Source of the DNA: a virus
Length of the DNA: 64,000 nt
Direction: 5' to 3' (one strand)
IMG/VR virus record: IMGVR_UViG_3300047476_000704
Location: 130,857-194,856 of that record
The notes below the pieces were generated by a model, which was not told the origin of the DNA, did no database searches, and worked only from the letters and a program-made list of their open reading frames with translations. Below are positions 1 through 64,000 of the stretch, piece by piece. How positions within the stretch are numbered: position 1 is the stretch's first letter; each line of letters opens with the position of its first letter. Both the position numbers and the translations under genes were made by a program.

Positions 1-707
1 TTCCACAATCTTCTTGCACTTTCTAACATAGATTTACCATAAGGTAAAAAGTTAGTGTCTGTCAACATACGAAAGTGAGCAATCTCATAGTTTTCGTATT
101 CTGTTTTTTGTCCAGCTACATAAAGTGATTTAGTTGCTAATGGGGTGTGTACAAATTTAACTGATTGCCAATTGTTCGGGTCATAACCCTCAACACGAGT
201 AATCTCATAAACCGAAAGTGGTTGAATACCTACAACACCTAACTCTTCTGCAATCTCAATATGTAAAAAGTGGTCACCATATTTAACCAAACTTCTTACC
301 CAAGGGAATAAATTAAATTCAACATTTATAATATCGTAGAATAAGTTTTCTAATATGGATTTTATTTGTTCGTTATTAGTTCTAACTTCTAATACTCTTC
401 CGTATTCATTTTTGGATGTAGATTCTTCTGCATAAATATCCAATGCGGCACCAATGATTGGGTCAGCATCCATAGCATCATAATCTCTAAAAAGTTCTTG
501 TCTGATTTGTTGGTAAGCAAGATAATTCTCATAGGTATTATTCATAGCCGATGAGTGTAATCTCATATATCTATCACGTAGATTGGTAGCAATTGCTTGC
601 GTTTCATCGTAATCAATTACCTTTAACCTATCTCCCTGCTTTCTTACGATTACCGATGTAGAGAATAGTTTGTTTAACCTACCAAAAAATGATTTATCTG
701 TTGCCAT
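1..707 (-). CDS. portal protein (T4 gp20-like), N-terminal part, truncated by window edge; not in the ORF track
   Basis: Manual translation from ATG at 707: MATDKSFFGRLNKLF...DYDAMDADPIIGAALDIYAEES...ENYEIAHFRMLTDTNFLPYGKSMLESARRLW, which has gp20-type motifs; it lies next to terminase. Confidence 0.88.
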   Translation of the reverse strand, partial: MATDKSFFGRLNKLFSTSVIVRKQGDRLKVIDYDETQAIATNLRDRYMRLHSSAMNNTYENYLAYQQIRQELFRDYDAMDADPIIGAALDIYAEESTSKNEYGRVLEVRTNNEQIKSILENLFYDIINVEFNLFPWVRSLVKYGDHFLHIEIAEELGVVGIQPLSVYEITRVEGYDPNNWQSVKFVHTPLATKSLYVAGQKTEYENYEIAHFRMLTDTNFLPYGKSMLESARRLW

Positions 708-753
708 TTAGCGTTCTGTTTGTTTAATTATATAACCTTTATTATTTTTACTC

Positions 754-1830
754 TTACCACTTTCTACAAGACCAATATCTTGCTTTGTGTCTTGGACCAG
801 GTTGGTCACAATTATGTCTTGCTCTAAAAGACCTTCTTGCATCTGGATTAGATTTTCTTATTCTCATTGTTTTTTCACCTTTAGATGCTGCCGATGTACC
901 ACCATGTCCAAAGTTTACTTTAACAACATTACCCGCTGGATTTTTAACATATACTTTGAATTTTTTAACATCGCCCCTCATTGGTTTACCCAATTTCACT
1001 TCTCTACCCCGATATTCAGCTTCAAATACACAATTGCAATTTGCTTCATCTAATGTATTTCTGTATGCTTTTAAGAACTGAATGAAATCTTCTATATCTT
1101 CTCTATCAACATCTAACTCATCGTAATCATCTTCCACCTCATTTACAGGTACACAATTTGGAACTTGCTTTCCACCTTTATCTTTCATTCCAACTTGCTT
1201 ATATCCAGTCCAACAATCTTCACATAATGCATTAGATTCACCTTCGTTACAAGTCTTCCAACCCCCACCCTTTGCTTTGTAGTTTTTTGCAGCCCAACCA
1301 TTAGCATATGCGGATGGATAAACATCAAATTTTGATTTAGCTGCTGCTTTTGATGCAGACCATTTTGCCGGGTCAGTTGGACAATTCTTTTCTAAAAAAA
1401 GATTTAATTTTTCGTAGATATTCATAGTTTCATTCTTTTTCTTTCCTTGGCAATGTGCTCTTTGAGAGAAACCTTTTGGATTGTTACAATCTATACTATT
1501 TTTGTATTTTTGGCTCCAATCTTCATTTTTTGGCTTTGTAGAAACATATATTGGTGTTTTTCCTTGCCCTTTACTATCCTTACCACCTCTATCTGCATCA
1601 TTTTGTGCTGCTCTTTTTCTGCGAGTTGCACTTTCTTTTTCTTTTTTACTCATTCCGGCGGCTTTTGATGCTGGAACACATTTAGCGTATCCTTTATTTT
1701 CACCAGAAGTACCACATGGTGGATGTTTTCCATCAACTTTCTTGCCAATGTTCACCCACTTTTCTTTAAACCACTTGCGCAAGTCTTCTTTTACTATATT
1801 ACGCAATTTAATATTACCATTCATATACAA
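754..1830 (-). CDS. concatemer of short basic Cys/Trp-rich phage micro-domains (probable head-associated protein); likely start 1824
   Basis: Blocks KWFKEKWVNI..CG..KCVP; WSQKYKNSIDCNNPKGFSQRAHC; KSKFDVYPSAYANGW; CWTGYKQVGMK..VPNCVP; KKFKVYVKNP..VKVNFG..RRSFRARHNC..ARYWSC; late motif at 1833-1840. Confidence 0.6.
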   Translation of the reverse strand: MYMNGNIKLRNIVKEDLRKWFKEKWVNIGKKVDGKHPPCGTSGENKGYAKCVPASKAAGMSKKEKESATRRKRAAQNDADRGGKDSKGQGKTPIYVSTKPKNEDWSQKYKNSIDCNNPKGFSQRAHCQGKKKNETMNIYEKLNLFLEKNCPTDPAKWSASKAAAKSKFDVYPSAYANGWAAKNYKAKGGGWKTCNEGESNALCEDCWTGYKQVGMKDKGGKQVPNCVPVNEVEDDYDELDVDREDIEDFIQFLKAYRNTLDEANCNCVFEAEYRGREVKLGKPMRGDVKKFKVYVKNPAGNVVKVNFGHGGTSAASKGEKTMRIRKSNPDARRSFRARHNCDQPGPRHKARYWSCRKW

Positions 1831-1859
1831 TATATAAATATAACAAAATTGAGTTTAAC

Positions 1860-3452
1860 CTATCGTAGTAACCATCTTAAATCTTCAAATCCATCACCAA
1901 CGCCGGTTTGCATCTTATATGGGTCATCTCCATATTGACCTGGTGTGTATAAACTATCATGCGATGTTTGTACAAATCCATCCAATGAACTTCTAGTTAG
2001 ATTGATACCTTCCTGTCTTAAACGCAAGGCAGTATCTCTAATCCACAATCCCATTCCCAATGCCATCACCAAGTCATCGTTATAACCTCTTGCTGCTTCT
2101 GCTCTACCATTATTCCAAATAAATGTAAAGAACTCATCTATTGTTCTCTTACTATGGATAATAACACTCATATCTCGCATATAGTTATCTATCTTTGATA
2201 TTACCAATGGACGAGTTTTAGATGATATACTAAATCCTGGCACCATTTGTTTTTCATCTCTGTAAAACTTATTAGTAAATTGAGTATCAATATCTACATA
2301 TTTAATATCTCTATTAGACCAGAATAGATTTTTGTAGTTTCTATCTAAACATTGTTGGATTGTTGTCCAACCAATTGATGCGTTATCAATGATTAGTAAA
2401 GCATCGTTATATTCAGTTGCTAAATTGATTAGGAAATTACCAAAATCTTTTGGTTCAATCTTACCTTTGTATTCTGCAACTTGCTCACAACTTTCTGCCT
2501 CTATAACATGAGCAGTAGAGTAGTCTTCCCCATCACCCCTTGCAACGTCGGCAGTTACTATATAACTCTTTGTGTAATTTACATCTTCCCAAACCCATAA
2601 GTTATTATCAAACCCACGTCTATACATTGGTTCTTTAACATATGCTTCATTATATTTTGCTAATATTTCCGGTTGAACTACCGTTGCTCCGGAACTGATA
2701 AAGTCACAATCACATTCCTGCGCTGCTCCCTTTGGTCCCAATTGCTTTTCTTGCTCCTCTCTCCAACTTGCATCTCTTTCAGGGTGAACAGTCCAATGGA
2801 GTTTAATTGTATGGAATAAATTTTCTTTATTTTCTGCTTTTACCCAAGTTTTGTGAAACCAATTACCCATACCATTTGGTGTAGATAATGCGATACAGCT
2901 ACCACCCGTTGATAGAGTAGATTGTGCCGATGTCCAAATTTCTTCAATATAATCAATAAATGCTGCCTCATCAAATACCAATAGGGATAGGGCTTCCGAA
3001 CGTCCTGCGTCTGGTTTAGATGAAATTGCTTTGATTTGAGAACCATTCTTTAATCGTAGAGATAGTTTGTTATCTTCAACCTCTGCAACTCTTAACCATA
3101 CAGGTAAGAATTGATTCATTACTCTTACCTTTAATACCAAGTTTTTTGCAACCTCTTGTTTAGTTGCAATAACCAACACGTTATAATCTTCGTTAAAAAT
3201 CATACACCACAATGCATAACCTGCAACTAATGTAGATATACCCAATTGGCGGGATTTTAGAACAATATTAAAACGATTATCTTTGAAATCATTTAATACA
3301 TCTTCCTGAAAGTTATATAAATCAAATGGTATTTTCCCACGAACTGGGTGTTGGATTTTACAATACTTGCGCATAAAATAGACAGGGTCTTTAGCGCATT
3401 TTTTATATTGCTCTCTTACTGCATCTTGCAGTGATTTTGTTTGATTGGCCAT
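1860..3452 (-). CDS. terL: terminase large subunit (T4 gp17-like)
   Basis: LKSRQLGIST (Walker A), LLVFDEAAF (Walker B), STPNG, TADVARGDGEDYS and DDLVMA RNase H-like nuclease motifs. Confidence 0.96.
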   Translation of the reverse strand: MANQTKSLQDAVREQYKKCAKDPVYFMRKYCKIQHPVRGKIPFDLYNFQEDVLNDFKDNRFNIVLKSRQLGISTLVAGYALWCMIFNEDYNVLVIATKQEVAKNLVLKVRVMNQFLPVWLRVAEVEDNKLSLRLKNGSQIKAISSKPDAGRSEALSLLVFDEAAFIDYIEEIWTSAQSTLSTGGSCIALSTPNGMGNWFHKTWVKAENKENLFHTIKLHWTVHPERDASWREEQEKQLGPKGAAQECDCDFISSGATVVQPEILAKYNEAYVKEPMYRRGFDNNLWVWEDVNYTKSYIVTADVARGDGEDYSTAHVIEAESCEQVAEYKGKIEPKDFGNFLINLATEYNDALLIIDNASIGWTTIQQCLDRNYKNLFWSNRDIKYVDIDTQFTNKFYRDEKQMVPGFSISSKTRPLVISKIDNYMRDMSVIIHSKRTIDEFFTFIWNNGRAEAARGYNDDLVMALGMGLWIRDTALRLRQEGINLTRSSLDGFVQTSHDSLYTPGQYGDDPYKMQTGVGDGFEDLRWLLR

Positions 3453-3465
3453 AATGCCTCCCTTA

Positions 3466-4125
3466 TTATTTTAACTTTATTTTCCAATAAACACCACCAC
3501 CAATGTATGGAATTATTTGGTTTCCACCATTAGTTGATTGTTGATTGGATATACCAATATTTAATTGATATATTTTATCTGTTTTAGTTTTAAGGAGTAC
3601 ACCACCACCAAATGAATTGCCGAAGTTTACTTTATCTAAAGCGCCATTCACACCAACATATACTTGATTTTTAGGTAGTTCTTTTACTATCTTTGTATCA
3701 GTAATTGTTCTTTCTTTAATTTGTGCGTTCCACTTTCTTCCAATGATTTTGTTTTTAGAAATTGTATCGGTTAGTTCAATAGTTCCCAATCCATTATCTA
3801 AAACTAATTTATCTTTATATAAAACCTTTGAATGATAATCTTTTAGTATTCTTTCCGTATCTGCCTTTATATAAACAGGTACTTTAGTTTCACGTTCTTT
3901 TTCAACAATTGTTTCGTGGTATATATCCTTACCTTTTACATATTGTACTTTTGTATGCTCTACAATTACAGTATCAATTTTGTGTTTTAACAACTCATAG
4001 TTTTTACCATCTACATTTACGGTCTCACCTACTTTACCATCGCCGTTGGTACACTTATACCATACGATTCCGCAAGTTGCAAAAATCACAATCCATTTGA
4101 TATTATTCTGTAAAAATGTTAGCAT
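3466..4125 (-). CDS. membrane-anchored protein with C-terminal beta-strands; paralogue of 51029..51664 (possible lysis/spanin-like)
   Basis: N-terminal hydrophobic segment; shared block DT..IL..Y....V.K....L..G.G.I..TDTIS.N....RKW. Confidence 0.5.
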   Translation of the reverse strand: MLTFLQNNIKWIVIFATCGIVWYKCTNGDGKVGETVNVDGKNYELLKHKIDTVIVEHTKVQYVKGKDIYHETIVEKERETKVPVYIKADTERILKDYHSKVLYKDKLVLDNGLGTIELTDTISKNKIIGRKWNAQIKERTITDTKIVKELPKNQVYVGVNGALDKVNFGNSFGGGVLLKTKTDKIYQLNIGISNQQSTNGGNQIIPYIGGGVYWKIKLK

Positions 4126-4741
4126 AATCTTCTTTTATTATTTCCCAACTATCATCTTTTATTTTTTGATAGCCAAGTATGTTTTCTTCTGCTTCGGCTA
4201 TATCTTTTCTGATGTTAGATTTTAATTCCTCAACATCACCATCATATACCCATTTTTCAATCTTACCTTCGGCAGTTACAAATTCGTGTTCTTTATCTGC
4301 TTCTACCAATGCATCTTTGAATTTTTTAATCAAATCCGTTAGGAACTCAATTTCATACCCGGCAATCTTCCACTTTTCATATTCGTTCCAATTTCCGTTT
4401 ACTCTAAACTTTTGTTCCTTTTCAGCTAAACAATCAATACAATACCCAGTCTTACGAATAAATTGTAAGTGTTTTTCGGTTTTTTTAATTGTTTTACACC
4501 CTTTGTTTTTACAAGTTGATAAAGATTGAATATATTGCCTTACATCATCAAATTTAGATTTAACAATTTTAAATCCTTTTTGTTGTACCCAAGTTACACC
4601 ATCACTATCTGTCCATTCATCCCCAACTTGTCTATCTTGCTTTTCAGCCCGCCAACCATGTGTATTTGTACCACCATTATCATTACCAAAAGCTACATCC
4701 AAAATCTTTTTTCTGGATGGGTGCATATACTTTTTACTCAT
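4103..4741 (-). CDS. hypothetical phage protein with Cys pairs
   Basis: 212-aa ORF with CKNKGC..C..DC and RQVGDEWTDSDGVTWVQ; late motif upstream. Confidence 0.6.
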   Translation of the reverse strand: MSKKYMHPSRKKILDVAFGNDNGGTNTHGWRAEKQDRQVGDEWTDSDGVTWVQQKGFKIVKSKFDDVRQYIQSLSTCKNKGCKTIKKTEKHLQFIRKTGYCIDCLAEKEQKFRVNGNWNEYEKWKIAGYEIEFLTDLIKKFKDALVEADKEHEFVTAEGKIEKWVYDGDVEELKSNIRKDIAEAEENILGYQKIKDDSWEIIKEDYANIFTE

Positions 4742-4789
4742 ATAACTTATTGTTTTGTTTTGTATATATAAATATATACTTTTTTAATT

Positions 4790-7700
4790 TTAGTAAAATA
4801 TACCCAGCAACTGATTCAATGATGCAAATGCTCCAGTCATCTTAAATACATTACCTTTGTATGTAAATATAATTCCTTCATTTGGAACTATCTTATCAAA
4901 TCCACCAATTGAATTTAATCTTTCTAATTCCAATTTCATTTTTTCAATTTGAGCAGGAGTGCCTTCTGCTTTTATTTTATCTATCGTTGCATCTAATCTT
5001 TTACGGATTGCTTGTAGAGCTTCGTTTGGAGATGCGGTCAATACTGATTGCATAAATTGTAAAACTTCTGCACCCACACCTAAAAAGATTTCTTCAAATT
5101 TCATTAGGTTTTCTTTTGCAATTTTATCTTTACTTTGCTTCTCAATACCATCAGCCCATACTCTTGCCTTCTCATCACCTATCAAATTGATACGGAATGA
5201 TTTATCACCAAATGCCCATCTTTTCGTTAAACCTTCAATTTCCAATGGTGTTAAACCTTTAGAACCTTTTTGTATAAAACTTTTCCACCAAGCCTGATGA
5301 TAATCAGCTACACCAGCGTTATCTGGTAAACTAAACTCACCTTGTAATTTGGAAATCTTTGCAAGGTACTTACCTTTTTGTGAACTTAAATTTTCACTCT
5401 TTGGTAATTTTACAATAGGAGGTCCTTGTATTACATATTTAGATTGAACGTGAGCGTTTACTTGCTTAATCATTCCTGCTAATATACTTTCAGCTCCTTT
5501 AATTTGTCCTACTGCATTTCCAGCTTCATTGTATTCAACACAATTGTGGAATACCAATAGAGCCTGTCCATATGGAATAACATTTACGGATGTTGGATAG
5601 ATAACCTCTAAATTCATAAATGCTTTACCATTCATAAATATCTTATCCTTTTGCGCTTGAGATAATCCTCTAATAGCACTTTCCAAATCTTTCATAGCAA
5701 AGTTGTAAGCATCACTTAATGCTCCTCTACCAGCGAATTTTGCAGCCATACCAGATGCGTCCAAAGCACCTGCTCCCGCATTTGCTAAATGCCCTTTGTT
5801 TCTTGCTGCAATCAATCTACCATTCTTCCAACTTATTGCCAATGCTTGTCCATCGGTTTTTTCTCTAACAACACCCAATGAACCATCTAATGCTTTAGTA
5901 ACTATATTTTTTAAATCTTTAAATGTAAGATTTATATCAGTATCAAATGGATGATGCATATGTCCATAAGCACCACCTTCGGTTAGTAAATCTTCGTTTA
6001 CTTTTTTATATGGCTCGTATCCTCTTTTTTCTTTATCTTTTGTATCAGTTTGATGACCTGGTTGTTTTTTTCGTGTGTCATCAAAATCAATCGTGTCTAA
6101 TTCGGGCTCATATCCGTAATCTGGCGCATATGTTGATGTTTTGTGATGGTGATTAAAGTTATGGTCAGCCGTTCCAACTGGTTCATGGTTTTTTGTATTT
6201 ATAGCTTCAAACGCACTTTTCTTTACTTTGTACCAACCACCTCCTGGTGCTCTAAATATTCTCGCCGGTATTCTAAATGTAGAACCAATTGGTAATTTAC
6301 TGAAATACTTACTATCTATGTGTACTACCTTTGTAATAAACTCTTTTGTTTTATTATCAGCACCAACCAATTCAACTTCAATTTTTACCGGTTGTCCACC
6401 AATTTTGATTGTACCACCAAATATACCCTTTGTTATTTCGTTTAATTTACCTTCTACTTGATATACAGGTGTTGATGATTTGAAATCATCTTTTCTCATT
6501 ATAGTTTTAGCAATCAATTTATTTGCTTTAACCATAAATGGGATGTTGATACCCGTTCTCTTATCTTTTACTACAAACTCGTTGTATTGTTTGATAAACT
6601 CTAAAAACTTTTTCTTATTTTTTGCTAATCTCTTAAAGAAACCAGTTAACTCTGCTGGTGATATTTCTTTGCCATTACGAGGGTCATTTAATCTTTGAAA
6701 AAAATGGTCAGTTTCTTTTCCCAAATCAACATCTTCAGGAGATAATTGAGAGTCTGCGTATTTCTCAACCTTATCCATATCAACCTTTGCCATTTCTTTT
6801 AGCTCATTTGGAGCTTCCCAATCTTTTTCACTAATTTTACCTTCTTCTTTGTCTTTATTATATGAATCTACTGTTTTTGCCCAAACCATAGCTGGTATTG
6901 CTCCGTTCATCATATTATCGGCAAGTTGTAATGTAAACCATTCTATATAAGTTTCATCCGTAATATTTTCTGTACCTGCGTTTATTGCTGCTTTTATAGC
7001 TCCACCAAGTATGACCTCACTTGCCATATGTTCTGCTAAATGTACACTTAAATTACCCATCAAACCACCAACACCATGTCCTATTACTGCACCAACGCCA
7101 CCCGTTACAACCATACTAGCAACCGTCAATCCAACCGTTTTACCAATTGCTATCATAGCTTTCTTTTGATTTTCATCTGGCTTTTGACCTGAAAATACTG
7201 CCTTAAATCCAGCACCAGCTACATCTAACTCATGTCCCAAATGTTTAGCTTCTCTAACTACACCCTTTACAATACCCTTTGCCTTATCACCAATCCATTT
7301 TCCAAAACTACGTCTTTCTTTTGATTGTGCTTTGTGTGCTCCTCTAAAAAATTCTTTTTCTTTAGTACTCCACTTTGATATTTTTTGATTTATATAGTTT
7401 CGTAATACTTCTGGTTTATTTACCAATGTTGAAGCAACTTTCCCAACACTAGCTTTTGCTTGTGTATTTAATCCAGTATCTTTTGGTTTTTGTGCTTTTT
7501 GCTTAACTTTTTGTAATTTTTCTTTATCAGAACCACCAGCCTTTGCAACCAACATCATTGCTGCTTTGTATGCTGGATGGTCTCTCTTATAGTTTAATGC
7601 TGAACTTACTTTAATATCTTCACCCGTCTTTGGGTTCTTTACCAATTGGTTTAGGATTTGTGGTGAATAACCACTACCTTTTACCGATGCTTCTTTTACG

Positions 7701-8785
7701 ATACCCTCGCCATAACCAGTATATAATCCTAAATTAACTTGATTTACTTTATCACTTTTTGGAGATTGTTGTCCTTTCTCTATGTTACCAGGTACTTGTC
7801 TTTTATCCATTAAAGCATGGACGTGAAGAACTCTCATTGCTTCTTGTCTTGCAAACTCCGTTCTATCTAATTGTAGAGCATCTTTAATACGATATTTCTT
7901 ACCAGTTGCTGGGTCTGCGATTTCCATATTCATTATGTTATCCCAATCTACCGAATCTGGTTCGTAGTTTATATCTCCCTCAATTGTTACCAACTTATCG
8001 TAGTATTTAGGGTCTTCAAATATATGGTCTTTTGCAATCTCTGATGCTATTCGTATATCTGTGGTGTGTTCCATTTCTACATTCACACCTTTCTTAAACT
8101 CTTTCTTTATAGTATCCAAATCCACTTTATGTTTATCAGCTATTTGTGCCAATGTCATTCCTTTAGATAATCCACCTGGTATAAACTCTTTGGTTTCGTT
8201 TAATCCTTTATTCAACATTTGGAATACATCTTTATTGTATTTACCAAAAAACTTTTGGAATTGCTTTTCTTTTTCATCTGCTGATAAATTACTACGGAAC
8301 ATATTTCTCACATCGGTTGCACCAAATGAATTTGATGGAGTTTTAGAATATACATAACCCTTCGTTGAATAACCTTCCATATCCTTACCATTAGTGTATG
8401 GTTTAAAATATTGTCCACCCAATCTCATAGCATCTTTTTCTCCCAATGCTACAACTAATGCAGTATTGGTTGAGTCAAAATCACGTAGGATTTCTACGGG
8501 TTGGTATGGTGATTTTACTTGAATGAACTTTGATGGTGGGATACCAAACACTTTAACTGCAATATCACGTTTCTGATTAAAAGAAAGTGGTGATTTACCA
8601 GAGTCTTGTACATTTGATGTTGCGATATAAACATTCTTCGCTCCAAATACGGAACATAGATGTTTGTATGTCTTATAGTGTCCTGCGTGGAATGGTTGAA
8701 ATCTTCCACCATAAACTACTACCGTTTGCTTTACAGCTTCGGTTAGTAAAAAAGTTTCCACTAAATAGTTTGATAATTCATTCAT
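4790..8785 (-). CDS. 1331-aa multidomain protein: HIGH-motif cytidylyltransferase-like N-terminus, DUF5661-like block, possible BECR-type RNase-like block, C-terminal ATP-dependent ligase-like nucleotidyltransferase
   Basis: YGGRFQPFHAGH; VEMEHT..IA.EIAKDH..EDPKYY; DHFFQRLNDPR; EKTDGQ plus EGIIF..KMTG (ligase motifs I, IV, V-like). Confidence 0.7.
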   Translation of the reverse strand: MNELSNYLVETFLLTEAVKQTVVVYGGRFQPFHAGHYKTYKHLCSVFGAKNVYIATSNVQDSGKSPLSFNQKRDIAVKVFGIPPSKFIQVKSPYQPVEILRDFDSTNTALVVALGEKDAMRLGGQYFKPYTNGKDMEGYSTKGYVYSKTPSNSFGATDVRNMFRSNLSADEKEKQFQKFFGKYNKDVFQMLNKGLNETKEFIPGGLSKGMTLAQIADKHKVDLDTIKKEFKKGVNVEMEHTTDIRIASEIAKDHIFEDPKYYDKLVTIEGDINYEPDSVDWDNIMNMEIADPATGKKYRIKDALQLDRTEFARQEAMRVLHVHALMDKRQVPGNIEKGQQSPKSDKVNQVNLGLYTGYGEGIVKEASVKGSGYSPQILNQLVKNPKTGEDIKVSSALNYKRDHPAYKAAMMLVAKAGGSDKEKLQKVKQKAQKPKDTGLNTQAKASVGKVASTLVNKPEVLRNYINQKISKWSTKEKEFFRGAHKAQSKERRSFGKWIGDKAKGIVKGVVREAKHLGHELDVAGAGFKAVFSGQKPDENQKKAMIAIGKTVGLTVASMVVTGGVGAVIGHGVGGLMGNLSVHLAEHMASEVILGGAIKAAINAGTENITDETYIEWFTLQLADNMMNGAIPAMVWAKTVDSYNKDKEEGKISEKDWEAPNELKEMAKVDMDKVEKYADSQLSPEDVDLGKETDHFFQRLNDPRNGKEISPAELTGFFKRLAKNKKKFLEFIKQYNEFVVKDKRTGINIPFMVKANKLIAKTIMRKDDFKSSTPVYQVEGKLNEITKGIFGGTIKIGGQPVKIEVELVGADNKTKEFITKVVHIDSKYFSKLPIGSTFRIPARIFRAPGGGWYKVKKSAFEAINTKNHEPVGTADHNFNHHHKTSTYAPDYGYEPELDTIDFDDTRKKQPGHQTDTKDKEKRGYEPYKKVNEDLLTEGGAYGHMHHPFDTDINLTFKDLKNIVTKALDGSLGVVREKTDGQALAISWKNGRLIAARNKGHLANAGAGALDASGMAAKFAGRGALSDAYNFAMKDLESAIRGLSQAQKDKIFMNGKAFMNLEVIYPTSVNVIPYGQALLVFHNCVEYNEAGNAVGQIKGAESILAGMIKQVNAHVQSKYVIQGPPIVKLPKSENLSSQKGKYLAKISKLQGEFSLPDNAGVADYHQAWWKSFIQKGSKGLTPLEIEGLTKRWAFGDKSFRINLIGDEKARVWADGIEKQSKDKIAKENLMKFEEIFLGVGAEVLQFMQSVLTASPNEALQAIRKRLDATIDKIKAEGTPAQIEKMKLELERLNSIGGFDKIVPNEGIIFTYKGNVFKMTGAFASLNQLLGIFY

Positions 8786-8789
8786 ATAC

Positions 8790-8797
8790 TATAAATA
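8790..8797 (-). promoter_or_regulatory. putative late promoter motif TATTTATA (representative; also 1833, 4767, 11938, 16946, 32131, 35322, 48778; variants 18220, 20186, 46998; + strand copy 49093)
   Basis: Recurs in short intergenic gaps 4-38 nt upstream of start codons, mostly of structural genes. Confidence 0.6.
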
Positions 8798-8803
8798 TAT
8801 ATT

Positions 8804-11800
8804 TTATAGAGAACCACTAATTTTTGCCTCTAATTCTTCTACTCTTTTATTTAAATCTTGTACAACCTTTATCATAGATGAAAATATGGATTGATAATAT
8901 ACACCATCTACACTTCCAGAATTATCATAAATTACCCAATCTTTATAATTCAAATCATCAACTTCTTCTGCTATAAGTCCTGCGTGTAATACATCCGAAA
9001 CCTCTGTATCTTTATCTTTGAAAGATACGATGTTCAAATTTAAAATTCTTTTTGCGGATGTTAGTGATAAAGAATTTATTTCTTTTTTATATTTTCTAGA
9101 TGATGAAACCTTTTTTACATTACCACTCCCATCAACGCCCAAAGTAGTTAAACCGGATGCCGAATATAAAAAATCAAATTGTAAAGAATTATCATGTCCA
9201 CCTTGATTTTGAACATTTTGATATAATCTCAATCTTTGTGTAAACATTGAGTAATCTTGAACTTCGGAATTAAAATTATAACTTACATAACTAATACCAC
9301 CACTACTTAATCTAAAATTACCAAATGTTACACCACCACTACTAATGGTTACATCTCCAAATGTTCCACTTGCACCGGATATTGAACCGGCAAATGTTCC
9401 AGTTGCTCCGGTTATGTTTGCGCCACTTAAATTTCCACTAAAAGTACCACTAGCTCCGGTTATATCACCCTTAAAAGATGCATTTCCAGATGTATCTATA
9501 TAAAATTTTTGAGAAGAAATGTAACCACTAGAACCCAATCTTATACCTTGAGAAGTATATGAGCCATTACCACCTCCAGATGGTGAACCACCTTGAATTT
9601 CACTTGAATTGATTACCCAACCACCAACACTACCTGCTGTTTTTGCATCACCATTGGCTTGATACCCAGCGTTATTAGTTAAACTTGTAATATTGTTGCC
9701 ACTTACAATTATACTACCAGCACTAATAACCCCACTAACATCTATTCTATTTGCAGAAACAGTACCAGTAGTAATAGCATTTCCGCTAATGGATGTAACA
9801 TATCCATTTACATCTCCACCACCAATTTTAGAATTTATTGTGTCATATGTAGTACCACTTGTAATTGTAACATTACCACTTATAGTTGCAGATGCCGCGT
9901 ATAATGAACCATCAAGATATACTCTAAATGGTGCTGAATTAAATGATGCATTACCTAAATAAATACCGTTACTATCTGCTTTAAAAATACTATTACCACT
10001 ACCAATTGAAATCGTACCACCACTCAAAGCACCAGTAAATGTACCGCTTGCCGCACTTAAAGCTCCACTAAATGTTCCACCAGCTGCTGATAAGTTACCA
10101 CTAAAAGTACCACTACCATTTATGGATAAATTAGTACCATCAAAAGTAAGTTTATCCGTTAATGAAAATTTACCATCACTATCTAAATAAACTTTAGTGT
10201 TACTATTATTGTATGTACCAGTACCAATGTATATTCTACGAGTAGATGTAGTTGCATCTAATACAATTGAGTTGGGTGGCGCACCAACAGTAAACTTACC
10301 ACTTATATATCCGGCTTGTCCACCAATTACAGGTGAAAATACAGTTGTATTATCTATAAATGTACCACTAAATCCACCATTAGCTAATGTTTGTAAATTA
10401 AAAAAGGATTGTGAATAAGTAGTTGCAACACTTCTACTTACACTTTGAGATAATTGTGATACGGAACTTGATATACTACTTGTTAAACTACCACTTAAAC
10501 TATTACTACCACTAAATATATCTTCAAAATACGAACTTGAAAAATTTGTTATACTACCACTAACAGCAGATACGCTACTTGCTATCGTTGTTAAATTATC
10601 ATTACCACCCGTAAATGTTTGAGATGCCGTTACTGCTACTGGAATGTAATTATTATTTACATCAAAAAACTCAAATTTAAAGTTAAAAGTTTCGTTTGAT
10701 ATATTTGTTGGCATTGATACAATGAACGATACCTCATTTGGTGAAAATACAGTTTCTGATGATGCTCTTAAACTAATATCTTTTAAAAACCAATTACCTT
10801 GCGTTTGCTTAAAATATAATGAAGCAGTTGATTCTGAATTTGGTAAAGAAAATTGAGATACATAATTTGTTAAATTACGAGTTGGAAATAATCCATTGAT
10901 TGTATCAATTTTTCTATTACCATTTTGAGAACCACTAATGTATATTTCCAAATTACTTTGAGATGAACCTGTGTAAAATCCATCAAATGCCAATTCATAT
11001 ACAGTTATATCACTCAAATCCAATTTGGGTATGTATGTAAAATTACCATTACCATTAAGTTTAACCGAAGTTGAACCTGAAAATTGGTTTGTATCCAATG
11101 TTGCCGTTAAAGAACCACTATTCCAAAATTTAGAAAGAACTTCCGAATTAAAAAATCCAGTATCAGTTACTACACTTCCAGTTGCCTCAAAAGATTGTAA
11201 TAATTCCTTTGCTTCAATTTGTATATCTTGTATTAACTCAAAATCACTAACAGTACCTTCCGATGTACGATATACCTTTACTCTCTTTACATCACCAGCA
11301 AATGTTTCTAAACGAGATAATTTAATGTTAGCGTATGATGCAGTAATTGCAGAAGCAGATACCGATGAACCAGATACATTGTAAATTGGTTTTAATAATT
11401 CGGTAATAGTTGCTTTTGGTCTATAAAAGAAACGAACACGTGTTGTGTTTGCAAGATTTGGATTTATATTAGCTTGTCCAATGTAACGAACATTGTATTT
11501 ACCTTTCCATATTTCAGGTACTTCCGTTTTACTACCATTATTATCGTAAAACTTTAACTCACCTAAAATTGTAATAGTACAAGGACCAAATGCAGTTGAA
11601 TCTTTAGCTTGAGCTACACTATCATTTGGATAAACATAAACAGCTACTACTTTTGATATACCCTCATAGTATTCAGGAGAACCATCGGATGTTTCTGTAT
11701 AAACTACTCTACCATTTGCATCTCTAATCTGAACAATTACTTCGGTATTTGGTTCTAAATATTCCGTACCTGCAATTAAGAAAGCATTTTTACCACCTGT

Positions 11801-11917
11801 AAATGTGTCAGGTAGTTCTGTTAGATTAAAATATTGTGATGTTACACGTCTATCTTCAAGGAATACTGATGTGTATTCTAACCTCTCGTCAGGCGCAACT
11901 TTAACTTCTACTGCCAT
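8804..11917 (-). CDS. tail fibre/receptor-binding protein with C-terminal peptidase S74 intramolecular chaperone
   Basis: Gly/Ser-rich GxFSGxLSAA repeats; SSRKYKKEI...HAGLIAEEV...VYYQSIFSSMIKVVQDL coiled-coil end. Confidence 0.85.
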   Translation of the reverse strand: MAVEVKVAPDERLEYTSVFLEDRRVTSQYFNLTELPDTFTGGKNAFLIAGTEYLEPNTEVIVQIRDANGRVVYTETSDGSPEYYEGISKVVAVYVYPNDSVAQAKDSTAFGPCTITILGELKFYDNNGSKTEVPEIWKGKYNVRYIGQANINPNLANTTRVRFFYRPKATITELLKPIYNVSGSSVSASAITASYANIKLSRLETFAGDVKRVKVYRTSEGTVSDFELIQDIQIEAKELLQSFEATGSVVTDTGFFNSEVLSKFWNSGSLTATLDTNQFSGSTSVKLNGNGNFTYIPKLDLSDITVYELAFDGFYTGSSQSNLEIYISGSQNGNRKIDTINGLFPTRNLTNYVSQFSLPNSESTASLYFKQTQGNWFLKDISLRASSETVFSPNEVSFIVSMPTNISNETFNFKFEFFDVNNNYIPVAVTASQTFTGGNDNLTTIASSVSAVSGSITNFSSSYFEDIFSGSNSLSGSLTSSISSSVSQLSQSVSRSVATTYSQSFFNLQTLANGGFSGTFIDNTTVFSPVIGGQAGYISGKFTVGAPPNSIVLDATTSTRRIYIGTGTYNNSNTKVYLDSDGKFSLTDKLTFDGTNLSINGSGTFSGNLSAAGGTFSGALSAASGTFTGALSGGTISIGSGNSIFKADSNGIYLGNASFNSAPFRVYLDGSLYAASATISGNVTITSGTTYDTINSKIGGGDVNGYVTSISGNAITTGTVSANRIDVSGVISAGSIIVSGNNITSLTNNAGYQANGDAKTAGSVGGWVINSSEIQGGSPSGGGNGSYTSQGIRLGSSGYISSQKFYIDTSGNASFKGDITGASGTFSGNLSGANITGATGTFAGSISGASGTFGDVTISSGGVTFGNFRLSSGGISYVSYNFNSEVQDYSMFTQRLRLYQNVQNQGGHDNSLQFDFLYSASGLTTLGVDGSGNVKKVSSSRKYKKEINSLSLTSAKRILNLNIVSFKDKDTEVSDVLHAGLIAEEVDDLNYKDWVIYDNSGSVDGVYYQSIFSSMIKVVQDLNKRVEELEAKISGSL
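9340..10120 (-). repeat. intragenic Gly/Ser-rich repeats in tail fibre (two clusters, about 9340-9480 and 10010-10120)
   Basis: GASGTFSGNLSGA/GGTFSGALSAASGTFTGALSGG. Confidence 0.7.
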
Positions 11918-11964
11918 AAATGTAGGATATTCTTTTATATAAATATCCTACTTATGGTTTTTTG

Positions 11965-14900
11965 TTATTTGTGTGAGATTTTTGAATATCCGTTTTCCTT
12001 TTTGATTTCAACCAACGAATCTACTACATCACGAATTTGGTCCAAATGAGAAATGATAGTTACAAAATCAAATTGTGTTTTAAGATACTGAAACAATAAG
12101 AATGTAGATTGTAAGTTTTCACCATCCAATGTTCCAAATCCTTCATCCAATACCAAAAAATTAGGACGAGGTAAATTACATACATTGATTAGTGCAACTC
12201 TAATTGCCAATCCACTAATGAACTTCTCCATACCACTACACATCTCCAATCCCCACTCTTGGTCTTCATATACTATGTTGGCATTTACATTCTTACCATC
12301 CATCGTAAGAGTGATACCAAAGTCTACAATTTGAGATAGAATATTGTTTACTTCACCTTCAATTACAGGTAAGGATTTTGCAATCAAATCATAAGATACA
12401 CCATCTCTTTTAACCGCATCTAAATAGTACTCATATGTAGAATATCTTTCCTCTAATTCTTTGGCTTCCTCAATCTTTTCGTTAATACTAGCAATCTTTT
12501 CTTGTAATCTTGATATTGAACCAGTTAATGACAACATTTCTTTTTGTATGGAGGAAATATTTGTATCAACATTTTCAATATTACTTTTAGCAATATTGAT
12601 GTCTTTTTGAAGAACTTTATTGTTTTGGATTGTTGCTTCGTTTTCATGATACTTCTGGATTAAAGTTTGGATATTTTGTAACTCCAATTCAGCTGCTTGC
12701 TTTTTACTTTCGTATGATTTAATATCAACTACTAACTTTTCAGCACTCAACTTACCCTTATCAAACTTTTGTTTAAATGATTTGTACTCATTATAATTAT
12801 CAACTACACCATTTAATTTTTCTAATTTGTATAGAGTTTTAGAATAATTTTTTTCCAACTCTTCCAATACAATCTTTTGAGAATCAACTTCTTCTTGTGT
12901 TTTTTGCGCATCCTTTACGAATACATTGTTCATACAAAAATTACAATTAGGGTCATACTCATGCTCCGCCAAATGTACCAACTTTTCTTCATTCTTTTCC
13001 AATGAAATCTTACACTTTTCAATTGAGTGTAAAGAAGATGTTTGTAAGTTAGATAATCGTAGATATTCAGTATGTGCAGTTTCAATATCCAATTCCCCAA
13101 ATGTTGCTAACTCATTTACACTTTGTGAGATTTGAATTAACGCATCTTTGAATTGCTCTAATTGGTCTAACTTTTTAGCTTCATCATCTTTTAGTTGTTG
13201 GATTTTATCTTCCTGCTCTTTTTTCTTTTTTTCCAACCCATCAATATCAGCAATACCAGCATCCACTGGAACTAATTGTTGTGTAAGTTCCAATAGTGTA
13301 TTGTTGTAGTTTGAACGATTATCTATTAGTTCCTTATGCTTTCCTTCTTCAACGGAATAACTATCGCTTAAAGCAACTACTTTTAACTCATCATTGGCCA
13401 ATTCGGTAGTGAAATCATTTGATTTAAATTTCTTTAATAAGACCTGAACCTCCTTAATATCTTCCAAAGCATATGCGTACAATTTATCAAATACATTGAT
13501 ACCCATAAATTGTGCTAACAAATCCTTTCGTTCCGATTGGGATTTATCAATAAACAAAGCATTATTACCTTGTAACGATAATGCGGTTAATACAAAATCT
13601 TCATAAGTTCCCAAATATTGAGAGATGTTTTTATTTGTATCTCTACGCTCTGTACCATTTAATAAGATTTGCTGTCCATCAACTTCTTTCCAGAACTGAA
13701 CATCTACCTTTACATTTGTTCCTTTTGAGTTTTGCTGTGCAGTTCTTTCAATGTAAAAATCTTCATCGTTTATTTGGAAATGTAATTTACACTTAAAGTT
13801 TGTTTTACGATTGTTTAATATCGCTGATGCTCTAAATGCTCTACTACATTTATCAAATGCACAAAATGATACTGCATCAAAGATTGATGATTTACCACTT
13901 GCGTTTGGAGCAAATAATCCAATGATACCATTTAACTTTGTGAAATCAATAACATTATCTTCTCCGTATGAGAACATATTTGAAAACTCAAATTTAATAG
14001 GTTTCCATATAATGTTTTTAGCCAAATCTTCATCTGTCAGTTTTTTGTTTAATTCCGTATTTAATGATTTTACATTTGCAAGAGATTGCGCATCAATTGA
14101 AAAAGAACGAACTAAATAATCTTCAATCAATCCATTTTGGTAATCTACATCGTTAATATCGCCAATGTTAATTTTACCATCTCTAACGCCGTTACGGAGT
14201 TTAGATAAACTATCTGTTTTAGTAATCGTAAATTCATCAACATTATATCTTTTTTTAATTTCAGTAGTAACTCTCTTCATATCACCAACATCCGTATTGG
14301 ATACATAGACACGAAGACGTGGTTTTTTTGGCATATCCGTAACGGATGGAACTATACCATTATCAACATGCAATGTATAGTAACCATATTCGTTTGGAAT
14401 ATCAACATAGGTAGGAGTCAAAGTATCAACATCCCAAATAGCATATCCGTGATTTTCTAATGCCTCACCATGCGATTGCTGAATAAGTGAACCCGGATAA
14501 ACTACGATTGGGTTTTTATCTTTAACAGTTTGTCTTTTATGAATATCACCTAATAGTGCAGCATCATATCCATCAAAAATATCAGTTGTAAAATTACGGG
14601 AACTTACCACATAACCAATATCGGTTTGTGATTTATCAATAGGCCCGTGAAAAAGTGCTATCTTAACATCACCCTGAATATCGGCTCCTTTTGGCCAATT
14701 CTCCTTCTTATCAAAGATGCTGAATACACCAAATGTAATATTGTGAACCTTAACTACATCGGTATCTCTTAAATAATATAAGTTAGGTAAATTAAGTCCA
14801 TCAACAATAGGAGTCAATGCATCTAATCTGTGGATATTATTTAGATTACAATCGTGGTTACCCGCAATTAAAAATGTAGGACACAACTCCGAGCATTCTC

Positions 14901-15132
14901 TTAAAAAATCTGAAATCTCCTTTACCAACTCTGGCGATAATTCCAATTTAGCATGTGCAATATCTCCAGCTAAATAAATAATAGCGTCATCAGTACCACG
15001 TTGCTTAATATCTGAATATAATTTACTAAATACTTCTCTGTATTCATTGTGTCTCTTCAAATTGCGAATGTGGACATCTGCAATATGATAAATGGTCTTA
15101 ATTTTCTTAAAACCTAAATCTATATTTCTCAT
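11965..15132 (-). CDS. fused SbcD/Mre11 (gp47-like) nuclease and SbcC/Rad50 (gp46-like) ATPase
   Basis: ADVH, GDIAH, GNHD, FHG, GDIHK phosphoesterase motifs, then FAPNASGKSS (Walker A), coiled coil with CNFC hook, CSGMEK signature, LDEGFGTLD, IISH. Confidence 0.92.
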   Translation of the reverse strand: MRNIDLGFKKIKTIYHIADVHIRNLKRHNEYREVFSKLYSDIKQRGTDDAIIYLAGDIAHAKLELSPELVKEISDFLRECSELCPTFLIAGNHDCNLNNIHRLDALTPIVDGLNLPNLYYLRDTDVVKVHNITFGVFSIFDKKENWPKGADIQGDVKIALFHGPIDKSQTDIGYVVSSRNFTTDIFDGYDAALLGDIHKRQTVKDKNPIVVYPGSLIQQSHGEALENHGYAIWDVDTLTPTYVDIPNEYGYYTLHVDNGIVPSVTDMPKKPRLRVYVSNTDVGDMKRVTTEIKKRYNVDEFTITKTDSLSKLRNGVRDGKINIGDINDVDYQNGLIEDYLVRSFSIDAQSLANVKSLNTELNKKLTDEDLAKNIIWKPIKFEFSNMFSYGEDNVIDFTKLNGIIGLFAPNASGKSSIFDAVSFCAFDKCSRAFRASAILNNRKTNFKCKLHFQINDEDFYIERTAQQNSKGTNVKVDVQFWKEVDGQQILLNGTERRDTNKNISQYLGTYEDFVLTALSLQGNNALFIDKSQSERKDLLAQFMGINVFDKLYAYALEDIKEVQVLLKKFKSNDFTTELANDELKVVALSDSYSVEEGKHKELIDNRSNYNNTLLELTQQLVPVDAGIADIDGLEKKKKEQEDKIQQLKDDEAKKLDQLEQFKDALIQISQSVNELATFGELDIETAHTEYLRLSNLQTSSLHSIEKCKISLEKNEEKLVHLAEHEYDPNCNFCMNNVFVKDAQKTQEEVDSQKIVLEELEKNYSKTLYKLEKLNGVVDNYNEYKSFKQKFDKGKLSAEKLVVDIKSYESKKQAAELELQNIQTLIQKYHENEATIQNNKVLQKDINIAKSNIENVDTNISSIQKEMLSLTGSISRLQEKIASINEKIEEAKELEERYSTYEYYLDAVKRDGVSYDLIAKSLPVIEGEVNNILSQIVDFGITLTMDGKNVNANIVYEDQEWGLEMCSGMEKFISGLAIRVALINVCNLPRPNFLVLDEGFGTLDGENLQSTFLLFQYLKTQFDFVTIISHLDQIRDVVDSLVEIKKENGYSKISHK

Positions 15133-16118
15133 TTAATAAAAGATAGTTTCTGTTTGATTAAACTTTCAAAACTCAAAGTTACGGAATTTTTCTGATATAT
15201 CAAAATATCTTTGAACTTTAATTCTCCAGCATCCTTTTCCTGAAAATCTATTAACTTTATTGTTGGTATTATTGTATTATATTTTTCGTAAATCTTTAAC
15301 GAATCTTGTTTAGCATCGTTATCCAGTGCAATTACTATTTCTTTAACTTCACCATCAGCTACTCTTTTTCTAATTTCAGTATCCAACTTTCTTGGTACAA
15401 ATTTACCAAACAAAGGAATAGCATTTCTCTTTAAAGCAATTGCATCAAAAGCACCTTCGCATAATGTAATTGGTTCAGTCCAATCTATTTGATTTTCAAA
15501 AGCAATTATATTTTTACTTACAGGTGGATTCTTATATTTGTATTTACTTTGTGGGTCAATATGTCTTGCAATAAAATAGTTCAACATACCATCTTTATCA
15601 TATGATGGAATAATTACTCTATCCTTATACATACCCTCCGATGTAAACCCAATGTTATATTTAATTATTTCTTTCTTACTTAAACCTCTATTTTTTAGAT
15701 ATTGGATAGCATGTCCCTCAATTGGATTGGTAACATTTGGTTTTAGTTCTAATGCTGATTTGAATCCTGGAGGTAGCGATAAGTACACATGGTTTTCAGC
15801 ATCTTCTTCCTCATACTTTTCCCACATATCTAAAAACTGCTCATTAAGAGTTTTGTTAGAACTCATAGCAGTTTTTAATTTAGTATTAGATTCGCCAAAG
15901 ATAATTTGTAAATCATCGGTGTTCATACCAATTCGCTTTGCCAAATATGTTATACTACCACCTGAATTACATACCCAACAATGGAACTTATTGGTTCGTG
16001 TATTGACTTGTAGCTTTGGTTTGTGGTGATGACAAAATGGACAATGAAAAGCATGCTCATCTTTTTTGAGAGTGAGTGAACTTCCTAAATACTTTTGAAA
16101 AAGACTTATTACTTGCAT
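15129..16118 (-). CDS. dnaG: DNA primase (zinc finger plus TOPRIM)
   Basis: CPFCHHHK..HCWVC zinc finger; YLKNRG; EGAFDA and ALDNDA TOPRIM motifs. Confidence 0.9.
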   Translation of the reverse strand: MQVISLFQKYLGSSLTLKKDEHAFHCPFCHHHKPKLQVNTRTNKFHCWVCNSGGSITYLAKRIGMNTDDLQIIFGESNTKLKTAMSSNKTLNEQFLDMWEKYEEEDAENHVYLSLPPGFKSALELKPNVTNPIEGHAIQYLKNRGLSKKEIIKYNIGFTSEGMYKDRVIIPSYDKDGMLNYFIARHIDPQSKYKYKNPPVSKNIIAFENQIDWTEPITLCEGAFDAIALKRNAIPLFGKFVPRKLDTEIRKRVADGEVKEIVIALDNDAKQDSLKIYEKYNTIIPTIKLIDFQEKDAGELKFKDILIYQKNSVTLSFESLIKQKLSFIK

Positions 16119-16122
16119 ACAT

Positions 16123-16154
16123 CAAATATACAAAAAATAATTCACATTTCCAAA
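16123..16154 (-). promoter_or_regulatory. Bacteroidota-type promoter (primase)
   Basis: TTTG-N20-TATATTTG. Confidence 0.75.
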
Positions 16155-16161
16155 TTATTTA

Positions 16162-16569
16162 TTACTCATTTATCCACTCTTCTGGAATTGTTTTATCTGC
16201 GAACTTAAAGCCATTCTTATTACACCAATCGGCATATGTAGTTTTAGATGCTTTACTGATTTTGTTTTTGGATGATGTAAATACAAAACGAATATCCAAA
16301 TTAGGATGTTGTTGTTTAATTAGTAGATGTTTTTTTCTATCGGACAAAACAAATCTACCTTTGGTTTCTACTATGATACCATTTGGTAATTTGAAATCAG
16401 GAAGATATTTGTGATTTGTAGCAGGAACAATATAATTTACTACATTATCCTTACTTTCGTATTCAAACTTGATTTTTTTAGAAGTGAGTTGATTAGATAC
16501 TACCTCTTCCAACCCACTTCTAAATCCGTTTGCTATTGCTGTACTTTTATAACTTCTTTTTTTAGCCAA
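16162..16569 (-). CDS. T7 endonuclease I-family Holliday junction resolvase
   Basis: FRSGLE..YLPDF.LPNGIIVETKGRF..DRKKHLLIKQQHPNLDIRFVF. Confidence 0.92.
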   Translation of the reverse strand: MAKKRSYKSTAIANGFRSGLEEVVSNQLTSKKIKFEYESKDNVVNYIVPATNHKYLPDFKLPNGIIVETKGRFVLSDRKKHLLIKQQHPNLDIRFVFTSSKNKISKASKTTYADWCNKNGFKFADKTIPEEWINE

Positions 16570-16573
16570 AATT

Positions 16574-16921
16574 TTATTTTGTTTTAGGGTCTATTGTTTT
16601 TAAGTATGATTTTTCACTATTAAATGGTGAAATACCACTTTCATTAAACCATTTAAATCCTGTATTTGTTGATAATTTATCAAATGGTTTATTTGTTTTT
16701 TCCGTTTTCATATTTACCATTTTGAAATCGGTTTCTCTCCAACCTTTAGCTGGTATATTTGTTCTAAATCCATCAACAGATTCTATACCTTCATATGGTT
16801 GTTTTAAAAAATCTACACCCAGTGCCTTATCTACACCCTTTGAATCTCTATTTTCTCCTGCAAATTTATCATTACCATTGTAAGTATCTAATATACTACC
16901 TTTCCAAATTGCCTTTGCCAT
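16574..16921 (-). CDS. hypothetical protein
   Basis: 115-aa ORF, co-directional, late motif at 16946. Confidence 0.6.
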   Translation of the reverse strand: MAKAIWKGSILDTYNGNDKFAGENRDSKGVDKALGVDFLKQPYEGIESVDGFRTNIPAKGWRETDFKMVNMKTEKTNKPFDKLSTNTGFKWFNESGISPFNSEKSYLKTIDPKTK

Positions 16922-16967
16922 TTTTAATTTTCTCCTTTTATATAATATAAATATATAGTATTATTTT

Positions 16968-18215
16968 TTAAGTATCTATTCTAACAATAAAGTTTACTGG
17001 GAAATCTGGTAGTGATTTTATTGGCTTACCCAATTTAGCCACCGCAACCATTGTCATTGAATCATCGTATAGACCAATTGTGGTTATGTATGGTGCAAGA
17101 TACGAACCAGTCGGGTCTATTGAAGAAGATACTTCGTAATCGCCAAATCCACCCTTTGTTACACCATTATGTAGAGATGTTATATTGTAATCTATTACAT
17201 TACCATCTGATAGTGTACTTTTCTTTCTAATGTATTTTACACCATCTACATGGTAATAATATGGATATGTCTTTGTATCATGTGAATCTTTACTAAAATC
17301 CCACAATGATGAAGATGCAATATACCCACCAACCTCAACTATTGCAGTTGGATTTGTAGATACATTAAATTCATCTTCTCCAACTATAATATAATATTCA
17401 TTTTCATATATTGTATTTGTACCCTTATATTCTATTTTAAAATTTGTAATTTCGGTATCAAAGTTTGTACTTTTTGTTAATGTAATAATACCATGTTCAT
17501 AGCTAACATTACCAACTACATTTTTTGCATATTTAAATTGTGTTATATTAGATTCGGTTTCAACTTGACCTATATTGTATGCTTCTGAATCACTACCATC
17601 ACCTTCGCCAGATGATAATTTAAATACTATAAACCCACTATCACCTAAATCGGTTTGAACTACCAATATTTGAGTTTCAGCATCAAACGATACAATAGTT
17701 AAATCTATTATATTACCCACACCATCTCTAATTTGAAAAACGGATGTTTGTAGATTTAACGCTAATACATCAAATATTTCTTTATTACTTAAAAGATTAC
17801 CATACCCATCATCTATGATTAACTTTGGTGCTTCCGTTTCTAAACTATCAATATCGGTTAATGTTATTGATTTCGGTTTTATTTCTTCACCATAATGATT
17901 TTGTGGTATAGTAAATACAACGCACTTATTACCCAATACACGCTTACCATATGTGGCTGTATCGGTTACATAATCGGGTATTTCTCTACTATATGTTCTT
18001 AATGGATTGTATATTTCATCATAATACATTCTGTGGACTTGGTGCCATAATGAATGTAAAAATAATTCATTAGAAGTTAAAGTATGCTCTGGTGCATATT
18101 TGTTTTCTGCTAAATATCTATAATAACCACTACCACTATCTGCATTTGTTGCAGTATATGATTTGTAGACCTTAAATGGTCTTATACTAATATCACTTTT
18201 AGGTATTTTCTTCAT
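16968..18215 (-). CDS. virion structural protein (tail/baseplate), shares C-terminal module with next ORF
   Basis: C-terminal PYITTIGLYDD..MVAVAKLGKPI..FIVRIDT. Confidence 0.65.
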   Translation of the reverse strand: MKKIPKSDISIRPFKVYKSYTATNADSGSGYYRYLAENKYAPEHTLTSNELFLHSLWHQVHRMYYDEIYNPLRTYSREIPDYVTDTATYGKRVLGNKCVVFTIPQNHYGEEIKPKSITLTDIDSLETEAPKLIIDDGYGNLLSNKEIFDVLALNLQTSVFQIRDGVGNIIDLTIVSFDAETQILVVQTDLGDSGFIVFKLSSGEGDGSDSEAYNIGQVETESNITQFKYAKNVVGNVSYEHGIITLTKSTNFDTEITNFKIEYKGTNTIYENEYYIIVGEDEFNVSTNPTAIVEVGGYIASSSLWDFSKDSHDTKTYPYYYHVDGVKYIRKKSTLSDGNVIDYNITSLHNGVTKGGFGDYEVSSSIDPTGSYLAPYITTIGLYDDSMTMVAVAKLGKPIKSLPDFPVNFIVRIDT

Positions 18216-18231
18216 CTATAATAAATATAAT

Positions 18232-18265
18232 AAAAAGAAAAACCCATCTTTTTGGGATGGGTTTT
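18232..18265 (-). terminator. intrinsic terminator
   Basis: AAAACCCATC/GATGGGTTTT stem followed by T-run on the minus strand. Confidence 0.75.
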
Positions 18266-18284
18266 CAATTTGAGTTATTGTTTA

Positions 18285-19514
18285 TTAGAAATCCAATTTA
18301 ACTTTTAATACCAATTCTTTTGAGAATGATTTTTCAATTGGTTTAGAAGTTTTTGCTACTGCTAATAATTCGTTTGCATCGTTATATAGACCTATTGTTG
18401 TAATATATGCCTTTGGGTCTGTTTTAAATGTATCTTGATAGAATGTTCCTTGTGAACCGCTTGTGTAAGTTGGGTTATTTGAGTAGTTAAATTCTCTATT
18501 GAATACTCTTACAAAGTAATGTGATGTAGAAACATTTTCAGTTCTTCTTGCTTCAAAATCCGCACCACCTTTGATTGCGTTAAACAATCTTCTATGATTA
18601 AATTCATAAGAAACATAAGAACCAGATGGAGTCAATTCAGCTCCAACTACTGTTGCTAATGCAGTAGGGTTCAATAATATAATACCTTGTTCTGGGTAAA
18701 ACTTACCATAACCATATCCACCAGTTGCCGTACTTCTACTTACAATAGTTGCTGCGTTGTTAGTTCCCAAATTCAATGAACCAGAAACCATATTAAATTC
18801 TCTTACACCATAGTTTGTTTGATAATCAAATTTCTGTCCACTATCATCAATCAAAGTAATTGTACCTGCTGAACCCGATAATGTCAATGAGATATTTCCA
18901 GCATCCATTCTTTCTCTGTATCTTGCACGAGAAACATTTACGATATAAACATCATCACTTTCATAACCATCTGCTGTACTACCTGTATAAAAAGTAAATT
19001 TAGGTTTTGCTGCATCTAACAATAAAGAACGATATTGTACATATGTTGCTTTTGTTGGTAGAGTAGATATATCATTTGCTGCTAAATTAGGAGCCCCAGC
19101 ACCACTAATGTGCCCATAAGATACAGCAAACTCAACTTCTGCACTTGCGGTTGTTTCTGATGCGTAAATATTGTAGTAGTATTCATCGGTTGCTGAACCA
19201 CTTTGACCCGCAACTGCTGATGTAGAACCGGTAAAGAATGTAGTTAAACTACCATCTCCACTACTCCACAAACCAGTTGTTACGATTTCATTCTTTGCAG
19301 TTACAATATCAGTTGTATTGAATTGCTTGTAGATTGAGTTTGTAACAACACCAGTTTCAGTTACTAATTGTTCACCAGTTGTTAAATATCTGTTAATGAT
19401 TCCAGCCAATTGGGTTGTATCTAATGCGCCATTAGCTGCTTGCTTTTGCCCATTTAGATACTGTGCTAAATCGTTAATAAGTTGGGTACCTGTATTTTGT
19501 CCTAAAGTTGCCAT
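18285..19514 (-). CDS. virion structural protein (tail/baseplate)
   Basis: C-terminal YITTIGLYNDANELLAVAKTSKPI..LKVKLDF, resembling the C-half of tail-collar-fibre (DUF3751-like) domains. Confidence 0.65.
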   Translation of the reverse strand: MATLGQNTGTQLINDLAQYLNGQKQAANGALDTTQLAGIINRYLTTGEQLVTETGVVTNSIYKQFNTTDIVTAKNEIVTTGLWSSGDGSLTTFFTGSTSAVAGQSGSATDEYYYNIYASETTASAEVEFAVSYGHISGAGAPNLAANDISTLPTKATYVQYRSLLLDAAKPKFTFYTGSTADGYESDDVYIVNVSRARYRERMDAGNISLTLSGSAGTITLIDDSGQKFDYQTNYGVREFNMVSGSLNLGTNNAATIVSRSTATGGYGYGKFYPEQGIILLNPTALATVVGAELTPSGSYVSYEFNHRRLFNAIKGGADFEARRTENVSTSHYFVRVFNREFNYSNNPTYTSGSQGTFYQDTFKTDPKAYITTIGLYNDANELLAVAKTSKPIEKSFSKELVLKVKLDF

Positions 19515-19536
19515 ATTTTTTTGTTATCCAATTTTA

Positions 19537-20166
19537 TTATTCAGGTGTTACATAGGTTACTGTAACTGGAATTGTTACCGAACCACCTGTCTCATTTCCA
19601 AATATTGTTATTGTTGTTGAGATTGTAGATGTCAATGAGCTATTTGGTATGAAAGAAAAAGTTAAACCTTTAGCAACTTCAGCGGTTGTTGTTATATTAG
19701 AACCCAAGAAAGTTGTTGTAGTTGTATTTGCACTTGTCAAACCTTCACCAATAATAGAACCTGCGTTTTTGTTTGCCAAAATTGCCGTATAACCAGCGTT
19801 TTTGTTTCCAGCAGGAGATGTAGTTGGTGTGATTGGGAATTGTCCCGATGTTGTTTTAGCAGCTACCGTAGTAACATTCAATGAAACTTGTGGGATTTTT
19901 GTAGTATTCTTTGGTAATGTAACCAATTTATACTTCAATACTTGAGTTTCATCTGGAGATGCTTCTAAAATTGGAGTAGCTTTGATTGATGCATCATAAT
20001 AAGCAGAACCCTTTGGGTGAGCCGCATCATATAATGCGTAATCAATTTCATCATCACCCAAAGCAAATTGTGTAATGTTTAATGATTGTCCCGATGCTAA
20101 TTTTTCTCTTCCTTTTTTTGTAAGAATAGCATCAACAGTAATTGTAGTATTATCTAAATATCCCAT
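19537..20166 (-). CDS. virion structural protein resembling the N-half of a tail-collar-fibre domain
   Basis: AILTKKGREKLASG..ITQFALGDDEIDY. Confidence 0.6.
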   Translation of the reverse strand: MGYLDNTTITVDAILTKKGREKLASGQSLNITQFALGDDEIDYALYDAAHPKGSAYYDASIKATPILEASPDETQVLKYKLVTLPKNTTKIPQVSLNVTTVAAKTTSGQFPITPTTSPAGNKNAGYTAILANKNAGSIIGEGLTSANTTTTTFLGSNITTTAEVAKGLTFSFIPNSSLTSTISTTITIFGNETGGSVTIPVTVTYVTPE

Positions 20167-20229
20167 ATTTGTATTTTATATCATTAATAAATATATAATA
20201 TATAATTTTTTAATTTTTTTTCAACTTTA

Positions 20230-23200
20230 TTAATCAACAACCAATATCGGTTCATTGTTAGGTCTTCCATTTTCATTAACACGTAGGATAGTAGGATTAG
20301 ATACGAACTCCTCAACTGCCTCTCTACCATCAATAGTAGTTGCGGTTGTTTGTTTAGAACCTTTGAAGAATGTGTTTTCCAAACCTATACTTCTATCTTT
20401 ATTATATATATAGTGAGATTTTAAATATCCACTCGCGGTTGTGATAGAAACTATATTTAAATCACTAGCCAATGAGGAAGTTTGTGAACTCTCTTGCAAT
20501 ATTAGTTCTTGCTTATAAACATCGGTTAGTATATCTTCATAGATTGAACCCGAAATTCCACTCACATTCATAGGTATTATCAAATCACTTCTGCGAGTAA
20601 CAATAAATCCTCTGACTTTTTTTGATTTATATGTTCCATCATAATCTTCGTAATTCAATCTAGCCCACCCATTATCAAAATAAGTATTGTAGCCAACATC
20701 ACTATATAATTCACCAACATTTACAACTGTGCTACCGAATAAGTCAAATTCGGCCGTTAAACTAGCAGAAATTATTCTGGTATCAATTGATGCGGTTTGA
20801 TTGGTTTCTAAAAAATTATCAGTAGATACTAATTCGTTTACATCAAAATCTACAATTGTACCTTCATAACTATTATTTTCAACTAACAATTCGTTTGATG
20901 TTTCTAAATTAACAGATGCAGTATAGTTGTTAAACTCACCAACCAATATAGTAGATGATGTCAAGTTTAACTGTGTATCATATATACTAACATCACCCCC
21001 TATCAAAGTAGTATCCATTGTATTTACAGATACATCACTTAAAGTAACATCTTCTGCGATTGGTTTATGTACTTTATGCTTACTTCTTTCTAATAAGTGA
21101 GGTGCTATTAATAAACCAGTTGTTGCTTTAACCCTTGCAGGTAACATTTCTTTAAGGTTTGCAAATAACGATTTATCGTAAAGACGAATTAAGTTTATAA
21201 ATTGATAAATATCTCTTTCACCAATTCTTTCAAAATAGTAGTTTCTTAAATTTGTTAAATCTTTATAAGTATCTTGATACTGGTCATCGTATGCACCAAT
21301 ATACTCATCTATACCAACTCCACCAAACGATTTTGCTATATCTAAATCTAAATCTTTATTTGGAGAAAAGAATAATCCTAATCTATTACTATCACGTTTT
21401 GAGGTTTCGTAAGCCTTTTTAGTTGAACGAGATTTGTAAGATAAATCGCTTATTAAAGTTTGGTCTTCAAATCTTACCTTATTAGAACTATAACGAGATG
21501 CACCTGAATTTGGAACTTGTAAACTAACTGTCCTATCTATAATTTCATATTGATACGGATATGATGTTGTATTTATAAATCCGCTTGCACTCACATATGT
21601 TTGATATGTATTATTTGGAGCCACATTCTTAACAGACGCAGTTGTATATAAATTTTTAGGATATTCAAAATCTAAACGAACTTGTAAATCTTTTGTGGAT
21701 GATGATATGTGATTACCATTTATAGCTTCAGGATGTAAAACATGCAAATCAAACGCACTTTCACTCAATGCGGTATTCCACATACGGAACTCATCTATTT
21801 CACCAACATAAGTTCCACCAATTTGAATGGTTGAACCAGTATTCCAAATTGCATTATCTACAATATGGTTAAAAGAACCTTGCTTTATAATTCTATCTTT
21901 TTCACCATTTTTAAAATAGAATGTAAATGTAGATGATGTACCTTGTGTTTCATTATTCAATAATATACTATGATAATTTCCATCATAGAATTGATATTGA
22001 TTGGTTACAATTGTTTCCAATCCACTAGATGATGATACAGCTAATTCTAAACTACCAGATGTTTGAGATGCGTGATTACCTGGCACCAATGATAATGTAA
22101 ATGAATTAGCTTTAAGTAAAGTCATTCCACTACCAGAGTACGCTGGTTTGATTCTTAACTCGATTGCATTCGAACCACTCCACTTTGAAGTTAAATAAGA
22201 ACCACTTGTAAAATTTAAATTTGATGTTTGCGTATCATAAATATATTTAGTGGATTCCAACGCATCATCCATATCGGGTCCACCAAATTCTACAACCGAT
22301 AGATTTGAATTTGGAATACCATAACAATTTAATAATGCCGATATACCACGCCTAGTACCTTTATGTTTTAATAAATAAGGTAAGTTGTTAGCTATTCTTC
22401 TCCAAACTGATTTTGTTCTTTGTTGTGGTGTTAATTCCTGTTGCGAATTACCATCTGCATCTGTACCAAATAAGTAACTCCAAAGTTGCGTATTTGAATT
22501 TAGATTTTTAGCATTCCACCCAAATGATTTTAGATAATCATATAAGAAATCATCGTGAATACCATAATCATTTCTTTCCGTAATGTTTTTTGTATCTACA
22601 ATTCCTTTAATATACGCCCATATTATGTCAAAATGATGACCAATCATATCCAAAAATAAAGGATATTCTGTGGTTGTGCAATTAACATCATCTAAAATGT
22701 ATAATGGTATATTGTTTTTTAATGCATTACGATTAGATGCGTCATATTGTTGAGCAATTACTAGTTCGGAATTAAACCAAGTTGTTGTACTACCAGAACC
22801 AGTTGCAGCATATTGAAAATTATAATTACCATTTGAATCAAACGAACCAGTTGTGAATCTTCGTGCAAATCCATTTACATCTTTTGGAAAAGTAGATTTT
22901 GATGATGATACTAAATAATTTTCCCATGCATCAAGTGCATTTAATAAATTTACCTTTTTAGTTTCAGTTGAAGTTATTTCATTAATAGCATTAACCGAAC
23001 CCGTTAGTGGAAGTAATTGTAAAATTTTATCATCATAAAATTCCAATAATTCTTTTTTATACTTAAAGTTAGCTAATCTTTCAACTGCTGAGCTATATTT
23101 TATAAAGTTGGAATAGTTGGAATAATCTATATTTACTTTATCTACTTCTAGGAAATTATCATATAAATATTTATCTACAATTTGCTGCGAAGTAACCGAA

Positions 23201-25431
23201 CCCGTTAGTATTAAGTTATCCAATGATTCAAATGATGTAGATTGTTCTTTTACAAAATCAACATCAATATCAAAATTAGGCCCACGTAAATAAGTAAGAG
23301 GTTGCGAACTTTCGCCTGTTAGGGTTATTGTTCTTACAATAGGTAAGGACATAATCTCACTAATCCAAAGCGTATCATTTTTATTGATATTTGTTGGTAG
23401 TGGTTCATATAGTTTTAAAACTATACTTCTATTTATATTAATTGGTATTTGATTACCTAATTCATCTATTCTAAAATTTGTGAATGTAGCTTCATCTGTT
23501 TCCCAATTTGATATTACAATTTGTTTATCATTTTTATCAAATTCAGAAATATGATTTAAGTACCTAGGTCTATCTTGTAAATTAAAATCTATATTTTCTG
23601 CTATTGCATTAAATAAATCTTCTTTTAATTTATCTGTTGAAATATATAAAGCGGGCTCTGTTACTGATATTGTAATTTTAGTTTCATCACCACGAATAGC
23701 TTCCATTACGGATTGACCATTCACATTACTTTCATCATACGGAACAAATATAAAATCCATCTTTGATGATGAATTTAACGCTCCCTTTCTTTTTAAATCA
23801 TTAAAGTTAAAGTTTAAAGTATCAGCTTTACTATATTTACCAATTATATTTTTATCTTCTTCCGATGTATGATATACAATTACATAATCCGCCGTATCTG
23901 AACGATACGATACTCTGAATGGATATTCACCCAAAGTATAGGTTGGTATCGTTATAGAATCTGGAAAATCTATTTCATTTATTAAAGGTACATCATACCC
24001 TTCACTTAAATTTATAGTAGTATAGCCAGGATTTGGTGTATCACCGAATGCACCATTAGTTGATACAAATACAACTTTAAACGAACCAATGTTATTTTGG
24101 AAATCGGCTTTTAAGTCTAATGTAATTACTTTATTTTCGTATGTAGTACCAGCGGTAGCACCAACTACCCTTTGCCCAAATGGCGTTTTAACAATAACAC
24201 CTTCTGCATTTCTTATAGCAATTGGTACTTGTATTTCTTGCGTTTTATATTTAGAACGCAATGCTGTTCCCGAAATTTTATAATTATGTACACTATCAAT
24301 TTGAACACCAGCTATTTTATTTTGGCTTGGTTTTAAATCAACAAATACATCTATATTACGAATTAGTTTGTTAGTTGGAATAGTCAATTTACCATCACGA
24401 AAACCTTCGTTAGTGTAAGTGTTATCACCTGAATAACTCCACCGTAATTCCACCAAATCATAATTACCTGTATTTGATACGGAAATAATTACATCACGCA
24501 ACGCTCGGTTATCACTTGTAATAACGGCTGCATCTGTCGGTTTAATCATCATTGTAGATGGTAAATCCGGACTTTGAACCATTATATTAAATGGTGATTG
24601 CGCATAATTCGTTAAAAATCCAATTTCTTGCCTTACAGTATATGTAGTACCACCTACGATAGTTCTTTCTAATGTTTTTGTACTTGGTTTGCTATTAGAT
24701 ACATTTAATGCTTCATATCTATAATTTAAAGTAAGAGTCGCTGGTGTTTTATCAAAAAATATTGGTTCTTTCGGTGTACTACCTTCGATTTCACTTAAAA
24801 CCAAACCATCACCATTTTTACCAATTATAAATCTATTTAAAACGGTGTATTTATTTGTATCATAATTTGGATAAATTATTGTAGTATCATTAAATTTATT
24901 CAAATCAAATTGAGTGGTACTACCTTCATCTACTTTTTGACCATTTATAGTATAATTTGTAGTTCCCTTTGATACTGAATTATTTATTACTTTTACATTG
25001 ATGGTTTTAACTGGTGCAATGATTGGATTATTTACAGTTTTACCAGTGTTGTTGTCTAAATATTCTATATTAGTAACATCACGCATTAAATTATCAATAG
25101 CTTTTTGCGATGATAAATCTTGCGTAGGATTAGTTGTTGATATAACTGTTTGAGAACCATCATCTTTTGTTAGAGTGATACCACCTTGTATTGGTCCTAT
25201 TGTATCGCTACCTAACATAGTTAGTGGATTTATATTACCAATGTTTGCAGCTATTCCAGCTTGTAAAGCAGCTTGTCCTTCTGCTGTATTTATACCACCA
25301 GGCGCATTGAATGATGTAATTGCCGCATTTAGTGCGTTTATATCAATTGTAATACCCTGTAATGCCTCAAATGTATCGTAGGGTATTCCTAATCTATCTG
25401 CTTCCGCTTTTTGCTCTGGTGTTAAAGGCAT
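20230..25431 (-). CDS. large baseplate wedge-like structural protein with LamG/concanavalin-like segment
   Basis: FLDMIGHHFD..LYDYLKSFGW..RRIANNLPYLLKHKGT..ISALLNCYG (P2 gpI/T4 gp7-like); YVGEIDEFRMWNTALS (LamG-like). Confidence 0.65.
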   Translation of the reverse strand: MPLTPEQKAEADRLGIPYDTFEALQGITIDINALNAAITSFNAPGGINTAEGQAALQAGIAANIGNINPLTMLGSDTIGPIQGGITLTKDDGSQTVISTTNPTQDLSSQKAIDNLMRDVTNIEYLDNNTGKTVNNPIIAPVKTINVKVINNSVSKGTTNYTINGQKVDEGSTTQFDLNKFNDTTIIYPNYDTNKYTVLNRFIIGKNGDGLVLSEIEGSTPKEPIFFDKTPATLTLNYRYEALNVSNSKPSTKTLERTIVGGTTYTVRQEIGFLTNYAQSPFNIMVQSPDLPSTMMIKPTDAAVITSDNRALRDVIISVSNTGNYDLVELRWSYSGDNTYTNEGFRDGKLTIPTNKLIRNIDVFVDLKPSQNKIAGVQIDSVHNYKISGTALRSKYKTQEIQVPIAIRNAEGVIVKTPFGQRVVGATAGTTYENKVITLDLKADFQNNIGSFKVVFVSTNGAFGDTPNPGYTTINLSEGYDVPLINEIDFPDSITIPTYTLGEYPFRVSYRSDTADYVIVYHTSEEDKNIIGKYSKADTLNFNFNDLKRKGALNSSSKMDFIFVPYDESNVNGQSVMEAIRGDETKITISVTEPALYISTDKLKEDLFNAIAENIDFNLQDRPRYLNHISEFDKNDKQIVISNWETDEATFTNFRIDELGNQIPININRSIVLKLYEPLPTNINKNDTLWISEIMSLPIVRTITLTGESSQPLTYLRGPNFDIDVDFVKEQSTSFESLDNLILTGSVTSQQIVDKYLYDNFLEVDKVNIDYSNYSNFIKYSSAVERLANFKYKKELLEFYDDKILQLLPLTGSVNAINEITSTETKKVNLLNALDAWENYLVSSSKSTFPKDVNGFARRFTTGSFDSNGNYNFQYAATGSGSTTTWFNSELVIAQQYDASNRNALKNNIPLYILDDVNCTTTEYPLFLDMIGHHFDIIWAYIKGIVDTKNITERNDYGIHDDFLYDYLKSFGWNAKNLNSNTQLWSYLFGTDADGNSQQELTPQQRTKSVWRRIANNLPYLLKHKGTRRGISALLNCYGIPNSNLSVVEFGGPDMDDALESTKYIYDTQTSNLNFTSGSYLTSKWSGSNAIELRIKPAYSGSGMTLLKANSFTLSLVPGNHASQTSGSLELAVSSSSGLETIVTNQYQFYDGNYHSILLNNETQGTSSTFTFYFKNGEKDRIIKQGSFNHIVDNAIWNTGSTIQIGGTYVGEIDEFRMWNTALSESAFDLHVLHPEAINGNHISSSTKDLQVRLDFEYPKNLYTTASVKNVAPNNTYQTYVSASGFINTTSYPYQYEIIDRTVSLQVPNSGASRYSSNKVRFEDQTLISDLSYKSRSTKKAYETSKRDSNRLGLFFSPNKDLDLDIAKSFGGVGIDEYIGAYDDQYQDTYKDLTNLRNYYFERIGERDIYQFINLIRLYDKSLFANLKEMLPARVKATTGLLIAPHLLERSKHKVHKPIAEDVTLSDVSVNTMDTTLIGGDVSIYDTQLNLTSSTILVGEFNNYTASVNLETSNELLVENNSYEGTIVDFDVNELVSTDNFLETNQTASIDTRIISASLTAEFDLFGSTVVNVGELYSDVGYNTYFDNGWARLNYEDYDGTYKSKKVRGFIVTRRSDLIIPMNVSGISGSIYEDILTDVYKQELILQESSQTSSLASDLNIVSITTASGYLKSHYIYNKDRSIGLENTFFKGSKQTTATTIDGREAVEEFVSNPTILRVNENGRPNNEPILVVD

Positions 25432-25485
25432 TTTATATTATTTCTTTACTATAATTATTACTTTTTAGGATTTTGAGTTTATATC

Positions 25486-27105
25486 CTATACGAAGCTATC
25501 TACCGATGTATCGGATAAATTATTTGTTCTACCACCTTCACCGCCACCACCACCGGCTCCACCACCACCAGTAGTGGTTGTACTATTATTTGGAGCCGCT
25601 GCTCTTGTAGGTACGGTTATTACTTCTCCACCACCACATCCGGCTCTTTTAATCTTTGTAACATTACCAATTGCAGTACCTTCGTTTGCACAAACAATTC
25701 TGTTTGCCCTAGCAGGAACTACAATAGTCAATCTTGTTGCATTAGGACCAACATTATATGATACGGTTTGTTCGGAATCTGTTTCGTTATCCAATGTATA
25801 ATAGAATTGTAATGGTGATATAGAGGTAGATGTACCCTGTGGTATTACAGGTTCTAATGGAATAATTGGAGGACCAATTGGTACACCAGGAGTAAATCCA
25901 TAGTTGCTTGTTTCAAATCCAGCAGATGGTTTAGCTGCTGCCCCTGGAATCACATCAGAAACCTTAACAGTACCAGCCGGCTCTTGATATGTGATGGGTG
26001 GCGTATATGGTTGCTGTGGCGGCAGTTTAATCTCTTCATAAATAACTCTATCTTTCTGCGTTGTTGTAGTTTTATTTGTTTGGTTAGGATTTACGCCAGT
26101 TACATCTTGAATAGATTGTAATTTAGTGACCGAATTATATCCAGTATCTAATAAAGATTTTAAAATAGCAGATGGTTGGTACTGTCCGGCTACTGCTTTA
26201 AATGCCAATGAGTATTCTCTTTTTGGTAAATTTTGAATACTAAATTCAACACATTCTCTTAATCTATTGATAAGAACAGTTGTAAATTCCGCATTTGATA
26301 TAAATTCATCAAAATCAAATGGTGCCCTAACTACTTGTCCATAATTTGGAGCACCCAATTTAAACTCTCTTCCATTTATTTCGTGCATTACAGATTCTCT
26401 AAAATTTCTATATGCCTTATTTTTAAATGCAATGTATCCGTCTTCGCCACCAAATAAAAAATCTTTATTTATAACTTTAATGTATTCTTCGCCAAATGAT
26501 TTAACAAAGTAATCATCAATAGTTGTGGATATGGTTAATTCTGCCTTATCTAAAAATTTTTCTATTTTCTTATATGAATATCTAAATTCGGATACATTAT
26601 CTATAAATGAATCGTATCTATCTTGTAATTTGGCATTTACTGCTAAATCAGTACCCAATAATGGTAAAACACGAATTTCAGTACGGGATGGTGATACCTC
26701 ATGAATCCAAACTCTGTGTTGTTTATTTTCATTTCCTACATAATTTTTAAGAAAACTAAAACTTACCCTAAACTCACCATTTGCATAACCAGCTTCAAAC
26801 ACTAATTTTTCAACATCAATTTCAAATATTTTTTCACCAGTTGTAGTATCTAGTGAATTTTTTAAGTAATTCGATAACTCATCTTTATGTATATATCTAA
26901 CTTTGATACCATTAGACTGTTCTAATAAATTATTAGATATATCATATAAACGAAACTCTATGACATCATTTTTGGATAGTCCAAAATCTTCTACATTTTT
27001 AGCAGATGTTTTGAATATATTTAAATCAGTTGGATTAATTAGTTGTGCAGTTTGCTCTAATTCCTGATTTATTTTTTCAATATTTTTAAAATCGTTTATA
27101 GCCAT
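25486..27105 (-). CDS. probable virion structural protein with Pro/Gly-rich C-terminus
   Basis: In baseplate cluster; WIHEVSPSRTEIR; low-complexity tail. Confidence 0.5.
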   Translation of the reverse strand: MAINDFKNIEKINQELEQTAQLINPTDLNIFKTSAKNVEDFGLSKNDVIEFRLYDISNNLLEQSNGIKVRYIHKDELSNYLKNSLDTTTGEKIFEIDVEKLVFEAGYANGEFRVSFSFLKNYVGNENKQHRVWIHEVSPSRTEIRVLPLLGTDLAVNAKLQDRYDSFIDNVSEFRYSYKKIEKFLDKAELTISTTIDDYFVKSFGEEYIKVINKDFLFGGEDGYIAFKNKAYRNFRESVMHEINGREFKLGAPNYGQVVRAPFDFDEFISNAEFTTVLINRLRECVEFSIQNLPKREYSLAFKAVAGQYQPSAILKSLLDTGYNSVTKLQSIQDVTGVNPNQTNKTTTTQKDRVIYEEIKLPPQQPYTPPITYQEPAGTVKVSDVIPGAAAKPSAGFETSNYGFTPGVPIGPPIIPLEPVIPQGTSTSISPLQFYYTLDNETDSEQTVSYNVGPNATRLTIVVPARANRIVCANEGTAIGNVTKIKRAGCGGGEVITVPTRAAAPNNSTTTTGGGGAGGGGGEGGRTNNLSDTSVDSFV

Positions 27106-28130
27106 TATCTGTTGTTCATTCTACTATCAAATGTTGTTTCTTGTACTGTACCATCCGATGCGGTTGCTTTCATTCTTATTTTGAAATCATACTTTGTTGC
27201 CGCTGTTTTTGCACCACCTAATCCACCTTCGTATCCACCATTACCACTACTTCTTACAGCTGGATTTCTTAAATTTATCGTTTTAACTTGATTTGCTTTT
27301 AATACAACGGGATTTTCTGTCCATTGATATAAATTAGGACCTTCAAAGTTACCATCATCACTAATTTGAATTGTAACATCCTTCGCTCCTGCTGATATTT
27401 TTAATTCACCGGTTCCAAACGCTATGTTTGTTGAATAACTATTACCACTACCCTTAACTCTATTTATTTCTACCAAACCAAATCCACCTGATTTTGAATT
27501 TTGTGGAGCAACTACTGCTAAATTACCTAAAAGTTTAGCACCTGCCTCCGACTTTATTTGGTTTAAGTTAGAAGTTGCTTCTTGTGTTTTAGCTACTGAT
27601 TGTTGTGCAGCTGCAACTAAATTATTTAAAGTATCAATTTGCTTTAATAATGCTGTTTTTTGAGCAATCAAACCAGCATTCTCTGCTTCTAATCCGGTTC
27701 TTTCTGCATTTTCAGAAATTGCCTTTTGTAGTGCAGTAGATACATTAGTTCTCAATTCACTTACGATTGTATTGTTTGCTTCTAATTTATTTTCTAAATT
27801 TGCGTTTTGTAATTTAAGAAAATCATTTGAAATATACAAAGAACCACTATCAGCTGTTTTTTGTTGTAATTGGTCTGATAAGTCTGCTATTTGAGTATTT
27901 AATTCTAAAATTTGAGCATTTAATTCGGCATTTAAATCTACCTCCGCTTGATATATTGGACGAGGTACTAAATCTAAATTTGGAGTTGGTAGGGGTTTTA
28001 TTAACTCCGTAACTCTTGTATCAATAGATTTTTCAACCTGCCCAGCATTCAATGTATCACTATATAATTTAGTAGATATTGTCTCTGACAGGTTATTCGT
28101 ATAATTTATATTTTCTCTTTCTATTGCCAT
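27105..28130 (-). CDS. coiled-coil virion protein
   Basis: Long heptad-rich segment; 1-nt overlaps with neighbours. Confidence 0.5.
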   Translation of the reverse strand: MAIERENINYTNNLSETISTKLYSDTLNAGQVEKSIDTRVTELIKPLPTPNLDLVPRPIYQAEVDLNAELNAQILELNTQIADLSDQLQQKTADSGSLYISNDFLKLQNANLENKLEANNTIVSELRTNVSTALQKAISENAERTGLEAENAGLIAQKTALLKQIDTLNNLVAAAQQSVAKTQEATSNLNQIKSEAGAKLLGNLAVVAPQNSKSGGFGLVEINRVKGSGNSYSTNIAFGTGELKISAGAKDVTIQISDDGNFEGPNLYQWTENPVVLKANQVKTINLRNPAVRSSGNGGYEGGLGGAKTAATKYDFKIRMKATASDGTVQETTFDSRMNNR

Positions 28131-29239
28131 TATTTGATTATTTCAAAATCACCTAATTCAAATTCTTCTTCGTTGTAATCTTCAATTGTTTTTACTACCA
28201 ATGTATAAACTCTACCATACGCAAAGTTTGTAAAGTTCAATCTAATTAAATTACTATCAGTTCCCATAATTACTTTTGAATTTACATCATAAGGAACAAT
28301 AGTTTCTTTTGTAATTGTATCTTTAATTGTGTAATAGCTTTCCGTTGGTAATTTATATCCAGTTTGATATTCAAATGTTGGATAAACATTTCCAGATGTT
28401 ATTGGGTTAAATTGTTTAACTGGATATAATTCTCTTGCTAATAACTTAATGGTTACTTTTTGATTTACTTTATATTGGTTCTTCAAATTAGATGAATATA
28501 CTCTATATTGTCTATTACCAACTGCCGCTAAACTACCAGTAGATATGTTACTTTCTTGCCAACTAATTCTTAACTTTGGTTGGTATATAGTGTTGGTTTC
28601 TTTTGAAAAAAACTTAACACTACCATAATCAACTCTATCTTCTTCTGCTTCTGAATTATATTTAATAATTAACCCATTATTATCATAACTACCACTTAAC
28701 CAAGTATGTATTTGGTTTGTTAAATCAAAAGTTACATCATCTAAAACATATGAGTATGTGTTTGAATCAATAGAAGATGTGTACCAAGTACCACCATATC
28801 CAGTCCAAGAACCAGTGGTACCTGCGCTGAATGATGCGGTGATACCAACAATATCATCGTTCCATATAGAGGTTGTATCATCTCCATTACGATAAATCCA
28901 AGTTACACCATTTGTAGATATTTTATCAAAACGAGTACCAGTTCCATTCTCCCAACTTTGTGATATTGGATATGCTTCTAATGTTATAGTTGCAGGTATC
29001 TCATTTGCTTCTGCTAACTTCAATTCTAACGATGCGGTAAAAGAGCCGGATGGTATCTCACCACTTGCTATACTACGAGATATAGCAGTCAAATCGAATT
29101 TGATTAGAGTACGAGCAACATCCTTTGTATCACCATAATATTGTTTTGATACTTCTAATATCTCATCAATACCGGTGTTTTGATACGGTTGTTGTAAATA
29201 AATACTTGCATCAAATGATGCGGTGTAAAATAAGTTCAT
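28130..29239 (-). CDS. DNRLRE/CBM96-like domain virion protein
   Basis: RTLIKFDL..ASLEL..YPISQSWENG..FDLTNQIHTW..NNGLIIK..FFSKE..PKLRISW. Confidence 0.6.
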   Translation of the reverse strand: MNLFYTASFDASIYLQQPYQNTGIDEILEVSKQYYGDTKDVARTLIKFDLTAISRSIASGEIPSGSFTASLELKLAEANEIPATITLEAYPISQSWENGTGTRFDKISTNGVTWIYRNGDDTTSIWNDDIVGITASFSAGTTGSWTGYGGTWYTSSIDSNTYSYVLDDVTFDLTNQIHTWLSGSYDNNGLIIKYNSEAEEDRVDYGSVKFFSKETNTIYQPKLRISWQESNISTGSLAAVGNRQYRVYSSNLKNQYKVNQKVTIKLLARELYPVKQFNPITSGNVYPTFEYQTGYKLPTESYYTIKDTITKETIVPYDVNSKVIMGTDSNLIRLNFTNFAYGRVYTLVVKTIEDYNEEEFELGDFEIIK

Positions 29240-31254
29240 TATAGTGCTCTTCCTTTAATATCTTGCGTTGGGTATTTAACTTCAAAAACAGCTGGGTCTA
29301 ATGATGGGTATATTATTTTGTTTCTAGTTGCCTCTTTAATATTATATGCATATGTAGAGTAATTACTACCTTGCAAATTTATAACATCAACATTTTGTAC
29401 AGATGAAACACCCTCTATATTTGCTATTTCTAATTCAATTTCACTTAAATTTATAGGTTCGTTAATCTTCCATTTGGTAATATCAAAATAATTAATCAGT
29501 GCTTGATTTGCTTTTAGTAAAACTTCACGTTTATTGTAGTTAGCAAATACTGTTATTTCATAATTTACACCAATGTTAATAACAAATCCATCTAACATAT
29601 TAACCGCATCTGTCAACATTCGGTATTCTTCTAAATATGTTTTAAGATTTTGCTTAACCGCATCATTTAACACTGTTAAATTACCATTTGAATTATATCC
29701 TAATAGATACATATTAATTGCAAATGGATTATTAAATTCGGCATTTATAGATTTTTGTTGTAAAATATACCTTTCAATTTGGTCACCAATTTCGGTATCA
29801 CTTTTACCAACAGAAGATTTTACTAAATTTAAAAATTGTTGTTTAGCGGTATCATCTCTTAAAACAGCTTGAACTTTTGTATCATCCAATGCAGTATCTT
29901 GTGCTACAAATACCTTCGCTATACTACCAAATTGAGAATCCATTGCTAGAGCTCTAATTTCATAATCTCTGCTAGTTACTGCTCTATTTTGAGAAGCGTA
30001 ATTAGCAATAGCATTTTCTCTAATCTCATCAATGGTTTCTCCTCCACCCCCACCAACTGCCGGCTCCAAATTGGTAACCGCAACAGATGCTTTAGATTGA
30101 TTATAAACAGGATATGTTATTGGCGTATATTGTAATAAGTTTTCATCAAATTCAATCAAACTAATTTTTGTTAAATCGTTTGTTTGAACATTTGATGCAA
30201 CACCCCCACCAGACAAATAACTAACTATTATCGTTGTATTAGCTGGAGCTATACCATATGTAGATGTTTTTAAGAAATTTGATGGGTCAAATGTTTCTCC
30301 TAACTTATCTATCGAATTGTTCAAACCCAATCCAACATTTTTAGTAGATGGTATTAAAATTTCATCACTTGTATCTCCACTACCGCCGCCAAATCGCAAT
30401 TCAACTTCACCTGTGTTTAATATTTTTGTTGTAAATCTTCTTGGTGTACGAATTAATTTTAACAAATATGGTGTAGTTTCTCTATATTGAGCTAATGTAG
30501 GGTCATTTGATTCTACATTTGGTGTTTTTGTGTATATCATATCTTGAGCCAAATATGGAACTTCATAATATACTTTATTATCAATATCAACCACCTTTGT
30601 TACTGTAATAAATTTATCATCGCTGATTGTTATAGTTGGATTTTTTATAAAACTACCAAAAGTACTTGTTATAGTTTTAGTTTCGGCACTTATTGCTTTT
30701 ACTTTTTTTGCTAAAAGATATAAAGATGTTTCCGCTCCATTTGTTTGAAATACACTAACTTCTCTACCATTTGGGTCATTGAAATCAACATCATCGGTTG
30801 TAGTAAAAATCAAAGTATCATTCAATGTCGATTTAACCTGCATACCTTGTTTAATTTTCAATGCATAATTAAAATCCGGTTTGTTATTAACACCAATACC
30901 AACATTTGGAACTGTTTGATATACAGTTAATGTTGTAGTTGCTGGTTTTGATATTTTTGGTTTGTATCCTAAATTTTGAGCTTGAGTTAAAACATTGTTA
31001 TAATTTCCAGCTAAATTAATAAATGATTCTTTTAATTGAGCATCCGTATAATAAGATAAAACATCACCAACAAAAGCAGCTTGTTCTAAAAACATCATAC
31101 CGGGAGATGCGGTATTAAAATCATTAAATGTATCAGAATAGTATGTTTTAGTAAACTCTACTAAAGCCGCTCGAAGTGAGGCAAAATCTCTATTTAGATA
31201 TTTTACATCTCTATTATTTTTACCCCAGTTTTTTTCGGTAGGAAGAAGTGCCAT
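29239..31254 (-). CDS. baseplate wedge protein (T4 gp6/baseplate J-like)
   Basis: YLNRDFASLRAAL; GGGGETIDEIRENA..QNRAVTSRDY. Confidence 0.88.
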   Translation of the reverse strand: MALLPTEKNWGKNNRDVKYLNRDFASLRAALVEFTKTYYSDTFNDFNTASPGMMFLEQAAFVGDVLSYYTDAQLKESFINLAGNYNNVLTQAQNLGYKPKISKPATTTLTVYQTVPNVGIGVNNKPDFNYALKIKQGMQVKSTLNDTLIFTTTDDVDFNDPNGREVSVFQTNGAETSLYLLAKKVKAISAETKTITSTFGSFIKNPTITISDDKFITVTKVVDIDNKVYYEVPYLAQDMIYTKTPNVESNDPTLAQYRETTPYLLKLIRTPRRFTTKILNTGEVELRFGGGSGDTSDEILIPSTKNVGLGLNNSIDKLGETFDPSNFLKTSTYGIAPANTTIIVSYLSGGGVASNVQTNDLTKISLIEFDENLLQYTPITYPVYNQSKASVAVTNLEPAVGGGGGETIDEIRENAIANYASQNRAVTSRDYEIRALAMDSQFGSIAKVFVAQDTALDDTKVQAVLRDDTAKQQFLNLVKSSVGKSDTEIGDQIERYILQQKSINAEFNNPFAINMYLLGYNSNGNLTVLNDAVKQNLKTYLEEYRMLTDAVNMLDGFVINIGVNYEITVFANYNKREVLLKANQALINYFDITKWKINEPINLSEIELEIANIEGVSSVQNVDVINLQGSNYSTYAYNIKEATRNKIIYPSLDPAVFEVKYPTQDIKGRAL

Positions 31255-31255
31255 A

Positions 31256-31678
31256 TTATACTCTTATATTTATTGAATCTCTTGAAATATCACCAGCAAA
31301 TGTGGTTGTATAATTTAATTGAACATCTATTCTATTATTATCTCTCGATTCGTTATCGGATATTATATCAATGCTATTTACTGTAATGAATGGTAACCAA
31401 GTAGAAATTGAATTTTGTATTTCATTTTGAATGTATGCATATGCATCGGGCCCATCTTGTTCAAATATAACTCGTCTCAAATCACATCCAAAATCAGGTA
31501 CCCCCAACCTTTCTCCTCTATTTGTTAAAATTAAATTCCTTAAATCCGATTTTATTTGTTCTTTTGTTGTATAATTTACAGCAAAATACCCATTATTACC
31601 TCTGGTCATACAATCGGATACCCCAATACTTTTGTCTTGGGTATCTATAATCAATTTTTTGGTTACACGATATGCCAT
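31256..31678 (-). CDS. baseplate wedge subunit (gp25/GPW-like)
   Basis: NLILTNRGERLGVPDFGCDLRRVIFEQ..WLPFITV. Confidence 0.9.
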   Translation of the reverse strand: MAYRVTKKLIIDTQDKSIGVSDCMTRGNNGYFAVNYTTKEQIKSDLRNLILTNRGERLGVPDFGCDLRRVIFEQDGPDAYAYIQNEIQNSISTWLPFITVNSIDIISDNESRDNNRIDVQLNYTTTFAGDISRDSINIRV

Positions 31679-32109
31679 TATTTTTTAAACTTCTTAACTA
31701 ATTGTGAGTAATCTCTGGTCATTGCTTTCATTAATACATCAACTCCCTCTGGATTTTTATGTGCCATCATTCTTGCTTGCTCTAATACAGATGGTCCACC
31801 GGCCGAAGCACCAAATTGGTCTGCCATATTTGATTCTTCACCAAATGAGTTATCTCCGTATCCTAACATATCCGGTGTAATTCTTGGTGTATGTGGATTT
31901 GCATGTCTCTTATCAAATCTCATTTCACCCCAGCTACCATCTGTTTTGGATACTGATTGGTAATTTTCTTTTATTTGTGGTTTAGATGGTGCTTCTAATT
32001 CTTCATTTAACACCTCACGTACCGCTTTGCGTATTTCTTCTTTAAGAGTTTTTTTCATATCTTCTCTTAAAACTTTTACTAAACCTTTAATTAGTTCTGT
32101 TTGATTCAT
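31678..32109 (-). CDS. hypothetical protein
   Basis: 143-aa ORF; late motif at 32131. Confidence 0.6.
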   Translation of the reverse strand: MNQTELIKGLVKVLREDMKKTLKEEIRKAVREVLNEELEAPSKPQIKENYQSVSKTDGSWGEMRFDKRHANPHTPRITPDMLGYGDNSFGEESNMADQFGASAGGPSVLEQARMMAHKNPEGVDVLMKAMTRDYSQLVKKFKK

Positions 32110-32178
32110 AATAAATTGTAGTTTATCTTATATAAATATATGTTTAGGGGATTTTGAGTTTTATATGAAATATATCTC

Positions 32179-33600
32179 CTATTCTCCAATTGATATGTGC
32201 ATTGGGTCATTATTACTTAACCAAGTACATCCATTTTTCACAAAAATATCAACAACTTTTTTAAAACCTATATCGTTGGCATTCAAATCTCTTATTTTTC
32301 TATTTCCCATATAAATACCACTATTTGTATATCTACTACCAAACGGATATGATGCATAATCTGCTATATCCATTGCTAACCCCCACGCGTGATTTGAAAG
32401 TCTAGTACCATTTGTAACACTTCTTACAACCAACCCACCTTGTGGATTTATAATATATTTTTCCAATCCTTTTTGTTTTATTTCAGAAATTGAACGATTT
32501 ACAATTGATGCAAAATCTTTATGAAGTATGACATTCAATGGACCTGTTGAAGTTGGTATTTTAACTTTTACACAGTTTTTATTAATATATTTTTGATTTA
32601 CTTCATACCAAATTTGATTACGTGTTTTACTTGAAATAATAAAATTTGGATAATTACCTTTCGCAGGCCATTCACCATTTCCATATTCATCATATAATAC
32701 TCTATCTTTATCAGAACCACTACTTGCGGATATTTTTTGTTTTTTACTATTTGTAGCAGATGCATCAAAGTTTGTACCAATGTATACTTGATTTGGATAT
32801 GATTTTTCGTAAATCTCTATTGCTTTTTTAGATGCAATAGAATCTGCTAATTTTTGTTCAAAAGCAGCAATTTCACTTTGTATTTCTTGAAGCTCTTTAT
32901 CAATATCAGGATTTGGATTTGTATATAGTTCTTCATCAATTGCCGCTCTTCTTTTAAGTAATTCTTCATATCTTGCTTGCTTTTCGGCAGAAATATTATT
33001 TGGGTTAGATGCCGAAAGTGATGATGATTCTGTTTTTGCTGGGTCAACTGTAAATCCAGTCCAAAGTAATACGGCTGGTCCTGGTGAAGCAGGTGGTGGA
33101 TATTGTGAAATAGTATTACAAATACCGCTTATGGTTTGTAAATGTAGTGTACCTAATAATATAAACCCATCTATAAATGGGTCTGTTGAATTACTAGGTA
33201 ATAATGGTAGTGGTGTTGCCGGCCATACTCCAGGATTTGTTACTGTATTTGAAACTACTGATAAATTTAATACTGTACCTGGTGCTGGAACTATTGGTGG
33301 ATTTTTACTTAATTCTGCGCCTGTCCAATATGCAACCGCACCCTTTCCCAATAAACCAAATGATTTACTATAAAATAATTCAGTTTTACTCTGATTACCG
33401 GTTGTTAATGCTATTATTATAGTAGAACGCATTAAATCGGTATTACCTTTTATAACTGTATTCTGTGTGATATTATCAATACCACGCTTCATACATTCAT
33501 CATATTTTTTTGTAAAGAAATCGGCAAAATCGGATACATCATTCCACTTTGGGTTTGACATACTCAATTGTAATTCTTCCTTAAAAATACTCCAAGACAT
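32179..33600 (-). CDS. baseplate-associated protein with C-terminal M15-family peptidoglycan peptidase
   Basis: R..LSNHAWGLAMDI and DPMHI zinc-binding motifs. Confidence 0.75.
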   Translation of the reverse strand: MSWSIFKEELQLSMSNPKWNDVSDFADFFTKKYDECMKRGIDNITQNTVIKGNTDLMRSTIIIALTTGNQSKTELFYSKSFGLLGKGAVAYWTGAELSKNPPIVPAPGTVLNLSVVSNTVTNPGVWPATPLPLLPSNSTDPFIDGFILLGTLHLQTISGICNTISQYPPPASPGPAVLLWTGFTVDPAKTESSSLSASNPNNISAEKQARYEELLKRRAAIDEELYTNPNPDIDKELQEIQSEIAAFEQKLADSIASKKAIEIYEKSYPNQVYIGTNFDASATNSKKQKISASSGSDKDRVLYDEYGNGEWPAKGNYPNFIISSKTRNQIWYEVNQKYINKNCVKVKIPTSTGPLNVILHKDFASIVNRSISEIKQKGLEKYIINPQGGLVVRSVTNGTRLSNHAWGLAMDIADYASYPFGSRYTNSGIYMGNRKIRDLNANDIGFKKVVDIFVKNGCTWLSNNDPMHISIGE

Positions 33601-34886
33601 TATATTAAGTAATTAGTTTTGGATAAACACTCTTTTAACTTGTTTCCAATTTCATTAAATGGTGCTGGGTTTATTGGACCAGGTGCAGATGGCCCCGATG
33701 GTGTTGCTATTTGCATTTGAGTTATAGCATCCAAAAGTTTTGCCATTAGATTTACCAATTTGTTTCCTAAAATCATTTGTTGGTCTACCGTACCACTTCC
33801 TAAAAATATTTTTCCGTTTTCAACTTCAAAAACAATATCTTTAGCATTTTTTGCATTAAAAAATATATCACCAGTATGTGTAGTAAAATCAATAGTGCCA
33901 GTATCTATACTAACTATATTATTAGAAAATAGAGATATATTTTTATTTGAATACAAATACATACTATCAGCTTTACTTGATAATGTCAATCTATCACTAT
34001 TGATTACAATTTGGTCACCTTGTGCCGATGCTGGAAATTTATAAGAACTTTTTGCAAAATTTACAACTGGTTTATAACTTGTTATATACTTTCCGCTTGT
34101 TATGTGTATGGATGAACCATCATTATTTATATCTTCATCGACAATATCATATACTTTTTTAAGTCTATTATCAATTGATTCACCATTTCTTATTGTTATT
34201 GATGGGAAAAAATCACCATTTGTTCTACTATCATGCAAATAACCACTTAAACGAATTGAATTACCAAATCTTCCCTGTATTATATTATCACCTTCTTTTA
34301 ATGATAACTGATGTATTCTAACATCTCTTTTAAAATAATCACCTTGAAACCCCTTTTTTACAGTTTTTTTAGTTGCACCATTTGATTCTGTTGAATTTGC
34401 AATACCACTAGCTGCAACTTCATTTATTTGAGAAGAGTTTGTTTGCGAAATATCGCTTTCGTTTGATGTTTTTTTTGTTAAGGCTACTAATGTTTGATTG
34501 GTATTAAAATTTGGTGTATTACTATAATTAGTTAATGTATAATAAAATAAACCAGATATTTTTTGAACAAATACCATTTCACCAACCACCGGGACCATTT
34601 GGTTAGTTTTACTTAATGGATAAGCAATTGGTAGTTTATTTTCATTTATCTCTACGGCAGATGGAAACCTAAAACGAATAGCGCCATATATATTTCCATT
34701 TTTTGTGATATATTCATTTGTTGGATATTCTTCGTATAGTTTATCAATTGGATTTAATGTATTTTCTATAATATCATCAAATGATGTAATTACACTATGG
34801 ACGATAGCAGCAGTTTCGGATTGCTTTGTTCCATATGATGTTAGAGATGATGTAGAGGTATGTCCTCTATTATATTCAAAAGCCAT
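33600..34886 (-). CDS. gp5/VgrG-like baseplate hub-spike protein
   Basis: PVVGEMVFV OB-fold; EGDNIIQGRFGNSIRL; beta-helix-like repeats; C-terminal TPSGPS. Confidence 0.7.
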   Translation of the reverse strand: MAFEYNRGHTSTSSLTSYGTKQSETAAIVHSVITSFDDIIENTLNPIDKLYEEYPTNEYITKNGNIYGAIRFRFPSAVEINENKLPIAYPLSKTNQMVPVVGEMVFVQKISGLFYYTLTNYSNTPNFNTNQTLVALTKKTSNESDISQTNSSQINEVAASGIANSTESNGATKKTVKKGFQGDYFKRDVRIHQLSLKEGDNIIQGRFGNSIRLSGYLHDSRTNGDFFPSITIRNGESIDNRLKKVYDIVDEDINNDGSSIHITSGKYITSYKPVVNFAKSSYKFPASAQGDQIVINSDRLTLSSKADSMYLYSNKNISLFSNNIVSIDTGTIDFTTHTGDIFFNAKNAKDIVFEVENGKIFLGSGTVDQQMILGNKLVNLMAKLLDAITQMQIATPSGPSAPGPINPAPFNEIGNKLKECLSKTNYLI

Positions 34887-34887
34887 T

Positions 34888-35304
34888 TTACTTTATCCCT
34901 CTTCTTAAATTTTCTAATTCTTCTTCTATTTCCTCTAACTTTTCATCAGTCTTTTGCTCAATCTTCAACGCAGTATCTTCAACTTCTGCCATCAACTCTT
35001 TTCTTTCTTCTTCACTCATAAATCCAACTTCACCAGCGCTTTTACCTTCCGCAAGAATCAATCGTTGAGCAATAGTTGCCATCTTAACTAAATGGTCATC
35101 ATTACTAATTGATGAATTGATTAACGCTGTAATCATTGGTGTCAATTGTATAGCATCTTGTGGATTACGAATCAATTTCCGTAGTTCCTCAATAAGACCT
35201 GAAATGTTTTTCTTTTTACCTTGCTGGTTTTCGTATATATCTTTTAATAGGGAAGAAAATGATTTTCCCTTAAAGATTTCAAAATCCATATCAATATTAC
35301 CCAT
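34888..35304 (-). CDS. helical hypothetical protein (start moved to 35304, downstream of late motif)
   Basis: Track start 35361 overlaps a terminator and the late motif. Confidence 0.55.
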   Translation of the reverse strand: MGNIDMDFEIFKGKSFSSLLKDIYENQQGKKKNISGLIEELRKLIRNPQDAIQLTPMITALINSSISNDDHLVKMATIAQRLILAEGKSAGEVGFMSEEERKELMAEVEDTALKIEQKTDEKLEEIEEELENLRRGIK

Positions 35305-35339
35305 AATAACTCTTTGTTTAGTATAAATATTAGACATAG

Positions 35340-35364
35340 AAAAAAGGTGGTATAAGACCACCTT
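35340..35364 (-). terminator. intrinsic terminator after sigma factor
   Basis: AAGGTGG/CCACCTT stem plus T-run. Confidence 0.7.
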
Positions 35365-35368
35365 CTAA

Positions 35369-36097
35369 CTATCGCTTAATTGTTTTTGCCCAAAATGGGT
35401 CTCTTTCATCGTCCATTATATCACCTTCATCCAAAAATTGGTCATATAATCTAACTTGCGTTTCTTTCATTTTGGCCACAACCTTTGTAATGTAATGCGT
35501 TTTGTGACCAGTCATTTCCCTAACTAAAAGATATAATGATTTTTTATTGAAACTTTCAATATATTCTGCTCTACGAAATAACTCTAAAATAGAATCTGCA
35601 ATTTGAATATCTCTTTTCTTTGTAAAAATACGATTTAAATTCTCATCCCAATATTCGAGCATTCTATCGTTAAAGATTTTGAACTCTTCATTGTGAGTTG
35701 TTTCTTTGAAATCATTTTCAGGATTCCAATTCTCTGGCATCTCTGAAATCTTTGATGTACTTTTGTATCTTTTGTAATTAGAATTGTTATTTAAGATTAA
35801 ATAGTTTCTAACTGCAATTGTAAAGTATGAGAATGCTTTTCCTTTATCTTGTTGGTATTTGTGAATTTTTTCCAATAAGAAAGAAATGACTTCTTGTTTC
35901 GTATCTTCTTTATCATCATCAAAGTAAGTAAACTTCCAAGTGTTTAAAACATTCTCCGCTAACTTATAAAAAGAATAGTAGATGTGGTCTCTAAACAATC
36001 GGTTTCGTTCTCTTTCATCCGTTGAGTTATTATAAGCAATGATGGCTGCTTCCGTTTCTTCCGTAAAGTAACGGGTATCTTTTTTCTTCCTTCCCAC
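35369..36097 (-). CDS. phage RNA polymerase sigma factor (T4 gp55-like, probable late sigma)
   Basis: Region-2-like ED..QE...FLLEKIHKY..DKGKAFSYFT..VRNYL. Confidence 0.75.
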   Translation of the reverse strand: MGRKKKDTRYFTEETEAAIIAYNNSTDERERNRLFRDHIYYSFYKLAENVLNTWKFTYFDDDKEDTKQEVISFLLEKIHKYQQDKGKAFSYFTIAVRNYLILNNNSNYKRYKSTSKISEMPENWNPENDFKETTHNEEFKIFNDRMLEYWDENLNRIFTKKRDIQIADSILELFRRAEYIESFNKKSLYLLVREMTGHKTHYITKVVAKMKETQVRLYDQFLDEGDIMDDERDPFWAKTIKR

Positions 36098-36369
36098 TAT
36101 TCCTCCTCTTTTTTACCAAACTCCGAATTTAATAGTTGTTCGTTTCTCTCTACTATTTCTTTCAAATCTGCAAATACAGAACCTACTTCATCATCGGATT
36201 CAAATGCTCCTGTGGAATCTATCTCTTTCATAGTAGTATAAATTCCTCTGAATATGTTTAAATTGCTTTCAATCTCATCTTCCAAAACTTCCAACTTACG
36301 AAATAAGTTATAGTTCACATATATAGAACAAATTAGAAGCGAAGATATTATAAATGTAGTTACTATCAT
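36097..36369 (-). CDS. small membrane-anchored coiled-coil protein
   Basis: Hydrophobic N-terminus, then heptads. Confidence 0.55.
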   Translation of the reverse strand: MIVTTFIISSLLICSIYVNYNLFRKLEVLEDEIESNLNIFRGIYTTMKEIDSTGAFESDDEVGSVFADLKEIVERNEQLLNSEFGKKEEE

Positions 36370-36371
36370 AA

Positions 36372-36989
36372 TTAAATTACTTCATATCCCATTTGTAGGT
36401 ACTCTTGAACTTTCTTTTTCTTAACCATTTCCGTTTTACCTTGTGGGGATTTTAACATTAACTTTTCATTTCTACCCAAAGTTTCGTAAGCAGTTTTGTG
36501 AACAGTTGTTGTATATTGTCTATCACGAATAGTTAAACCATTTAAATGGTCAATCTCATGCTGAACACAAATTGCTTCTAACAAATCAACATCATCCATT
36601 AACTCATAACCATCTTTGTATTCTCTACGATGTGTACCAAAGTGTAACTCTTCCGAATAGTTATCAGCTTTAATAGTAACCTCATAGTTACGAATTGTTT
36701 TTAATGGTTTTTCTAATGTTTTTGGAATAGATAAACAACCTTCTAAATAGATTACAGTATCCTCACTACTTTTAACAATAGTTGGATTAACCAAAATCAT
36801 AGGTTCTTCTCTTACATTGATTACACAAATTCTTTTATTTAATCCAATTTGGTTAGCACTCATACCTAAACACTTATGTTCTGCGATAGCAGTTAAAAGT
36901 GCAGCAGATGCTAACTCTTGTTCAATCTTACTAAATTTAGTATTAGCGATTGGTTGTTTTAACGCATGAATATCTGTTACTAATTTCAT
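36372..36989 (-). CDS. def: peptide deformylase
   Basis: GMSANQIG, EGCLSIP, QHEIDHLNG. Confidence 0.95.
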   Translation of the reverse strand: MKLVTDIHALKQPIANTKFSKIEQELASAALLTAIAEHKCLGMSANQIGLNKRICVINVREEPMILVNPTIVKSSEDTVIYLEGCLSIPKTLEKPLKTIRNYEVTIKADNYSEELHFGTHRREYKDGYELMDDVDLLEAICVQHEIDHLNGLTIRDRQYTTTVHKTAYETLGRNEKLMLKSPQGKTEMVKKKKVQEYLQMGYEVI

Positions 36990-37014
36990 TTCTTTTATTT
37001 TTTATTTACTTTTA

Positions 37015-37046
37015 CAAATATACAACTTTTAATTGGGTTTACCAAA
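37015..37046 (-). promoter_or_regulatory. Bacteroidota-type promoter (def)
   Basis: TTTG-N20-TATATTTG. Confidence 0.75.
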
Positions 37047-37060
37047 TAATTGTTAGGTTT

Positions 37061-37711
37061 TTAATAATCATAGTGAGAGTGTCTATCTCTGAACAATGCA
37101 AAATCAATCATTCTTTCTCGTTTTATTTTATCTTGCAAACCTTTTTCGTTTATATGTTCCCAAAAGTTTTGCTCACTCCTATCTATAAATTGAGAATGTA
37201 AATGTTTGTTGTAGTAATTTGTAAACAAATCAGAATAAACCTTTACATAGTTTTCATAACTACTTATTCCCCAACTATCATCCCACATATGTGAACCAGC
37301 CCAAGCTGCTTCTGATACATAAATGAAATCTTTATCTAATTGTGTAAAATCTATTTTGTGTCTGAAAAATATATCGTATCTAGTTCTAATAACAAAATCA
37401 TAGTGTGTATTAGTTTCATCTACATATTCTTTTAGAACATCACATCCACCTTGCGTTGAATACCACATTGGTGCATTGTTTTGGAATTTAGGTAAACCCG
37501 TTTTGCCAATGTAATAATCTTCAAAGTTGTTTTGTGGTTCAACTTTTACTCTCTTAAAATCATAACAATCAAAACACTCTGTTATTACACCACTATGCCA
37601 AATATGCCCAAATACATCAACATCGTTTCCATCCAATATATTTTGTTGGAATGAATTAAAGTTTTCTTTTACATGCCGAGGTTGGCCATAAAATACTAAT
37701 GCTATTTTCAT
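37061..37711 (-). CDS. putative glycosyltransferase-like protein
   Basis: KIALVFYGQPR..YDFVIRTRYD, the pattern of LPS/capsule-locus proteins. Confidence 0.5.
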   Translation of the reverse strand: MKIALVFYGQPRHVKENFNSFQQNILDGNDVDVFGHIWHSGVITECFDCYDFKRVKVEPQNNFEDYYIGKTGLPKFQNNAPMWYSTQGGCDVLKEYVDETNTHYDFVIRTRYDIFFRHKIDFTQLDKDFIYVSEAAWAGSHMWDDSWGISSYENYVKVYSDLFTNYYNKHLHSQFIDRSEQNFWEHINEKGLQDKIKRERMIDFALFRDRHSHYDY

Positions 37712-38142
37712 TTGTAATTATTTATATAATCTGAACATACACCTATACACTCCGAAATACTTTCGTTATGGATTTCAGGCATTACTGCAATACTACCAAC
37801 TATTGGTTGTTTACCCGAATGAACCCACATATAGTTTTTTGATGTTAAAACCATAGTATCGTTTTCATGCCAAAAGTAATTAAATAACCCCATCATATTA
37901 AACCACTCTATTGCTTCAACATTTTTACAATGTATCCACAATTTTTCATAACGAGTGCTTAACCAATTCCATATAACTTTATATTGGGGTTCATCGTGAC
38001 CTAAATAAAATTCATTATCAATCATCCACACATCAATTTCCACATCGAATCCAGCGTTAATTGCTTCATCAATGTAATCTGGATGATTTTCGTTGTTGGG
38101 TATTCTACCAGTTAGATTTCCTCTATGAGATATGAGTATCAT
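37708..38142 (-). CDS. PLC-like/glycerophosphodiester phosphodiesterase-fold protein
   Basis: ISHRGN..GFDVEIDVW..LGHD..WIHCKN. Confidence 0.7.
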   Translation of the reverse strand: MILISHRGNLTGRIPNNENHPDYIDEAINAGFDVEIDVWMIDNEFYLGHDEPQYKVIWNWLSTRYEKLWIHCKNVEAIEWFNMMGLFNYFWHENDTMVLTSKNYMWVHSGKQPIVGSIAVMPEIHNESISECIGVCSDYINNYK

Positions 38143-38455
38143 AATGTTTATCGTTTTTAGTTGCTGGGTCTTTGATTACTAATAAGATTGTATCCTCCGA
38201 ATAAGTTACATAGCTCTTATCACCTCTCTCATACACAAATATATCGCCACTAACCAATTCCTTTCCATCTACAACTGCTTTACCTGATAAAACTATATTG
38301 TATTCGGTATGGTTTAGGTGATAGTGCCCATCACCTCCCTCGCCTGCTTTTAGAAACAAAACACCAACATCGTTGGTTTCGGTTTGAAACAAAGAAGGTT
38401 GGAAATTACCAACCAACCAACCTCCCTTAAAGTTTTTTATATTATCAATTTTCAT
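38123..38455 (-). CDS. cupin-domain protein
   Basis: GW.VGNF..HYHLNHTEYNIVLSG..GDIF. Confidence 0.8.
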   Translation of the reverse strand: MKIDNIKNFKGGWLVGNFQPSLFQTETNDVGVLFLKAGEGGDGHYHLNHTEYNIVLSGKAVVDGKELVSGDIFVYERGDKSYVTYSEDTILLVIKDPATKNDKHYDTHIS

Positions 38456-39602
38456 TTAATCTCTGAACTCTGTTTATATGTCTACCACCATCAAATGTAT
38501 TATTTTGTATTTTATCAATACACTTTTCCATTAAATCTTTATCTATATTCTTTTCGGAAAATGCAAATACATTTGAACATCCGTGTCTAACTGCCATCTC
38601 TGCCGTCCACTCATCTGAAATTAGGGATGAACGAATACCTTTTTGTTTATTTGCTGCCATATTAACACCCTGTCCACTTCTGCAAAATACAAATCCAAAA
38701 TCACAATATTTGTCTTGAATAAATTGAGTAACTGATTTTACATAATCGTTGTAATCACAATCTTTCTTTACATAAGTTCCAAAGTCAATATACTTCAATC
38801 CTTTCTCATCTAATATTTGTTTTGTAATTTCTTTTAACTCAAAGCCAGAATGGTCTGAACATAAACCGATTGGCTTTTCACCAAACTTTTTGTTTACATG
38901 ATTTTTGAAAAAGTTTAGTTCATTTGGTGTACCCATTAGATACATCTTTTCAACTTGCTTTGTTCTAACCTTTAATCCATCTTCAATCATTAAGTTATAC
39001 AAAGGGCAAACATAGAACTCATTATTAGTTCGTAAGTTTTTATCAATCATTTTCTCCGCATACTTTACAAATATACTACCCTCTTTGAAATAGTAAATAC
39101 CAACTGCTGCGTTTTCACTTATCACTTCCTTTTCAGCAGTTCTCAACACCAATCCGTTATCATCCAACTCTGCGTATGAATATGCTGGATTGTTTGCCTT
39201 AAATGTTAAAATAAATCCATCAGAGTCTTTATCAACATCATTTATACTAAATTTGTTTTGAAAATGAACATCCAATGTGTAGATAACCAATTCTTGTTCG
39301 TTATTGATAAAATCTTTTGCCAATAAGCAAGATGCTACTGTACCACTTGTTATTTTATCCGTTTCAACTATTTTAATATCCTCACCAAATTTATTTCTTA
39401 AAATGGTATCCATTCCAAAGTTGTAAACATGCTCCTTACGAACAACAAATACCATATCGTATTCATCTTTGTTGATTGATAAAAAAGACCAATCAATAAT
39501 GTGTTTATCGTCCACCATAATAAGTGGCTTTGGCATGTGGAAACCATCATCCACAAATCTCTGTCCTTTTCCTGCAATTGGTACTAATAATATTGGTTTC
39601 AT
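38445..39602 (-). CDS. sugar-phosphate nucleotidyltransferase fused to RpiB/LacAB-family isomerase
   Basis: PIAGKGQRF..PKPLI..EK..AAVGIYYF..EFYV..YN; C-terminal SDHSGFELK..DY..CRSGQG..AANK..GIR..NV..FDGGRH..RV. Confidence 0.88.
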   Translation of the reverse strand: MKPILLVPIAGKGQRFVDDGFHMPKPLIMVDDKHIIDWSFLSINKDEYDMVFVVRKEHVYNFGMDTILRNKFGEDIKIVETDKITSGTVASCLLAKDFINNEQELVIYTLDVHFQNKFSINDVDKDSDGFILTFKANNPAYSYAELDDNGLVLRTAEKEVISENAAVGIYYFKEGSIFVKYAEKMIDKNLRTNNEFYVCPLYNLMIEDGLKVRTKQVEKMYLMGTPNELNFFKNHVNKKFGEKPIGLCSDHSGFELKEITKQILDEKGLKYIDFGTYVKKDCDYNDYVKSVTQFIQDKYCDFGFVFCRSGQGVNMAANKQKGIRSSLISDEWTAEMAVRHGCSNVFAFSEKNIDKDLMEKCIDKIQNNTFDGGRHINRVQRLNEN

Positions 39603-40261
39603 ATTTTGTCTTTCAAAAAACTAATTGTTTCGTTATGTGCTATTTTAATTGATACTTCTATATCATTTGTTTGTAACATAAAATTGATGAATGCTGATGC
39701 AAAGTAATCACCTGCACCTAACACATTTACTCCATCTATTGTTTTGTGGTTTGTTATGATTGTAGTACCATCCTTTTTGTAAATCGTACTACCCGAATTA
39801 CTATGTAATATAACGCAACCTTTTATTTTATCCAATAGAACATCCAAGTCAATAATATCTTCATCTGAAATGAATAGATAATCTATATAAGTAAGTATAT
39901 CCAAATCAAATTTTCCTTTACCAGCAACATCGGCTGATATGATTGAATTTTGTATAGATTTTACAAACTCTAAATCTTTAATGTGATTTAAGTATAGAAT
40001 ATGACTCCACTTTGCGTCTACTATTTTTGGTTGATTTACTTTTAGATATAAATTGGGTTTAGATACACGTGTATTGTTATCAGTATCCACATAGATTAAA
40101 GCAGTACCAATTGTTGTTGGTTCAATGTGTATTGCTAATTTTTGATTGAGTTTAACTAACGCATCCCATACATTTCCGATTGAACCTATGGATGTAGTTT
40201 GCTCAAACCCATTAAAGATTATATCTTTGGTAAGATTACCATATAATGCTACATCTACCAT
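39599..40261 (-). CDS. PfkB/ribokinase-family sugar kinase
   Basis: NVLGAGDYFASAF signature. Confidence 0.8.
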   Translation of the reverse strand: MVDVALYGNLTKDIIFNGFEQTTSIGSIGNVWDALVKLNQKLAIHIEPTTIGTALIYVDTDNNTRVSKPNLYLKVNQPKIVDAKWSHILYLNHIKDLEFVKSIQNSIISADVAGKGKFDLDILTYIDYLFISDEDIIDLDVLLDKIKGCVILHSNSGSTIYKKDGTTIITNHKTIDGVNVLGAGDYFASAFINFMLQTNDIEVSIKIAHNETISFLKDKI

Positions 40262-40262
40262 A

Positions 40263-40790
40263 TTAAAAAACTTCTTTTTTATCTAATTCGTTTATTTTCT
40301 CCATTATTTCATCAAATTCCACAATTTCAACAATTTTATGTTGTTCGCAAAACTCAAATAAGGATAAAATTACATTTTCTCCACCATTTTTGGGTAAAGT
40401 TATACATTCATCTTTAACCATCAAAGGAGCATCTTTTGTACAAAACGCATAACCAACTTTACGCATTATACCCAAATCAAACAAATCATCACCCACATAA
40501 ATCATATCATCAGCAGTACAATTGTATGTTTTTTCTAATTCTGGGATAAAATCTGCTTTTTCTTTACCTCTACTTAAATAAGTTGGAATATTTCGGTTTT
40601 TACCAATTGCTTCGTTTATATTTGCATCACCCGTTAAGAATATAACTGGAATACCCAATGCTTTGAATCGTTTTATAGATGTCCAATCTTTATCTGCAAA
40701 TGTTTTGGCAAATGGCATACCATCTATACCATAGTATTTCTTACCATCGGTCATTACACCATCAACATCTAATACAACTAACTTTATCAT
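40263..40790 (-). CDS. KdsC-like HAD phosphatase
   Basis: LDVDGVMTDG..D..LTG..K..VGDDLFD..GGE. Confidence 0.88.
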   Translation of the reverse strand: MIKLVVLDVDGVMTDGKKYYGIDGMPFAKTFADKDWTSIKRFKALGIPVIFLTGDANINEAIGKNRNIPTYLSRGKEKADFIPELEKTYNCTADDMIYVGDDLFDLGIMRKVGYAFCTKDAPLMVKDECITLPKNGGENVILSLFEFCEQHKIVEIVEFDEIMEKINELDKKEVF

Positions 40791-40792
40791 AC

Positions 40793-41431
40793 TTAAAATA
40801 ATCTATAAATTTCTTTTAACTCTAAATCTCTTTTTAATATTGCTTCAATTTCTTCATTTTTTGATAATTCGGTAGTTGTTGCTGAAATATAACCATTTAC
40901 CTTAAAATTTGAAATCATAAGATTTTGTTTTCCTAAATTTCTATTCTTTACAAACAACCAATCATCACCACAATAAATTTTCATAGTATCCGGTATTGGA
41001 ATCCAATTTGATTTATGAATAAAGAACGCAGTTCCAAATCCACCAACTCTACCTTCTATTGGAATTAGTTGTAAATTTGTTTGTTTATCTTCTATTGTAT
41101 AATTTGCTTCACACATACCAATACATGCATACTCTTCTGTAACAAATTGAGATAGTGGAGTCATAACACCCCAATCAAACCAAGTATCATCGTTTAGAAC
41201 TAATATTTTATCATATTTAGATAAACTCACACCTTTATTCCACGCTGGGTTTACAAAGGTGTTTTCTTCTTCTAAAATATAATTTAATTTTTCTAAATTT
41301 GGTAAATCGTGCTTAACGCCACTATTATCAATCAGAATTATTTCACCAATGATTGGATTATTGTTTAATTCAATTAAAGTTTCCTCTAATCTATCACATT
41401 TCCACAATGTGGGTATAATAACTGAATACAT
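40793..41431 (-). CDS. glycosyltransferase family 2
   Basis: SVIIPT..IILIDN..NPAWNKG..LNDD..GDDW. Confidence 0.85.
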   Translation of the reverse strand: MYSVIIPTLWKCDRLEETLIELNNNPIIGEIILIDNSGVKHDLPNLEKLNYILEEENTFVNPAWNKGVSLSKYDKILVLNDDTWFDWGVMTPLSQFVTEEYACIGMCEANYTIEDKQTNLQLIPIEGRVGGFGTAFFIHKSNWIPIPDTMKIYCGDDWLFVKNRNLGKQNLMISNFKVNGYISATTTELSKNEEIEAILKRDLELKEIYRLF

Positions 41432-41433
41432 AT

Positions 41434-42009
41434 CTATTTCTTAAAGTAATCTTTTAATGGTTGAATATCCGTTGAGCAAAGTAATGGTGCGATTTCATTT
41501 ATAACATTTGTATCTAAATCCCACCACTTTAATTCCAATAGAAAATCAACATCTTCTTTACTAAATCTCATTTTTCTAACTCTACCTGGATTTCCAGCAA
41601 ATATACTATATGGTGGTACATCTTTTGTTACAACACTATGTGCTCCAATTACTGAACCATCCCCAATCGTAACTCCACTCATAATAACAGCAGATGTTCC
41701 AATGTAAACATCATTACCAATTATAATATCACCCTTTGTTGATGGGTGACCTTTACCATTAAATGTATGAAATTTATCTTTGTGTATGTGACCAAACGGA
41801 TAGGTTGTAATCCAATCTGTTCTATGATTTCTACCCAAATATACTTTTATATCTGCTGCTATTGAACAAAATTTACCGATTTTAACATCAGCACCGTCCA
41901 ATACGGCATGTATATTTTTTTCACCATATGTAAAATCACCTACTTCCACTATTTTCTTTTTAGGATAGTTAAACCATTGTTGTTTGTAAATCGTTCTGCT
42001 ATTTCCCAA
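41434..42009 (-). CDS. hexapeptide-repeat O-acetyltransferase (CatB/Vat-like family)
   Basis: IGKFCSIA..H..ITTYPF..KGDIIIGNDVYIG..IMSGVTIGDG..VVTKDVPPYSI.AGNP. Confidence 0.9.
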   Translation of the reverse strand: MGNSRTIYKQQWFNYPKKKIVEVGDFTYGEKNIHAVLDGADVKIGKFCSIAADIKVYLGRNHRTDWITTYPFGHIHKDKFHTFNGKGHPSTKGDIIIGNDVYIGTSAVIMSGVTIGDGSVIGAHSVVTKDVPPYSIFAGNPGRVRKMRFSKEDVDFLLELKWWDLDTNVINEIAPLLCSTDIQPLKDYFKK

Positions 42010-42509
42010 TCTGGATTTACTTCCAAAAACTCTTCAATTGCTTTCCATAATCCTTTACCCTCTTCAAACCAATCATCACCTGATGTATATCGTTCACCGA
42101 TAAACTCGTAGGATGTTGTATCATGAAATCCTAAATACTTACGAGCTTTGTTTCCGTGTATTTCTAACTCAATCTTTAATTGGTCATAATGATGTAATGT
42201 ATCAATGAATAAAAAATCAGTTTCTTCAATTTCCAAATCACGAGTATCCGCTTGCTGAAAGGAATAGTTGATATTATTTTCATTTGCCAATTCTACAAAT
42301 GTACCTAAACTTGGACATGGGTTGTAATCGTATGAAATTAAAGTTTCCGGCTTACCCATTAAAAATGCGTAAGTAGATGTACCATATCGTACACCCATTT
42401 CGGTAATATGTTTACATTCTTCCGAGTATCTTTTTAATGTAGGTAAATGCTCGTTTATATCAGATGGTATTGAGCATTTTTGCTCGTAAATCGCTTGTAG
42501 TGCTGACAT
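41949..42509 (-). CDS. class I SAM-dependent methyltransferase (Methyltransf_24-like)
   Basis: EMGVRYGTST..FLFIDTLHHY..FHDT..NNNGL. Confidence 0.8.
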   Translation of the reverse strand: MSALQAIYEQKCSIPSDINEHLPTLKRYSEECKHITEMGVRYGTSTYAFLMGKPETLISYDYNPCPSLGTFVELANENNINYSFQQADTRDLEIEETDFLFIDTLHHYDQLKIELEIHGNKARKYLGFHDTTSYEFIGERYTSGDDWFEEGKGLWKAIEEFLEVNPDWEIAERFTNNNGLTILKRK

Positions 42510-43425
42510 TTTTAATTGTTAATTCGTTAATAAAAGGTAAAATTGCCAACTCTTTGGCTTTTGCTTCAACCATAACATCTACATCAATGTTGTAGGTATC
42601 GGGTAGATTTGTAATATAATCACTATGTGCTTGTGGTTTTAGTTTTGCATCATTTTCGTGCAATGATTTACTTTCTGAATAGTGCACAACCGGCTTAACA
42701 CCTGATTTATTCCAAGTAGATACAGCAAGAATAAGAGCTTGTTGTTCGGATAAATCGCCTGTACAAAACTGATGGTGATGGTAATCAAATACAATTGGAA
42801 TACCGATACGATTATGAATATACATTAAATCTTTTACAGAGTACATACTAGCTTTATCGTCATTCTCCACAGTCAATCGTTTCTTTACCGAATCCGAGAG
42901 TTTCTCGAAGTTCTCACAGAATCTATCCATAGCAGATTGTTTATCTCCGTAGACACCATTACAATGAATATTAATCTTATTGTATGGAGATAATTCTAAA
43001 CCCATTAAATCAAACACTTTACCATGTAGTTCTAAATCTACAATTGTGTTTTGAACTACTTTTGGGTTTGGTGAAACTAATACATTGAATGGACCTGGGT
43101 GAGATGTAATACGCAAACCATTTTCTTTAGCATAAGTACCACATCCTTTGAGTACATTTGCAATTTTTGTATAATCTGGTAAATCTTCTAAATTATATTC
43201 ACTACCCCAAGGAAATACATCGGATGAAATACGAAATATTTTAATTCCATTCTTTACATTCCATTTGATAATCTCAAATAGGTCACGCGCATTCTGCAAT
43301 CCTAATTCGGAAGCATAAGCAATACCACGTTCGTTAAATGTTTTTTTGACCATACTACGATTGGTAGTAATACGAGGAGTTTGAGCTCCTAATGTCATAT
43401 TGATACAAGCGTAACCTAAATTCAT
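42460..43425 (-). CDS. uvsE: UV DNA damage endonuclease
   Basis: LGYACIN..FRISS..HPGPF..NIH..VEND..DYHHH..HYSE..AHSD..MVEAKAKE. Confidence 0.95.
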   Translation of the reverse strand: MNLGYACINMTLGAQTPRITTNRSMVKKTFNERGIAYASELGLQNARDLFEIIKWNVKNGIKIFRISSDVFPWGSEYNLEDLPDYTKIANVLKGCGTYAKENGLRITSHPGPFNVLVSPNPKVVQNTIVDLELHGKVFDLMGLELSPYNKINIHCNGVYGDKQSAMDRFCENFEKLSDSVKKRLTVENDDKASMYSVKDLMYIHNRIGIPIVFDYHHHQFCTGDLSEQQALILAVSTWNKSGVKPVVHYSESKSLHENDAKLKPQAHSDYITNLPDTYNIDVDVMVEAKAKELAILPFINELTIKNVSTTSDLRAKMLNTI

Positions 43426-43454
43426 ATTTTATAGTTTATAGTTTAACTGAAAAC

Positions 43455-43486
43455 CAAATATACAAATAATTTTTGAGAAATCCTAA
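43455..43486 (-). promoter_or_regulatory. Bacteroidota-type promoter (uvsE and sugar cluster)
   Basis: TTAG-N20-TATATTTG. Confidence 0.65.
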
Positions 43487-43726
43487 TTAAATTTCCCATT
43501 TATTTTCAGGACAAGCTGTTTTTTCTGGTACGAATACTTTTGCTTTTAAAACACAACCGCATTGTCCACATATTTTAATTTTTCCAAAAATATCACCCGA
43601 TTCGGTTATAAAAGGACAAGTATTACAAGTTTCCAAACGCTTGGCTGCAATGGCTGATTGTTCGGTTGTTGGGTCTACCATAACCCTATACGCATTAAAT
43701 ATTTCCTTTATTTTAGATAAGTTCAT
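43487..43726 (-). CDS. small Cys-rich protein (DUF6171-like)
   Basis: RL..C..C..C..CGC...K.....CP..KW. Confidence 0.6.
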   Translation of the reverse strand: MNLSKIKEIFNAYRVMVDPTTEQSAIAAKRLETCNTCPFITESGDIFGKIKICGQCGCVLKAKVFVPEKTACPENKWEI

Positions 43727-43727
43727 A

Positions 43728-44774
43728 TTAATAATTTTTTGATGTAAAGTCTTCGTTTTCTTTTAATTTATCCAATTCTTTTTGATTTCCATTATAAGTA
43801 CGCATCCAATACTTTATAGCATGTCTATCATTAATCCATAATGATTTATTATCCCAATCAAAATCAGGCAAAGTATAATATGGCGCCTTTGGTGTAATTG
43901 AGACGGTTTCTTCTGAAATTGGCACTTCTTCTTCAATTTGAGTTTCTACAACTTCCTCATCTCCGTAAATTTCATAGTTTTTATCAGCTAGGTCGGTAGC
44001 TAGGTCGTTTGATGGTTCTTCAACAATTTTTTTAGGTTTTTTCTTTGCATCTTGCTCTAATGCGGTGTTAAATGCAATCAAAAGCGTTACCGCCATCGGG
44101 TCAAACACAAAAATTAGTAAAAATATGAAGAATTTTACAACTGAATTGATTGGTAAATCAAATGCTTCGGCAATAAATTTAAATCCGCCGATTTCTCTTT
44201 CCAAATCTAGGTTATTATTCTTAATTTCGTTGATTTTTATGTTCCAAACTGCTATTGAGTCATTCAAAACACCAATTTTAGTAGATAATTTGTTAATTTG
44301 CTTATCTCTGTTATCAATTGAACGGATTAATCGGTTATTTACCTTACCACTACCCAATAAAGTACCTGAATTTTGTTGTAGATTACCCATTTGTGAGTTA
44401 AGTTGGGTAATTTGTTGCTCATTTTGAGTAATTTTACTCTGAAATACACCAATTTCTCTAGTAACCACATCACTTTTTAAGGATGTTGATTGATATGCGT
44501 TTGATAAGAACCCAAAAATACCCGCAGATGTGATTATAACCAATATAAGAACACCCAAAAGTAGGTATGTTCTCAATAATTTGTTAGTTTCTTTCCAAAA
44601 TCGGTGCAAATAAGACGCAGCTATAAGTTTAGCAATCTCCAATGATGTTCCCATCACCCCAACTGCTAAACTTGCGCCACTAAATAATAATGCTAAACCT
44701 GTTACTGAAAAGAATGCTGCACATCCGGCAACTGCGAGTGCCGCTAATCCAACTAATAAAGTAAATGGTTTCAT
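43728..44774 (-). CDS. multi-pass membrane protein with coiled coil
   Basis: Three N-terminal TM segments, coiled coil, TM IFVFDPMAV. Confidence 0.65.
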   Translation of the reverse strand: MKPFTLLVGLAALAVAGCAAFFSVTGLALLFSGASLAVGVMGTSLEIAKLIAASYLHRFWKETNKLLRTYLLLGVLILVIITSAGIFGFLSNAYQSTSLKSDVVTREIGVFQSKITQNEQQITQLNSQMGNLQQNSGTLLGSGKVNNRLIRSIDNRDKQINKLSTKIGVLNDSIAVWNIKINEIKNNNLDLEREIGGFKFIAEAFDLPINSVVKFFIFLLIFVFDPMAVTLLIAFNTALEQDAKKKPKKIVEEPSNDLATDLADKNYEIYGDEEVVETQIEEEVPISEETVSITPKAPYYTLPDFDWDNKSLWINDRHAIKYWMRTYNGNQKELDKLKENEDFTSKNY

Positions 44775-44780
44775 TTGTGT

Positions 44781-44972
44781 TTAGTATGGTCCTTCGTTAT
44801 TCTCTAAATCAACTAGCTCTCTAATCTTTTGAGAGGTATAGCCAATTTCTTCAATTAACTTAATTGCATCTGCTTGGGTTGCTTGCGTTTCACCTTTAGC
44901 TATTTTCATTAAGTAATCTTTACGAACGTCCACTCTTGATAATAATTCTCTAACTTGGTCTCTGTATTTCAT
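44781..44972 (-). CDS. hypothetical protein
   Basis: 63-aa ORF behind its own promoter. Confidence 0.55.
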   Translation of the reverse strand: MKYRDQVRELLSRVDVRKDYLMKIAKGETQATQADAIKLIEEIGYTSQKIRELVDLENNEGPY

Positions 44973-45000
44973 AAAACATTTCTTTATTATAAGTATTATA

Positions 45001-45030
45001 AAAAATAAAAGGGTAGAAAATCCACCCTCT
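45001..45030 (-). terminator. intrinsic terminator after hsp20
   Basis: AGGGTGGA-TTT-TCTACCCT followed by TTTATTTTT. Confidence 0.7.
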
Positions 45031-45035
45031 TATTA

Positions 45036-45067
45036 CAAATATACGAAACAAATTTTACTTTAACAAC
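45036..45067 (-). promoter_or_regulatory. Bacteroidota-type promoter
   Basis: GTTG-N20-TATATTTG. Confidence 0.6.
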
Positions 45068-45438
45068 TTTATTGGTAGTTTTTTTGCTAATGTATCCTCT
45101 TTCTTTGGAATAACGATTAAAAGGATACCATTTTTGATTGAGCACTCTGCCTTTTCTAAATCGTAATCTTTGTTGATTGTAATTGTATCATCAATTTCTT
45201 TGATTAAATTGGATTGGATACTCTCAACATCTTCTTTTTTAGCCTTTACCTTTAAAACATTGTTGTTGGCTTCTACTGTAACATCTTGTTGTCCATATCC
45301 CAGCACAGAATAGGCAATTTCTAATTGTACATCATCTTTTGATTGATATACCGCGTTGTGTGATAAACGAACTACCGAAGATTTTTCGGTTGTTGGTGTG
45401 TTTTGTAATCTACTCATTTCTTGTAATAATTCAAACAT
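45055..45438 (-). CDS. small heat-shock protein (Hsp20/alpha-crystallin)
   Basis: G...DVTVEANNNVLKV..A...KNGILLIVIPK. Confidence 0.85.
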   Translation of the reverse strand: MFELLQEMSRLQNTPTTEKSSVVRLSHNAVYQSKDDVQLEIAYSVLGYGQQDVTVEANNNVLKVKAKKEDVESIQSNLIKEIDDTITINKDYDLEKAECSIKNGILLIVIPKKEDTLAKKLPIKLLK

Positions 45439-45485
45439 AGTATTTTTATTTTTAGGTTAAACAATTAAATTATACCAACATAATA

Positions 45486-45525
45486 TCAATTGTTGTACCA
45501 ATTATAAAACCCTGACAATTTGTCA
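45486..45525 (-). promoter_or_regulatory. sigma54-like element plus TGACA-N3-TGTCA palindrome upstream of hsp20
   Basis: TGGTAC-N5-TTGA at 45500-45486; palindrome at 45513-45525. Confidence 0.4.
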
Positions 45526-45528
45526 TAA

Positions 45529-46173
45529 TTATTCATTAGTTTGTGACTCAATTACAGTGCTCATGTGGTCAGCCCAATGCATAATGTAAGGAATTTTATA
45601 TTTCATTCGCTTGGTAGTATCAAATACTTTCAAATACTTAACATTATCTTCGTCATACATACCATCTGTAAGTTTCATCCCAAAGTATTCAGCTTCTGAA
45701 ACTTCAATACCATATTGTTGTAATAAAAACATAGTTCTATCCGTATGAGTCATATGAGATAACTCTGGATTAGGGATATAAACTTTACCTTGATTCTTTA
45801 CATGCCATTCGGATTGATTTACAACATAGTATGGTTTTCCTTTTGTACCCAATTTACCCAAGTCGTGATGTAATGCACAAAAGATTAGTTCTTCATCGGT
45901 AAAGTCAGTGTCACCACCCATAGATACAAATAGTTCCTTTACTTTTAAAGCATTCTTACATACATTAAAAATATGGTCAATGTATCCACCTTCATAGCAA
46001 TTATGGTATCCCTTATTTCCGCTTGCAGGTGAAAGAGCTAAACTAATTCCCAATTCTTCTTCGGAATACATTCGTAATAGTTTTTCTAATCTATCACCAG
46101 TAAAATATTTGTTGATGATACCAATAAATCTTTCGTAATTTTTTTGTAATTGCTCGTCTGTGTATTTTTTCAT
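45529..46173 (-). CDS. HD-domain phosphohydrolase (YhaM-like)
   Basis: HNCYEGG..DH..HHDLGK..H..DG..HWAD. Confidence 0.8.
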   Translation of the reverse strand: MKKYTDEQLQKNYERFIGIINKYFTGDRLEKLLRMYSEEELGISLALSPASGNKGYHNCYEGGYIDHIFNVCKNALKVKELFVSMGGDTDFTDEELIFCALHHDLGKLGTKGKPYYVVNQSEWHVKNQGKVYIPNPELSHMTHTDRTMFLLQQYGIEVSEAEYFGMKLTDGMYDEDNVKYLKVFDTTKRMKYKIPYIMHWADHMSTVIESQTNE

Positions 46174-46175
46174 AA

Positions 46176-46502
46176 CTATTTTTTCTTTTGTACTAAATCT
46201 TCTTGTGTAATTATCTTATAAAGTAACTCTACATCTTCTTCGGTTTCCAACAAAGGTAGTTCGCCATAATCAAATACGGAAATTTTATATTCACCTTTTT
46301 TTACACCAATAATGTTACATTCATCGGATGCAGTTGATAATAGAGCTGGTCTAGCACTCATATCTCCTTCCCAATTATTGGGTAATGGCAAAATATAGTA
46401 GTGATAAACTTCACCAGTTTCCTCACTTTCTTCTTCGTGTTTGATAGCATTCCATTTTTTAAAGGAAGCATCTGTAATAGGTGTTTTTGGAAATGTTAGC
46501 AT
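46176..46502 (-). CDS. hypothetical protein
   Basis: 108-aa ORF behind promoter at 46531-46562. Confidence 0.6.
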   Translation of the reverse strand: MLTFPKTPITDASFKKWNAIKHEEESEETGEVYHYYILPLPNNWEGDMSARPALLSTASDECNIIGVKKGEYKISVFDYGELPLLETEEDVELLYKIITQEDLVQKKK

Positions 46503-46530
46503 GAAATAATTGACATCTTTAATTTGAACT

Positions 46531-46562
46531 CAAAGTTACAAAATTTTGAGCACATTGTCAAA
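46531..46562 (-). promoter_or_regulatory. Bacteroidota-type promoter
   Basis: TTTG-N20-TAACTTTG. Confidence 0.75.
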
Positions 46563-46575
46563 TAATTTCAGACAT

Positions 46576-46989
46576 TTATTTTTGAGTTGTTACCAATGTA
46601 GGTTCAGTTTGTTTTTTAGCTCTTTTTCTTTTTGGTTTTACAGCTATTAACTCTTTAACTTTAAGGTCAGCAATAAGGTCTCTGATTTCAGCGCATATTT
46701 CATACTCTTCCGTTTTTTCATAGTATTTAATTATTTGAGCTAAAAACAAAGTATAATCCTTTGATTTGATAGTTGCATAGATTTTTGTTTCTTGAAATCG
46801 TAGGATAGCAACCTCATCCAGCTTATGTTCAAGTGAATACTTTATAGTATCGTAAAGATGTGGGAATATAGTATCTTTATTATCGGAAATATATTTCTTA
46901 ACGGATTCCGAAGCATCCTCTCCAAAATAATCTTTCCAGTCAACTTTAGCGTACATATCCGTAATTTTTAATAACTTTCGTACATCCAT
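46576..46989 (-). CDS. hypothetical protein with UVR-like segment
   Basis: EEYEICAEIRDLI. Confidence 0.55.
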   Translation of the reverse strand: MDVRKLLKITDMYAKVDWKDYFGEDASESVKKYISDNKDTIFPHLYDTIKYSLEHKLDEVAILRFQETKIYATIKSKDYTLFLAQIIKYYEKTEEYEICAEIRDLIADLKVKELIAVKPKRKRAKKQTEPTLVTTQK

Positions 46990-47017
46990 ATTCTTTCAAT
47001 AAATATAAAGCGTTTGA

Positions 47018-48613
47018 TTAAAACTTTAAGAAATCTGAATTTGCGGATTTTAAAGTATCTACTGTTTGGGTTGCTGCGTTTTTAATCATATTTAATCCTT
47101 CACCTATACTAACATTTCCTATTGTTGAAATTGTTGATTTACCAAATTCTGCTACATTACTTACTTTATTAGATATACCTTTTGCCTGTGATGCTAATGA
47201 TACAACATTTGATTGTGCTTGCGATGCTAATGATGTAGCTTTATTAGCTATATTTTTTGCTTGTGATTGGGCTTGTGATGCCAAAGTTGTAACTTTTCCA
47301 ATTGCGTTTTGCGCATTATTGGCAGCATCTTGAACTTTATCCAAAGCGTTTCCAGCTGAATCTATTGTTTCACCTAATGCTTTCAGTTTAATAAGATTTC
47401 TTTTTGGTATAACAATCGCTTTAGCTGGATTTTTTATTTCAATTTTTGGTATTACTGGCTTTTTAAATATACTAATTACATTACTAACGGCTCCGGTTGC
47501 AGTATCCTTTGCATTAGATAATCCACCTTGAATACCTGCAGAAAGTGCCGCAGCTCCGGCTTGTGCTTGGGCTTGCGCATTTGCACCGGCAATAAGTGCC
47601 ATATTTTTAAATTCTTCGGCTTGCTTTAATGCTTTTTGTGCTTTTAATTGTGCAACTTTATCTACACCAGCACTAATACCACCTACTAAAGCCGCTCCTG
47701 CGGCTAATCCACCAGTAAACGATGATAATCCAGCCAAATTTCTACTTACACCATTTATTAAATTCGTATCTACCCCAAGTCCATCAATAATTTTACCTAC
47801 CGATTGTAATAAATTTGTATTTGGTGCGCCTTTTGTATCGGATGTTATATTTTTTGAATAAACTGAATTTACTTCTTGTAAACTTTTACCTGCGAAATCT
47901 TTTATAAAATCATTTAATTGGCTAACTGCACCAAATGTATTAGATTCTAATGATATGTTTGATGTACTATTTAATAAACCTTCCTTAAATTTACCAGCCG
48001 AATCAAAATATTCTGTTTCATATAAATAAGACCCTTTGATTCTACTACTGGAGTAATTCCGCGCGTTTACAATATTTTCGGTAACTAATTCTACATTTTT
48101 TTCTACAAATATAACCTCATCTTGCTCATCAAATAAAAATAAAATTTGTTTTATTATTGACTCATCATCCGGTTGTCCCGATTCCTTAAACCCAGCGTAA
48201 TTGGTAATTGATGTTACGCCAGCATCTTCCAATTTAGATAAAATAGCAGAACCTTTTGGTTTTTCAAATTTATCTTTTAAATATTTTATTAAAGAGCTAC
48301 CGGTACTTGTAAAATCTAATTTAATTACAGTAATTTGGTCAATTGTATAATATGGATTATTTTCATTATATGCGATTTGTAAATCCTTATAGATGTGTTG
48401 TGGTATATATATATTTTGAGGAAAATCTCCACCAACTATTTGAATACCAAAGTTTACATTTTTTTTTGGAGATACAAACACTTTATAATTGAGTTGTGCA
48501 TCCGGATTTTTTGTTGGTAATACAATATTGTTTACTTCAAAATCACCCTGCAACTCAATACTTTCTCTATCTCCTGGAAGATAAAACCCATATGTGTTTG
48601 TTACATTCTTCAC
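47018..48613 (-). CDS. hypothetical protein with Ala/Gln-rich amphipathic repeats (GTG start)
   Basis: SLASQAQS-type repeats in the C-terminal third. Confidence 0.6.
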   Translation of the reverse strand: MKNVTNTYGFYLPGDRESIELQGDFEVNNIVLPTKNPDAQLNYKVFVSPKKNVNFGIQIVGGDFPQNIYIPQHIYKDLQIAYNENNPYYTIDQITVIKLDFTSTGSSLIKYLKDKFEKPKGSAILSKLEDAGVTSITNYAGFKESGQPDDESIIKQILFLFDEQDEVIFVEKNVELVTENIVNARNYSSSRIKGSYLYETEYFDSAGKFKEGLLNSTSNISLESNTFGAVSQLNDFIKDFAGKSLQEVNSVYSKNITSDTKGAPNTNLLQSVGKIIDGLGVDTNLINGVSRNLAGLSSFTGGLAAGAALVGGISAGVDKVAQLKAQKALKQAEEFKNMALIAGANAQAQAQAGAAALSAGIQGGLSNAKDTATGAVSNVISIFKKPVIPKIEIKNPAKAIVIPKRNLIKLKALGETIDSAGNALDKVQDAANNAQNAIGKVTTLASQAQSQAKNIANKATSLASQAQSNVVSLASQAKGISNKVSNVAEFGKSTISTIGNVSIGEGLNMIKNAATQTVDTLKSANSDFLKF

Positions 48614-48615
48614 TA

Positions 48616-48750
48616 TTATCTACCTTGTCCTCTATACTTCTTTGGTTTTTCTTCGTATTTACCATACGATTTCTTTGCCTTACCTTTACCTCTCTTACCG
48701 AAAGTTACTTTTTTGTTGCTAGAACCAACACTTACTTTAGCTTTTGCCAT
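48616..48750 (-). CDS. 44-aa very basic protein ending KKYRGQGR (not in track)
   Basis: MAKAKVSVGSSNKKVTFGKRGKGKAKKSYGKYEEKPKKYRGQGR; late motif at 48778. Confidence 0.7.
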   Translation of the reverse strand: MAKAKVSVGSSNKKVTFGKRGKGKAKKSYGKYEEKPKKYRGQGR

Positions 48751-48795
48751 AGTCTTAATTATTATAGGTTTATTTCCTATAAATATCGCAGACAC

Positions 48796-48829
48796 AAAAA
48801 AAGTAGTAGATAAAATCCACTACTTTTTT
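48796..48829 (-). terminator. intrinsic (possibly bidirectional) terminator
   Basis: GTAGTGGA/TCTACTAC stem flanked by A- and T-runs. Confidence 0.7.
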
Positions 48830-48960
48830 ATAATCGAGTTAAACATAAAATCTTTTGTACGGGAGGTTGGTGGGGGTTCGGCTTTGTTTCTTTGGGAGTA
48901 ACTATGGACCAAATTGTTGTCCCCACCAACATCGTACTTTATCGTAACCTTAATTTGTAT
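48796..48960 (-). ncRNA. candidate small RNA between promoter and terminator
   Basis: Perfect 10-bp inverted repeat 48866-75/48921-30; only a 34-codon ORF. Confidence 0.35.
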
Positions 48961-48964
48961 AGTT

Positions 48965-48995
48965 CAAAGATACGAAATATTTTCCAACAATCAAA
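48965..48995 (-). promoter_or_regulatory. Bacteroidota-type promoter (no long ORF downstream)
   Basis: TTTG-N19-TATCTTTG. Confidence 0.7.
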
Positions 48996-49138
48996 ATGTT
49001 TTAAGGTTTTTTTTAAAATTGTACTATATAAAGAACCTTTTTTAACTTATTGGGAAAATCCTATTTTTTTGATGTTTTTAGTATTTTTCTAATATTTATA
49101 TACAAATAATTATATTTAAATAGATAAAATACAAAACA

Positions 49139-49276
49139 ATGCAATTACTTTTAATTCTTACTTTATGTGCTAGTTTAGTTAGCGGTATATTAGTTAAATT
49201 CAATACGGATTCTAAACCAGCTAAACATCGTTCTCACTTAAAAAATTTGGATACGAATAAATTGTGGCCTAACTAA
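49139..49276 (+). CDS. 45-aa membrane-anchored peptide; only plausible + strand CDS
   Basis: MQLLLILTLCASLVSGILVKF...; A-rich leader; late motif in + orientation at 49093-49100. Confidence 0.55.
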   Translation: MQLLLILTLCASLVSGILVKFNTDSKPAKHRSHLKNLDTNKLWPN

Positions 49277-49437
49277 AAGAAAAAAGCCACAAATAAAATT
49301 ATTCCACCCAACCAAGCAGTTTCTCTACGGAATTGAGAAGTTCTGAAAAAGAATAAACCATTCTCTTCCAAACTATACATTAGGTTTATAGCCCAATATA
49401 CGATAAGAAATCCAATAGCGGTACTTACATTTATCAT
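49273..49437 (-). CDS. 54-aa two-TM membrane protein
   Basis: Manual translation MINVSTAIGFLIVYWAINL...; overlaps the upstream stop. Confidence 0.5.
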   Translation of the reverse strand: MINVSTAIGFLIVYWAINLMYSLEENGLFFFRTSQFRRETAWLGGIILFVAFFF

Positions 49438-49541
49438 TTCTTAAGTCCGTTTAATTTCTTTTTATCTGCTCGTAATTGCTTTGCAATATATTTTACCCAT
49501 TGATTATAGGTTAATCCAAATTCGTTTCTTTGTACTGCCAT
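49434..49541 (-). CDS. 35-aa hypothetical protein
   Basis: MAVQRNEFGLTYNQWVKYIAKQLR...; coupled to both neighbours. Confidence 0.5.
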   Translation of the reverse strand: MAVQRNEFGLTYNQWVKYIAKQLRADKKKLNGLKK

Positions 49542-49786
49542 TATTTTATGTATTGAGATAGTAAACGATATGAGTATTGTAACATATACTCTTGAAAATC
49601 TTTTTGGTTTGTAAAATCAACCGATTCAGTTTTTATATAATCAGTACAGAAGGAAGCCAGTTGTTCCGGCTCCTCATCTATATCTGACCTTAAGTCCATT
49701 ATCGCCTCTTTATATCCAGTTTGATAACCGGAATCGTAAAGCTCAAGCAAATCAGAGACTTGTGTGGTTGAGTTTTGTAAATTCAT
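49541..49786 (-). CDS. hypothetical protein (start moved to MNLQN)
   Basis: Track ORF trimmed to limit overlap with KTSC gene. Confidence 0.5.
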   Translation of the reverse strand: MNLQNSTTQVSDLLELYDSGYQTGYKEAIMDLRSDIDEEPEQLASFCTDYIKTESVDFTNQKDFQEYMLQYSYRLLSQYIK

Positions 49787-49994
49787 ATTTGTTGTAGAAA
49801 AGTTCAGCAAATACTCTACCTTTTGATTCAGCAGATGCAAATTCTTCAAATACTTCGGTTGGTACATTTTTATACACATAAGTAATCGCAGTATGGCTAC
49901 TCTTAAAATGTAATACCATATCTAATGTTTCATCATTGTGTGATGCTGAATGTACTGTACTACTATCAGCTTCTGAATTAAATTCTCTAATCAT
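49752..49994 (-). CDS. KTSC domain protein
   Basis: SSTV..A.H..ETL.MVLHFK....YVYKNVP.EVFEEF.SAESKG. Confidence 0.85.
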   Translation of the reverse strand: MIREFNSEADSSTVHSASHNDETLDMVLHFKSSHTAITYVYKNVPTEVFEEFASAESKGRVFAELFYNKYEFTKLNHTSL

Positions 49995-50196
49995 TTTTAT
50001 TTTGTTTTGGTTCTGTAATTGATAATATAAATATAACTAATGTAGCTACGATAATAGGTACATATATAGGGGCAAATACTATCCAATATGGAATATCTAT
50101 ATACCACTCCCATTTTATGAGTAACATACTCAATGTTAAAAATATTGTAGTTGCCATAAAGGCATCCCCTAATGAATTGAACTTTCTATCATTCAT
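49987..50196 (-). CDS. small membrane protein
   Basis: LIKW..IDIPYWIVFAPIY, two TM segments. Confidence 0.6.
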   Translation of the reverse strand: MNDRKFNSLGDAFMATTIFLTLSMLLIKWEWYIDIPYWIVFAPIYVPIIVATLVIFILSITEPKQNKND

Positions 50197-50198
50197 AA

Positions 50199-50447
50199 TT
50201 ATTCATTTATAAAGTTCTCACCAAACTCTGCTTTCAGGTCACGTGTAATACCATTTGGTTTTCCACTACGAAGCGATTTATCGGCTTGTAATTCTAAAAA
50301 CAATTGAGTAGCGTAACGCTGGGCGTTCTCTGGTGTAATAAATGTCTTTAATTTATCACCAGCTTTGTTGAATACATTATATACAACACCCAATGAAGAT
50401 GATTGACTTTCTTTAATAATAAACGGATTCTTTTTCAATTGTGCCAT
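50199..50447 (-). CDS. hypothetical protein
   Basis: 82-aa ORF. Confidence 0.55.
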   Translation of the reverse strand: MAQLKKNPFIIKESQSSSLGVVYNVFNKAGDKLKTFITPENAQRYATQLFLELQADKSLRSGKPNGITRDLKAEFGENFINE

Positions 50448-50473
50448 TTTAGTATTTGTTTAAGATTTAAGAA

Positions 50474-50656
50474 TTAGTGATTACGGCGTCCTCCGCCTCC
50501 TTGTGAAAAAAGGGATTGTGAACTTGCATTTCCCAATGGATTCCATTCCCTACTAACGGTAACACGACCTTTCTCAACATATCGTTGACCATTTAAACTA
50601 GCAGCTTCTGCTCTCAAAGCAGCGATTCTTTTTTCAATTGAAGTTTGATTACTCAT
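50474..50656 (-). CDS. hypothetical protein
   Basis: 60-aa ORF directly behind early promoter. Confidence 0.55.
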   Translation of the reverse strand: MSNQTSIEKRIAALRAEAASLNGQRYVEKGRVTVSREWNPLGNASSQSLFSQGGGGRRNH

Positions 50657-50692
50657 AGATTTATTGTTTTATGTTGAACTCTTATTACCTTA

Positions 50693-50724
50693 TAAAGATA
50701 AGTAAAAAAAATGGGAAAGTCAAG
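50693..50724 (-). promoter_or_regulatory. Bacteroidota-type early promoter
   Basis: CTTG-N20-TATCTTTA. Confidence 0.7.
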
Positions 50725-50746
50725 TCTTTCCCAAAATATTTTTTAA

Positions 50747-51019
50747 TTATTTTACATAAATAAATTTACGATTTCGATTTTCTTTTGCAATCTCCTCTTC
50801 CTTTTTCCATTCGTTAATTTGATTTAGTGCATCTTGTTGTTTATTAAATGAATAATAATGCTCAACCCAAATGGGAAATGGGTACGATGCTGGAATAATG
50901 CGTCTAGATGCCACAAAGTATTCAGCAGTTTCCGTTTTGTGGATTTCAATACGATAAGAACTACAACTTGCTACCAATACTCCCACTAATAGCAACACTC
51001 CCAATTTTAGTTTTAACAT
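50747..51019 (-). CDS. lipoprotein
   Basis: MLKLKLGVLLLVGVLVAS-C lipobox. Confidence 0.7.
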   Translation of the reverse strand: MLKLKLGVLLLVGVLVASCSSYRIEIHKTETAEYFVASRRIIPASYPFPIWVEHYYSFNKQQDALNQINEWKKEEEIAKENRNRKFIYVK

Positions 51020-51028
51020 TATTTTTTA

Positions 51029-51664
51029 TTAGTTTAATTTTAATAATCCACCAATTCCAAAATATGCATTTGGCCGCATTGTACCTTCATGCACATTACC
51101 CCCAACTTGGAACTGAATTAAATTATCATTTAAGGATTTACGAACAATTGATAATCCAAATGATTGTAATGGTTGTGTAAAGTTTGTAGTAATATGTGGT
51201 CCCATATACCATTGTACTGTTTTAGGGCGATAAATTTCTACAATCTTTTCTTTAATTTGTGGTTTAATATCAGCTAACCACTTTCTACTTACCAAACGAT
51301 TATGTGAAATGGTATCGGTAATTTGAATATTACCCACACCATCTTCTAATGTAATTGTTTCTTTGTGTACATTTGTTGGATAGTATTGTTGTAAGATTGC
51401 CACCGTATCTAATGCAGTTACTGGTGTTTGTACATTTACAATTTTATATTCCGGTACTTTTACAATTTCCTTTTTAACAACAACTTTTGTTTTTGTCTTT
51501 GGTACAATTTTAGTTTGGGTTACATTGATTGGTTGGATTATATTGTAAGTCTTTGTACCTATAATTTTTCCATCTTTGTATGTTTTAACACGCAATACTT
51601 TTGGTGTTTGTCCAAATGCTAACACTCCCGATAGCATGAGTAATCCTAATAATACTTTTTTCAT
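51029..51664 (-). CDS. secreted protein with C-terminal beta-strands; paralogue of 3466..4125
   Basis: Signal peptide MKKVLLGLLMLSGVLAFG; shared TDTIS.N....RKW block. Confidence 0.55.
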   Translation of the reverse strand: MKKVLLGLLMLSGVLAFGQTPKVLRVKTYKDGKIIGTKTYNIIQPINVTQTKIVPKTKTKVVVKKEIVKVPEYKIVNVQTPVTALDTVAILQQYYPTNVHKETITLEDGVGNIQITDTISHNRLVSRKWLADIKPQIKEKIVEIYRPKTVQWYMGPHITTNFTQPLQSFGLSIVRKSLNDNLIQFQVGGNVHEGTMRPNAYFGIGGLLKLN

Positions 51665-52332
51665 TATCTATAATTTTCTACTATTTCATGATGGTCATTA
51701 AACATCATACTTTTAATTGGTTGGTTTTTCATAATAGATAAAACCTCTTTCATTTCAATTGGAAATAAATTATTACCTTCCACACCAACATCCATCATCT
51801 TTCCAGGTCCAACTCTACGATTTGGTGGTAAGTGAACGTGGCCATGCAAATGTATAAATCCTCTTGCTAAATTATCCCAGCTTGCAATTGGAAAGTGCAT
51901 GAGTATAAACTTTGCCTCATCTTGCATTGGTGTACCAACATTCCACTTTACAACCAAATCTAAAATATTATTTACAGAAGAAAATAACTCTTGTATGTTT
52001 TCTTTGTTTTTGGCTATATGCTGGTCGTGGTTTCCTAAAATAAGATGAATGTTTTTACATACCAATCTATCTCTAAACTGACGGATACTATCAAATCCAC
52101 CAAAACTCCAATCACCCAAATGGAACAAAATATCATCTTGCCCAACTACCTCGTTTATACCCTCTACCAATCTATCGTTCATAGCTTCCAAAGATTTGAA
52201 CTCTCTGAAATTAGAACCAACCGGTCCGTTATCCCTATTCCAAGTTGTGGTAGCAGAGCAGATGTTAGCATGGTTAAAGTGAGTATCACTTGTAAACCAT
52301 AATTTCTGTCCTTTGTTTAGTGTAATTTTCAT
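51664..52332 (-). CDS. calcineurin-like metallophosphoesterase
   Basis: SDTHFNH, HLGD, GNHD, MHFP, HGHVH. Confidence 0.92.
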   Translation of the reverse strand: MKITLNKGQKLWFTSDTHFNHANICSATTTWNRDNGPVGSNFREFKSLEAMNDRLVEGINEVVGQDDILFHLGDWSFGGFDSIRQFRDRLVCKNIHLILGNHDQHIAKNKENIQELFSSVNNILDLVVKWNVGTPMQDEAKFILMHFPIASWDNLARGFIHLHGHVHLPPNRRVGPGKMMDVGVEGNNLFPIEMKEVLSIMKNQPIKSMMFNDHHEIVENYR

Positions 52333-52336
52333 ATAT

Positions 52337-52368
52337 CAAAGGTAAGTAAAAAAATCCACAAATCCAAA
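52337..52368 (-). promoter_or_regulatory. Bacteroidota-type early promoter
   Basis: TTTG-N20-TACCTTTG; 29 nt identical to 56656-56684. Confidence 0.8.
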
Positions 52369-52371
52369 TGT

Positions 52372-52812
52372 TTAATCGAAAAATTCTACAATAATTCCAG
52401 CTTCTTTAAACATTTGATTTGAGCGTTCTGCCGATTCTTGCCACTTTGGGCTCATAGCACCTTTACCACTTCGTAGTACAATCTTCTTTACACCTGCTGA
52501 TATAATTGCTCTTGCACAATCTGCACAACTAATACCACAAGTCATATACATAGTAGTACCTAATGTAGATACACCTATACGAGCTGCGTTGTAAATACAA
52601 TTCCGTTCCGCGTGTTCAAACCAAAAGTATTTCTCTGGCTTTTCTTGTCTTTCTACAACATCATCGTTGATACCACGAGGAAATGAGTTATAGCCGGTAG
52701 ATACAATCTCATTGTTCTCACCAACTAATACAACACCAATTTTTGTATTATTATCTTTTGATTTCAACTTCACCTGTTCGGCAATGTTGATAAAATATTC
52801 ATCCCAATTCAT
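52372..52812 (-). CDS. dCMP deaminase
   Basis: GYNSFPRG, HAERN, SCADC. Confidence 0.92.
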   Translation of the reverse strand: MNWDEYFINIAEQVKLKSKDNNTKIGVVLVGENNEIVSTGYNSFPRGINDDVVERQEKPEKYFWFEHAERNCIYNAARIGVSTLGTTMYMTCGISCADCARAIISAGVKKIVLRSGKGAMSPKWQESAERSNQMFKEAGIIVEFFD

Positions 52813-53186
52813 TATCCTATAACTTCTCTTATGTAACTTCTTATAAATAAATAAAGTAATTCGTATTGTTTGATTACTACTAATGGTATTACAGTATCTT
52901 TGTCAATAGTGGCTAATGGTGTTCCACCTTCCCATAGAGTAGTGTGCAATCTACAAATATCAGTATCCTTACCTCTCTCATCTATCCAGTTTTGGATTTT
53001 TCGTTCTAATATAAAATAACCTGAATATTTTGTACCTTTTACATTATTCGTATAACTAAATGAAAATGAATATTTTTCATCAGCCGTTGCCATTGCATCT
53101 ATACTAAACTCAAACAACTCACTATTACTACCTTGTTGTTTTTTACCGATTAGTAAATCTATATTTTCTATGTTTATCTTCTTCAT
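52812..53186 (-). CDS. hypothetical protein, possibly a distant MLTIxN-family member
   Basis: MKKINIEN..L.G..Y.F..ILER pattern. Confidence 0.5.
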   Translation of the reverse strand: MKKINIENIDLLIGKKQQGSNSELFEFSIDAMATADEKYSFSFSYTNNVKGTKYSGYFILERKIQNWIDERGKDTDICRLHTTLWEGGTPLATIDKDTVIPLVVIKQYELLYLFIRSYIREVIG

Positions 53187-53224
53187 ATGTTTAACTGATT
53201 AAAGTGCAATATAGGTATAATAAT

Positions 53225-53440
53225 TTACTTTTCCAAATTTTTAACACCATATTTTATGTATTTGTACCAAAATCTTTCGTGAAGAAAATAGATGAATGGT
53301 TTTAAGAATAACTCACCCAAGCCAAAGGCGGCTCCAATACGAACATCACCACTCAAATACCACATTGTTAAGAAACCAACGGTGGTACTGATTATTCTAT
53401 AACTAATTGTTTTTAGTATGTGTCGTTTTACGTCTACCAT
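53225..53440 (-). CDS. DUF2061-like small membrane protein
   Basis: RHILKTISYRI..K...YF.HERFW. Confidence 0.8.
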   Translation of the reverse strand: MVDVKRHILKTISYRIISTTVGFLTMWYLSGDVRIGAAFGLGELFLKPFIYFLHERFWYKYIKYGVKNLEK

Positions 53441-53996
53441 TTTTTGTAACTACATAATCTATAATAAAGTGTACCCTATCCTCATCGCTTAAATTTTCAA
53501 CAGAGTGTCCTTTTGAATTATCAATTTCCCAAATCTCACCCTCCTTCATATTTTTTTCTTCCATTTCAGGATAACCTACTATAAAAAATACTTCTGGATT
53601 TGTTATTAAAGCAATATGTGTTCTGCGTGGAATCACCAATCCTCTACCCGTATCCGCATGTGGGGTTATATCGTGATTTGCCAATAGCTTAACTAATATA
53701 ACTCTGTTAAAATAACCATCACCATATTTTTGTCTATATAATGGTTCAATCTTGTCTAAAAACTTTTGGATTTCCAATTCATAAAATAAAGGATGTTTTT
53801 CTGATACTTCTAATGTATCAACATTTTCTATATCCCACATCAATGGTAAAGATTCTGTATATCTATGTGCATCATACATCTCTTGTCGTTTTGTATATGC
53901 TTTCCAATACGATTCATCCAACGATTTAACTTTATGTTTTAAATCGGATACATCAACAATACCAACATAATTATAGTTTACATAATCAACTGCCAT
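53403..53996 (-). CDS. aspartyl/asparaginyl beta-hydroxylase-family 2OG-Fe(II) oxygenase
   Basis: ITPHAD..RTHIAL.TN..EGEIWEIDN...HSVEN...DRVHFIID. Confidence 0.85.
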   Translation of the reverse strand: MAVDYVNYNYVGIVDVSDLKHKVKSLDESYWKAYTKRQEMYDAHRYTESLPLMWDIENVDTLEVSEKHPLFYELEIQKFLDKIEPLYRQKYGDGYFNRVILVKLLANHDITPHADTGRGLVIPRRTHIALITNPEVFFIVGYPEMEEKNMKEGEIWEIDNSKGHSVENLSDEDRVHFIIDYVVTKNGRRKTTHTKNN

Positions 53997-54007
53997 AATA
54001 TATTATA

Positions 54008-55159
54008 TTAATTATCTTCATTTTTAAAAGGTTTTTCATACTTGGGTTTAATCATACTCCAAATTAAATGGTCGTATGGTTTTTTATCCCACATCTTAAA
54101 CATCACCGCAGATAATTCTTTTGGGAATTGTTTAGTATATTCAGCAAACTCTTTTTTAGTTGGTTCTACTTCCTTATCATTATACTTACCATAACGGAAT
54201 CCATCATGCAACTTACCTGCTCTTTCATCTATTGAGTAGAAACTATATCGCAAGTTCATAACCACTGCTTTCACCCATTTATCAAACTCATCGGGTACTC
54301 TCTCCAAAAATGGTTCTAATGGTTCACCATTCTTCAATAGTTCCCAAATATCTTTGGTAGAAAAATTAGTAAGGATTCTATGTAATCTCACATACTCATC
54401 ACCTTTAATCTTCATTCGCATACCACCTGAAAAACGAATTACATATCCTTCGGAATCATTTGAAATCATTTTTTTCAATTTGGTATAATCATTCACACCA
54501 TCGTATCTATTAACAATATCCCATCCCTCATTCACCATCTCATCAACCTCAACCTCTTTACCGGTTTCGTTATTGTAAGCACCTAACACAACCAATTTTT
54601 CCTCATCACCATAATCTACAACGATTCGATTTTCAGGATAAATGATTTCAACTAAATAAGTGTAGCCAGGTATTAAAGCAGTTTTGCTTAATTTATCTAA
54701 TAACTCCTTACCTTTGATAGCTTGTTCGGATGTAAATGAACCACGAGTTGCCATATGCCACTCACCTTCGTAGTGGAATATAATACCCAACGAACCATCC
54801 ATCTTTTCAAATACTTCAAAGGGCTCATTTGGAATGACACTACGCATTTCCCAACCACCGCATTCTTCAGGGTGAGCACAGTTAATCATACCTGATTTTC
54901 TACACCCTTCACAATGTGCATACTTATCATCTTTAATTTCTTCGTAGTTAAAGAACTTTGGGAATGGTTTGGCAATAACATTACCTTCGTTATCCAATAC
55001 TAAACCTCTACAAGCCAATGTATATCTATCCCAATTACCATCGTATTGTGTGGTGCGGGAATAGTTGTATATAGACAACGGAAGTGTAGGGTGATTTTGT
55101 TTAATCACCTTACCCGTATCAATATAATGTTTATGTAAAAGTTCTAAATTGTATTTCAT
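54008..55159 (-). CDS. RNA ligase (T4 Rnl1-like) with Cys-rich insertion
   Basis: CRGLV..PFPKFFN; EKMDGSLG; EII; EGYVI; KIK..YVRLH. Confidence 0.9.
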   Translation of the reverse strand: MKYNLELLHKHYIDTGKVIKQNHPTLPLSIYNYSRTTQYDGNWDRYTLACRGLVLDNEGNVIAKPFPKFFNYEEIKDDKYAHCEGCRKSGMINCAHPEECGGWEMRSVIPNEPFEVFEKMDGSLGIIFHYEGEWHMATRGSFTSEQAIKGKELLDKLSKTALIPGYTYLVEIIYPENRIVVDYGDEEKLVVLGAYNNETGKEVEVDEMVNEGWDIVNRYDGVNDYTKLKKMISNDSEGYVIRFSGGMRMKIKGDEYVRLHRILTNFSTKDIWELLKNGEPLEPFLERVPDEFDKWVKAVVMNLRYSFYSIDERAGKLHDGFRYGKYNDKEVEPTKKEFAEYTKQFPKELSAVMFKMWDKKPYDHLIWSMIKPKYEKPFKNEDN

Positions 55160-55162
55160 AAC

Positions 55163-55423
55163 TTATTTTTTAATAAACTCAAAAATGTGCCAAACAAATT
55201 GACCATCCTGAATTGTGTTGATATATGTAAAATTATCTGCTTCTGGAAAGTCATGTCCAGTACCAACTATTGTAAAATATCTAAAATCACATTCTGCATC
55301 AGTATCTACCAATGCCCATATATAAGGTAGACCATTTTGTGTTTGGATTGTTAGTACCTTTGCTCCAATTGGCATTTCAATACCTCTACCATCTTTAAGT
55401 TCGTATTTGTAAATCCGTTTCAT
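55163..55423 (-). CDS. conserved hypothetical phage protein
   Basis: IYKY.L..P.GA.VL..Q.Q....WALVD..GTGH. Confidence 0.65.
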   Translation of the reverse strand: MKRIYKYELKDGRGIEMPIGAKVLTIQTQNGLPYIWALVDTDAECDFRYFTIVGTGHDFPEADNFTYINTIQDGQFVWHIFEFIKK

Positions 55424-55426
55424 AAT

Positions 55427-55810
55427 TTATAATTTTACTTCAAAACGATTTCTCATATTACCCAAAGATGCATCGGGTACATTGTGGATACTCTTACCTT
55501 CGTGTCGGTTCTCTACGATTACTGATGTTACTTTGTACCCGTAGGTTTTAGCCAACTCATAGTAATCTTCCATCTCCCACTCTTGCGTAAATGTGTTTGA
55601 TACTATTACCTTTGGCTTCTCTCTAACCATAAAAGATTCGCATTGTTCTTTACACCAACGATGTGCTTCTTTGATTTTATTAAAATCAAACTTATACTCA
55701 CCATCTACCATAAAGTACATATCTGCCTCACAACGGAAACCACCAATCAATTCAGCGAATGTTGATTTTCCACTACCCGGCAATCCTCTCAATAAGATTA
55801 ACTCTTTCAT
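55427..55810 (-). CDS. polynucleotide kinase-like P-loop kinase (AAA_33)
   Basis: LLRGLPGSGKST, EAD.YF, VSNTF, HNVP. Confidence 0.88.
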   Translation of the reverse strand: MKELILLRGLPGSGKSTFAELIGGFRCEADMYFMVDGEYKFDFNKIKEAHRWCKEQCESFMVREKPKVIVSNTFTQEWEMEDYYELAKTYGYKVTSVIVENRHEGKSIHNVPDASLGNMRNRFEVKL

Positions 55811-56163
55811 TTTTTTTCTTCGTATACTTTAACCGATGGTAAACCACTATACTCACAATATAATTCTTCTTTCTGCTTTCGCATTAATTCTTTGATACTC
55901 TCATCAAAATATACACCATCCGATTCCATATCAGCGATGTTCCGTTGCATTGCATTATACACAATCTGCTTTTCTTTTTTTGTTAATGATTGGTTACTTG
56001 CCAAATTACCAACAAAGTTTACTAAACCGGCACGGGGACCTGATTCTTTGGTATGTTTGTATTCCGTACTTTCCATAACATTGAACTCTCTATACACTGC
56101 GATTCCAAATACAACGAATAAAGTAGCCACTATGGATGTAAGTATTATAACTTCAATATCCAT
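55807..56163 (-). CDS. membrane-anchored hypothetical protein
   Basis: N-terminal TM; C-terminal CEYSGLPS. Confidence 0.6.
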   Translation of the reverse strand: MDIEVIILTSIVATLFVVFGIAVYREFNVMESTEYKHTKESGPRAGLVNFVGNLASNQSLTKKEKQIVYNAMQRNIADMESDGVYFDESIKELMRKQKEELYCEYSGLPSVKVYEEKK

Positions 56164-56342
56164 TATTTTTTTGTTTTAGAGTTTATATAATTTAATAATC
56201 CCAAAATGGTTGGTGGCCACAATCCAATAAAGATTGCCTTATTCACATCATTCTCAACTATGTAGTGATATTCACTAACAAAAATTACAATAATTGTGAT
56301 AACCAAAATCAGTATTTCTGATGTCTTAAAATTCTTAAACAT
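56163..56342 (-). CDS. small membrane protein (start moved to MFKNF)
   Basis: AIFIGLWPPTILGL; two TM segments. Confidence 0.6.
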   Translation of the reverse strand: MFKNFKTSEILILVITIIVIFVSEYHYIVENDVNKAIFIGLWPPTILGLLNYINSKTKK

Positions 56343-56358
56343 ATTTGTTTGTTTTTGA

Positions 56359-56442
56359 TTACATAGTTCCACACTTCAATACCAACAGGCATAAAGCGAA
56401 ACCAATGATAAAAAGTAGTAATGGTGTTTTAATCTCTTGCAT
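56359..56442 (-). CDS. 27-aa hydrophobic peptide
   Basis: MQEIKTPLLLFIIGFALCLLVLKCGTM; TAATG coupling with upstream stop. Confidence 0.4.
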   Translation of the reverse strand: MQEIKTPLLLFIIGFALCLLVLKCGTM

Positions 56443-56633
56443 TATGATTCCTTTTTAATTTGTTTTTTGTGTTTAAGGATAGCTTCACTTAATTCATTGT
56501 ACTCCATTTCCAAATAGTTTGGAATACCTTTCTTCTTTGCAATAAATCTTAACTCATGTAAAAACAATTTGCCTGATTGGATGAATTGTTTAGCAGGGGC
56601 TGCATCGTATTGAAATTCATTTGGGTGTGTCAT
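56442..56633 (-). CDS. Rho N-terminal (HeH)-like small protein (start moved past promoter)
   Basis: LHELRFIAKKKGIPNYLEMEYNELSEAIL. Confidence 0.6.
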   Translation of the reverse strand: MTHPNEFQYDAAPAKQFIQSGKLFLHELRFIAKKKGIPNYLEMEYNELSEAILKHKKQIKKES

Positions 56634-56655
56634 ATATCTTTCTTTTAGTGAATAA

Positions 56656-56687
56656 CAAAGGTAAGTAAAAAAATCCACAAATCCTAA
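56656..56687 (-). promoter_or_regulatory. Bacteroidota-type early promoter
   Basis: TTAG-N20-TACCTTTG; 29 nt identical to 52337-52365. Confidence 0.75.
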
Positions 56688-56703
56688 TTATTTTTACATT
56701 ATT

Positions 56704-57081
56704 TTAAAACGGAAGTGGTCCAAGTCCAAAACGAGGATGATTCACTACATACTGATTGATAATTTGACCTAACCGCATCATAAGATTGTTTGGTGGTTTC
56801 CTTAACCAATTCAAAGTACAAAAGTGTTCATATACTGCAGTTCCATTTTCAAAATCAATAAACACTATCTTATAGACTTTTTCTTTATCTGCACTCACTT
56901 CCATTTCCACATTTCTATGTAATCTAATTATTACAAATTTATTATCAGCATCATACCTGCTACCCATTTTAAATTCGTAATACTCTTCGGTTGGTTTGTA
57001 CATCAACAACGTCCAACCATCAAAGGTATTTAGGATTCTATAATCCTTTAATCTTTCTTCAAAGTTTTGTATTGTTAGCAT
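56704..57081 (-). CDS. MLTIxN-family paralogue
   Basis: Starts ATGCTAACAAT; MLTIQNF. Confidence 0.75.
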   Translation of the reverse strand: MLTIQNFEERLKDYRILNTFDGWTLLMYKPTEEYYEFKMGSRYDADNKFVIIRLHRNVEMEVSADKEKVYKIVFIDFENGTAVYEHFCTLNWLRKPPNNLMMRLGQIINQYVVNHPRFGLGPLPF

Positions 57082-57338
57082 TATAGTAATTGGATTTCGG
57101 TTATCAATTGTGTTACACCTTCTTCAGTTAAGAACCCAATCACATCATCAGTAATTGGTGTATCGTATGTAATCTCACCTTCGGTATTCAATACTGCCAA
57201 CTCATACAACCCATCCTTACCTCCGTATGAATATTTATGACATATCACACTTACACCAAATCCGTTCTCAAACATAGTACGAGAGTATATACCTCCTCCA
57301 AAAACTTCCTTAAATTCTAAATCTTTAAATTCTTTCAT
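57081..57338 (-). CDS. conserved hypothetical phage protein
   Basis: FENGFGVSVI..YSYGG..GLYELAVL. Confidence 0.7.
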   Translation of the reverse strand: MKEFKDLEFKEVFGGGIYSRTMFENGFGVSVICHKYSYGGKDGLYELAVLNTEGEITYDTPITDDVIGFLTEEGVTQLITEIQLL

Positions 57339-57351
57339 ATCTTTATTTTAA

Positions 57352-57380
57352 ATTATAACCCAACACCTCCGGTCGGTCAA
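57352..57380 (-). promoter_or_regulatory. sigma70-consensus-like promoter
   Basis: TTGACC-N17-TATAAT. Confidence 0.35.
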
Positions 57381-57396
57381 AGGAATTTTTGATAGT

Positions 57397-57738
57397 TTAT
57401 TTATTCTTTAATTCAAAATCAAAAGCATCTACTACGGATTGGATAAATGAATCTTTATCCTTTAATCCATTAGCGGTTATCCCACCTTCATTAAACTTCT
57501 TTCCATTCAACCATAGTTCGAATCTATATTGTTTCTTATACTCATTATTATACTCTCTCGTCAATAGCAACTTACCCCTATTCGTACCCAAAGCGGATAC
57601 AAATGAAATTAAGTAACACTTTGGTTCCATGATATTCAAATCCGAATCGTATTTATACATCTCATCGTATAGTGAATCAATACTCCACCCATTACAATAT
57701 GTACCTTCTAATAATCTAAAGTTATGGATTGTTAGCAT
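57397..57738 (-). CDS. MLTIxN-family paralogue
   Basis: MLTIHNF. Confidence 0.75.
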   Translation of the reverse strand: MLTIHNFRLLEGTYCNGWSIDSLYDEMYKYDSDLNIMEPKCYLISFVSALGTNRGKLLLTREYNNEYKKQYRFELWLNGKKFNEGGITANGLKDKDSFIQSVVDAFDFELKNK

Positions 57739-58051
57739 GTGATATAATTCTTCTTAATGTTCTTAACATAGATGTTACACTTCCTATATTTGCTTCGGTT
57801 ACCCAAACTGAATTGAATGGTTCAAATGTATCCGTAATCTTATAATATTTTGCACTTAACATTGCATCAAGCCCTTCTTCTTCTTTTAGGATGAATACTC
57901 TATCATCTGCAGTAGCGGATGTTCTTAAATGGATTTGATAATCACCTTCAGGTCCATAAGTATGAACTCCTACAACTGTCCATATAGTAGTTGGGTTTGG
58001 AACTATAAATTGCTCCCCAACCAACTTATCTGTATTTTGGATTTTTAGCAT
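57722..58051 (-). CDS. MLTIxN-family paralogue (start moved to MLKIQN)
   Basis: ATGCTAAAAAT at 58051. Confidence 0.75.
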   Translation of the reverse strand: MLKIQNTDKLVGEQFIVPNPTTIWTVVGVHTYGPEGDYQIHLRTSATADDRVFILKEEEGLDAMLSAKYYKITDTFEPFNSVWVTEANIGSVTSMLRTLRRIISHANNP

Positions 58052-58380
58052 ATGTTTATCCTTACCAAATAATGTGAACCAATCCAATTTACTAAATCTT
58101 TTGGGTCTTTTAGATATTGTTTGTGAATTTTATTTAATCCTCTACTTGCATAAGGTCCTTCGAAAAAGGAATCCGTTAAATACTCAAACCCATTATCTTC
58201 TACTTGTCTAAACACCTTTACAAAATGAGCTTGATGTATAGAAAACACACCATCTATTTGGGGTAAAAATGCTATCTCATACCAATTCTCACTTTCCTCA
58301 ATCGTAGCTACCTTCCACCTCTGCCCCATACAACTTATATTGGCATTCGTTATTTTATCGTAATTCTCTATCGTTAGCAT
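58045..58380 (-). CDS. MLTIxN-family paralogue
   Basis: MLTIENY. Confidence 0.75.
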   Translation of the reverse strand: MLTIENYDKITNANISCMGQRWKVATIEESENWYEIAFLPQIDGVFSIHQAHFVKVFRQVEDNGFEYLTDSFFEGPYASRGLNKIHKQYLKDPKDLVNWIGSHYLVRINIC

Positions 58381-58709
58381 ATCCTTTGTAATTTATGTAT
58401 TAATTCGGTTACCTGTGATGCTAGGAGGTAGGGCATTTGCAAATCATCTATATCAACCATCATTTTTACCCTAGTTGCATATCCTATTATAAACAACTTA
58501 TACTTTCCTTGCGCATTGGGTGTTCTATCTAAACAAACCGCAACATCATCTCCATTTAACTTATATGCGTTTTGAACTCTGGTATTAAAATCACTTACTC
58601 TAAAATAAAATACATACCCTAATTGGTTTGGAGTCATATCAACTTTGTGTGCAAATTTACCATTACACAACATCATTTTAAACTTATCCGTATTATGTAT
58701 TGTTAGCAT
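58374..58709 (-). CDS. MLTIxN-family paralogue
   Basis: MLTIHNT. Confidence 0.75.
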   Translation of the reverse strand: MLTIHNTDKFKMMLCNGKFAHKVDMTPNQLGYVFYFRVSDFNTRVQNAYKLNGDDVAVCLDRTPNAQGKYKLFIIGYATRVKMMVDIDDLQMPYLLASQVTELIHKLQRIC

Positions 58710-58710
58710 A

Positions 58711-59094
58711 TTACATATGTTTTACTATTTTATCTGTCATCCAAGTATAGAACCCAATTCTATCCTTTAGGTTAGCAAGACCCACAGTACCTGCGTAAAT
58801 CAAACCTTCACTTTGGACAAGTGACCAATCCAATCCTTTGTGTTTCTCGTCGTAAATCTCAAAGTTATATATGGTTGGTTTATTGAACAATGGATTTCTT
58901 TCTAAAAAACATTTGAATCGGCGAGGTTCATCATTATAATTCCAATAGAATGAATAACTATCACAATCACGAGAAGAACCATTACCTACACCACCATCCT
59001 TATTGCACAAACCAGCATCTACCAATTTGAATGAACCTATTTGGATTCCGGTCTCGTCGTGGGCACCTCTCCTTGGGTTTTGAATTGTTAGCAT
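58711..59094 (-). CDS. MLTIxN-family paralogue
   Basis: MLTIQNP. Confidence 0.75.
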   Translation of the reverse strand: MLTIQNPRRGAHDETGIQIGSFKLVDAGLCNKDGGVGNGSSRDCDSYSFYWNYNDEPRRFKCFLERNPLFNKPTIYNFEIYDEKHKGLDWSLVQSEGLIYAGTVGLANLKDRIGFYTWMTDKIVKHM

Positions 59095-59097
59095 GGG

Positions 59098-59388
59098 TTA
59101 TAATGTAAAATTATCCAATGATTTTAGTAGGTTGTCCATATCCTTAATCCAACTTGCGGTTACACCAATGTGAGTTAGTCTACCATCCGCTCTTTTGAAC
59201 AAATAAATGTTCTCACCATTCCTTACCTTTGCAGGGGTTCGTTGTAGGTAAACCGTTGTGGATATGTGTGATGATGATTCAACCAATTTAATCTCATAGT
59301 GTTTATCGGTTTCATCGCAAAAAGAAACCTCCCAACCCTTTCCTACGGATTTACCACATAACTTATAATAGTGTTTTATTGTTAGCAT
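59098..59388 (-). CDS. MLTIxN-family paralogue
   Basis: MLTIKHY. Confidence 0.75.
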   Translation of the reverse strand: MLTIKHYYKLCGKSVGKGWEVSFCDETDKHYEIKLVESSSHISTTVYLQRTPAKVRNGENIYLFKRADGRLTHIGVTASWIKDMDNLLKSLDNFTL

Positions 59389-59394
59389 ATCTTA

Positions 59395-59724
59395 TTAAAA
59401 TTCAAAGTAATTGTTCCATAAACGAGTCTGAATACTAATCCACATATTGAATCGTTTGAAATCTAAAAAGTGAGTTGGTCCAAACTTTTCAGCTGGGAAT
59501 TTGGTGTGGAAGTTTATCCCATCACCACTCCTTGCTATGTTAAGTGTGTAGGTTTCCCGTTTCCAATCAAACTCTACTAATATTACATTACGGCATGGAA
59601 GTTGGGGGTATATCCACATATGGTTGGGGTCACCCATACTATCTCCCAATCGGAATGGTATCCCATCCGATGATTCAAAGCTATGTCCTTTAATCTTTTC
59701 AGCAAAATTTTGTGGTGCGTTCAT
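59395..59724 (-). CDS. hypothetical protein heading the array operon (MNAPQNF, possibly a divergent member)
   Basis: First ATG after promoter 59751-59782. Confidence 0.6.
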   Translation of the reverse strand: MNAPQNFAEKIKGHSFESSDGIPFRLGDSMGDPNHMWIYPQLPCRNVILVEFDWKRETYTLNIARSGDGINFHTKFPAEKFGPTHFLDFKRFNMWISIQTRLWNNYFEF

Positions 59725-59750
59725 ACGATTTATATTTAACTGATGTTTAA

Positions 59751-59782
59751 CAAAGGTAAGAAGAATACTTGATAATGTCAAG
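59751..59782 (-). promoter_or_regulatory. Bacteroidota-type early promoter (array operon)
   Basis: AAAGA-CTTG-N20-TACCTTTG. Confidence 0.8.
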
Positions 59783-59801
59783 TCTTTGGTTAAATATTTT
59801 T

Positions 59802-60164
59802 TTAATCAATACCAAGAAGATTTCGCATATTATCCGATGAAGTGCGGTATGGGTGTTTCAATTCTTTATGGAGTTTTGCAATACGTCTATGTGCAGAAGA
59901 GAACCGAATTACCCGACCAACATCTGAAACATGATACTTATTCAAAAACGAAGGAAATGAAGTTGAGATATATGGCATATTACCAATGTAAATTATCTCC
60001 GTATCAAGTGAGTTTAATTCACATCCCTTCGGAATGTTTTTATCCAATGCTTCATTTAATAGTTTATTTGGAATAATCCGACCATAAACCAAATGGCTTA
60101 CTATCTCAACCACTATGAATATAAATGGTAAAATAATACAAAGTTTTAATATTAAATCGTTCAT
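59802..60164 (-). CDS. membrane-anchored hypothetical protein (start moved to MNDLI)
   Basis: N-terminal TM. Confidence 0.55.
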   Translation of the reverse strand: MNDLILKLCIILPFIFIVVEIVSHLVYGRIIPNKLLNEALDKNIPKGCELNSLDTEIIYIGNMPYISTSFPSFLNKYHVSDVGRVIRFSSAHRRIAKLHKELKHPYRTSSDNMRNLLGID

Positions 60165-60183
60165 AATTTTATTTGTTTTAAGT

Positions 60184-60597
60184 TTACCAACCACTATGAG
60201 TTCCACCATAGTTTTGTTGTTTAGCTATTTCTATAAGTTTGTCTATACAAGCATTCTCTGCTTCTTCGTAGGTGTCATAATCACAATCTCCACCACCCAA
60301 ATCTGTATTATTTATAACAAATTTTTGTTTCTTAATATGAAGAATATCATAACCATAAAATATGTGGTTAATTTTACCAGACCATATATTAGGTAATAAA
60401 CTATACTTCTCCCTAAACCATCTAAATACTTGTTGTTTAAGTGGTGCTAACATCTCATCTATGCCCTGAACGTGTTTATCTTCAATAATACCTCCAATTC
60501 GTAGATGTGAATTAGTAAACCACCCAAAACAGCTTTCATCAAAACCTAATTTCTTTAAGGCTAATGCTTGTTCGTATGTTACAAATTCTTTATCCAT
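60184..60597 (-). CDS. conserved hypothetical phage protein
   Basis: MDKEFVTYEQALALKKLGFDE..APLKQQVFRWFREKY..TYEEAE. Confidence 0.7.
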   Translation of the reverse strand: MDKEFVTYEQALALKKLGFDESCFGWFTNSHLRIGGIIEDKHVQGIDEMLAPLKQQVFRWFREKYSLLPNIWSGKINHIFYGYDILHIKKQKFVINNTDLGGGDCDYDTYEEAENACIDKLIEIAKQQNYGGTHSGW

Positions 60598-60835
60598 TGT
60601 CTTTGCCATAATTTTCGTTGTAATATCTTTCTGGTGAATCTTCGTTTACTTCATTCCAATGTTGGTGATGTGAGCCTATCTCATAAGCCTCAATTATCTG
60701 CTTTTTCTCCATTTGTTTGGCTTGTTCAATATGAACTAATAATGATGGGTAATCGTCACCAAAATCGGCGCCATTATATACCATATTTTTTATCATATCT
60801 TCCAACCATTCAACACTTGTTTGTTTATTTGCCAT
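60590..60835 (-). CDS. conserved hypothetical phage protein
   Basis: KQTSVEWL..IEQAKQMEKKQI..YYNENY. Confidence 0.7.
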   Translation of the reverse strand: MANKQTSVEWLEDMIKNMVYNGADFGDDYPSLLVHIEQAKQMEKKQIIEAYEIGSHHQHWNEVNEDSPERYYNENYGKDNG

Positions 60836-60839
60836 ATCC

Positions 60840-60968
60840 TTACCAAATTATAGTGAAAGTGTACGATAGCCAACCAAAATCAATCTCTCTTTTCTTACCA
60901 TCCCCACTTATAGAGAATGCTAATAGGGGTAATATCAAATAAGTTCTATTCTGCTTTTTCATATCCAT
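60840..60968 (-). CDS. 42-aa hypothetical protein
   Basis: Manual translation; fills gap between two ORFs. Confidence 0.45.
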   Translation of the reverse strand: MDMKKQNRTYLILPLLAFSISGDGKKREIDFGWLSYTFTIIW

Positions 60969-60969
60969 T

Positions 60970-61200
60970 TTAGTTTTCGTTAAGTTCAATTTCGTAGAAG
61001 TGTTCTAGCAAACCATCGCAGTAACAAACCTCCAAATTATAGGCGGGTAACTCTACATTGTAGTACCCGTCGTTAAAATCAGTTAGGGTAACATCCAACC
61101 AAGTAACATCAATTTTGTTCTTATCGCACCAAGCATCGAAACCAACGGCATCGTTACTTAAAGCAGCATTGTGAATAGCGGTGATAGTAATAGGATTCAT
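60970..61200 (-). CDS. hypothetical protein (start MNPIT)
   Basis: ORF track, trimmed. Confidence 0.55.
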   Translation of the reverse strand: MNPITITAIHNAALSNDAVGFDAWCDKNKIDVTWLDVTLTDFNDGYYNVELPAYNLEVCYCDGLLEHFYEIELNEN

Positions 61201-61220
61201 AATATTAAGGGATTTAAAGG

Positions 61221-61460
61221 TTAATAAAAATAAGCATTCCAAATACGGTCAATAGGGGCGAGGTAACGAGTACCTACTTTCTCTTCGTTAAGAGAACCAC
61301 CTTGCGTCATAGATTCATATTGTGATTTAACAACCTCCATCAAACACTCATTTGGATTCTCCAACACTAATAATAACTTTGCTCTTAAAGTTGGGGAAAA
61401 GTTCTCCGAAACGGGAGTACCAATCATTTTGTTCAACATATAAACTTTATCAATATTCAT
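61221..61460 (-). CDS. hypothetical protein (start MNIDK)
   Basis: First ATG after promoter 61498-61529. Confidence 0.55.
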   Translation of the reverse strand: MNIDKVYMLNKMIGTPVSENFSPTLRAKLLLVLENPNECLMEVVKSQYESMTQGGSLNEEKVGTRYLAPIDRIWNAYFY

Positions 61461-61497
61461 ATAAAAGGGGTTTATGTTTAACTCTCTCAATGTTTAG

Positions 61498-61529
61498 TAA
61501 AGGTAAGTAAAAGGAAGCAAAATGTCAAG
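61498..61529 (-). promoter_or_regulatory. Bacteroidota-type early promoter
   Basis: AAAGA-CTTG-N20-TACCTTTA. Confidence 0.75.
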
Positions 61530-61557
61530 TCTTTACCTAATTATTTTTAAATTATTT

Positions 61558-61788
61558 TTAATCAGCAAACCCATACCCATGTCGTAAAGAGTAATCTCGC
61601 CGTTCCTTCAAAACCCTCTTTTGTTCAACCAACTCATCTATCATCTTATCCCAATGGGTTTTGGGAGCATGTATTGTTCCTCTTTCCGATAGCCAATATA
61701 AACCCTTATTAGGATTAGGTTGTCTTCGTAGGTGGGCAATAGTAGCGTTAATCTCATCACACCTTTTCAAATACTCTTTTGTAGTCAT
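61558..61788 (-). CDS. hypothetical protein
   Basis: 76-aa ORF. Confidence 0.55.
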   Translation of the reverse strand: MTTKEYLKRCDEINATIAHLRRQPNPNKGLYWLSERGTIHAPKTHWDKMIDELVEQKRVLKERRDYSLRHGYGFAD

Positions 61789-61793
61789 ATCTC

Positions 61794-62168
61794 TTATAAG
61801 TTAGTAATAAAATAATCTTTAAGTTTTTCCATTGCCCGAACCTTAATCTGCCTAACCCTCTCACGAGTTAATAACAACTCCCTACCTATCTCATCGTAGT
61901 TCATCTCCTCACCATTAGGTAATCCAAAGGATAGCTCAATCACACATCTCTCACGAGGAGTAAGAACCCACTCCATAGCCGAACTCAATTCAATACCCAT
62001 ATCCTCAATCTCTAAACCTCTAAATTCTGATGATTGGGAAGGGAAGGATTCAACCTCCTCCAAACCAACATACTCATACTCTAAATCTCTATGATTAGAT
62101 GGGATGTGGATAACTCCATTTTCAATCTCTTTGTTAATCCGATAAGTGTCTTGTGAGTAACGATTCAT
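61794..62168 (-). CDS. sigma-70 region-4-only HTH protein (start moved past promoter)
   Basis: LTPRERCVIELSFGL..EMNYDEIGRELLLTRERVRQIKVRAMEKLK. Confidence 0.85.
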   Translation of the reverse strand: MNRYSQDTYRINKEIENGVIHIPSNHRDLEYEYVGLEEVESFPSQSSEFRGLEIEDMGIELSSAMEWVLTPRERCVIELSFGLPNGEEMNYDEIGRELLLTRERVRQIKVRAMEKLKDYFITNL

Positions 62169-62200
62169 ATCTATTTTGTTTATGTCTAACTGATGTTCTA

Positions 62201-62232
62201 TAAAGGTAGGCATAATATACCACAATGTCAAG
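62201..62232 (-). promoter_or_regulatory. Bacteroidota-type early promoter (sigma4 protein)
   Basis: AAAGA-CTTG-N20-TACCTTTA. Confidence 0.75.
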
Positions 62233-62386
62233 TCTTTTACCAAATTTATTTTTGTTTTCCTGGTTATTTTATAGACCATATAGAAACCCTTAAAAGTGTA
62301 TAGGGTAAAGAGGGTTTAGGATAGCAAAATGAAATTTAGGATGACCACCTAAAATATACCCTTTGGGGTATAATTGTATATTAAAA

Positions 62387-62541
62387 CGAGTCAGGCCCGA
62401 AAACATGGCACCCGTATGAAAGCGTACCCGACTCGGGGGTCCAAGCATGCCTTCGGGCGTGTTACGGGAAATGGAGAGTCTCCATAACGGGGGCAACGCC
62501 TCCGCACGAGCCTACGCTCGGGTAGTTAGATAGTTATCTAA
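62387..62541 (+). ncRNA. candidate structured non-coding RNA (or structured DNA element)
   Basis: About 62% GC by hand count over 62387-62520; six or more stems, a cUUCGg loop, G-U pairs in the + sense, and pseudoknot potential. Confidence 0.5.
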
Positions 62542-62544
62542 TCG

Positions 62545-62775
62545 TTATACGGATTGACGAACGGGTCGTTGGTATTGCTTTAAAGCTTGGGTGACCTCAT
62601 ACTGATGTTGTCTAGCGGAGCGTAGTGTTATCTCGCATTGCTCAGCCAATCCGATGTTCTTCGATGACACCGCTTGTAGGTACATCACAGTGATGTCTTC
62701 TATATCGGTTTGTAGTGCCTGTAGTCTACGCTGGAAGAAGTTCACATCATGTTGGTATTCGGTTAGTGTACTCAT
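62545..62775 (-). CDS. helical hypothetical protein
   Basis: 76-aa ORF. Confidence 0.55.
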   Translation of the reverse strand: MSTLTEYQHDVNFFQRRLQALQTDIEDITVMYLQAVSSKNIGLAEQCEITLRSARQHQYEVTQALKQYQRPVRQSV

Positions 62776-62835
62776 AGTGTATAGGGGTTGAATTTTGTTT
62801 TGCTAAAATAATTTTACCATTGCGGTCCGCAGATG

Positions 62836-63147
62836 CTATTCCTCACAGACAGTAAACTCAATAGCGGGCCCAAAGGTGATACCACCACTCACACCTGCCC
62901 AACTATAACCGGGTTCTAATATCTCTCTTACTTTCTCTCTATCAATGGAGTCGAATTGTATATCATACGGATGTGGTTGAGTCAGATACTCACCAATAGC
63001 AGCCTCAATTTGGTCTGTTGAAGCGATACGATATATACCATAATACTCATTGTAGAACTCATTACAGTAGTGATTGAACTGCTTTAAATCTTCGAAGAAA
63101 GAACGGCGTTTAACCATAGGAATAGGGGCTTCAAATAGATTGCTCAT
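62836..63147 (-). CDS. hypothetical protein (start MSNLF)
   Basis: CNEFYNEYYGIY..IQFDSIDREKVR. Confidence 0.6.
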   Translation of the reverse strand: MSNLFEAPIPMVKRRSFFEDLKQFNHYCNEFYNEYYGIYRIASTDQIEAAIGEYLTQPHPYDIQFDSIDREKVREILEPGYSWAGVSGGITFGPAIEFTVCEE

Positions 63148-63290
63148 AGGAATGGGGTTATAAGGGTTTAAAACTAATTTCGGTTTTAGGTAAGTGTCTA
63201 ACAGAGATAGCCAACACACGCAGGCGGCATGGGTGGCCAGTAGCCATTAGGAACACAATCAATAAGATTAACTTCTCTCTCATCATATAT

Positions 63291-63322
63291 CAAAGGTACG
63301 CAGAATATGTGAGAATGTCAAG
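63291..63322 (-). promoter_or_regulatory. Bacteroidota-type early promoter
   Basis: AAAGA-CTTG-N20-TACCTTTG. Confidence 0.8.
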
Positions 63323-63383
63323 TCTTTGCTCAATTATTTTTATATTATCCCAAAAAAATTTTAGGGTATAGGGGTATAATACG

Positions 63384-63413
63384 AAAAACCCCACCAGCAT
63401 AGCGGGAGGGGTT
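63384..63413 (-). terminator. terminator downstream of tRNA-His
   Basis: AACCCC/GGGGTT stem plus TTT. Confidence 0.55.
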
Positions 63414-63459
63414 ATTAAAGGGAAAAACAAAACATTAACTAAAACAAACCAAATATCGG

Positions 63460-63533
63460 TGGGTGTAAGGACGGTATCGAACCGTCTTCTCTGGCTCCAC
63501 AAACCAGCGCTTCACCTTAAAGCTTCAAACACC
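63460..63533 (-). tRNA. trnH: tRNA-His (GUG)
   Basis: G-1 GTGTTTG/CTTACAC C73; D-stem GCTT/AAGC; anticodon stem CTGGT/GCCAG, loop TT-GTG-GA; T-arm GACGG-TTCGATA-CCGTC; two U-U pairs in the acceptor stem. Confidence 0.88.
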
Positions 63534-63540
63534 ATATACT

Positions 63541-63756
63541 CTACGCTGTGTAGTAGTTATAGTCAGAGGAGTTTAACTCTGCGAGTTCTTTCATAAACTC
63601 TTTCGCCTCCTCATAGCGTTTCTTACTCACAACACCATGCCAAAAACAATAGTCATAGTTGACCTCTTCAGCGGTCTTACCATTTAACAAAGCCATAGCC
63701 TCAATAAAATCAACATAGTTAGGAAGAGAAAGAGAAGCGATTTGAGAATTTTCCAT
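63541..63756 (-). CDS. hypothetical protein (start MENSQ)
   Basis: First ATG after promoter 63801-63832. Confidence 0.55.
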   Translation of the reverse strand: MENSQIASLSLPNYVDFIEAMALLNGKTAEEVNYDYCFWHGVVSKKRYEEAKEFMKELAELNSSDYNYYTA

Positions 63757-63800
63757 ATCTGAATCGTAGAAGGAGGAAAGTCTGTCTCTCAACTACATAA

Positions 63801-63832
63801 TAAAGGTACGAAGAATATTTTACAATTACAAG
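63801..63832 (-). promoter_or_regulatory. Bacteroidota-type early promoter (ORF plus tRNA-His)
   Basis: AAAGA-CTTG-N20-TACCTTTA. Confidence 0.75.
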
Positions 63833-64000
63833 TCTTTTCCAAAATATTTTTAAAAAAAATTAAAATATTATTTATCGCCTCCGCACAAGCTGTGCAATCG
63901 TGGACGTGTTGAGCGCACGTTCACGTTCTTTGTTTTATCACATCTACTTAACATAATGTAAATTATATAACGAGAATATATTAGAATAGTACAATTATTG

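What the first reader, a model, noticed from the sequence alone, without database searches (positions are those of the whole stretch)
4790..8785. 1331-aa 'polyvalent' late protein: HIGH nucleotidyltransferase, possible RNase-like domain and ligase-like domain
Seen: a HIGH motif (about 8675-8710), a DUF5661-like block (about 7975-8180), an NPKTG..KVSSAL block, a hydrophobic Gly-rich helix, a DHFFQRLNDPR block (HxxxRxxxR, as in BECR/RelE-like RNases) and a C-terminal KxDG..EG..K ligase-like domain (about 4790-5980). Domains start after LLTE|A, GLNE|T, IVKE|A, ELKE|M, KLNE|I and LLTE|G. A late motif sits 4 nt upstream. Inference: a head-packaged, protease-processed cassette of nucleic-acid or nucleotide-modifying enzymes delivered at infection (host takeover or counter-defence).
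Basis: partly seen in the sequence, partly recalled or inferred. Interest (0 to 1): 0.72.

Follow-up and report, generated by a model that had tools for sequence, protein, structure and literature searches.

The report
Glu-delimited head-cargo enzyme polyprotein

Summary
The gene lies in a 195-kb T4-like phage that has a gp21-type head protease.

**N-terminal domain.** A NadM-type NMN-adenylyltransferase-like HIGH enzyme.

**C-terminal 395 residues.** These fold confidently (pLDDT 90) as a ligase-type nucleotidyltransferase, closest to RNA ligases. KxDG, motif III, EG and K are invariant. No Pfam, NCBIfam or PHROG model matches.

**Distribution of the C-domain.**
- More than 1700 clusters at 50% identity, always at the C-terminus.
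- In 80 of 80 IMG/VR loci it sits directly upstream of a conserved small gene and TerL.
- In 44 of 51 complete genes it follows the same NTase.

**Junctions.** Stand-alone copies of the modules start with the phage's MIKLKxLLxE tag. The tag's Glu is in register with the polyprotein junctions (LLxE|GGAYGH; Glu in 88% of 139 junctions).

**Sister polyproteins** carry CCA-adding, HD and P-loop kinase modules.

**Virion evidence.** A remote NTase homologue with the same leader was detected in cyanophage virions.

**Not supported.**
- The "RelE-like RNase" reading is not supported.
- "Late" is only suggested by an enriched upstream motif.

The scan had already read this same stretch in another window (e1-5812149).

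Verdict: a new variant of T4-style packaged, protease-processed cargo. Interest 0.68.

The parts
4790..8785 (-). Whole 1331-aa ORF (P0001), including the stop codon
   Evidence: It lies 18 nt downstream of a tail-fibre-like gene (8804-11917). It lies upstream of p212 (4103-4741), p219 (3466-4125) and TerL (1860-3452).
8790..8798 (-). ATATTTATA promoter-like motif ending 5 nt before the ATG
   Evidence: one search gives the sequence. TATTTAT occurs upstream of 30 genes against 2.5 expected; the gene list is. Function and timing are not shown.
8738..8785 (-). Leader, residues 1-16 (MNELSNYLVE|TFLLTE|A), with two hydrophobic-x-Glu sites
   Evidence: The leader is conserved as MNELSxFLVEsILLE in NTase-first homologues. 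It aligns with MKNFSSFLTE|A of the virion-detected S-CREM2 ORF154.
8195..8737 (-). NadM-type NMNAT-like HIGH nucleotidyltransferase, residues 17-197 (GRFQPFHAGH; GATDVR); ends at GLNE197|T
   Evidence: PF01467 scores 23.9 bits against a cut-off of 21 for the domain alone. TIGR00125 scores 1.4e-6. phrog_3041 scores 6.5e-12. The profile against the PDB gives 2qjt 1.3e-6, 1f9a and 1ej2.
7691..8194 (-). DUF5661 module plus extension, residues 198-365 (DUF5661 core 214-269 = 7979-8146); ends at IVKE365|A
   Evidence: Pfam PF18905 E 1.2e-13. The same domain occurs in 25 of 80 related loci.
6794..7690 (-). Basic region with two Gly-zipper hydrophobic helices, residues 366-664 (NPKTG..KVSSAL; GGVGAVIGHGVGGLMG); ends at ELKE664|M
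   Evidence: The family hits are only weak: TMP_2 at 0.034 and Gly-zipper at 7.8. It is present in 7 of 80 related loci. Function unknown; membrane insertion is an inference.
6437..6793 (-). 115-aa HFFxRLNDPR module (phrog_14518/phrog_23027), residues 665-783; ends at KLNE783|I
   Evidence: 332 homologues were found, stand-alone or fused to DUF5661, GNAT and others. Stand-alone copies start MIKLKTLVKE|MA.ADL..VEKYAD. Fold not resolved.
5978..6436 (-). Small beta-barrel-like module (784-850) plus a His/Asp/Lys-rich linker (851-936) ending VNE|DLLTE936|G
   Evidence: The model has pLDDT about 70-75 for strands 788-845. It gives only generic SH3/Sm/Tudor-like matches at Z of 4.7 or less. The module recurs after LNE| in 14 of 80 loci.
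4793..5977 (-). Ligase-type nucleotidyltransferase domain with a helical insert of about 170 aa, residues 937-1331; catalytic-type Lys976 (codon 5858-5860)
   Evidence: AF2 pLDDT 90.0, pTM 0.85. VIA: NgrRnl Z 8.7, T4 Rnl1 8.6, Trl1 8.4, T4 Rnl2 8.2. Invariant residues are K56 D58 G59 R75 E140 H160 E383 G384 K395 in domain numbering, which is protein residue minus 920. Motif III/IIIa aligns to the phage's own Rnl1.

Best explanation
**What it is.**
- The gene encodes a modular cargo polyprotein of the phage head.
- It is made with the structural and packaging genes.
- Its conserved N-terminal leader takes it into the prohead core.
- There the gp21-type protease cuts it after Glu at hydrophobic-x-Glu junctions.

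**Expected products.**
- A NadM-like adenylyltransferase of about 20 kDa.
- A DUF5661 module.
- A basic, membrane-active piece.
- A 115-aa module of unknown fold.
- A small beta module.
- A ligase-type enzyme of about 44 kDa.

**What the pieces do.**
- They travel in the capsid and enter the cell with the DNA.
- The C-terminal enzyme is an ATP- (or NAD+-) using lysine-adenylylating end-joining enzyme that works on RNA.
- Together with the other modules it gives the phage pre-made RNA-end repair or nucleotide-level counter-defence before any phage gene is expressed.

**Shown.** The ORF, the domain families and fold, the motif conservation, the synteny, the fusion and fission of modules at tag or junction Glu, and the presence of the protease gene.

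**Inferred.** Packaging, cleavage, injection, RNA as the substrate, and the substrate of the NTase.
For: **(1) T4-like setting.**
- gp23 MCP and a gp21 protease are present in this genome.
- The protease is present in 11 of 11 large related records and in phages Mel-JY01 and immuto.
- T4 gp21 cuts after Glu, and internal proteins use a capsid targeting sequence (PMC5694885; PMC3012670).

**(2) The tag.**
- At least six other ORFs of this genome start MIKLKxLLxE. Four of them lie between the scaffold and protease genes.
- The MCP has KQLLDE|T about where T4 gp23 has FLTE|A.

**(3) Tag and junction are in register.**
- Stand-alone C-domains start MI(K/R)LKxILNE-VLLKE|GGAYGH.
- Stand-alone 115-aa modules start MIKLKTLVKE|MA.ADL.
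- In split loci, adjacent genes each have their own tag.
- Junction Glu is kept in 88%, 73% and 70% of junctions for the three modules.
- The LLTE|GG stretch is disordered in the model (pLDDT below 50 for domain residues 1-20).

**(4) Fixed position.** The order [..C-domain]-p212-(p219)-TerL holds in 80 of 80 loci.

**(5) Ligase fold and motifs**.

**(6) RNA theme.** Sister polyproteins carry PolyA_pol/CCA-adding, HD and AAA_33/Zeta-like kinase modules.

**(7) Virion precedent.**
- NMNAT-like 'cytidyltransferases' have been detected in cyanomyovirus virion proteomes (PMC10665884).
- S-CREM2 ORF154 matches our NTase profile from residue 1, leader included (hhalign probability 92.6%, E 4.5e-7).
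Against: - There are no proteomic, cleavage or activity data for this protein or any close homologue.
- The S-CREM2 authors themselves caution that the protein may be a contaminant of the virion preparation.
- The leader differs from the MIKLK tag.
- [LIVM]xE sites are not enriched overall (15 observed, about 19 expected by my rough estimate). Some lie inside folded domains; VVRE975 sits just before the catalytic Lys.
- Structural Z scores of 7-8.7 are middling, and Foldseek against the PDB gives only E of about 0.01.
- Motif V has one Lys (KxT) instead of KxK.
- The phage already has a canonical Rnl1 and a Pnk-like kinase elsewhere, so a second RNA ligase needs a reason.
- This particular protein carries no kinase, HD or CCA module.
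- The genome has no NadV. The surveyed NadM phages all have one (PMC9503650), so NAD+ synthesis by the NTase is doubtful.
Confidence: 0.5

Rival explanations
1. It is a cytoplasmic multi-domain enzyme that is neither packaged nor cut. It is made late and works as one chain, for example repairing RNA or adjusting nucleotide pools during late infection. The hydrophobic-x-Glu junctions are fossils of the tagged genes from which it was assembled.
For: - There is no direct virion evidence.
- E-sites are not enriched overall.
- Fusion of tagged genes would leave such remnants.
- In S-PM2 the related NTase gene sits among replication genes, not head genes.
Against: - Junction Glu and the P3/P4 Leu are kept in 88-96% of 139 distinct junctions, whatever lies upstream. 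That argues for ongoing selection.
- The junction is disordered.
- The position next to terS/TerL is strict.
- A leader-bearing homologue was detected in virions.
Confidence: 0.2
2. It is packaged and processed cargo, but the enzymes do not repair RNA.
- The ligase-like domain might seal or adenylylate DNA ends or nicks of the incoming genome, or AMPylate a protein.
- The NadM-like domain might make NAD+ or another dinucleotide against NAD+-depleting defences.
For: - DNA ligases also match the model (Z 5-7.1).
- Two family members weakly hit the NAD-dependent ligase adenylation model (E 0.034).
- The NTase is closest to NMNATs.
- Virion NMNAT-like proteins are discussed in the literature as NAD+ modulators.
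Against: - RNA ligases rank above DNA ligases in both structure searches.
- Motif III resembles Rnl1.
- Sister proteins carry CCA-adding, HD and kinase modules.
- There is no NadV partner.
Confidence: 0.2
3. It has a structural or assembly role. It would be a prohead-core or packaging accessory protein whose conserved C-domain acts with the terminase during DNA packaging and is not delivered to the next host.
For: - It is invariably adjacent to p212 and TerL.
- It is a core gene of the clade, with at least 578 IMG/VR loci.
Against: - The catalytic motifs of a ligase-type NTase are invariant.
- The N-terminal cargo is hypervariable and made of enzyme modules (GNAT, cupin, ParB-like, kinase, CCA-adding). 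That is typical of effectors, not of assembly parts.
Confidence: 0.07

Closest known systems
Phage T4 head-packaged proteins Alt and IPI-III (capsid targeting sequence, gp21 processing)
   Same: - A T4-like phage with a gp21-type protease.
- A short N-terminal leader ending in hydrophobic-x-Glu.
- The tag is shared by unrelated cargo proteins.
- An enzyme cargo is presumed to be injected (Alt is an injected enzyme, and is cut at both ends; PMC5694885).
   Different: - Here many modules are concatenated in one chain with internal cut-type sites.
- The cargo is an NMNAT-like and a ligase-like enzyme, not an ADP-ribosyltransferase or a nuclease inhibitor.
- The leader sequences (MNELSxFLVE.., MIKLKxLLxE) differ from T4's MKTYQEFIAE (quoted from my own knowledge).
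- Packaging is not shown.
Polyvalent proteins of phages and conjugative elements (Iyer et al. 2017, PMC5512222)
   Same: - A large multi-domain protein with a shuffled repertoire of effector-type modules.
- It is encoded with virion and packaging genes.
- Relatives include GNAT and ParB-like modules.
   Different: - No MuF, MPTase, ART or PBECR hallmark domain was found.
- Ligase-type and HIGH-type nucleotidyltransferases did not come up in my term search of that paper.
- Processing would be by the prohead protease at Glu, not by an embedded metallopeptidase.
- There is an invariant C-terminal domain and a fixed genomic slot.
Rnl1/Trl1-type ATP-dependent RNA ligases (T4 RnlA, fungal Trl1 ligase domain, Naegleria Rnl5)
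   Same: - A predicted adenylyltransferase fold.
- KxDG, motif III E(V/I)IYP....V(I)xY, motif IV EG and a motif V Lys, with IV-to-V spacing of 12 residues.
- Association in sister proteins with kinase and phosphoesterase 'healing' modules.
   Different: - No match to PF09511, PF09414 or any other Pfam model.
- A helical domain of about 170 aa is inserted between motifs IIIa and IV, instead of a C-terminal domain after motif V.
- Motif V is KxT.
- A conserved GGAYGHMxHPFD segment precedes motif I.
NadM / archaeal-type NMN adenylyltransferases (F. tularensis NadM-Nudix 2qjt, M. jannaschii 1f9a); virion 'cytidyltransferases' of cyanomyoviruses
   Same: - GRFQPFHxGH and SGT(D/E)(V/I)R motifs.
- The best profile matches in the PDB.
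- The S-CREM2 ORF154 homologue was detected in virions and has the same type of leader.
   Different: - Only the first 65 or so residues align well.
- No Nudix domain, and no NadV in the genome.
- The substrate is unknown.
- It is fused to other modules.

Membership tests
Covalent nucleotidyltransferases (ATP/NAD+ ligases, capping enzymes) | Motif I KxDG with the nucleotidyl-accepting Lys | tested here: met
   REKTDG at 974-979. K56, D58 and G59 are invariant in 41 homologues of 37-91% identity.
Covalent nucleotidyltransferases (ATP/NAD+ ligases, capping enzymes) | Motifs III, IIIa, IV and V in order | tested here: met
   E140 (NLEVIY), F159/H160, E383-G384 and K395 are invariant or nearly so. 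Motif V is KxT rather than KxK. The assignment of motifs to the ligase motifs is by sequence pattern and strand order, not by a residue-level superposition.
Covalent nucleotidyltransferases (ATP/NAD+ ligases, capping enzymes) | Adenylyltransferase (ligase) fold | tested here: met
   The AF2 model has pLDDT 90. The 12 best of 48,161 chains are all ligase NTase domains, Z 6.9-8.7 over 164-207 residues. The Foldseek top hits are all ligases but weak, at E of about 0.01. The Z scores are middling.
Covalent nucleotidyltransferases (ATP/NAD+ ligases, capping enzymes) | Formation of a covalent Lys-NMP intermediate | not testable with these tools
   Needs an adenylylation assay.
Rnl1 family (Pfam PF09511 RNA_lig_T4_1) | Match to the family model | tested here: not met
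   PF09511 searched over the whole genome at E up to 10 hits only the canonical Rnl1 at window 54008-55159. There is no Pfam hit for the C-domain or for 41 homologues. Only motif III/IIIa aligns (hhalign E 0.0026, probability 11.6%).
Rnl1 family (Pfam PF09511 RNA_lig_T4_1) | Helical C-terminal domain after motif V | tested here: not met
   In the model the helical domain (about 205-378 in domain numbering) lies before motif IV, and only about 16 residues follow motif V.
NadM/archaeal NMN adenylyltransferase | HIGH-type (H/T)xGH motif in a GRFQPFHxGH context, plus the SxTxxR motif | tested here: met
   GGRFQPFHAGH at 26-36. GATDVR at 155-160, with T157 and R160 invariant in 36 homologues. The profile matches 2qjt at 1.3e-6 and 1f9a at 2.5e-5.
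NadM/archaeal NMN adenylyltransferase | Works with NadV in phages (every NadM phage has NadV, PMC9503650); Nudix fusion | tested here: not met
   There is no PF04095 match in the complete 195-kb genome. No Nudix domain was found in the ORF.
NadM/archaeal NMN adenylyltransferase | NMN + ATP -> NAD+ activity | not testable with these tools
   Needs an enzyme assay.
T4-type CTS-targeted, gp21-processed head proteins | gp21-type (Peptidase_S77) prohead protease in the genome | tested here: met
   PF03420 at E 2.6e-27. It is also present in 11 of 11 related large records and in 2 of 2 cultured relatives.
T4-type CTS-targeted, gp21-processed head proteins | Short N-terminal leader ending in hydrophobic-x-Glu, shared with other head cargo | tested here: met
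   NYLVE10|T and FLLTE16|A. The leader is conserved in homologues and in the virion-detected S-CREM2 ORF154. It is not identical to the genome's MIKLK tag.
T4-type CTS-targeted, gp21-processed head proteins | Present in virions and cleaved after Glu | not testable with these tools
   The only precedent is indirect (PMC10665884).
Polyvalent proteins (Iyer et al. 2017) | Several effector-type domains in one polypeptide encoded with virion or packaging genes | tested here: met
   At least six modules. There is synteny with TerL in 80 of 80 loci.
Polyvalent proteins (Iyer et al. 2017) | Hallmark domains (MuF, MPTase, ART, PBECR and others) | tested here: inconclusive
   None was found by Pfam, PHROGs or NCBIfam in this protein. 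A ParB-like DGHHR module is seen in a relative. PADLOC was not searched.
BECR/RelE-like RNases (for residues 665-783) | N-terminal helix followed by a 4-5-stranded sheet, with catalytic His/Arg and Ser/Thr | tested here: inconclusive
   The model has low confidence (pLDDT 60). It is predicted to be four or five helices plus one hairpin. The fold search hardly tested this part of the model, so it neither finds nor excludes a BECR fold. His34 of the module is invariant.
DUF5661 (PF18905) | Match above the gathering score | tested here: met
   51.6 bits against a cut-off of 27, E 1.2e-13, residues 214-269.

The most novel reading that the evidence does not exclude
The near-obligate pairing of a NadM-like adenylyltransferase with this new ligase-type enzyme (44 of 51 complete genes; adjacent genes when split) reflects one new capsid-delivered chemistry on RNA ends. 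Two examples:
- An NAD+-using RNA ligase whose NMN product is recycled in cis.
- Direct NAD-capping or 5'-adenylylation of RNA by the HIGH enzyme, feeding the ligase.
Probability: 0.12. Interest if true: 0.85.

Novelty: new variant of a known kind. Interest (0 to 1): 0.68.

Why it matters
- **Scale.** It would extend T4's "load into the head, cut, inject" logic from single small proteins to whole shuffled enzyme cassettes. These occur in a very large, mostly uncultured clade of aquatic T4-like phages, with more than 1700 clusters at 50% identity.
- **A readable cargo marker.** The hydrophobic-x-Glu junction would be a simple sequence rule for finding head cargo.
- **A new enzyme family.** The work defines an abundant ligase-type enzyme family with no Pfam, NCBIfam or PHROG model.
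- **Timing of counter-defence.** Pre-made RNA-end repair delivered with the genome would be a counter to tRNA-cleaving defences that acts before phage transcription.
- **Testability.** Microcystis phage Mel-JY01 and Flavobacterium phage immuto are cultured relatives that carry parts of the system, which makes it directly testable.

Tried and rejected
**Family searches on the C-domain.**
- Pfam, NCBIfam and PHROGs gave nothing.
- A PDB sequence search with the C-domain profile found no ligase. It found only an odd match to the eukaryotic eS6 C-terminal region.
- The Atlas hint of DUF6267 was not reproduced by Pfam.

**The HFFxRLNDPR module.**
- The RelE/BECR reading is not supported. The model is of low confidence and mostly helical, and the fold search hardly tested this part.
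- The Atlas gave only unnamed viral clusters.

**NAD+ and RNA-repair partners.**
- NAD+ salvage (NARP2-like): rejected as the simple reading, because the genome has no NadV and no other PF01467 gene.
- Tpt1/KptA-linked repair: there is no PF01885.
- A CCA-adding enzyme in this genome: none.

**Other checks.**
- Overall enrichment of [LIVM]xE sites: absent.
- S-PM2 p143 as a C-domain homologue: hhalign gives no match, and the A1 profile finds nothing in S-PM2.
- Literature searches for DUF5661, DUF6267, Mel-JY01 and 'cytitidyltransferase' returned no papers.
- A search for phiM12 virion proteomics gave nothing usable.

Full report
**Observation.** Window 4790-8785 (-) is one uninterrupted 1331-aa ORF.
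- The window is the last 64 kb of a 194,856-bp IMG/VR phage record judged complete.
- The record encodes a T4-type major capsid protein (PF07068, 3.8e-77) and a gp21-type prohead protease (PF03420, 2.6e-27).
- The gene lies 18 nt downstream of a tail-fibre-like gene. It lies upstream of two small genes (p212, p219), the large terminase and a further tagged gene.
- Of my 221 crude gene calls, 216 are on this strand.

**Module map, by residue.**
- 1-16: leader MNELSNYLVE|TFLLTE|A.
- 17-197: HIGH nucleotidyltransferase.
- 198-365: DUF5661 (E 1.2e-13) plus an extension.
- 366-664: basic region with two Gly-zipper hydrophobic helices.
- 665-783: a 115-aa module (phrog_14518, phrog_23027).
- 784-936: a small beta module plus a charged linker.
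- 937-1331: the conserved C-domain.

**N-terminal enzyme.**
- A profile of 36 homologous domains (A4) keeps GRFQPFHxGH and ISGTDVR invariant.
- In the PDB it matches only NMN/NaMN and phosphopantetheine adenylyltransferases.
- The best matches are the NadM/archaeal type: F. tularensis NadM-Nudix 2qjt at 1.3e-6, M. jannaschii 1f9a, and 1ej2.
- It is the only PF01467 domain in the genome, and there is no NadV.
- A survey of viral NAD+ systems states that every NadM phage also has NadV (PMC9503650).
- The fold family is therefore clear. The substrate is not.

**C-terminal enzyme: fold and motifs.**
- No Pfam, NCBIfam or PHROG model matches it or its homologues.
- An AF2 model built from 41 homologues is confident (pLDDT 90.0, pTM 0.85).
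- An exhaustive structural comparison puts only ligase adenylyltransferase domains in the first 12 places: Naegleria RNA ligase Z 8.7 over 184 residues, T4 Rnl1 8.6 over 191, Trl1 8.4 over 204, T4 Rnl2 8.2. DNA ligases score 5-7.1 and a capping enzyme 4.9.
- Foldseek gives the same families weakly.
- In the viral structure library, once its own family is passed, the list consists mostly of annotated phage and giant-virus RNA ligases.
- Invariant residues fit motifs I (KxDG), III, IIIa, IV (EG) and V (K).
- The phage's own canonical Rnl1 (window 54008-55159; PF09511 9.5e-19) aligns to the C-domain only over motif III/IIIa: NLEVIYPTSVNVIPYG against LVEIIYPENRIVVDYG.
- It departs from known ligases in three ways. 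A helical domain of about 170 aa is inserted before motif IV. Motif V is KxT. A conserved GGAYGHMxHPFD segment precedes motif I.

**C-terminal enzyme: distribution.**
- The family is very large: 1748 clusters at 50% identity, 517 of them at E of 1e-30 or better. In 147 of the 150 best-listed proteins, which range from 277 to 1930 aa, the domain ends at the C-terminus; two of the exceptions are truncated matches and one (P0364, 999 aa) carries it at residues 308-720.
- There are at least 578 IMG/VR loci.
- It is nearly absent from cultured phages. tblastn found the C-domain only in Microcystis phage Mel-JY01 and two uncultured huge phages.

**Synteny and pairing.**
- In 80 of 80 best IMG/VR loci the order is [..C-domain]-p212-(p219)-TerL. 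A homologue of the tagged downstream gene is present in 67 of them.
- Of 51 complete genes, 44 begin with the same NTase and end with the C-domain (782-1933 aa). Five are stand-alone C-domains of 391-414 aa. Two begin with an HD domain.
- When the gene is split, the NTase-containing gene sits 10 nt upstream of the C-domain gene.

**Evidence for head loading and cutting. All of it is comparative.**
1. At least six other ORFs of this genome begin MIKLKxLLxE. Four of them lie between the scaffold and protease genes.
2. Most stand-alone C-domains begin MI(K/R)LKxILNE-VLLKE|GGAYGH. Stand-alone 115-aa modules begin MIKLKTLVKE|MA.ADL..VEKYAD. Our junctions DLLTE|GGAYGH and ELKE|MAKVDMDKVEKYAD are in exact register with the tag's Glu.
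3. Across distinct internal junctions, Glu precedes the C-domain in 88% of 139, with L/I at P3 in 96% and at P4 in about 86%. Glu also precedes the 115-aa module in 73% and the beta module in 70%.
4. The LLTE|GG segment is disordered in the model.
5. The MCP propeptide has KQLLDE|T 20 residues before the conserved LVRRIF motif. T4 gp23 has FLTE|A 32 residues before MVRRAI, but the global alignment is gapped across this stretch and does not place the two sites in the same columns. T4 gp24 starts MAKINELLRE. That T4 is cleaved at these sites is my own knowledge. That gp21 cuts after Glu, and that internal proteins use a CTS, is in PMC5694885 and PMC3012670.
6. The gp21-type protease is present in 11 of 11 large related records and in both cultured relatives.
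7. [quoted passage not shown] The authors note the caveat of possible contamination (PMC10665884). S-CREM2 ORF154 matches our NTase profile from residue 1, including the leader: MKNFSSFLTE|A against MNELSNYLVE|T (probability 92.6%, E 4.5e-7).

Against this: E-sites are not enriched overall (15 observed, about 19 expected by my rough estimate), some lie inside folded domains, and nothing has been measured.

**Evidence for an RNA theme.**
- Sister polyproteins in the same slot carry RNA-end enzymes.
- P0287 has the NTase, DUF5661, an AAA_33 kinase, HD, PolyA_pol head plus RNA-binding domains, and the C-domain.
- L088 and L073 are HD + PolyA_pol + C-domain. L088 was confirmed by Pfam; L073 was assigned by phmmer and its identical N-terminus.
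- L079, L052, P0261, P0273 and P0325 carry PolyA_pol. P0317, P0304 and P0307 carry Zeta/AAA_33 kinases.
- Among 121 long members, at least 7 have the CCA-type module, at least 5 have HD and at least 4 have the P0317-type kinase. P0287 itself was not in that set.
- Other relatives carry GNAT, cupin or ParB-like modules. The cargo is therefore not only RNA-directed.
- The protein in this window has none of the healing modules.

**What is not resolved.**
- The 115-aa HFFxRLNDPR module has an invariant His. Its model is poor (pLDDT 60), mostly helical, and shows no RNase-like match.
- DUF5661 and the basic Gly-zipper region have no assignable function.
- 'Late' expression rests on a motif, ATATTTATA, ending 5 nt before the ATG. 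The motif is enriched upstream of about 30 genes, including several neighbours in this structural/packaging region. It is not T4's TATAAATA in sense orientation.

**Verdict.**
- The best reading (confidence 0.5) is a capsid-loaded, Glu-processed enzyme cassette whose constant part is a new RNA-ligase-like enzyme paired with a NadM-like adenylyltransferase.
- It is a new variant of known kinds: T4 Alt/IP cargo, and polyvalent proteins.

Noticed in passing
window 54008-55159 (-) and about 55508-55801 (-): A canonical Rnl1-type RNA ligase (PF09511 9.5e-19) has an AAA_33 kinase-like ORF about 350 nt away (PF13671 2.3e-12). This looks like a T4-style Pnk/Rnl1 repair pair, separate from the polyprotein.
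   Followed up: partly
genome 50340-51146 (-), outside the window: A 268-aa ORF starts MSKHLLNE|AVDEL, is preceded by the TATTTATA motif, and matches AAA_33 (6.8e-10). It may be a tagged, packaged P-loop kinase.
   Followed up: no
window 4103-4741 (-) (p212) and 3466-4125 (-) (p219): p212 has no family match. In two relatives its homologue has Cys-x2-Cys pairs. It lies between the C-domain gene and TerL in 80 of 80 related loci; p219 does so in 34 of 80. It sits where a small terminase subunit would be expected.
   Followed up: partly
window about 5130-5430 (-), residues about 1119-1218 of the ORF: The profile of the C-domain's helical insert matches the C-terminal region of eukaryotic ribosomal protein eS6 (residues 116-215) at E 1.7e-5 with no composition bias flagged. 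This may be a shared RNA-binding helical segment, or chance.
   Followed up: no
whole genome; window 8790-8798 as an example: ATATTTATA/TATTTAT is enriched within 45 nt upstream of about 30 genes (2.5 expected). It is usually 14-38 nt before the ATG, but only 4-5 nt before three genes including this one. That would imply a nearly leaderless mRNA if it is a -10-type element.
   Followed up: partly
L090:7861-9990 (+): In the split form, the NTase gene also carries the 115-aa module and a ParB/Srx-like DGHHR module. ParB-like domains are a frequent component of published polyvalent proteins (stated from my own knowledge).
   Followed up: no
window 754-1830 (-): The gene downstream of TerL, whose N-terminus reads ..IKLRNIVKE, has homologues after TerL in 67 of 80 related loci. 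It is the subject of another note in this scan.
   Followed up: no
L094:7633-10562 (S-PM2 103632-106561): In cyanophage S-PM2 the related NTase (profile E 4.5e-6) is the C-terminal part of 'cytidyltransferase' p142. It overlaps the start of a 586-aa hypothetical gene, among replication genes rather than head genes.
   Followed up: partly

Follow-up and report, generated by a model that had tools for sequence, protein, structure and literature searches.

A phage-only family of divergent MLTIxN proteins in tandem arrays: one predicted fold and a candidate repertoire of host-binding proteins

The window, a stretch of 64,000 nucleotides (nts) from the 195-kb genome of an uncultured phage (194,856 bp; IMG/VR record IMGVR_UViG_3300047476_000704, positions 130,857 to 194,856), carries seven minus-strand ORFs of 96–127 amino acids (aa) that together span 56704–59388. 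Their N-termini, given in a first-pass annotation as MLTIKH, MLTIQN, MLTIHN, MLTIEN, MLKIQN, MLTIHN and MLTIQN, agree exactly with the ORF listing. No further ORF of useful length in the whole 194,856-bp genome begins with MLTIxN or MLKIQN, and a family profile run against that genome retrieves the seven only, plus, weakly, the gene at 52812–53186. The features are listed below, with body scores from the profile test and pLDDT values from the AlphaFold models described further on.

59751..59787, minus strand: promoter-like site AAAGACTTGACAT-N-TACCTTTG, upstream of the operon; function and timing putative
59395..59724, minus strand: MNAPQNF... gene of the MKAPxNF family, first gene of the operon
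59098..59388, minus strand: m1, 96 aa, MLTIKH; body 48.6 bits; pLDDT 95.1, pTM 0.84
58711..59094, minus strand: m2, 127 aa, MLTIQN; most divergent body, with loop insertions; body 8.7 bits; pLDDT 82.3
58374..58709, minus strand: m3, 111 aa, MLTIHN; stop codon is the TAA within the ATGCTAA of m4; body 22.0 bits
58045..58380, minus strand: m4, 111 aa, MLTIEN; stop codon is the TAA within the ATGCTAA of m5; body 24.0 bits
57722..58051 (from ATG), minus strand: m5, 109 aa, MLKIQN; 17-nt overlap with m6; body 20.2 bits
57397..57738, minus strand: m6, 113 aa, MLTIHN; body 33.5 bits
57081..57338, minus strand: unrelated acidic 85-aa gene (phrog_4074, E 9e-17), sole interruption of the seven
56704..57081, minus strand: m7, 125 aa, MLTIQN; final member; body 39.0 bits
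52812..53186, minus strand: MKKINIEN... gene, a probable distant member by profile evidence, with a two-residue N-terminal extension

The genes are tightly packed. In the operon of the window, six of eight borders overlap or leave 0–6 nts, and across arrays 136 of 186 junctions fall within −20 to +25 nts, 48 having a 1-nt gap and 29 the ATGCTAA overlap. The phrog_4074 gene holds the same array position in all four related phages, and one promoter-like site with a hairpin was found between it and m6. The site upstream of the operon bears a −7 element, TAnnTTTG, as is typical of Bacteroidota. The genome has six copies of the word GACTTGACA, all of them on the minus strand and four within the window (59784–63324). 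The only upstream promoter belongs to a host-like class whose sites cluster where the transcription direction begins. It had been called a strong early promoter; the match to the consensus is indeed strong, while “early” is a reading of its sequence and position. Judged by promoter type and missing Shine–Dalgarno sites, these phages, of roughly 100–270 kb, probably infect Bacteroidota.

Past the N-terminus, pairwise BLAST among the seven is almost blank, in keeping with their earlier description as barely alignable. The bodies were scored against a profile of distant relatives, with residues 1–12 removed, close relatives excluded, and 1000 shuffles for comparison. Six of them (m1, m7, m6, m4, m3, and m5, in descending order from 48.6 to 20.2 bits) stand clear of the best shuffle (≤10.3 bits), and the m2 body ranks 2 of about 1000. 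The loose layout once proposed from the sequences reappears as conserved positions in a 129-sequence family alignment: M1, L2, I4, N6, Y31, R50, and Y62 reach at least 94% conservation, and T3, K9, W19, and L48 reach 74–80%. The seven thus have more than six residues in common, and their bodies are homologous.

Structure prediction points the same way. The AlphaFold model of m2 has the strand and helix order of the m1 model, which speaks against unrelated folds joined only by a shared start, and 22 of the 50 top structural neighbours among 48,161 PDB chains are common to both. The members are thus predicted to have a fold in common, and the proposal of one fold, expanded and diversified, draws support from the body scores, the two models, their common neighbours, and differences in copy number and order among related phages. 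The predicted domain is of the alpha+beta kind: the MLTIxN segment leads into a helix of one turn, an antiparallel sheet of six to seven strands follows, and two helices make up the C-terminus. Residues 1–10 of m1 are modelled as part of the domain (pLDDT 94), so that MLTIxN is, in the model, its first structural element rather than a detachable tag. L2 and I4 alternate as in a buried strand, a burial suggested by conservation patterns and pLDDT, and the Asn or Gly at position 6 suits a tight turn. In variants with MKLTIKN, long N-terminal extensions or zinc-ribbon fusions, the motif is internal. W19, V21, Y31, I33, L48, R50, and Y62 lie on one face of the modelled sheet, and variability is nearly maximal at the positions in between.

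Two further genes had been proposed as members, of which one is retained. The gene at 52812–53186 aligns with the family over its N-terminal half (hhalign 75%, E 2.5e-5), its own-genome profile match has an E of 1e-3, its body ranks 1 against 1000 shuffles in the leave-out test, and its orthologue in a related phage, L006, matches the family at E 2.3e-5; it is a probable distant member. The gene at 59395–59724 reaches only 8.8% in hhalign and gives no signal in the leave-out test. Its orthologues form the 5′ edge of the array in the related phages L006, L056, and L051, the last with three tandem copies, and MLTIxN membership being unsupported, it belongs to a second, separate tandem family (MKAPxNF) that flanks the arrays.

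A search of 1.84 billion proteins places the seven in a family of 349 clusters at 50% identity (E ≤ 1e-3), nearly all matches being full-length with an MLTI start. Whole records of five other phages contain 12–33 matches each, three close relatives have 3–10 copies each, and 227 member ORFs were found across 44 IMG/VR stretches. The first-pass annotation did not recognise the family, and it is indeed absent from the Pfam, PHROG, PDB, and GenBank phage searches. No Pfam family is common to 129 members at E ≤ 0.01, the two single-member matches being unrelated and due to chance; the 129 relatives have no match in PHROGs v4 at E ≤ 1e-3, and the seven themselves are likewise blank against Pfam and PHROG. 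The best PDB match in a sequence profile search has an E of 0.9, tblastn of three members against 50,697 GenBank phage records gives no credible match, and blastn of the array region gives none. Searches with the m1 and m2 models, by Foldseek in PDB and BFVD and by VIA-align over 48,161 chains, return background-level matches only, and the ESM Atlas gives only unnamed viral clusters, below 0.85. The DNA start motif has 109 matches in 185,579 prokaryote genomes, none encoding a member and none offering a prophage or host lead.

Several apparent leads were set aside. The top BFVD match came from Tenacibaculum phage pT24, in whose 234,670-bp record the family profile finds no member. P0174, a protein of 1876 aa that the profile matches in part at five places, is a secreted protein with PKD repeats, and its match is spurious. 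The name “DsrC/TusE sulfur relay” on the m4 orthologue P0116 is unsupported, m4 having no Pfam match. Longer and fused members showed no known second domain and no fusion hinting at an activity, and no conserved partner gene or enzyme was found beside arrays across distant phages. The isoelectric point runs from 5.4 to 9.5 (10th–90th percentile of the family), and because it varies so widely the family is not a uniform DNA mimic. Judged from these searches, it appears to be a large, undescribed, phage-only family of small soluble proteins of about 90–130 aa.

Comparison among related phages reveals a locus in flux. In the window the cassettes are ordered A B C H G I D E F; L006 has A C D E F, L056 has A C B C G K B D E F, and L051 has A A A B C B B C G H D E F J. 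Module content and order thus vary among the four phages, with breakpoints at the conserved motif. The gene downstream of m2 illustrates this: it may be m3, an m1-type gene or a zinc-ribbon fusion, and the junction sequence is unchanged. Array orthologues are only 33–59% identical, compared with 72–99% for five flanking genes in the two closest relatives; the array diverges much faster than its neighbours. Every copy is intact in the related phages, and the arrays sit far from structural genes, amid small accessory ORFs and homing-endonuclease genes.

The conservation of the start extends to its DNA. All seven genes begin ATGCTAA, and because CTA makes up only 11% of the genome's Leu codons, this shared start is not due to chance. 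Among the copies in the four related phages, codon 2 is CTA in 26 of 28, against mostly TTA at the Leu of position 10. The 164 distinct IMG/VR members, a set fished with a motif-containing pattern of which about two thirds still have CTA once roughly 57 seeding matches are removed, show the same preferences for CTA (119 of 150), ACA (115 of 125), and ATA (146 of 164); other Leu codons in these genes are CTA in 13% of cases. The favoured codons all avoid U. Amino-acid selection alone does not account for such nucleotide-level conservation. Synonymous variation does occur (Thr as ACA, ACG, ACT, or ACC; Ile as ATA, ATT, or ATC; Asn as AAC or AAT; Leu also as TTG or TTA), and the peptide and DNA constraints are probably superimposed, the peptide constraint being real.

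The explanation we favour, and to which we give about an even chance, is that the array of this phage-only, one-fold family is a single-transcript repertoire of host-binding proteins reshuffled by recombination. One transcript would run through the array from a strong host-type promoter close to where the phage's single direction of transcription begins, and ribosomes would move on from each gene to the next over junctions mostly 1 nt apart or overlapped by 7 nts. The variable sheet face and loops of each copy may bind a different host protein, making the array a putative host-takeover or anti-defence repertoire. Recombination at cassette borders, which the synteny breaks suggest, would grow, shrink, and reshuffle it. 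A host-targeting or anti-defence role plausibly fits the fast divergence and the hypervariable sheet face; searches found no target, partner or homologue of known function for any member. A bolder version makes the 12-nt start, AUGCUAACAAUA, a dual-purpose cassette joint, at once a (re)initiation signal for a Shine–Dalgarno-less ribosome and the microhomology for duplication, loss, and exchange of cassettes between co-infecting phages, so that arrays would be an integron-like analogue shuffling a host-binding repertoire. That version is speculative and, in our judgment, rather unlikely.

A pattern of small, diverse proteins that differ among related phages and have a conserved N-terminus is also T4-like, and MLTIxN could be a sorting signal akin to the T4 capsid targeting sequence, loading the proteins into the prohead, perhaps with protease trimming, for injection with the DNA to block defences. 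The genome does encode a T4-type prohead protease (Peptidase_S77, PF03420, 92.4 bits, G000:126221-126664). Unlike the T4 internal proteins, however, these bodies are homologous with a common predicted fold, the first ten residues are confidently modelled within the domain, and the motif tolerates N-terminal extensions and fusions. Positions 1–12 read M-L-T-I-x-N-(Y/x)-x-K-L-x-G, with no conserved (L/I)-x-E cleavage motif and no conserved Glu, and the tag is found on no other protein of the genome. The host-like class and placement of the sole upstream promoter likewise tell against packaging; TATAAATA, the late-promoter word of T4, shows no coding-strand enrichment (19 against 47). We consider this reading very improbable.

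Somewhat less remote, yet still distinctly unlikely, is the idea that the conservation is mainly one of nucleic acid, AUGCUAACAAUA being a translation (re)initiation element where genes lack intergenic space, an operator for a shared regulator or a recombination joint, of which MLTI is largely a by-product. The CTA bias at codon 2 and the CTA/ACA/ATA preference across IMG/VR members fit this idea, as do the avoidance of U, the synteny breaks exactly at junctions, and the lack of room for upstream signals at most of them. Bacteroidota use no Shine–Dalgarno pairing and depend on start regions that are A-rich and unstructured (PMC6847099). Set against this, the amino acids are kept despite synonymous changes, position 6 alternates only between Asn and Gly, a structural signature, and the motif persists even when internal, behind extensions. 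The predicted gain in mRNA accessibility is also weak for CTA over TTA (0.589 against 0.561), and CTC would be better still. We are about equally doubtful that the proteins serve the phage itself, as chaperones or adaptors for phage proteins such as collagen-like fibres, or as immunity-like partners of phage toxins. Several large collagen-like tail fibre proteins are encoded in the genome, and the intactness of all copies in related phages would suit such a role. The structural matches stay at background level, though, the arrays are distant from structural genes, the proteins lack the uniform acidity of secretion chaperones, and the swings in copy number among records and close relatives have no matching variation in an identified client family.

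If the host-binding reading is true, uncultured phages of roughly 100–270 kb maintain one small scaffold in as many as 33 or more divergent versions. The scaffold would amount to a ready-made library of natural binders against host proteins or defence systems, from which new anti-defence proteins could be drawn. Missing as it is from Pfam, PHROGs, PDB, and cultured-phage genomes, the family is now invisible to annotation, and defining it would put a name to hundreds of “hypothetical proteins” from freshwater and other metagenomes. The strict DNA conservation of the first four codons offers, in addition, a testable case of how genes start and modules shuffle with neither intergenic space nor Shine–Dalgarno pairing.

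Among known systems, the T-even internal proteins IPI, IPII, and IPIII resemble the array as small, diverse proteins with a conserved N-terminus that vary among related phages, and a prohead protease of T4 type is common to that system and the array-bearing genome. At least IPI* is an anti-restriction protein (PMC3012670). The array differs in its homologous bodies of one predicted fold, an N-terminus within that fold, the missing cleavage motif, and a host-like upstream promoter. In the hyperplastic regions of T4-type phages, PeSL shuffling employs a short DNA motif at module borders (PMC2839356, PMC4122927). These regions, like the array, cluster non-essential small genes of no known function that are inserted, deleted, or replaced between close relatives. 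The PeSL, however, is an intergenic promoter plus terminator between unrelated genes, whereas the array motif is the first 12 nts of one family's coding sequence, usually with no intergenic DNA; apart from the one promoter-like site with a hairpin after m6, no intergenic unit of promoter and stem-loop terminator marks the array's module borders, and recombination at its motif is read from synteny breaks only. Poxvirus and ASFV multigene families offer another parallel: a single small protein, restricted to viruses and with no known relatives, is present in tens of highly divergent tandem copies that stay intact and have a presumed role in host interaction. They are unrelated to the present family, whose conserved element is N-terminal and conserved also as DNA. 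RWD domains and class I type III secretion chaperones, retrieved by both models at background level, are fold neighbours only. The likeness is one of architecture, a small alpha+beta sandwich in which terminal helices pack on an antiparallel sheet, and it is on the sheet that those modules bind proteins.

The seven MLTIxN genes described in the first-pass annotation are all found in the window's ORF listing, on the minus strand and with the starts and N-termini it had reported. The array is interrupted by one unrelated 85-aa gene, phrog_4074.

59098-59388 (-), member m1
58711-59094 (-), member m2
58374-58709 (-), member m3
58045-58380 (-), member m4
57722-58051 (-), member m5
57397-57738 (-), member m6
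57081-57338 (-), phrog_4074 gene
56704-57081 (-), member m7

The members are indeed barely alignable, pairwise BLAST being nearly blank past the first residues, and a leave-one-out test with a small profile recovered m1, m6 and the m7 orthologue but none of the others. Searched exhaustively with a profile, 1.84 billion proteins yielded 349 clusters (50% identity) with E<=1e-3, 29 of them with E<=1e-10; almost every one is 91-130 aa long, matches over its full length and starts MLTI[KQE]N..K[LI].G. When the profile was rebuilt from 129 diverse members, with residues 1-12 cut everywhere and the query's close relatives left out, the bodies of m1, m7, m6, m4, m3 and m5 scored 48.6, 39.0, 33.5, 24.0, 22.0 and 20.2 bits, while the best of 1000 shuffles reached at most 10.3; the m2 body is borderline (8.7 bits, rank 2 against 1000 shuffles). 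In this genome the family profile finds only the seven members and one weak match, and no further sizeable ORF has an MLTIxN-type start. Whole-record searches of five other phage records gave 33, 21, 17, 18 and 12 matches, the first record being a 101-kb fragment judged 40% complete. None of the 109 motif matches in prokaryote genomes encodes a member, and no family member was found among GenBank phages; on these searches, and at their sensitivity, the family is confined to viruses.

Two additional members had been suggested, and one is retained. The ORF at 52812-53186 (MKKINIEN...) is a probable distant member: its N-terminal half aligns to the family (hhalign 75%, E 2.5e-5), and it also passes weaker tests of membership. 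The other, 59395-59724, fails both the leave-out body test and the hhalign family comparison, and belongs to another family, which lies beside the arrays and has a conserved start of its own, MKAPxNF. Its MKAPxNF..K..G resembles MLTIQNF..K..G, yet profile comparison finds no link between the two families. This second small family always lies at the array 5′ edge and is triplicated in L051 which, like L006 and L056, is an array-bearing locus of a related phage.

Window 59395-59724, MKAPxNF family
L051:8675-9658, MKAPxNF family
L056:5650-5997, MKAPxNF family
L006:3404-3736, MKAPxNF family

The AlphaFold model of m1 (pLDDT 95.1) comprises a coil (residues 1-6), a helix (7-10), strands 14-16, 19-26, 30-37, 43-49, 54-56, 59-66 and 71-77, and finally helices 78-81 and 84-92. 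The m2 model (pLDDT 82.3) has the same element order with longer loops, and of the 50 best neighbours that each model has among 48,161 PDB chains, 22 are common to both. The folds of m1 and m2, the members modelled, are thus not unrelated, in keeping with the single expanded fold first proposed. In the 129-sequence alignment, conservation is 94% or higher at M1, L2, I4, N6, Y31, R50 and Y62 and 74-80% at T3, K9, W19 and L48, and insertions are located in loops. The strands interleave conserved residues with positions whose entropy is close to the maximum (3.5-4.0 bits), so that one face of the sheet is conserved and the other hypervariable.

Within the motif itself, the alternation of L2 and I4 resembles that of a buried strand, Asn or now and then Gly fills position 6 in the way typical of a tight turn, and residues 1-10 of the m1 model have a pLDDT of 94. 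The motif is also kept away from the extreme N-terminus, in MKLTIKN-like starts and behind long helical extensions or in-frame zinc-ribbon leaders. From the conservation patterns, pLDDT and internal occurrences, we conclude that MLTIxN would be the domain's first structural element and no removable tag. The zinc-ribbon leader, of roughly 39 aa with four cysteines (CxxC...CxxC), precedes different MLTIxN subtypes.

L006:4110-4565, zinc-ribbon fusion
P0012 and P0145, member proteins with the fusion
About 155-aa ORFs in 11 IMG/VR loci (e.g. L065:6661-7113), zinc-ribbon fusions

In L006 the leader itself begins MPTIHN, one base from MLTIHN, which suggests a chimera formed at a cassette junction.

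Copy number varies among the closest relatives: L006 has 3, L051 has 10, and L056 has 9, of which 8 form the array and one lies 5 kb upstream.

Gene order in four arrays, lettered by body similarity (A, MKAPxNF family; E, phrog_4074; K, GIY-YIG-like ORF; others, MLTIxN subtypes)
Window: A B C H G I D E F
L006: A C D E F
L056: A C B C G K B D E F
L051: A A A B C B B C G H D E F J

Across these four, genes in the middle are duplicated, missing or rearranged and the edges stay constant, with synteny breaks located at gene junctions. Member orthologues share 33-59% identity; for five neighbouring genes (ligase, kinase, small protein, dCMP deaminase and phosphoesterase) the figure in the two closest relatives is 72-99%. 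Small GIY-YIG-like ORFs lie near arrays in 9 loci.

L056:7391-7867, GIY-YIG-like ORF within the array
L056:1485-1934, HNH-like ORF adjoining an isolated family member and a MKRINIEN-type gene

The motif is also constrained at the nucleic-acid level. All seven window members start ATGCTAA, and CTA makes up only 11% of Leu codons genome-wide. Of the 28 copies in four related phages, 26 have CTA as codon 2, 2 have TTG and none has TTA; Leu at position 10 is mainly TTA. In 164 distinct IMG/VR members the motif codons are CTA (119/150), ACA (115/125) and ATA (146/164), a set fished with a motif-containing pattern, in which CTA still holds about two thirds once roughly 57 seeding matches are removed; at other positions of these genes CTA accounts for 13% of Leu codons. 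All favoured codons avoid U, and the predicted gain in accessibility from CTA is only slight. Initiation in Bacteroidota involves no Shine-Dalgarno pairing and needs unstructured, A-rich start regions (PMC6847099). Consecutive members meet within -20 to +25 nt at 136 of 186 junctions, with a 1-nt gap at 48 and the upstream stop inside ATGCTAA at 29; where intergenic space is lacking, any start signal has to sit within coding sequence. That such a signal accounts for the codon constraint is reasonable but unproven; alternatively, recombination at the junction may have homogenised the sequence.

The phage record (194,856 bp, complete per CheckV, GC ~32%) ends with the window, its final 64 kb. 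All ORFs of at least 330 aa lie on the minus strand, and the genome encodes collagen-like tail fibres, 25 tRNAs and a tmRNA-like gene. Reading the favoured CTA codon, tRNA-Leu(UAG) is among the clustered tRNAs. No cultured relative was found, the array-adjoining RNA ligase sharing no more than 37% identity with any GenBank phage; a T4-type prohead protease occurs in a phage with one-strand large ORFs and no close cultured relative.

G000:C1 (whole genome) about 41,650-49,670, cluster of 25 tRNA genes and tmRNA-like gene, outside the window
Window 63461-63532, lone tRNA-His, promoter-rich end
G000:C1:126221-126664, T4-type prohead protease (Peptidase_S77, 92 bits)
Window 59751-59787, consensus AAAGACTTGACAT-N-TACCTTTG, upstream of 59395-59724 and the array
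Window 63324, 62234, 61531 and 59784 (-), and genome 118814 and 20574, promoter-like unit AAAGACTTGACATT-N14-TACCTTT
Window 57352-57380 (-), TTGACC-17-TATAAT match (11/12) and short GC hairpin, m6/phrog_4074 gap

The proposed strong early promoter stands as a promoter-like consensus upstream of the operon, its -7 element fitting the Bacteroidota TAnnTTTG type; from sequence and position, the operon may be early and strongly expressed. GACTTGACA has six genome copies, all on the coding strand, four of them in the last 4.5 kb. The AAAGACTTGACATT-N14-TACCTTT units are conserved and followed by a common leader (..GTTAAACATAAA..), with four copies in the record's last 4.5 kb. The array's only real intergenic gap, 58 nt, separates m6 from phrog_4074.

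No evidence in this analysis identifies a target of the proteins. The spread of charge (pI 5.4-9.5, 10th-90th percentile) makes a uniform DNA mimic unlikely, and the nearest folds are protein-binding adaptors, at background Z only. The array sits amid small accessory genes and homing-endonuclease genes. This location, together with the conserved core and hypervariable exposed face, rapid divergence and copy-number flux, best supports a repertoire of small binders that would act within the infected cell. The most interesting rival, since the genome encodes the matching T4-type prohead protease, is an analogy to T4 internal proteins (PMC3012670), with MLTIxN as packaging leader; it is very improbable, as two defining features fail, namely a protease site ending the leader and unrelated mature parts. 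For the MLTIxN border motif of the putative binder repertoire, the closest known parallel comes from T4-type phages, where shuffling is mediated by PeSLs (PMC2839356). PeSL elements are intergenic (PMC2839356), unlike the MLTIxN motif. For the MLTIxN arrays, the analysis defines the protein family as a whole, models its fold and quantifies the junction.

Follow-up and report, generated by a model that had tools for sequence, protein, structure and literature searches.

A conserved structured non-coding RNA element directly downstream of a 76-residue protein gene in uncultured large T4-like phages

Organization of the locus

The window analysed here is the terminal 64 kb (64,000 nucleotides) of the 194,856-bp IMG/VR virus record IMGVR_UViG_3300047476_000704 (positions 130,857-194,856). 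It derives from a phage with a T4-type terminase, and by this protein the closest cultured phages belong to the Flavobacterium phage immuto group (57% identity), with Microcystis phage Mel-JY01 next (54%). About 1.5 kb from the 3' end of the window, which is also the end of the contig, lies a GC-rich element, and all ORFs in its vicinity, irrespective of their length, as well as a tRNA-His gene, are carried by the minus strand. Read along that strand, the gene for a 76-amino acid protein is followed by the GC-rich element, which begins at its stop codon, and then by an AU-rich stretch, a 7-bp hairpin, the sequence UUUU, a spacer of about 110 nt, a promoter and a sigma factor gene. In order of minus-strand reading, the parts are as follows:

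63461-63532, minus: tRNA-His (ARAGORN), about 0.9 kb upstream of the element
62545-62775, minus: 76-aa gene (from the ORF list), its stop codon abutting or overlapping the element
about 62355-62547, minus: whole structured RNA domain, 170-220 nt in the family
62526-62541, minus: hairpin H1, 6 bp with a 4-nt loop, found in most relatives
62488-62520, minus: variable domain, made up of H2 (62507-62520) and H3 (62488-62504)
62471-62485, minus: hairpin H4, 6 bp with a 3-nt loop, nearly invariant
62387-62470, minus: conserved core (about 85 nt), in which long-range helices compete (alignment A5, RNAalifold, base-pair probabilities)
62373-62386, minus: AU-rich single-stranded stretch, nearly invariant (A5 columns), preceding the terminal hairpin
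62355-62372, minus: terminal hairpin T, 7 bp and then a U-run (terminator scan)
62201-62238, minus: next early promoter (TTG, 20 nt, TAccTTTA), driving the gene at 61794-62168
61794-62168, minus: sigma-70 region-4-only gene (Pfam Sigma70_r4, E 5.6e-16)

A preliminary description, made from the window alone, had put the GC content of the element at about 62%. This value applies to 62387-62520 (61.9%), i.e., without the AT-rich first hairpin, whereas the full stretch 62387-62541 has 57.4%. The contrast with an AT-rich background that it had drawn is borne out: the mean for 155-nt windows is 32.2% (standard deviation 4.7%), and 62387-62541 is the highest 155-nt GC peak of the 64-kb window, exceeding even the tRNA region.

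Six near-identical early promoters occur on the minus strand of the window, with GACTTG starting at 63834, 63324, 62234, 61531, 59784 and 50726. They read AAAGACTTGACATT, followed by a spacer and TACCTTT(A/G), which amounts to TTG-N20-TAnnTTT, and a conserved leader follows each of them. We take these to be promoters of the -33/-7 type described for Bacteroidota, and on account of this promoter type the host phylum is probably Bacteroidota.

Several further features of the neighborhood recur in relatives. In the window and four relatives (L006:954-1026, L036:2302-2372, L051:48-148 and L052:875-945), the 76-aa gene is preceded at a distance of 0.5-1 kb by a tRNA gene of the same orientation, and the order tRNA, small ORFs, 76-aa gene and RNA is retained. 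The 60 nt upstream of the start of the 76-aa gene (62776-62835 on the minus strand of the window, L002:2940-3000) are conserved at the DNA level between distant relatives. In the annotation of one protein homologue, P0057, the N-terminus is extended across this stretch, which may act as a leader or as a second regulatory element. Likewise, most subtypes carry the short motif UUUUGCUAUCCUA (62300-62325 of the window, minus strand) between the terminal hairpin and the next promoter, even those in which the spacer is otherwise different. Further from the element, a gene for a T4 Rnl1-type RNA ligase (54008-55159, minus strand; PF09511, E 9.5e-19) points to RNA-repair functions in the phage.

Conservation and linkage to the 76-residue protein gene

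Twelve look-ups of contigs, a relative in IMG/VR and a pattern scan of metagenomes supplied the homologues of the element, giving 19 distinct cores, all of them from uncultured phages (alignment A5); contigs such as L010-L015 and L063-L070 come from freshwater samples. In every recovered contig that reaches far enough past the 76-aa gene, the element lies directly 3' of it. The gene after the element varies between one for a Sigma70_r4 protein, one for an RNA_pol_A_CTD protein and unrelated small ORFs, and this inconstancy indicates that the element belongs with the 76-aa gene and not with the gene that follows. In the main lineage, among close relatives, nucleotide identity to the window is 85-88% for the core, 70-74% for the 76-aa gene and 58-83% for the spacer. 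With a covariance model, each of the two long phage records yields a single copy of the element, and in a related 148-kb record the element is located mid-contig. In the window the position after the element is occupied by the sigma-70 region-4-only gene, and in relatives by an alpha-CTD-like gene (PF03118; L007:3018-3425 and L009:672-1079), the two kinds of gene having the same promoter and leader; they look like swappable RNA polymerase-mimic cassettes.

The distribution of the element is narrow. A blastn search with the element and the surrounding 8 kb against 50,697 phage records returned no relative, IMG/VR contains only one other carrier, and a search of prokaryote genomes for the 3' motif yielded four chance matches, all lacking the element. 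The immuto-group Flavobacterium phages and Microcystis phage Mel-JY01 have neither the RNA, as assessed with the covariance model, nor the 76-aa gene, and a literature search did not find such a motif described.

The core of the element is non-coding. Every frame on both strands runs into stop codons in some homologue, and the variable columns of the core are distributed over the three codon positions as 25/25/21, i.e., without 3-periodicity. Additionally, the 5' domain of the element tolerates indels of arbitrary length. A 68-aa ORF at 62290-62496 on the minus strand was considered as a gene and rejected, as its frame is closed in some homologues and the variation is not 3-periodic.

The 76-aa protein has 71 homologous protein clusters in a collection of 5.8 billion proteins and is predicted (AF2, pLDDT 89) to form a two-helix hairpin, with helices at residues 3-37 and 41-69. 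It matches no Pfam or PHROG family, and its profile has no match in prokaryote genomes; Foldseek with the model recovers generic helical hairpins and nothing specific, and ESM Atlas returns unnamed viral clusters only. Across relatives the ORF ends ahead of, within or past the first hairpin of the element, which accounts for the variable C-termini of the homologues.

Strand, fold and relation to described RNAs

Inspection of the homologues helps to settle a question which the window sequence by itself does not answer, namely that of the strand. Folding of 62380-62545 is better than that of shuffled controls on both strands (-59.5 kcal/mol and z -2.3 on the plus strand, -61.7 kcal/mol and z -3.2 on the minus strand), and the full element reaches z -3.4 on the minus strand. 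The window is an exception when the region from H1 through H4 is compared: its two strands fold with equal energies, and for this reason the asymmetry is invisible from the window alone. Of 18 full-length homologues, 17 reach a lower minimum free energy (MFE) on the gene-sense strand, often by 10-25 kcal/mol, and 12 a lower z-score. In nearly all homologues, G-U pairs number 3-10 in the sense-strand MFE structures of the H1-H4 region and 0-3 in those of the antisense strand, and in the aligned core the ratios of G-U to A-C cells are 5:2 for H4, 26:10 for Pb and 19:4 for Long (core helices defined below). Individual changes follow the same pattern: an H4 pair in the alignment switches between A-U and G-U, H2 gains a G-U in L058, a neighboring hairpin carries a single wobble pair in L041 and three in L043, and a small triloop hairpin of the variable domain exists in four forms, connected through one double and two wobble changes. 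Signals in the opposite sense are A-C oppositions in H1 of L062, H2 of L005 and H3 of the window, and the better folding of the antisense strand in L057. Together, the G-U to A-C balance, the folding energies and the orientation of the genes strongly favor the minus, gene-sense strand as that of the RNA. The preliminary description had placed the RNA on the otherwise silent plus strand on the basis of its G-U pairs, a reading that holds for the window sequence only; across homologues the plus strand gathers A-C mismatches, and wobble pairs are overwhelmingly on the minus strand.

The seven stems of that description can all be read in the window, but their conservation differs widely. H4 is paired in 96.5% of cells, with pair 4/18 being AU in 14 sequences and GU in 5. 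Hairpin T is likewise paired in 96.5% of cells; in the D3 lineage one of its CG pairs has become UA by a double change, and in one lineage its sequence is wholly different with complementarity kept. H1 has a U-G pair in L006, is replaced by a shifted hairpin in L062, is absent from L053 and degenerate in L051; as a whole, it is degenerate or missing in two divergent lineages. The variable domain consists of one to four G/U-rich hairpins that differ in length and sequence between relatives, with the result that the span from H1 through H4 ranges from 57 to 121 nt. The cUUCGg-capped hairpin at 62444-62463 is present in the window, but most relatives have a 7-nt loop there and the divergent lineages an unrelated sequence; similarly, the stem pairing 62387-62395 with 62427-62435 is found in one subtype (with a 3' strand of the UCGGG type) and is not conserved otherwise. 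The U-run after hairpin T lends the end of the element a terminator-like look in this phage; the combination of hairpin and U-run, as in intrinsic terminators, is seen in the window and its closest subtype, and most other subtypes lack the U-run.

The inserted variable-domain hairpins are very G/U-rich, e.g., at L036:1325-1436 (minus strand) and L041:1029-1140, and runs of the kind GG-UU-GG-UU-GGG-U-GG in them could alternatively form a two-tier G-quadruplex. In a 219-kb ENA scaffold (L005:2790-2906), a run of N stands in place of the variable GC-rich part of the element, and may represent a scaffold gap or masking exactly at the hairpin-rich stretch.

Four long-range helices compete within the core, all on the minus strand:

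Pa, 62463-62468 with 62411-62416: the pseudoknot stem of the preliminary description
P2', 62463-62467 with 62422-62426: the choice of RNAalifold across all lineages
Pb, 62453-62458 with 62426-62431: one of its pairs is seen as C-G, U-A and U-G
Long, 62451-62458 with 62395-62402: favored by base-pair probabilities in the main lineage

P2' and Pa have a common 5' strand with two alternative 3' partners, and either of them in combination with Long would cross it to form a pseudoknot; the element was thus fairly called pseudoknot-capable. In divergent lineages the core helices require register shifts, and the core fold is ambiguous. Three candidate structures were scored on 19 distinct but phylogenetically clustered sequences, whose relatedness inflates the shuffle control:

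H4 + P2' + Pb + T: 89% of cells paired; covariation 0.111 versus 0.079 shuffled; reached by 0 of 500 shuffles
H4 + Pa + Pb + T: 87% of cells paired; covariation 0.091 versus 0.072 shuffled; reached by 0 of 500 shuffles
H4 + Long + T: 91% of cells paired; covariation 0.141 versus 0.088 shuffled; reached by 0 of 500 shuffles

Some covariation, for which the preliminary description had proposed to test gathered homologues, is seen, the observed scores exceeding all 500 shuffles for each structure, and slid controls have only 27-54% of cells paired. With just 19 clustered sequences the covariation is modest; it and the pairing scores are suggestive, and an all-against-all scan for covarying columns in the same sequences was too noisy. 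H4, T, H1 (in most lineages) and the variable hairpins located between H1 and H4, one to four in number, are well supported. A further pairing, by which the region of the stop codon and the 3' flank would form a closing stem, looked compensatory between two sequences; it fails in several recombinant subtypes and was discarded.

Rfam 15 (4227 models) was scanned at gathering thresholds and at E<=10. Nothing overlaps the element on either strand, in the window under both settings or in eight homologous loci at E<=10, and matches elsewhere are tRNAs and chance matches only; the Infernal/Rfam check that had been suggested thus yields no described family. ARAGORN reports only the tRNA-His at 63461-63532 and no tRNA- or tmRNA-like domain in the element, and the Rfam tRNA clan is without a match there.

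Comparison with known systems brings out several partial likenesses. Bacterial small RNAs derived from 3'UTRs are known from enterobacteria, e.g., CpxQ, SroC and DapZ. Like these, the element lies on the same strand as an ORF and directly after its stop codon, is linked to that gene, has the 3' end in common with the mRNA, ends in a hairpin and has a core more conserved than the upstream coding sequence. It differs from them in its much greater length (170-220 nt), in its far richer structure (five or more helices) and in being phage-encoded, probably in a Bacteroidota system. Phage T4 encodes the stable RNAs "species 1 and 2", structured non-tRNAs, beside its tRNA genes. The element resembles them as a phage-encoded, structured non-tRNA near a tRNA gene with the same direction of transcription, a likeness that rests on description and not on sequence as species 1 and 2 have no Rfam model, and differs in being attached to the end of a gene for a protein. 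The large RNAs GOLLD, ROOL and HEARO offer a third comparison, being complex-folded non-coding RNAs, apparently independent of proteins, that phages or mobile elements carry and whose conserved core is surrounded by variable peripheral hairpins; the present element is, however, 3-4 times smaller, matches none of their models and is tightly linked to one small protein gene. Finally, in its GC-rich, compact nature and possible crossing helices it recalls HDV-like ribozymes, but no Rfam ribozyme model is matched on either strand at E<=10, and neither a P1.1 pairing nor a catalytic C was identified.

Functional interpretation

The element is a conserved, non-coding and structured RNA with a consistent strand, hairpins that are maintained through compensatory and wobble changes, some covariation, strict linkage to the 76-aa gene and no counterpart in Rfam. 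This agrees with the suggestion of an undescribed phage non-coding RNA in the preliminary description, and the element is best read as a new family of phage structured RNA without a match to described families. As to its role, the reading to which we assign a probability of about one half is that the minus-strand RNA constitutes the 3'-terminal part of an early operon and acts as a stable, 3'UTR-derived, protein-binding non-coding RNA that also shields the mRNA. The element would tail an early operon transcript of which the 76-aa helical-hairpin protein is the last ORF, and would comprise a variable, G/U-rich multi-hairpin 5' domain, a small hairpin, the core of about 85 nt, the AU-rich stretch and the terminal hairpin. 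This domain would persist as a stable RNA, guard the upstream mRNA from 3' exonucleases and bind a protein early in infection, most economically the neighboring 76-aa protein or else a host factor. The binding of the RNA by the 76-aa protein is pure inference.

A more specific and rather improbable version is that the RNA is one half of a new phage ribonucleoprotein with the 76-aa protein, or else a new ribozyme or ligand-binding fold. The RNA of such a ribonucleoprotein would bring together a core of about 85 nt, folded as a pseudoknot, and exchangeable G/U-rich hairpins, and the complex may target host transcription or RNA metabolism early in infection; sigma region-4-like or alpha-CTD-like genes lie beside the element, and the same phage encodes the Rnl1-type RNA ligase. 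At the simpler end, the element could be no more than a long terminator or mRNA stabilizer, which blocks 3' exonucleases, ends the early operon and does nothing in trans. Its position at the end of an operon, its many GC-rich hairpins and the U-run in the window fit such a purely cis-acting 3' end. However, the sequence itself is kept in single-stranded stretches and hairpin loops to a degree above that of the coding gene, most subtypes are without the U-run, and 170-220 nt far exceeds the need of a stabilizer; we therefore hold this to be unlikely, if still deserving of some weight. Control of read-through into the RNA polymerase-modifying genes, in the manner of a riboswitch or of processive antitermination, would make use of the one 5' strand with its alternative partners P2' and Pa and of the terminal hairpin, and sigma region-4 or alpha-CTD-like genes do lie downstream. 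Against this, the downstream gene varies and has a strong promoter of its own in between, the hairpin is no canonical terminator in most relatives, and no conserved antiterminator pairing is seen; such control is improbable. For a riboswitch as such, which the preliminary description had offered as one option, the position is likewise unfavorable, since the element is 3' of a stop codon and about 110 nt, including the promoter of the next gene, precede that gene.

Two further alternatives concern the nature of the molecule itself. A DNA-level element, whether a cluster of protein-binding palindromes, a packaging site or the structured replication origin that had been proposed, would be compatible with H1, H4 and T as perfect, strand-symmetric inverted repeats and with the contig end 1.5 kb away. 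The hairpins, however, survive G-U intermediates, wholesale replacement of their sequence and changes in length, the element is mid-contig in the related 148-kb record, and the strand asymmetry is strong, all of which leave this possibility highly improbable. Hardly credible, in turn, is a plus-strand non-coding RNA or HDV-like self-cleaving ribozyme transcribed from the TATAAT at 62369-62374. In the window sequence it could draw on z -2.3, the UUCG-capped hairpin and two G-U pairs. Yet that loop and its stem are not kept, nor are all the other plus-strand stems invoked for an HDV-like topology, and homologues accumulate A-C mismatches on the strand in question. The TATAAT is indeed present, but it belongs to one arm of a conserved hairpin; no plus-strand promoter is predicted there by the sigma-70 scan, and host-type promoters are not TATAAT-based. 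As for the ribozyme, neither the HDV family nor any other is matched at E<=10, and the preliminary description had itself found neither the catalytic C nor P1.1.

Non-tRNA structured RNAs encoded by phages are rare, and almost none of them is understood. Here, a GC-rich RNA of about 200 nt occurs in a 32%-GC genome and is restricted to a single clade of large T4-like phages that are uncultured and whose promoters point to Bacteroidota hosts. Bacteroidota are not known to possess Hfq or CsrA, and their RNA biology is poorly known. If the element is a mere stabilizer, it would still constitute a clean new family of the Rfam type; if the RNA is expressed, it would provide, together with a small candidate partner protein, a defined RNA with which to study early host takeover.
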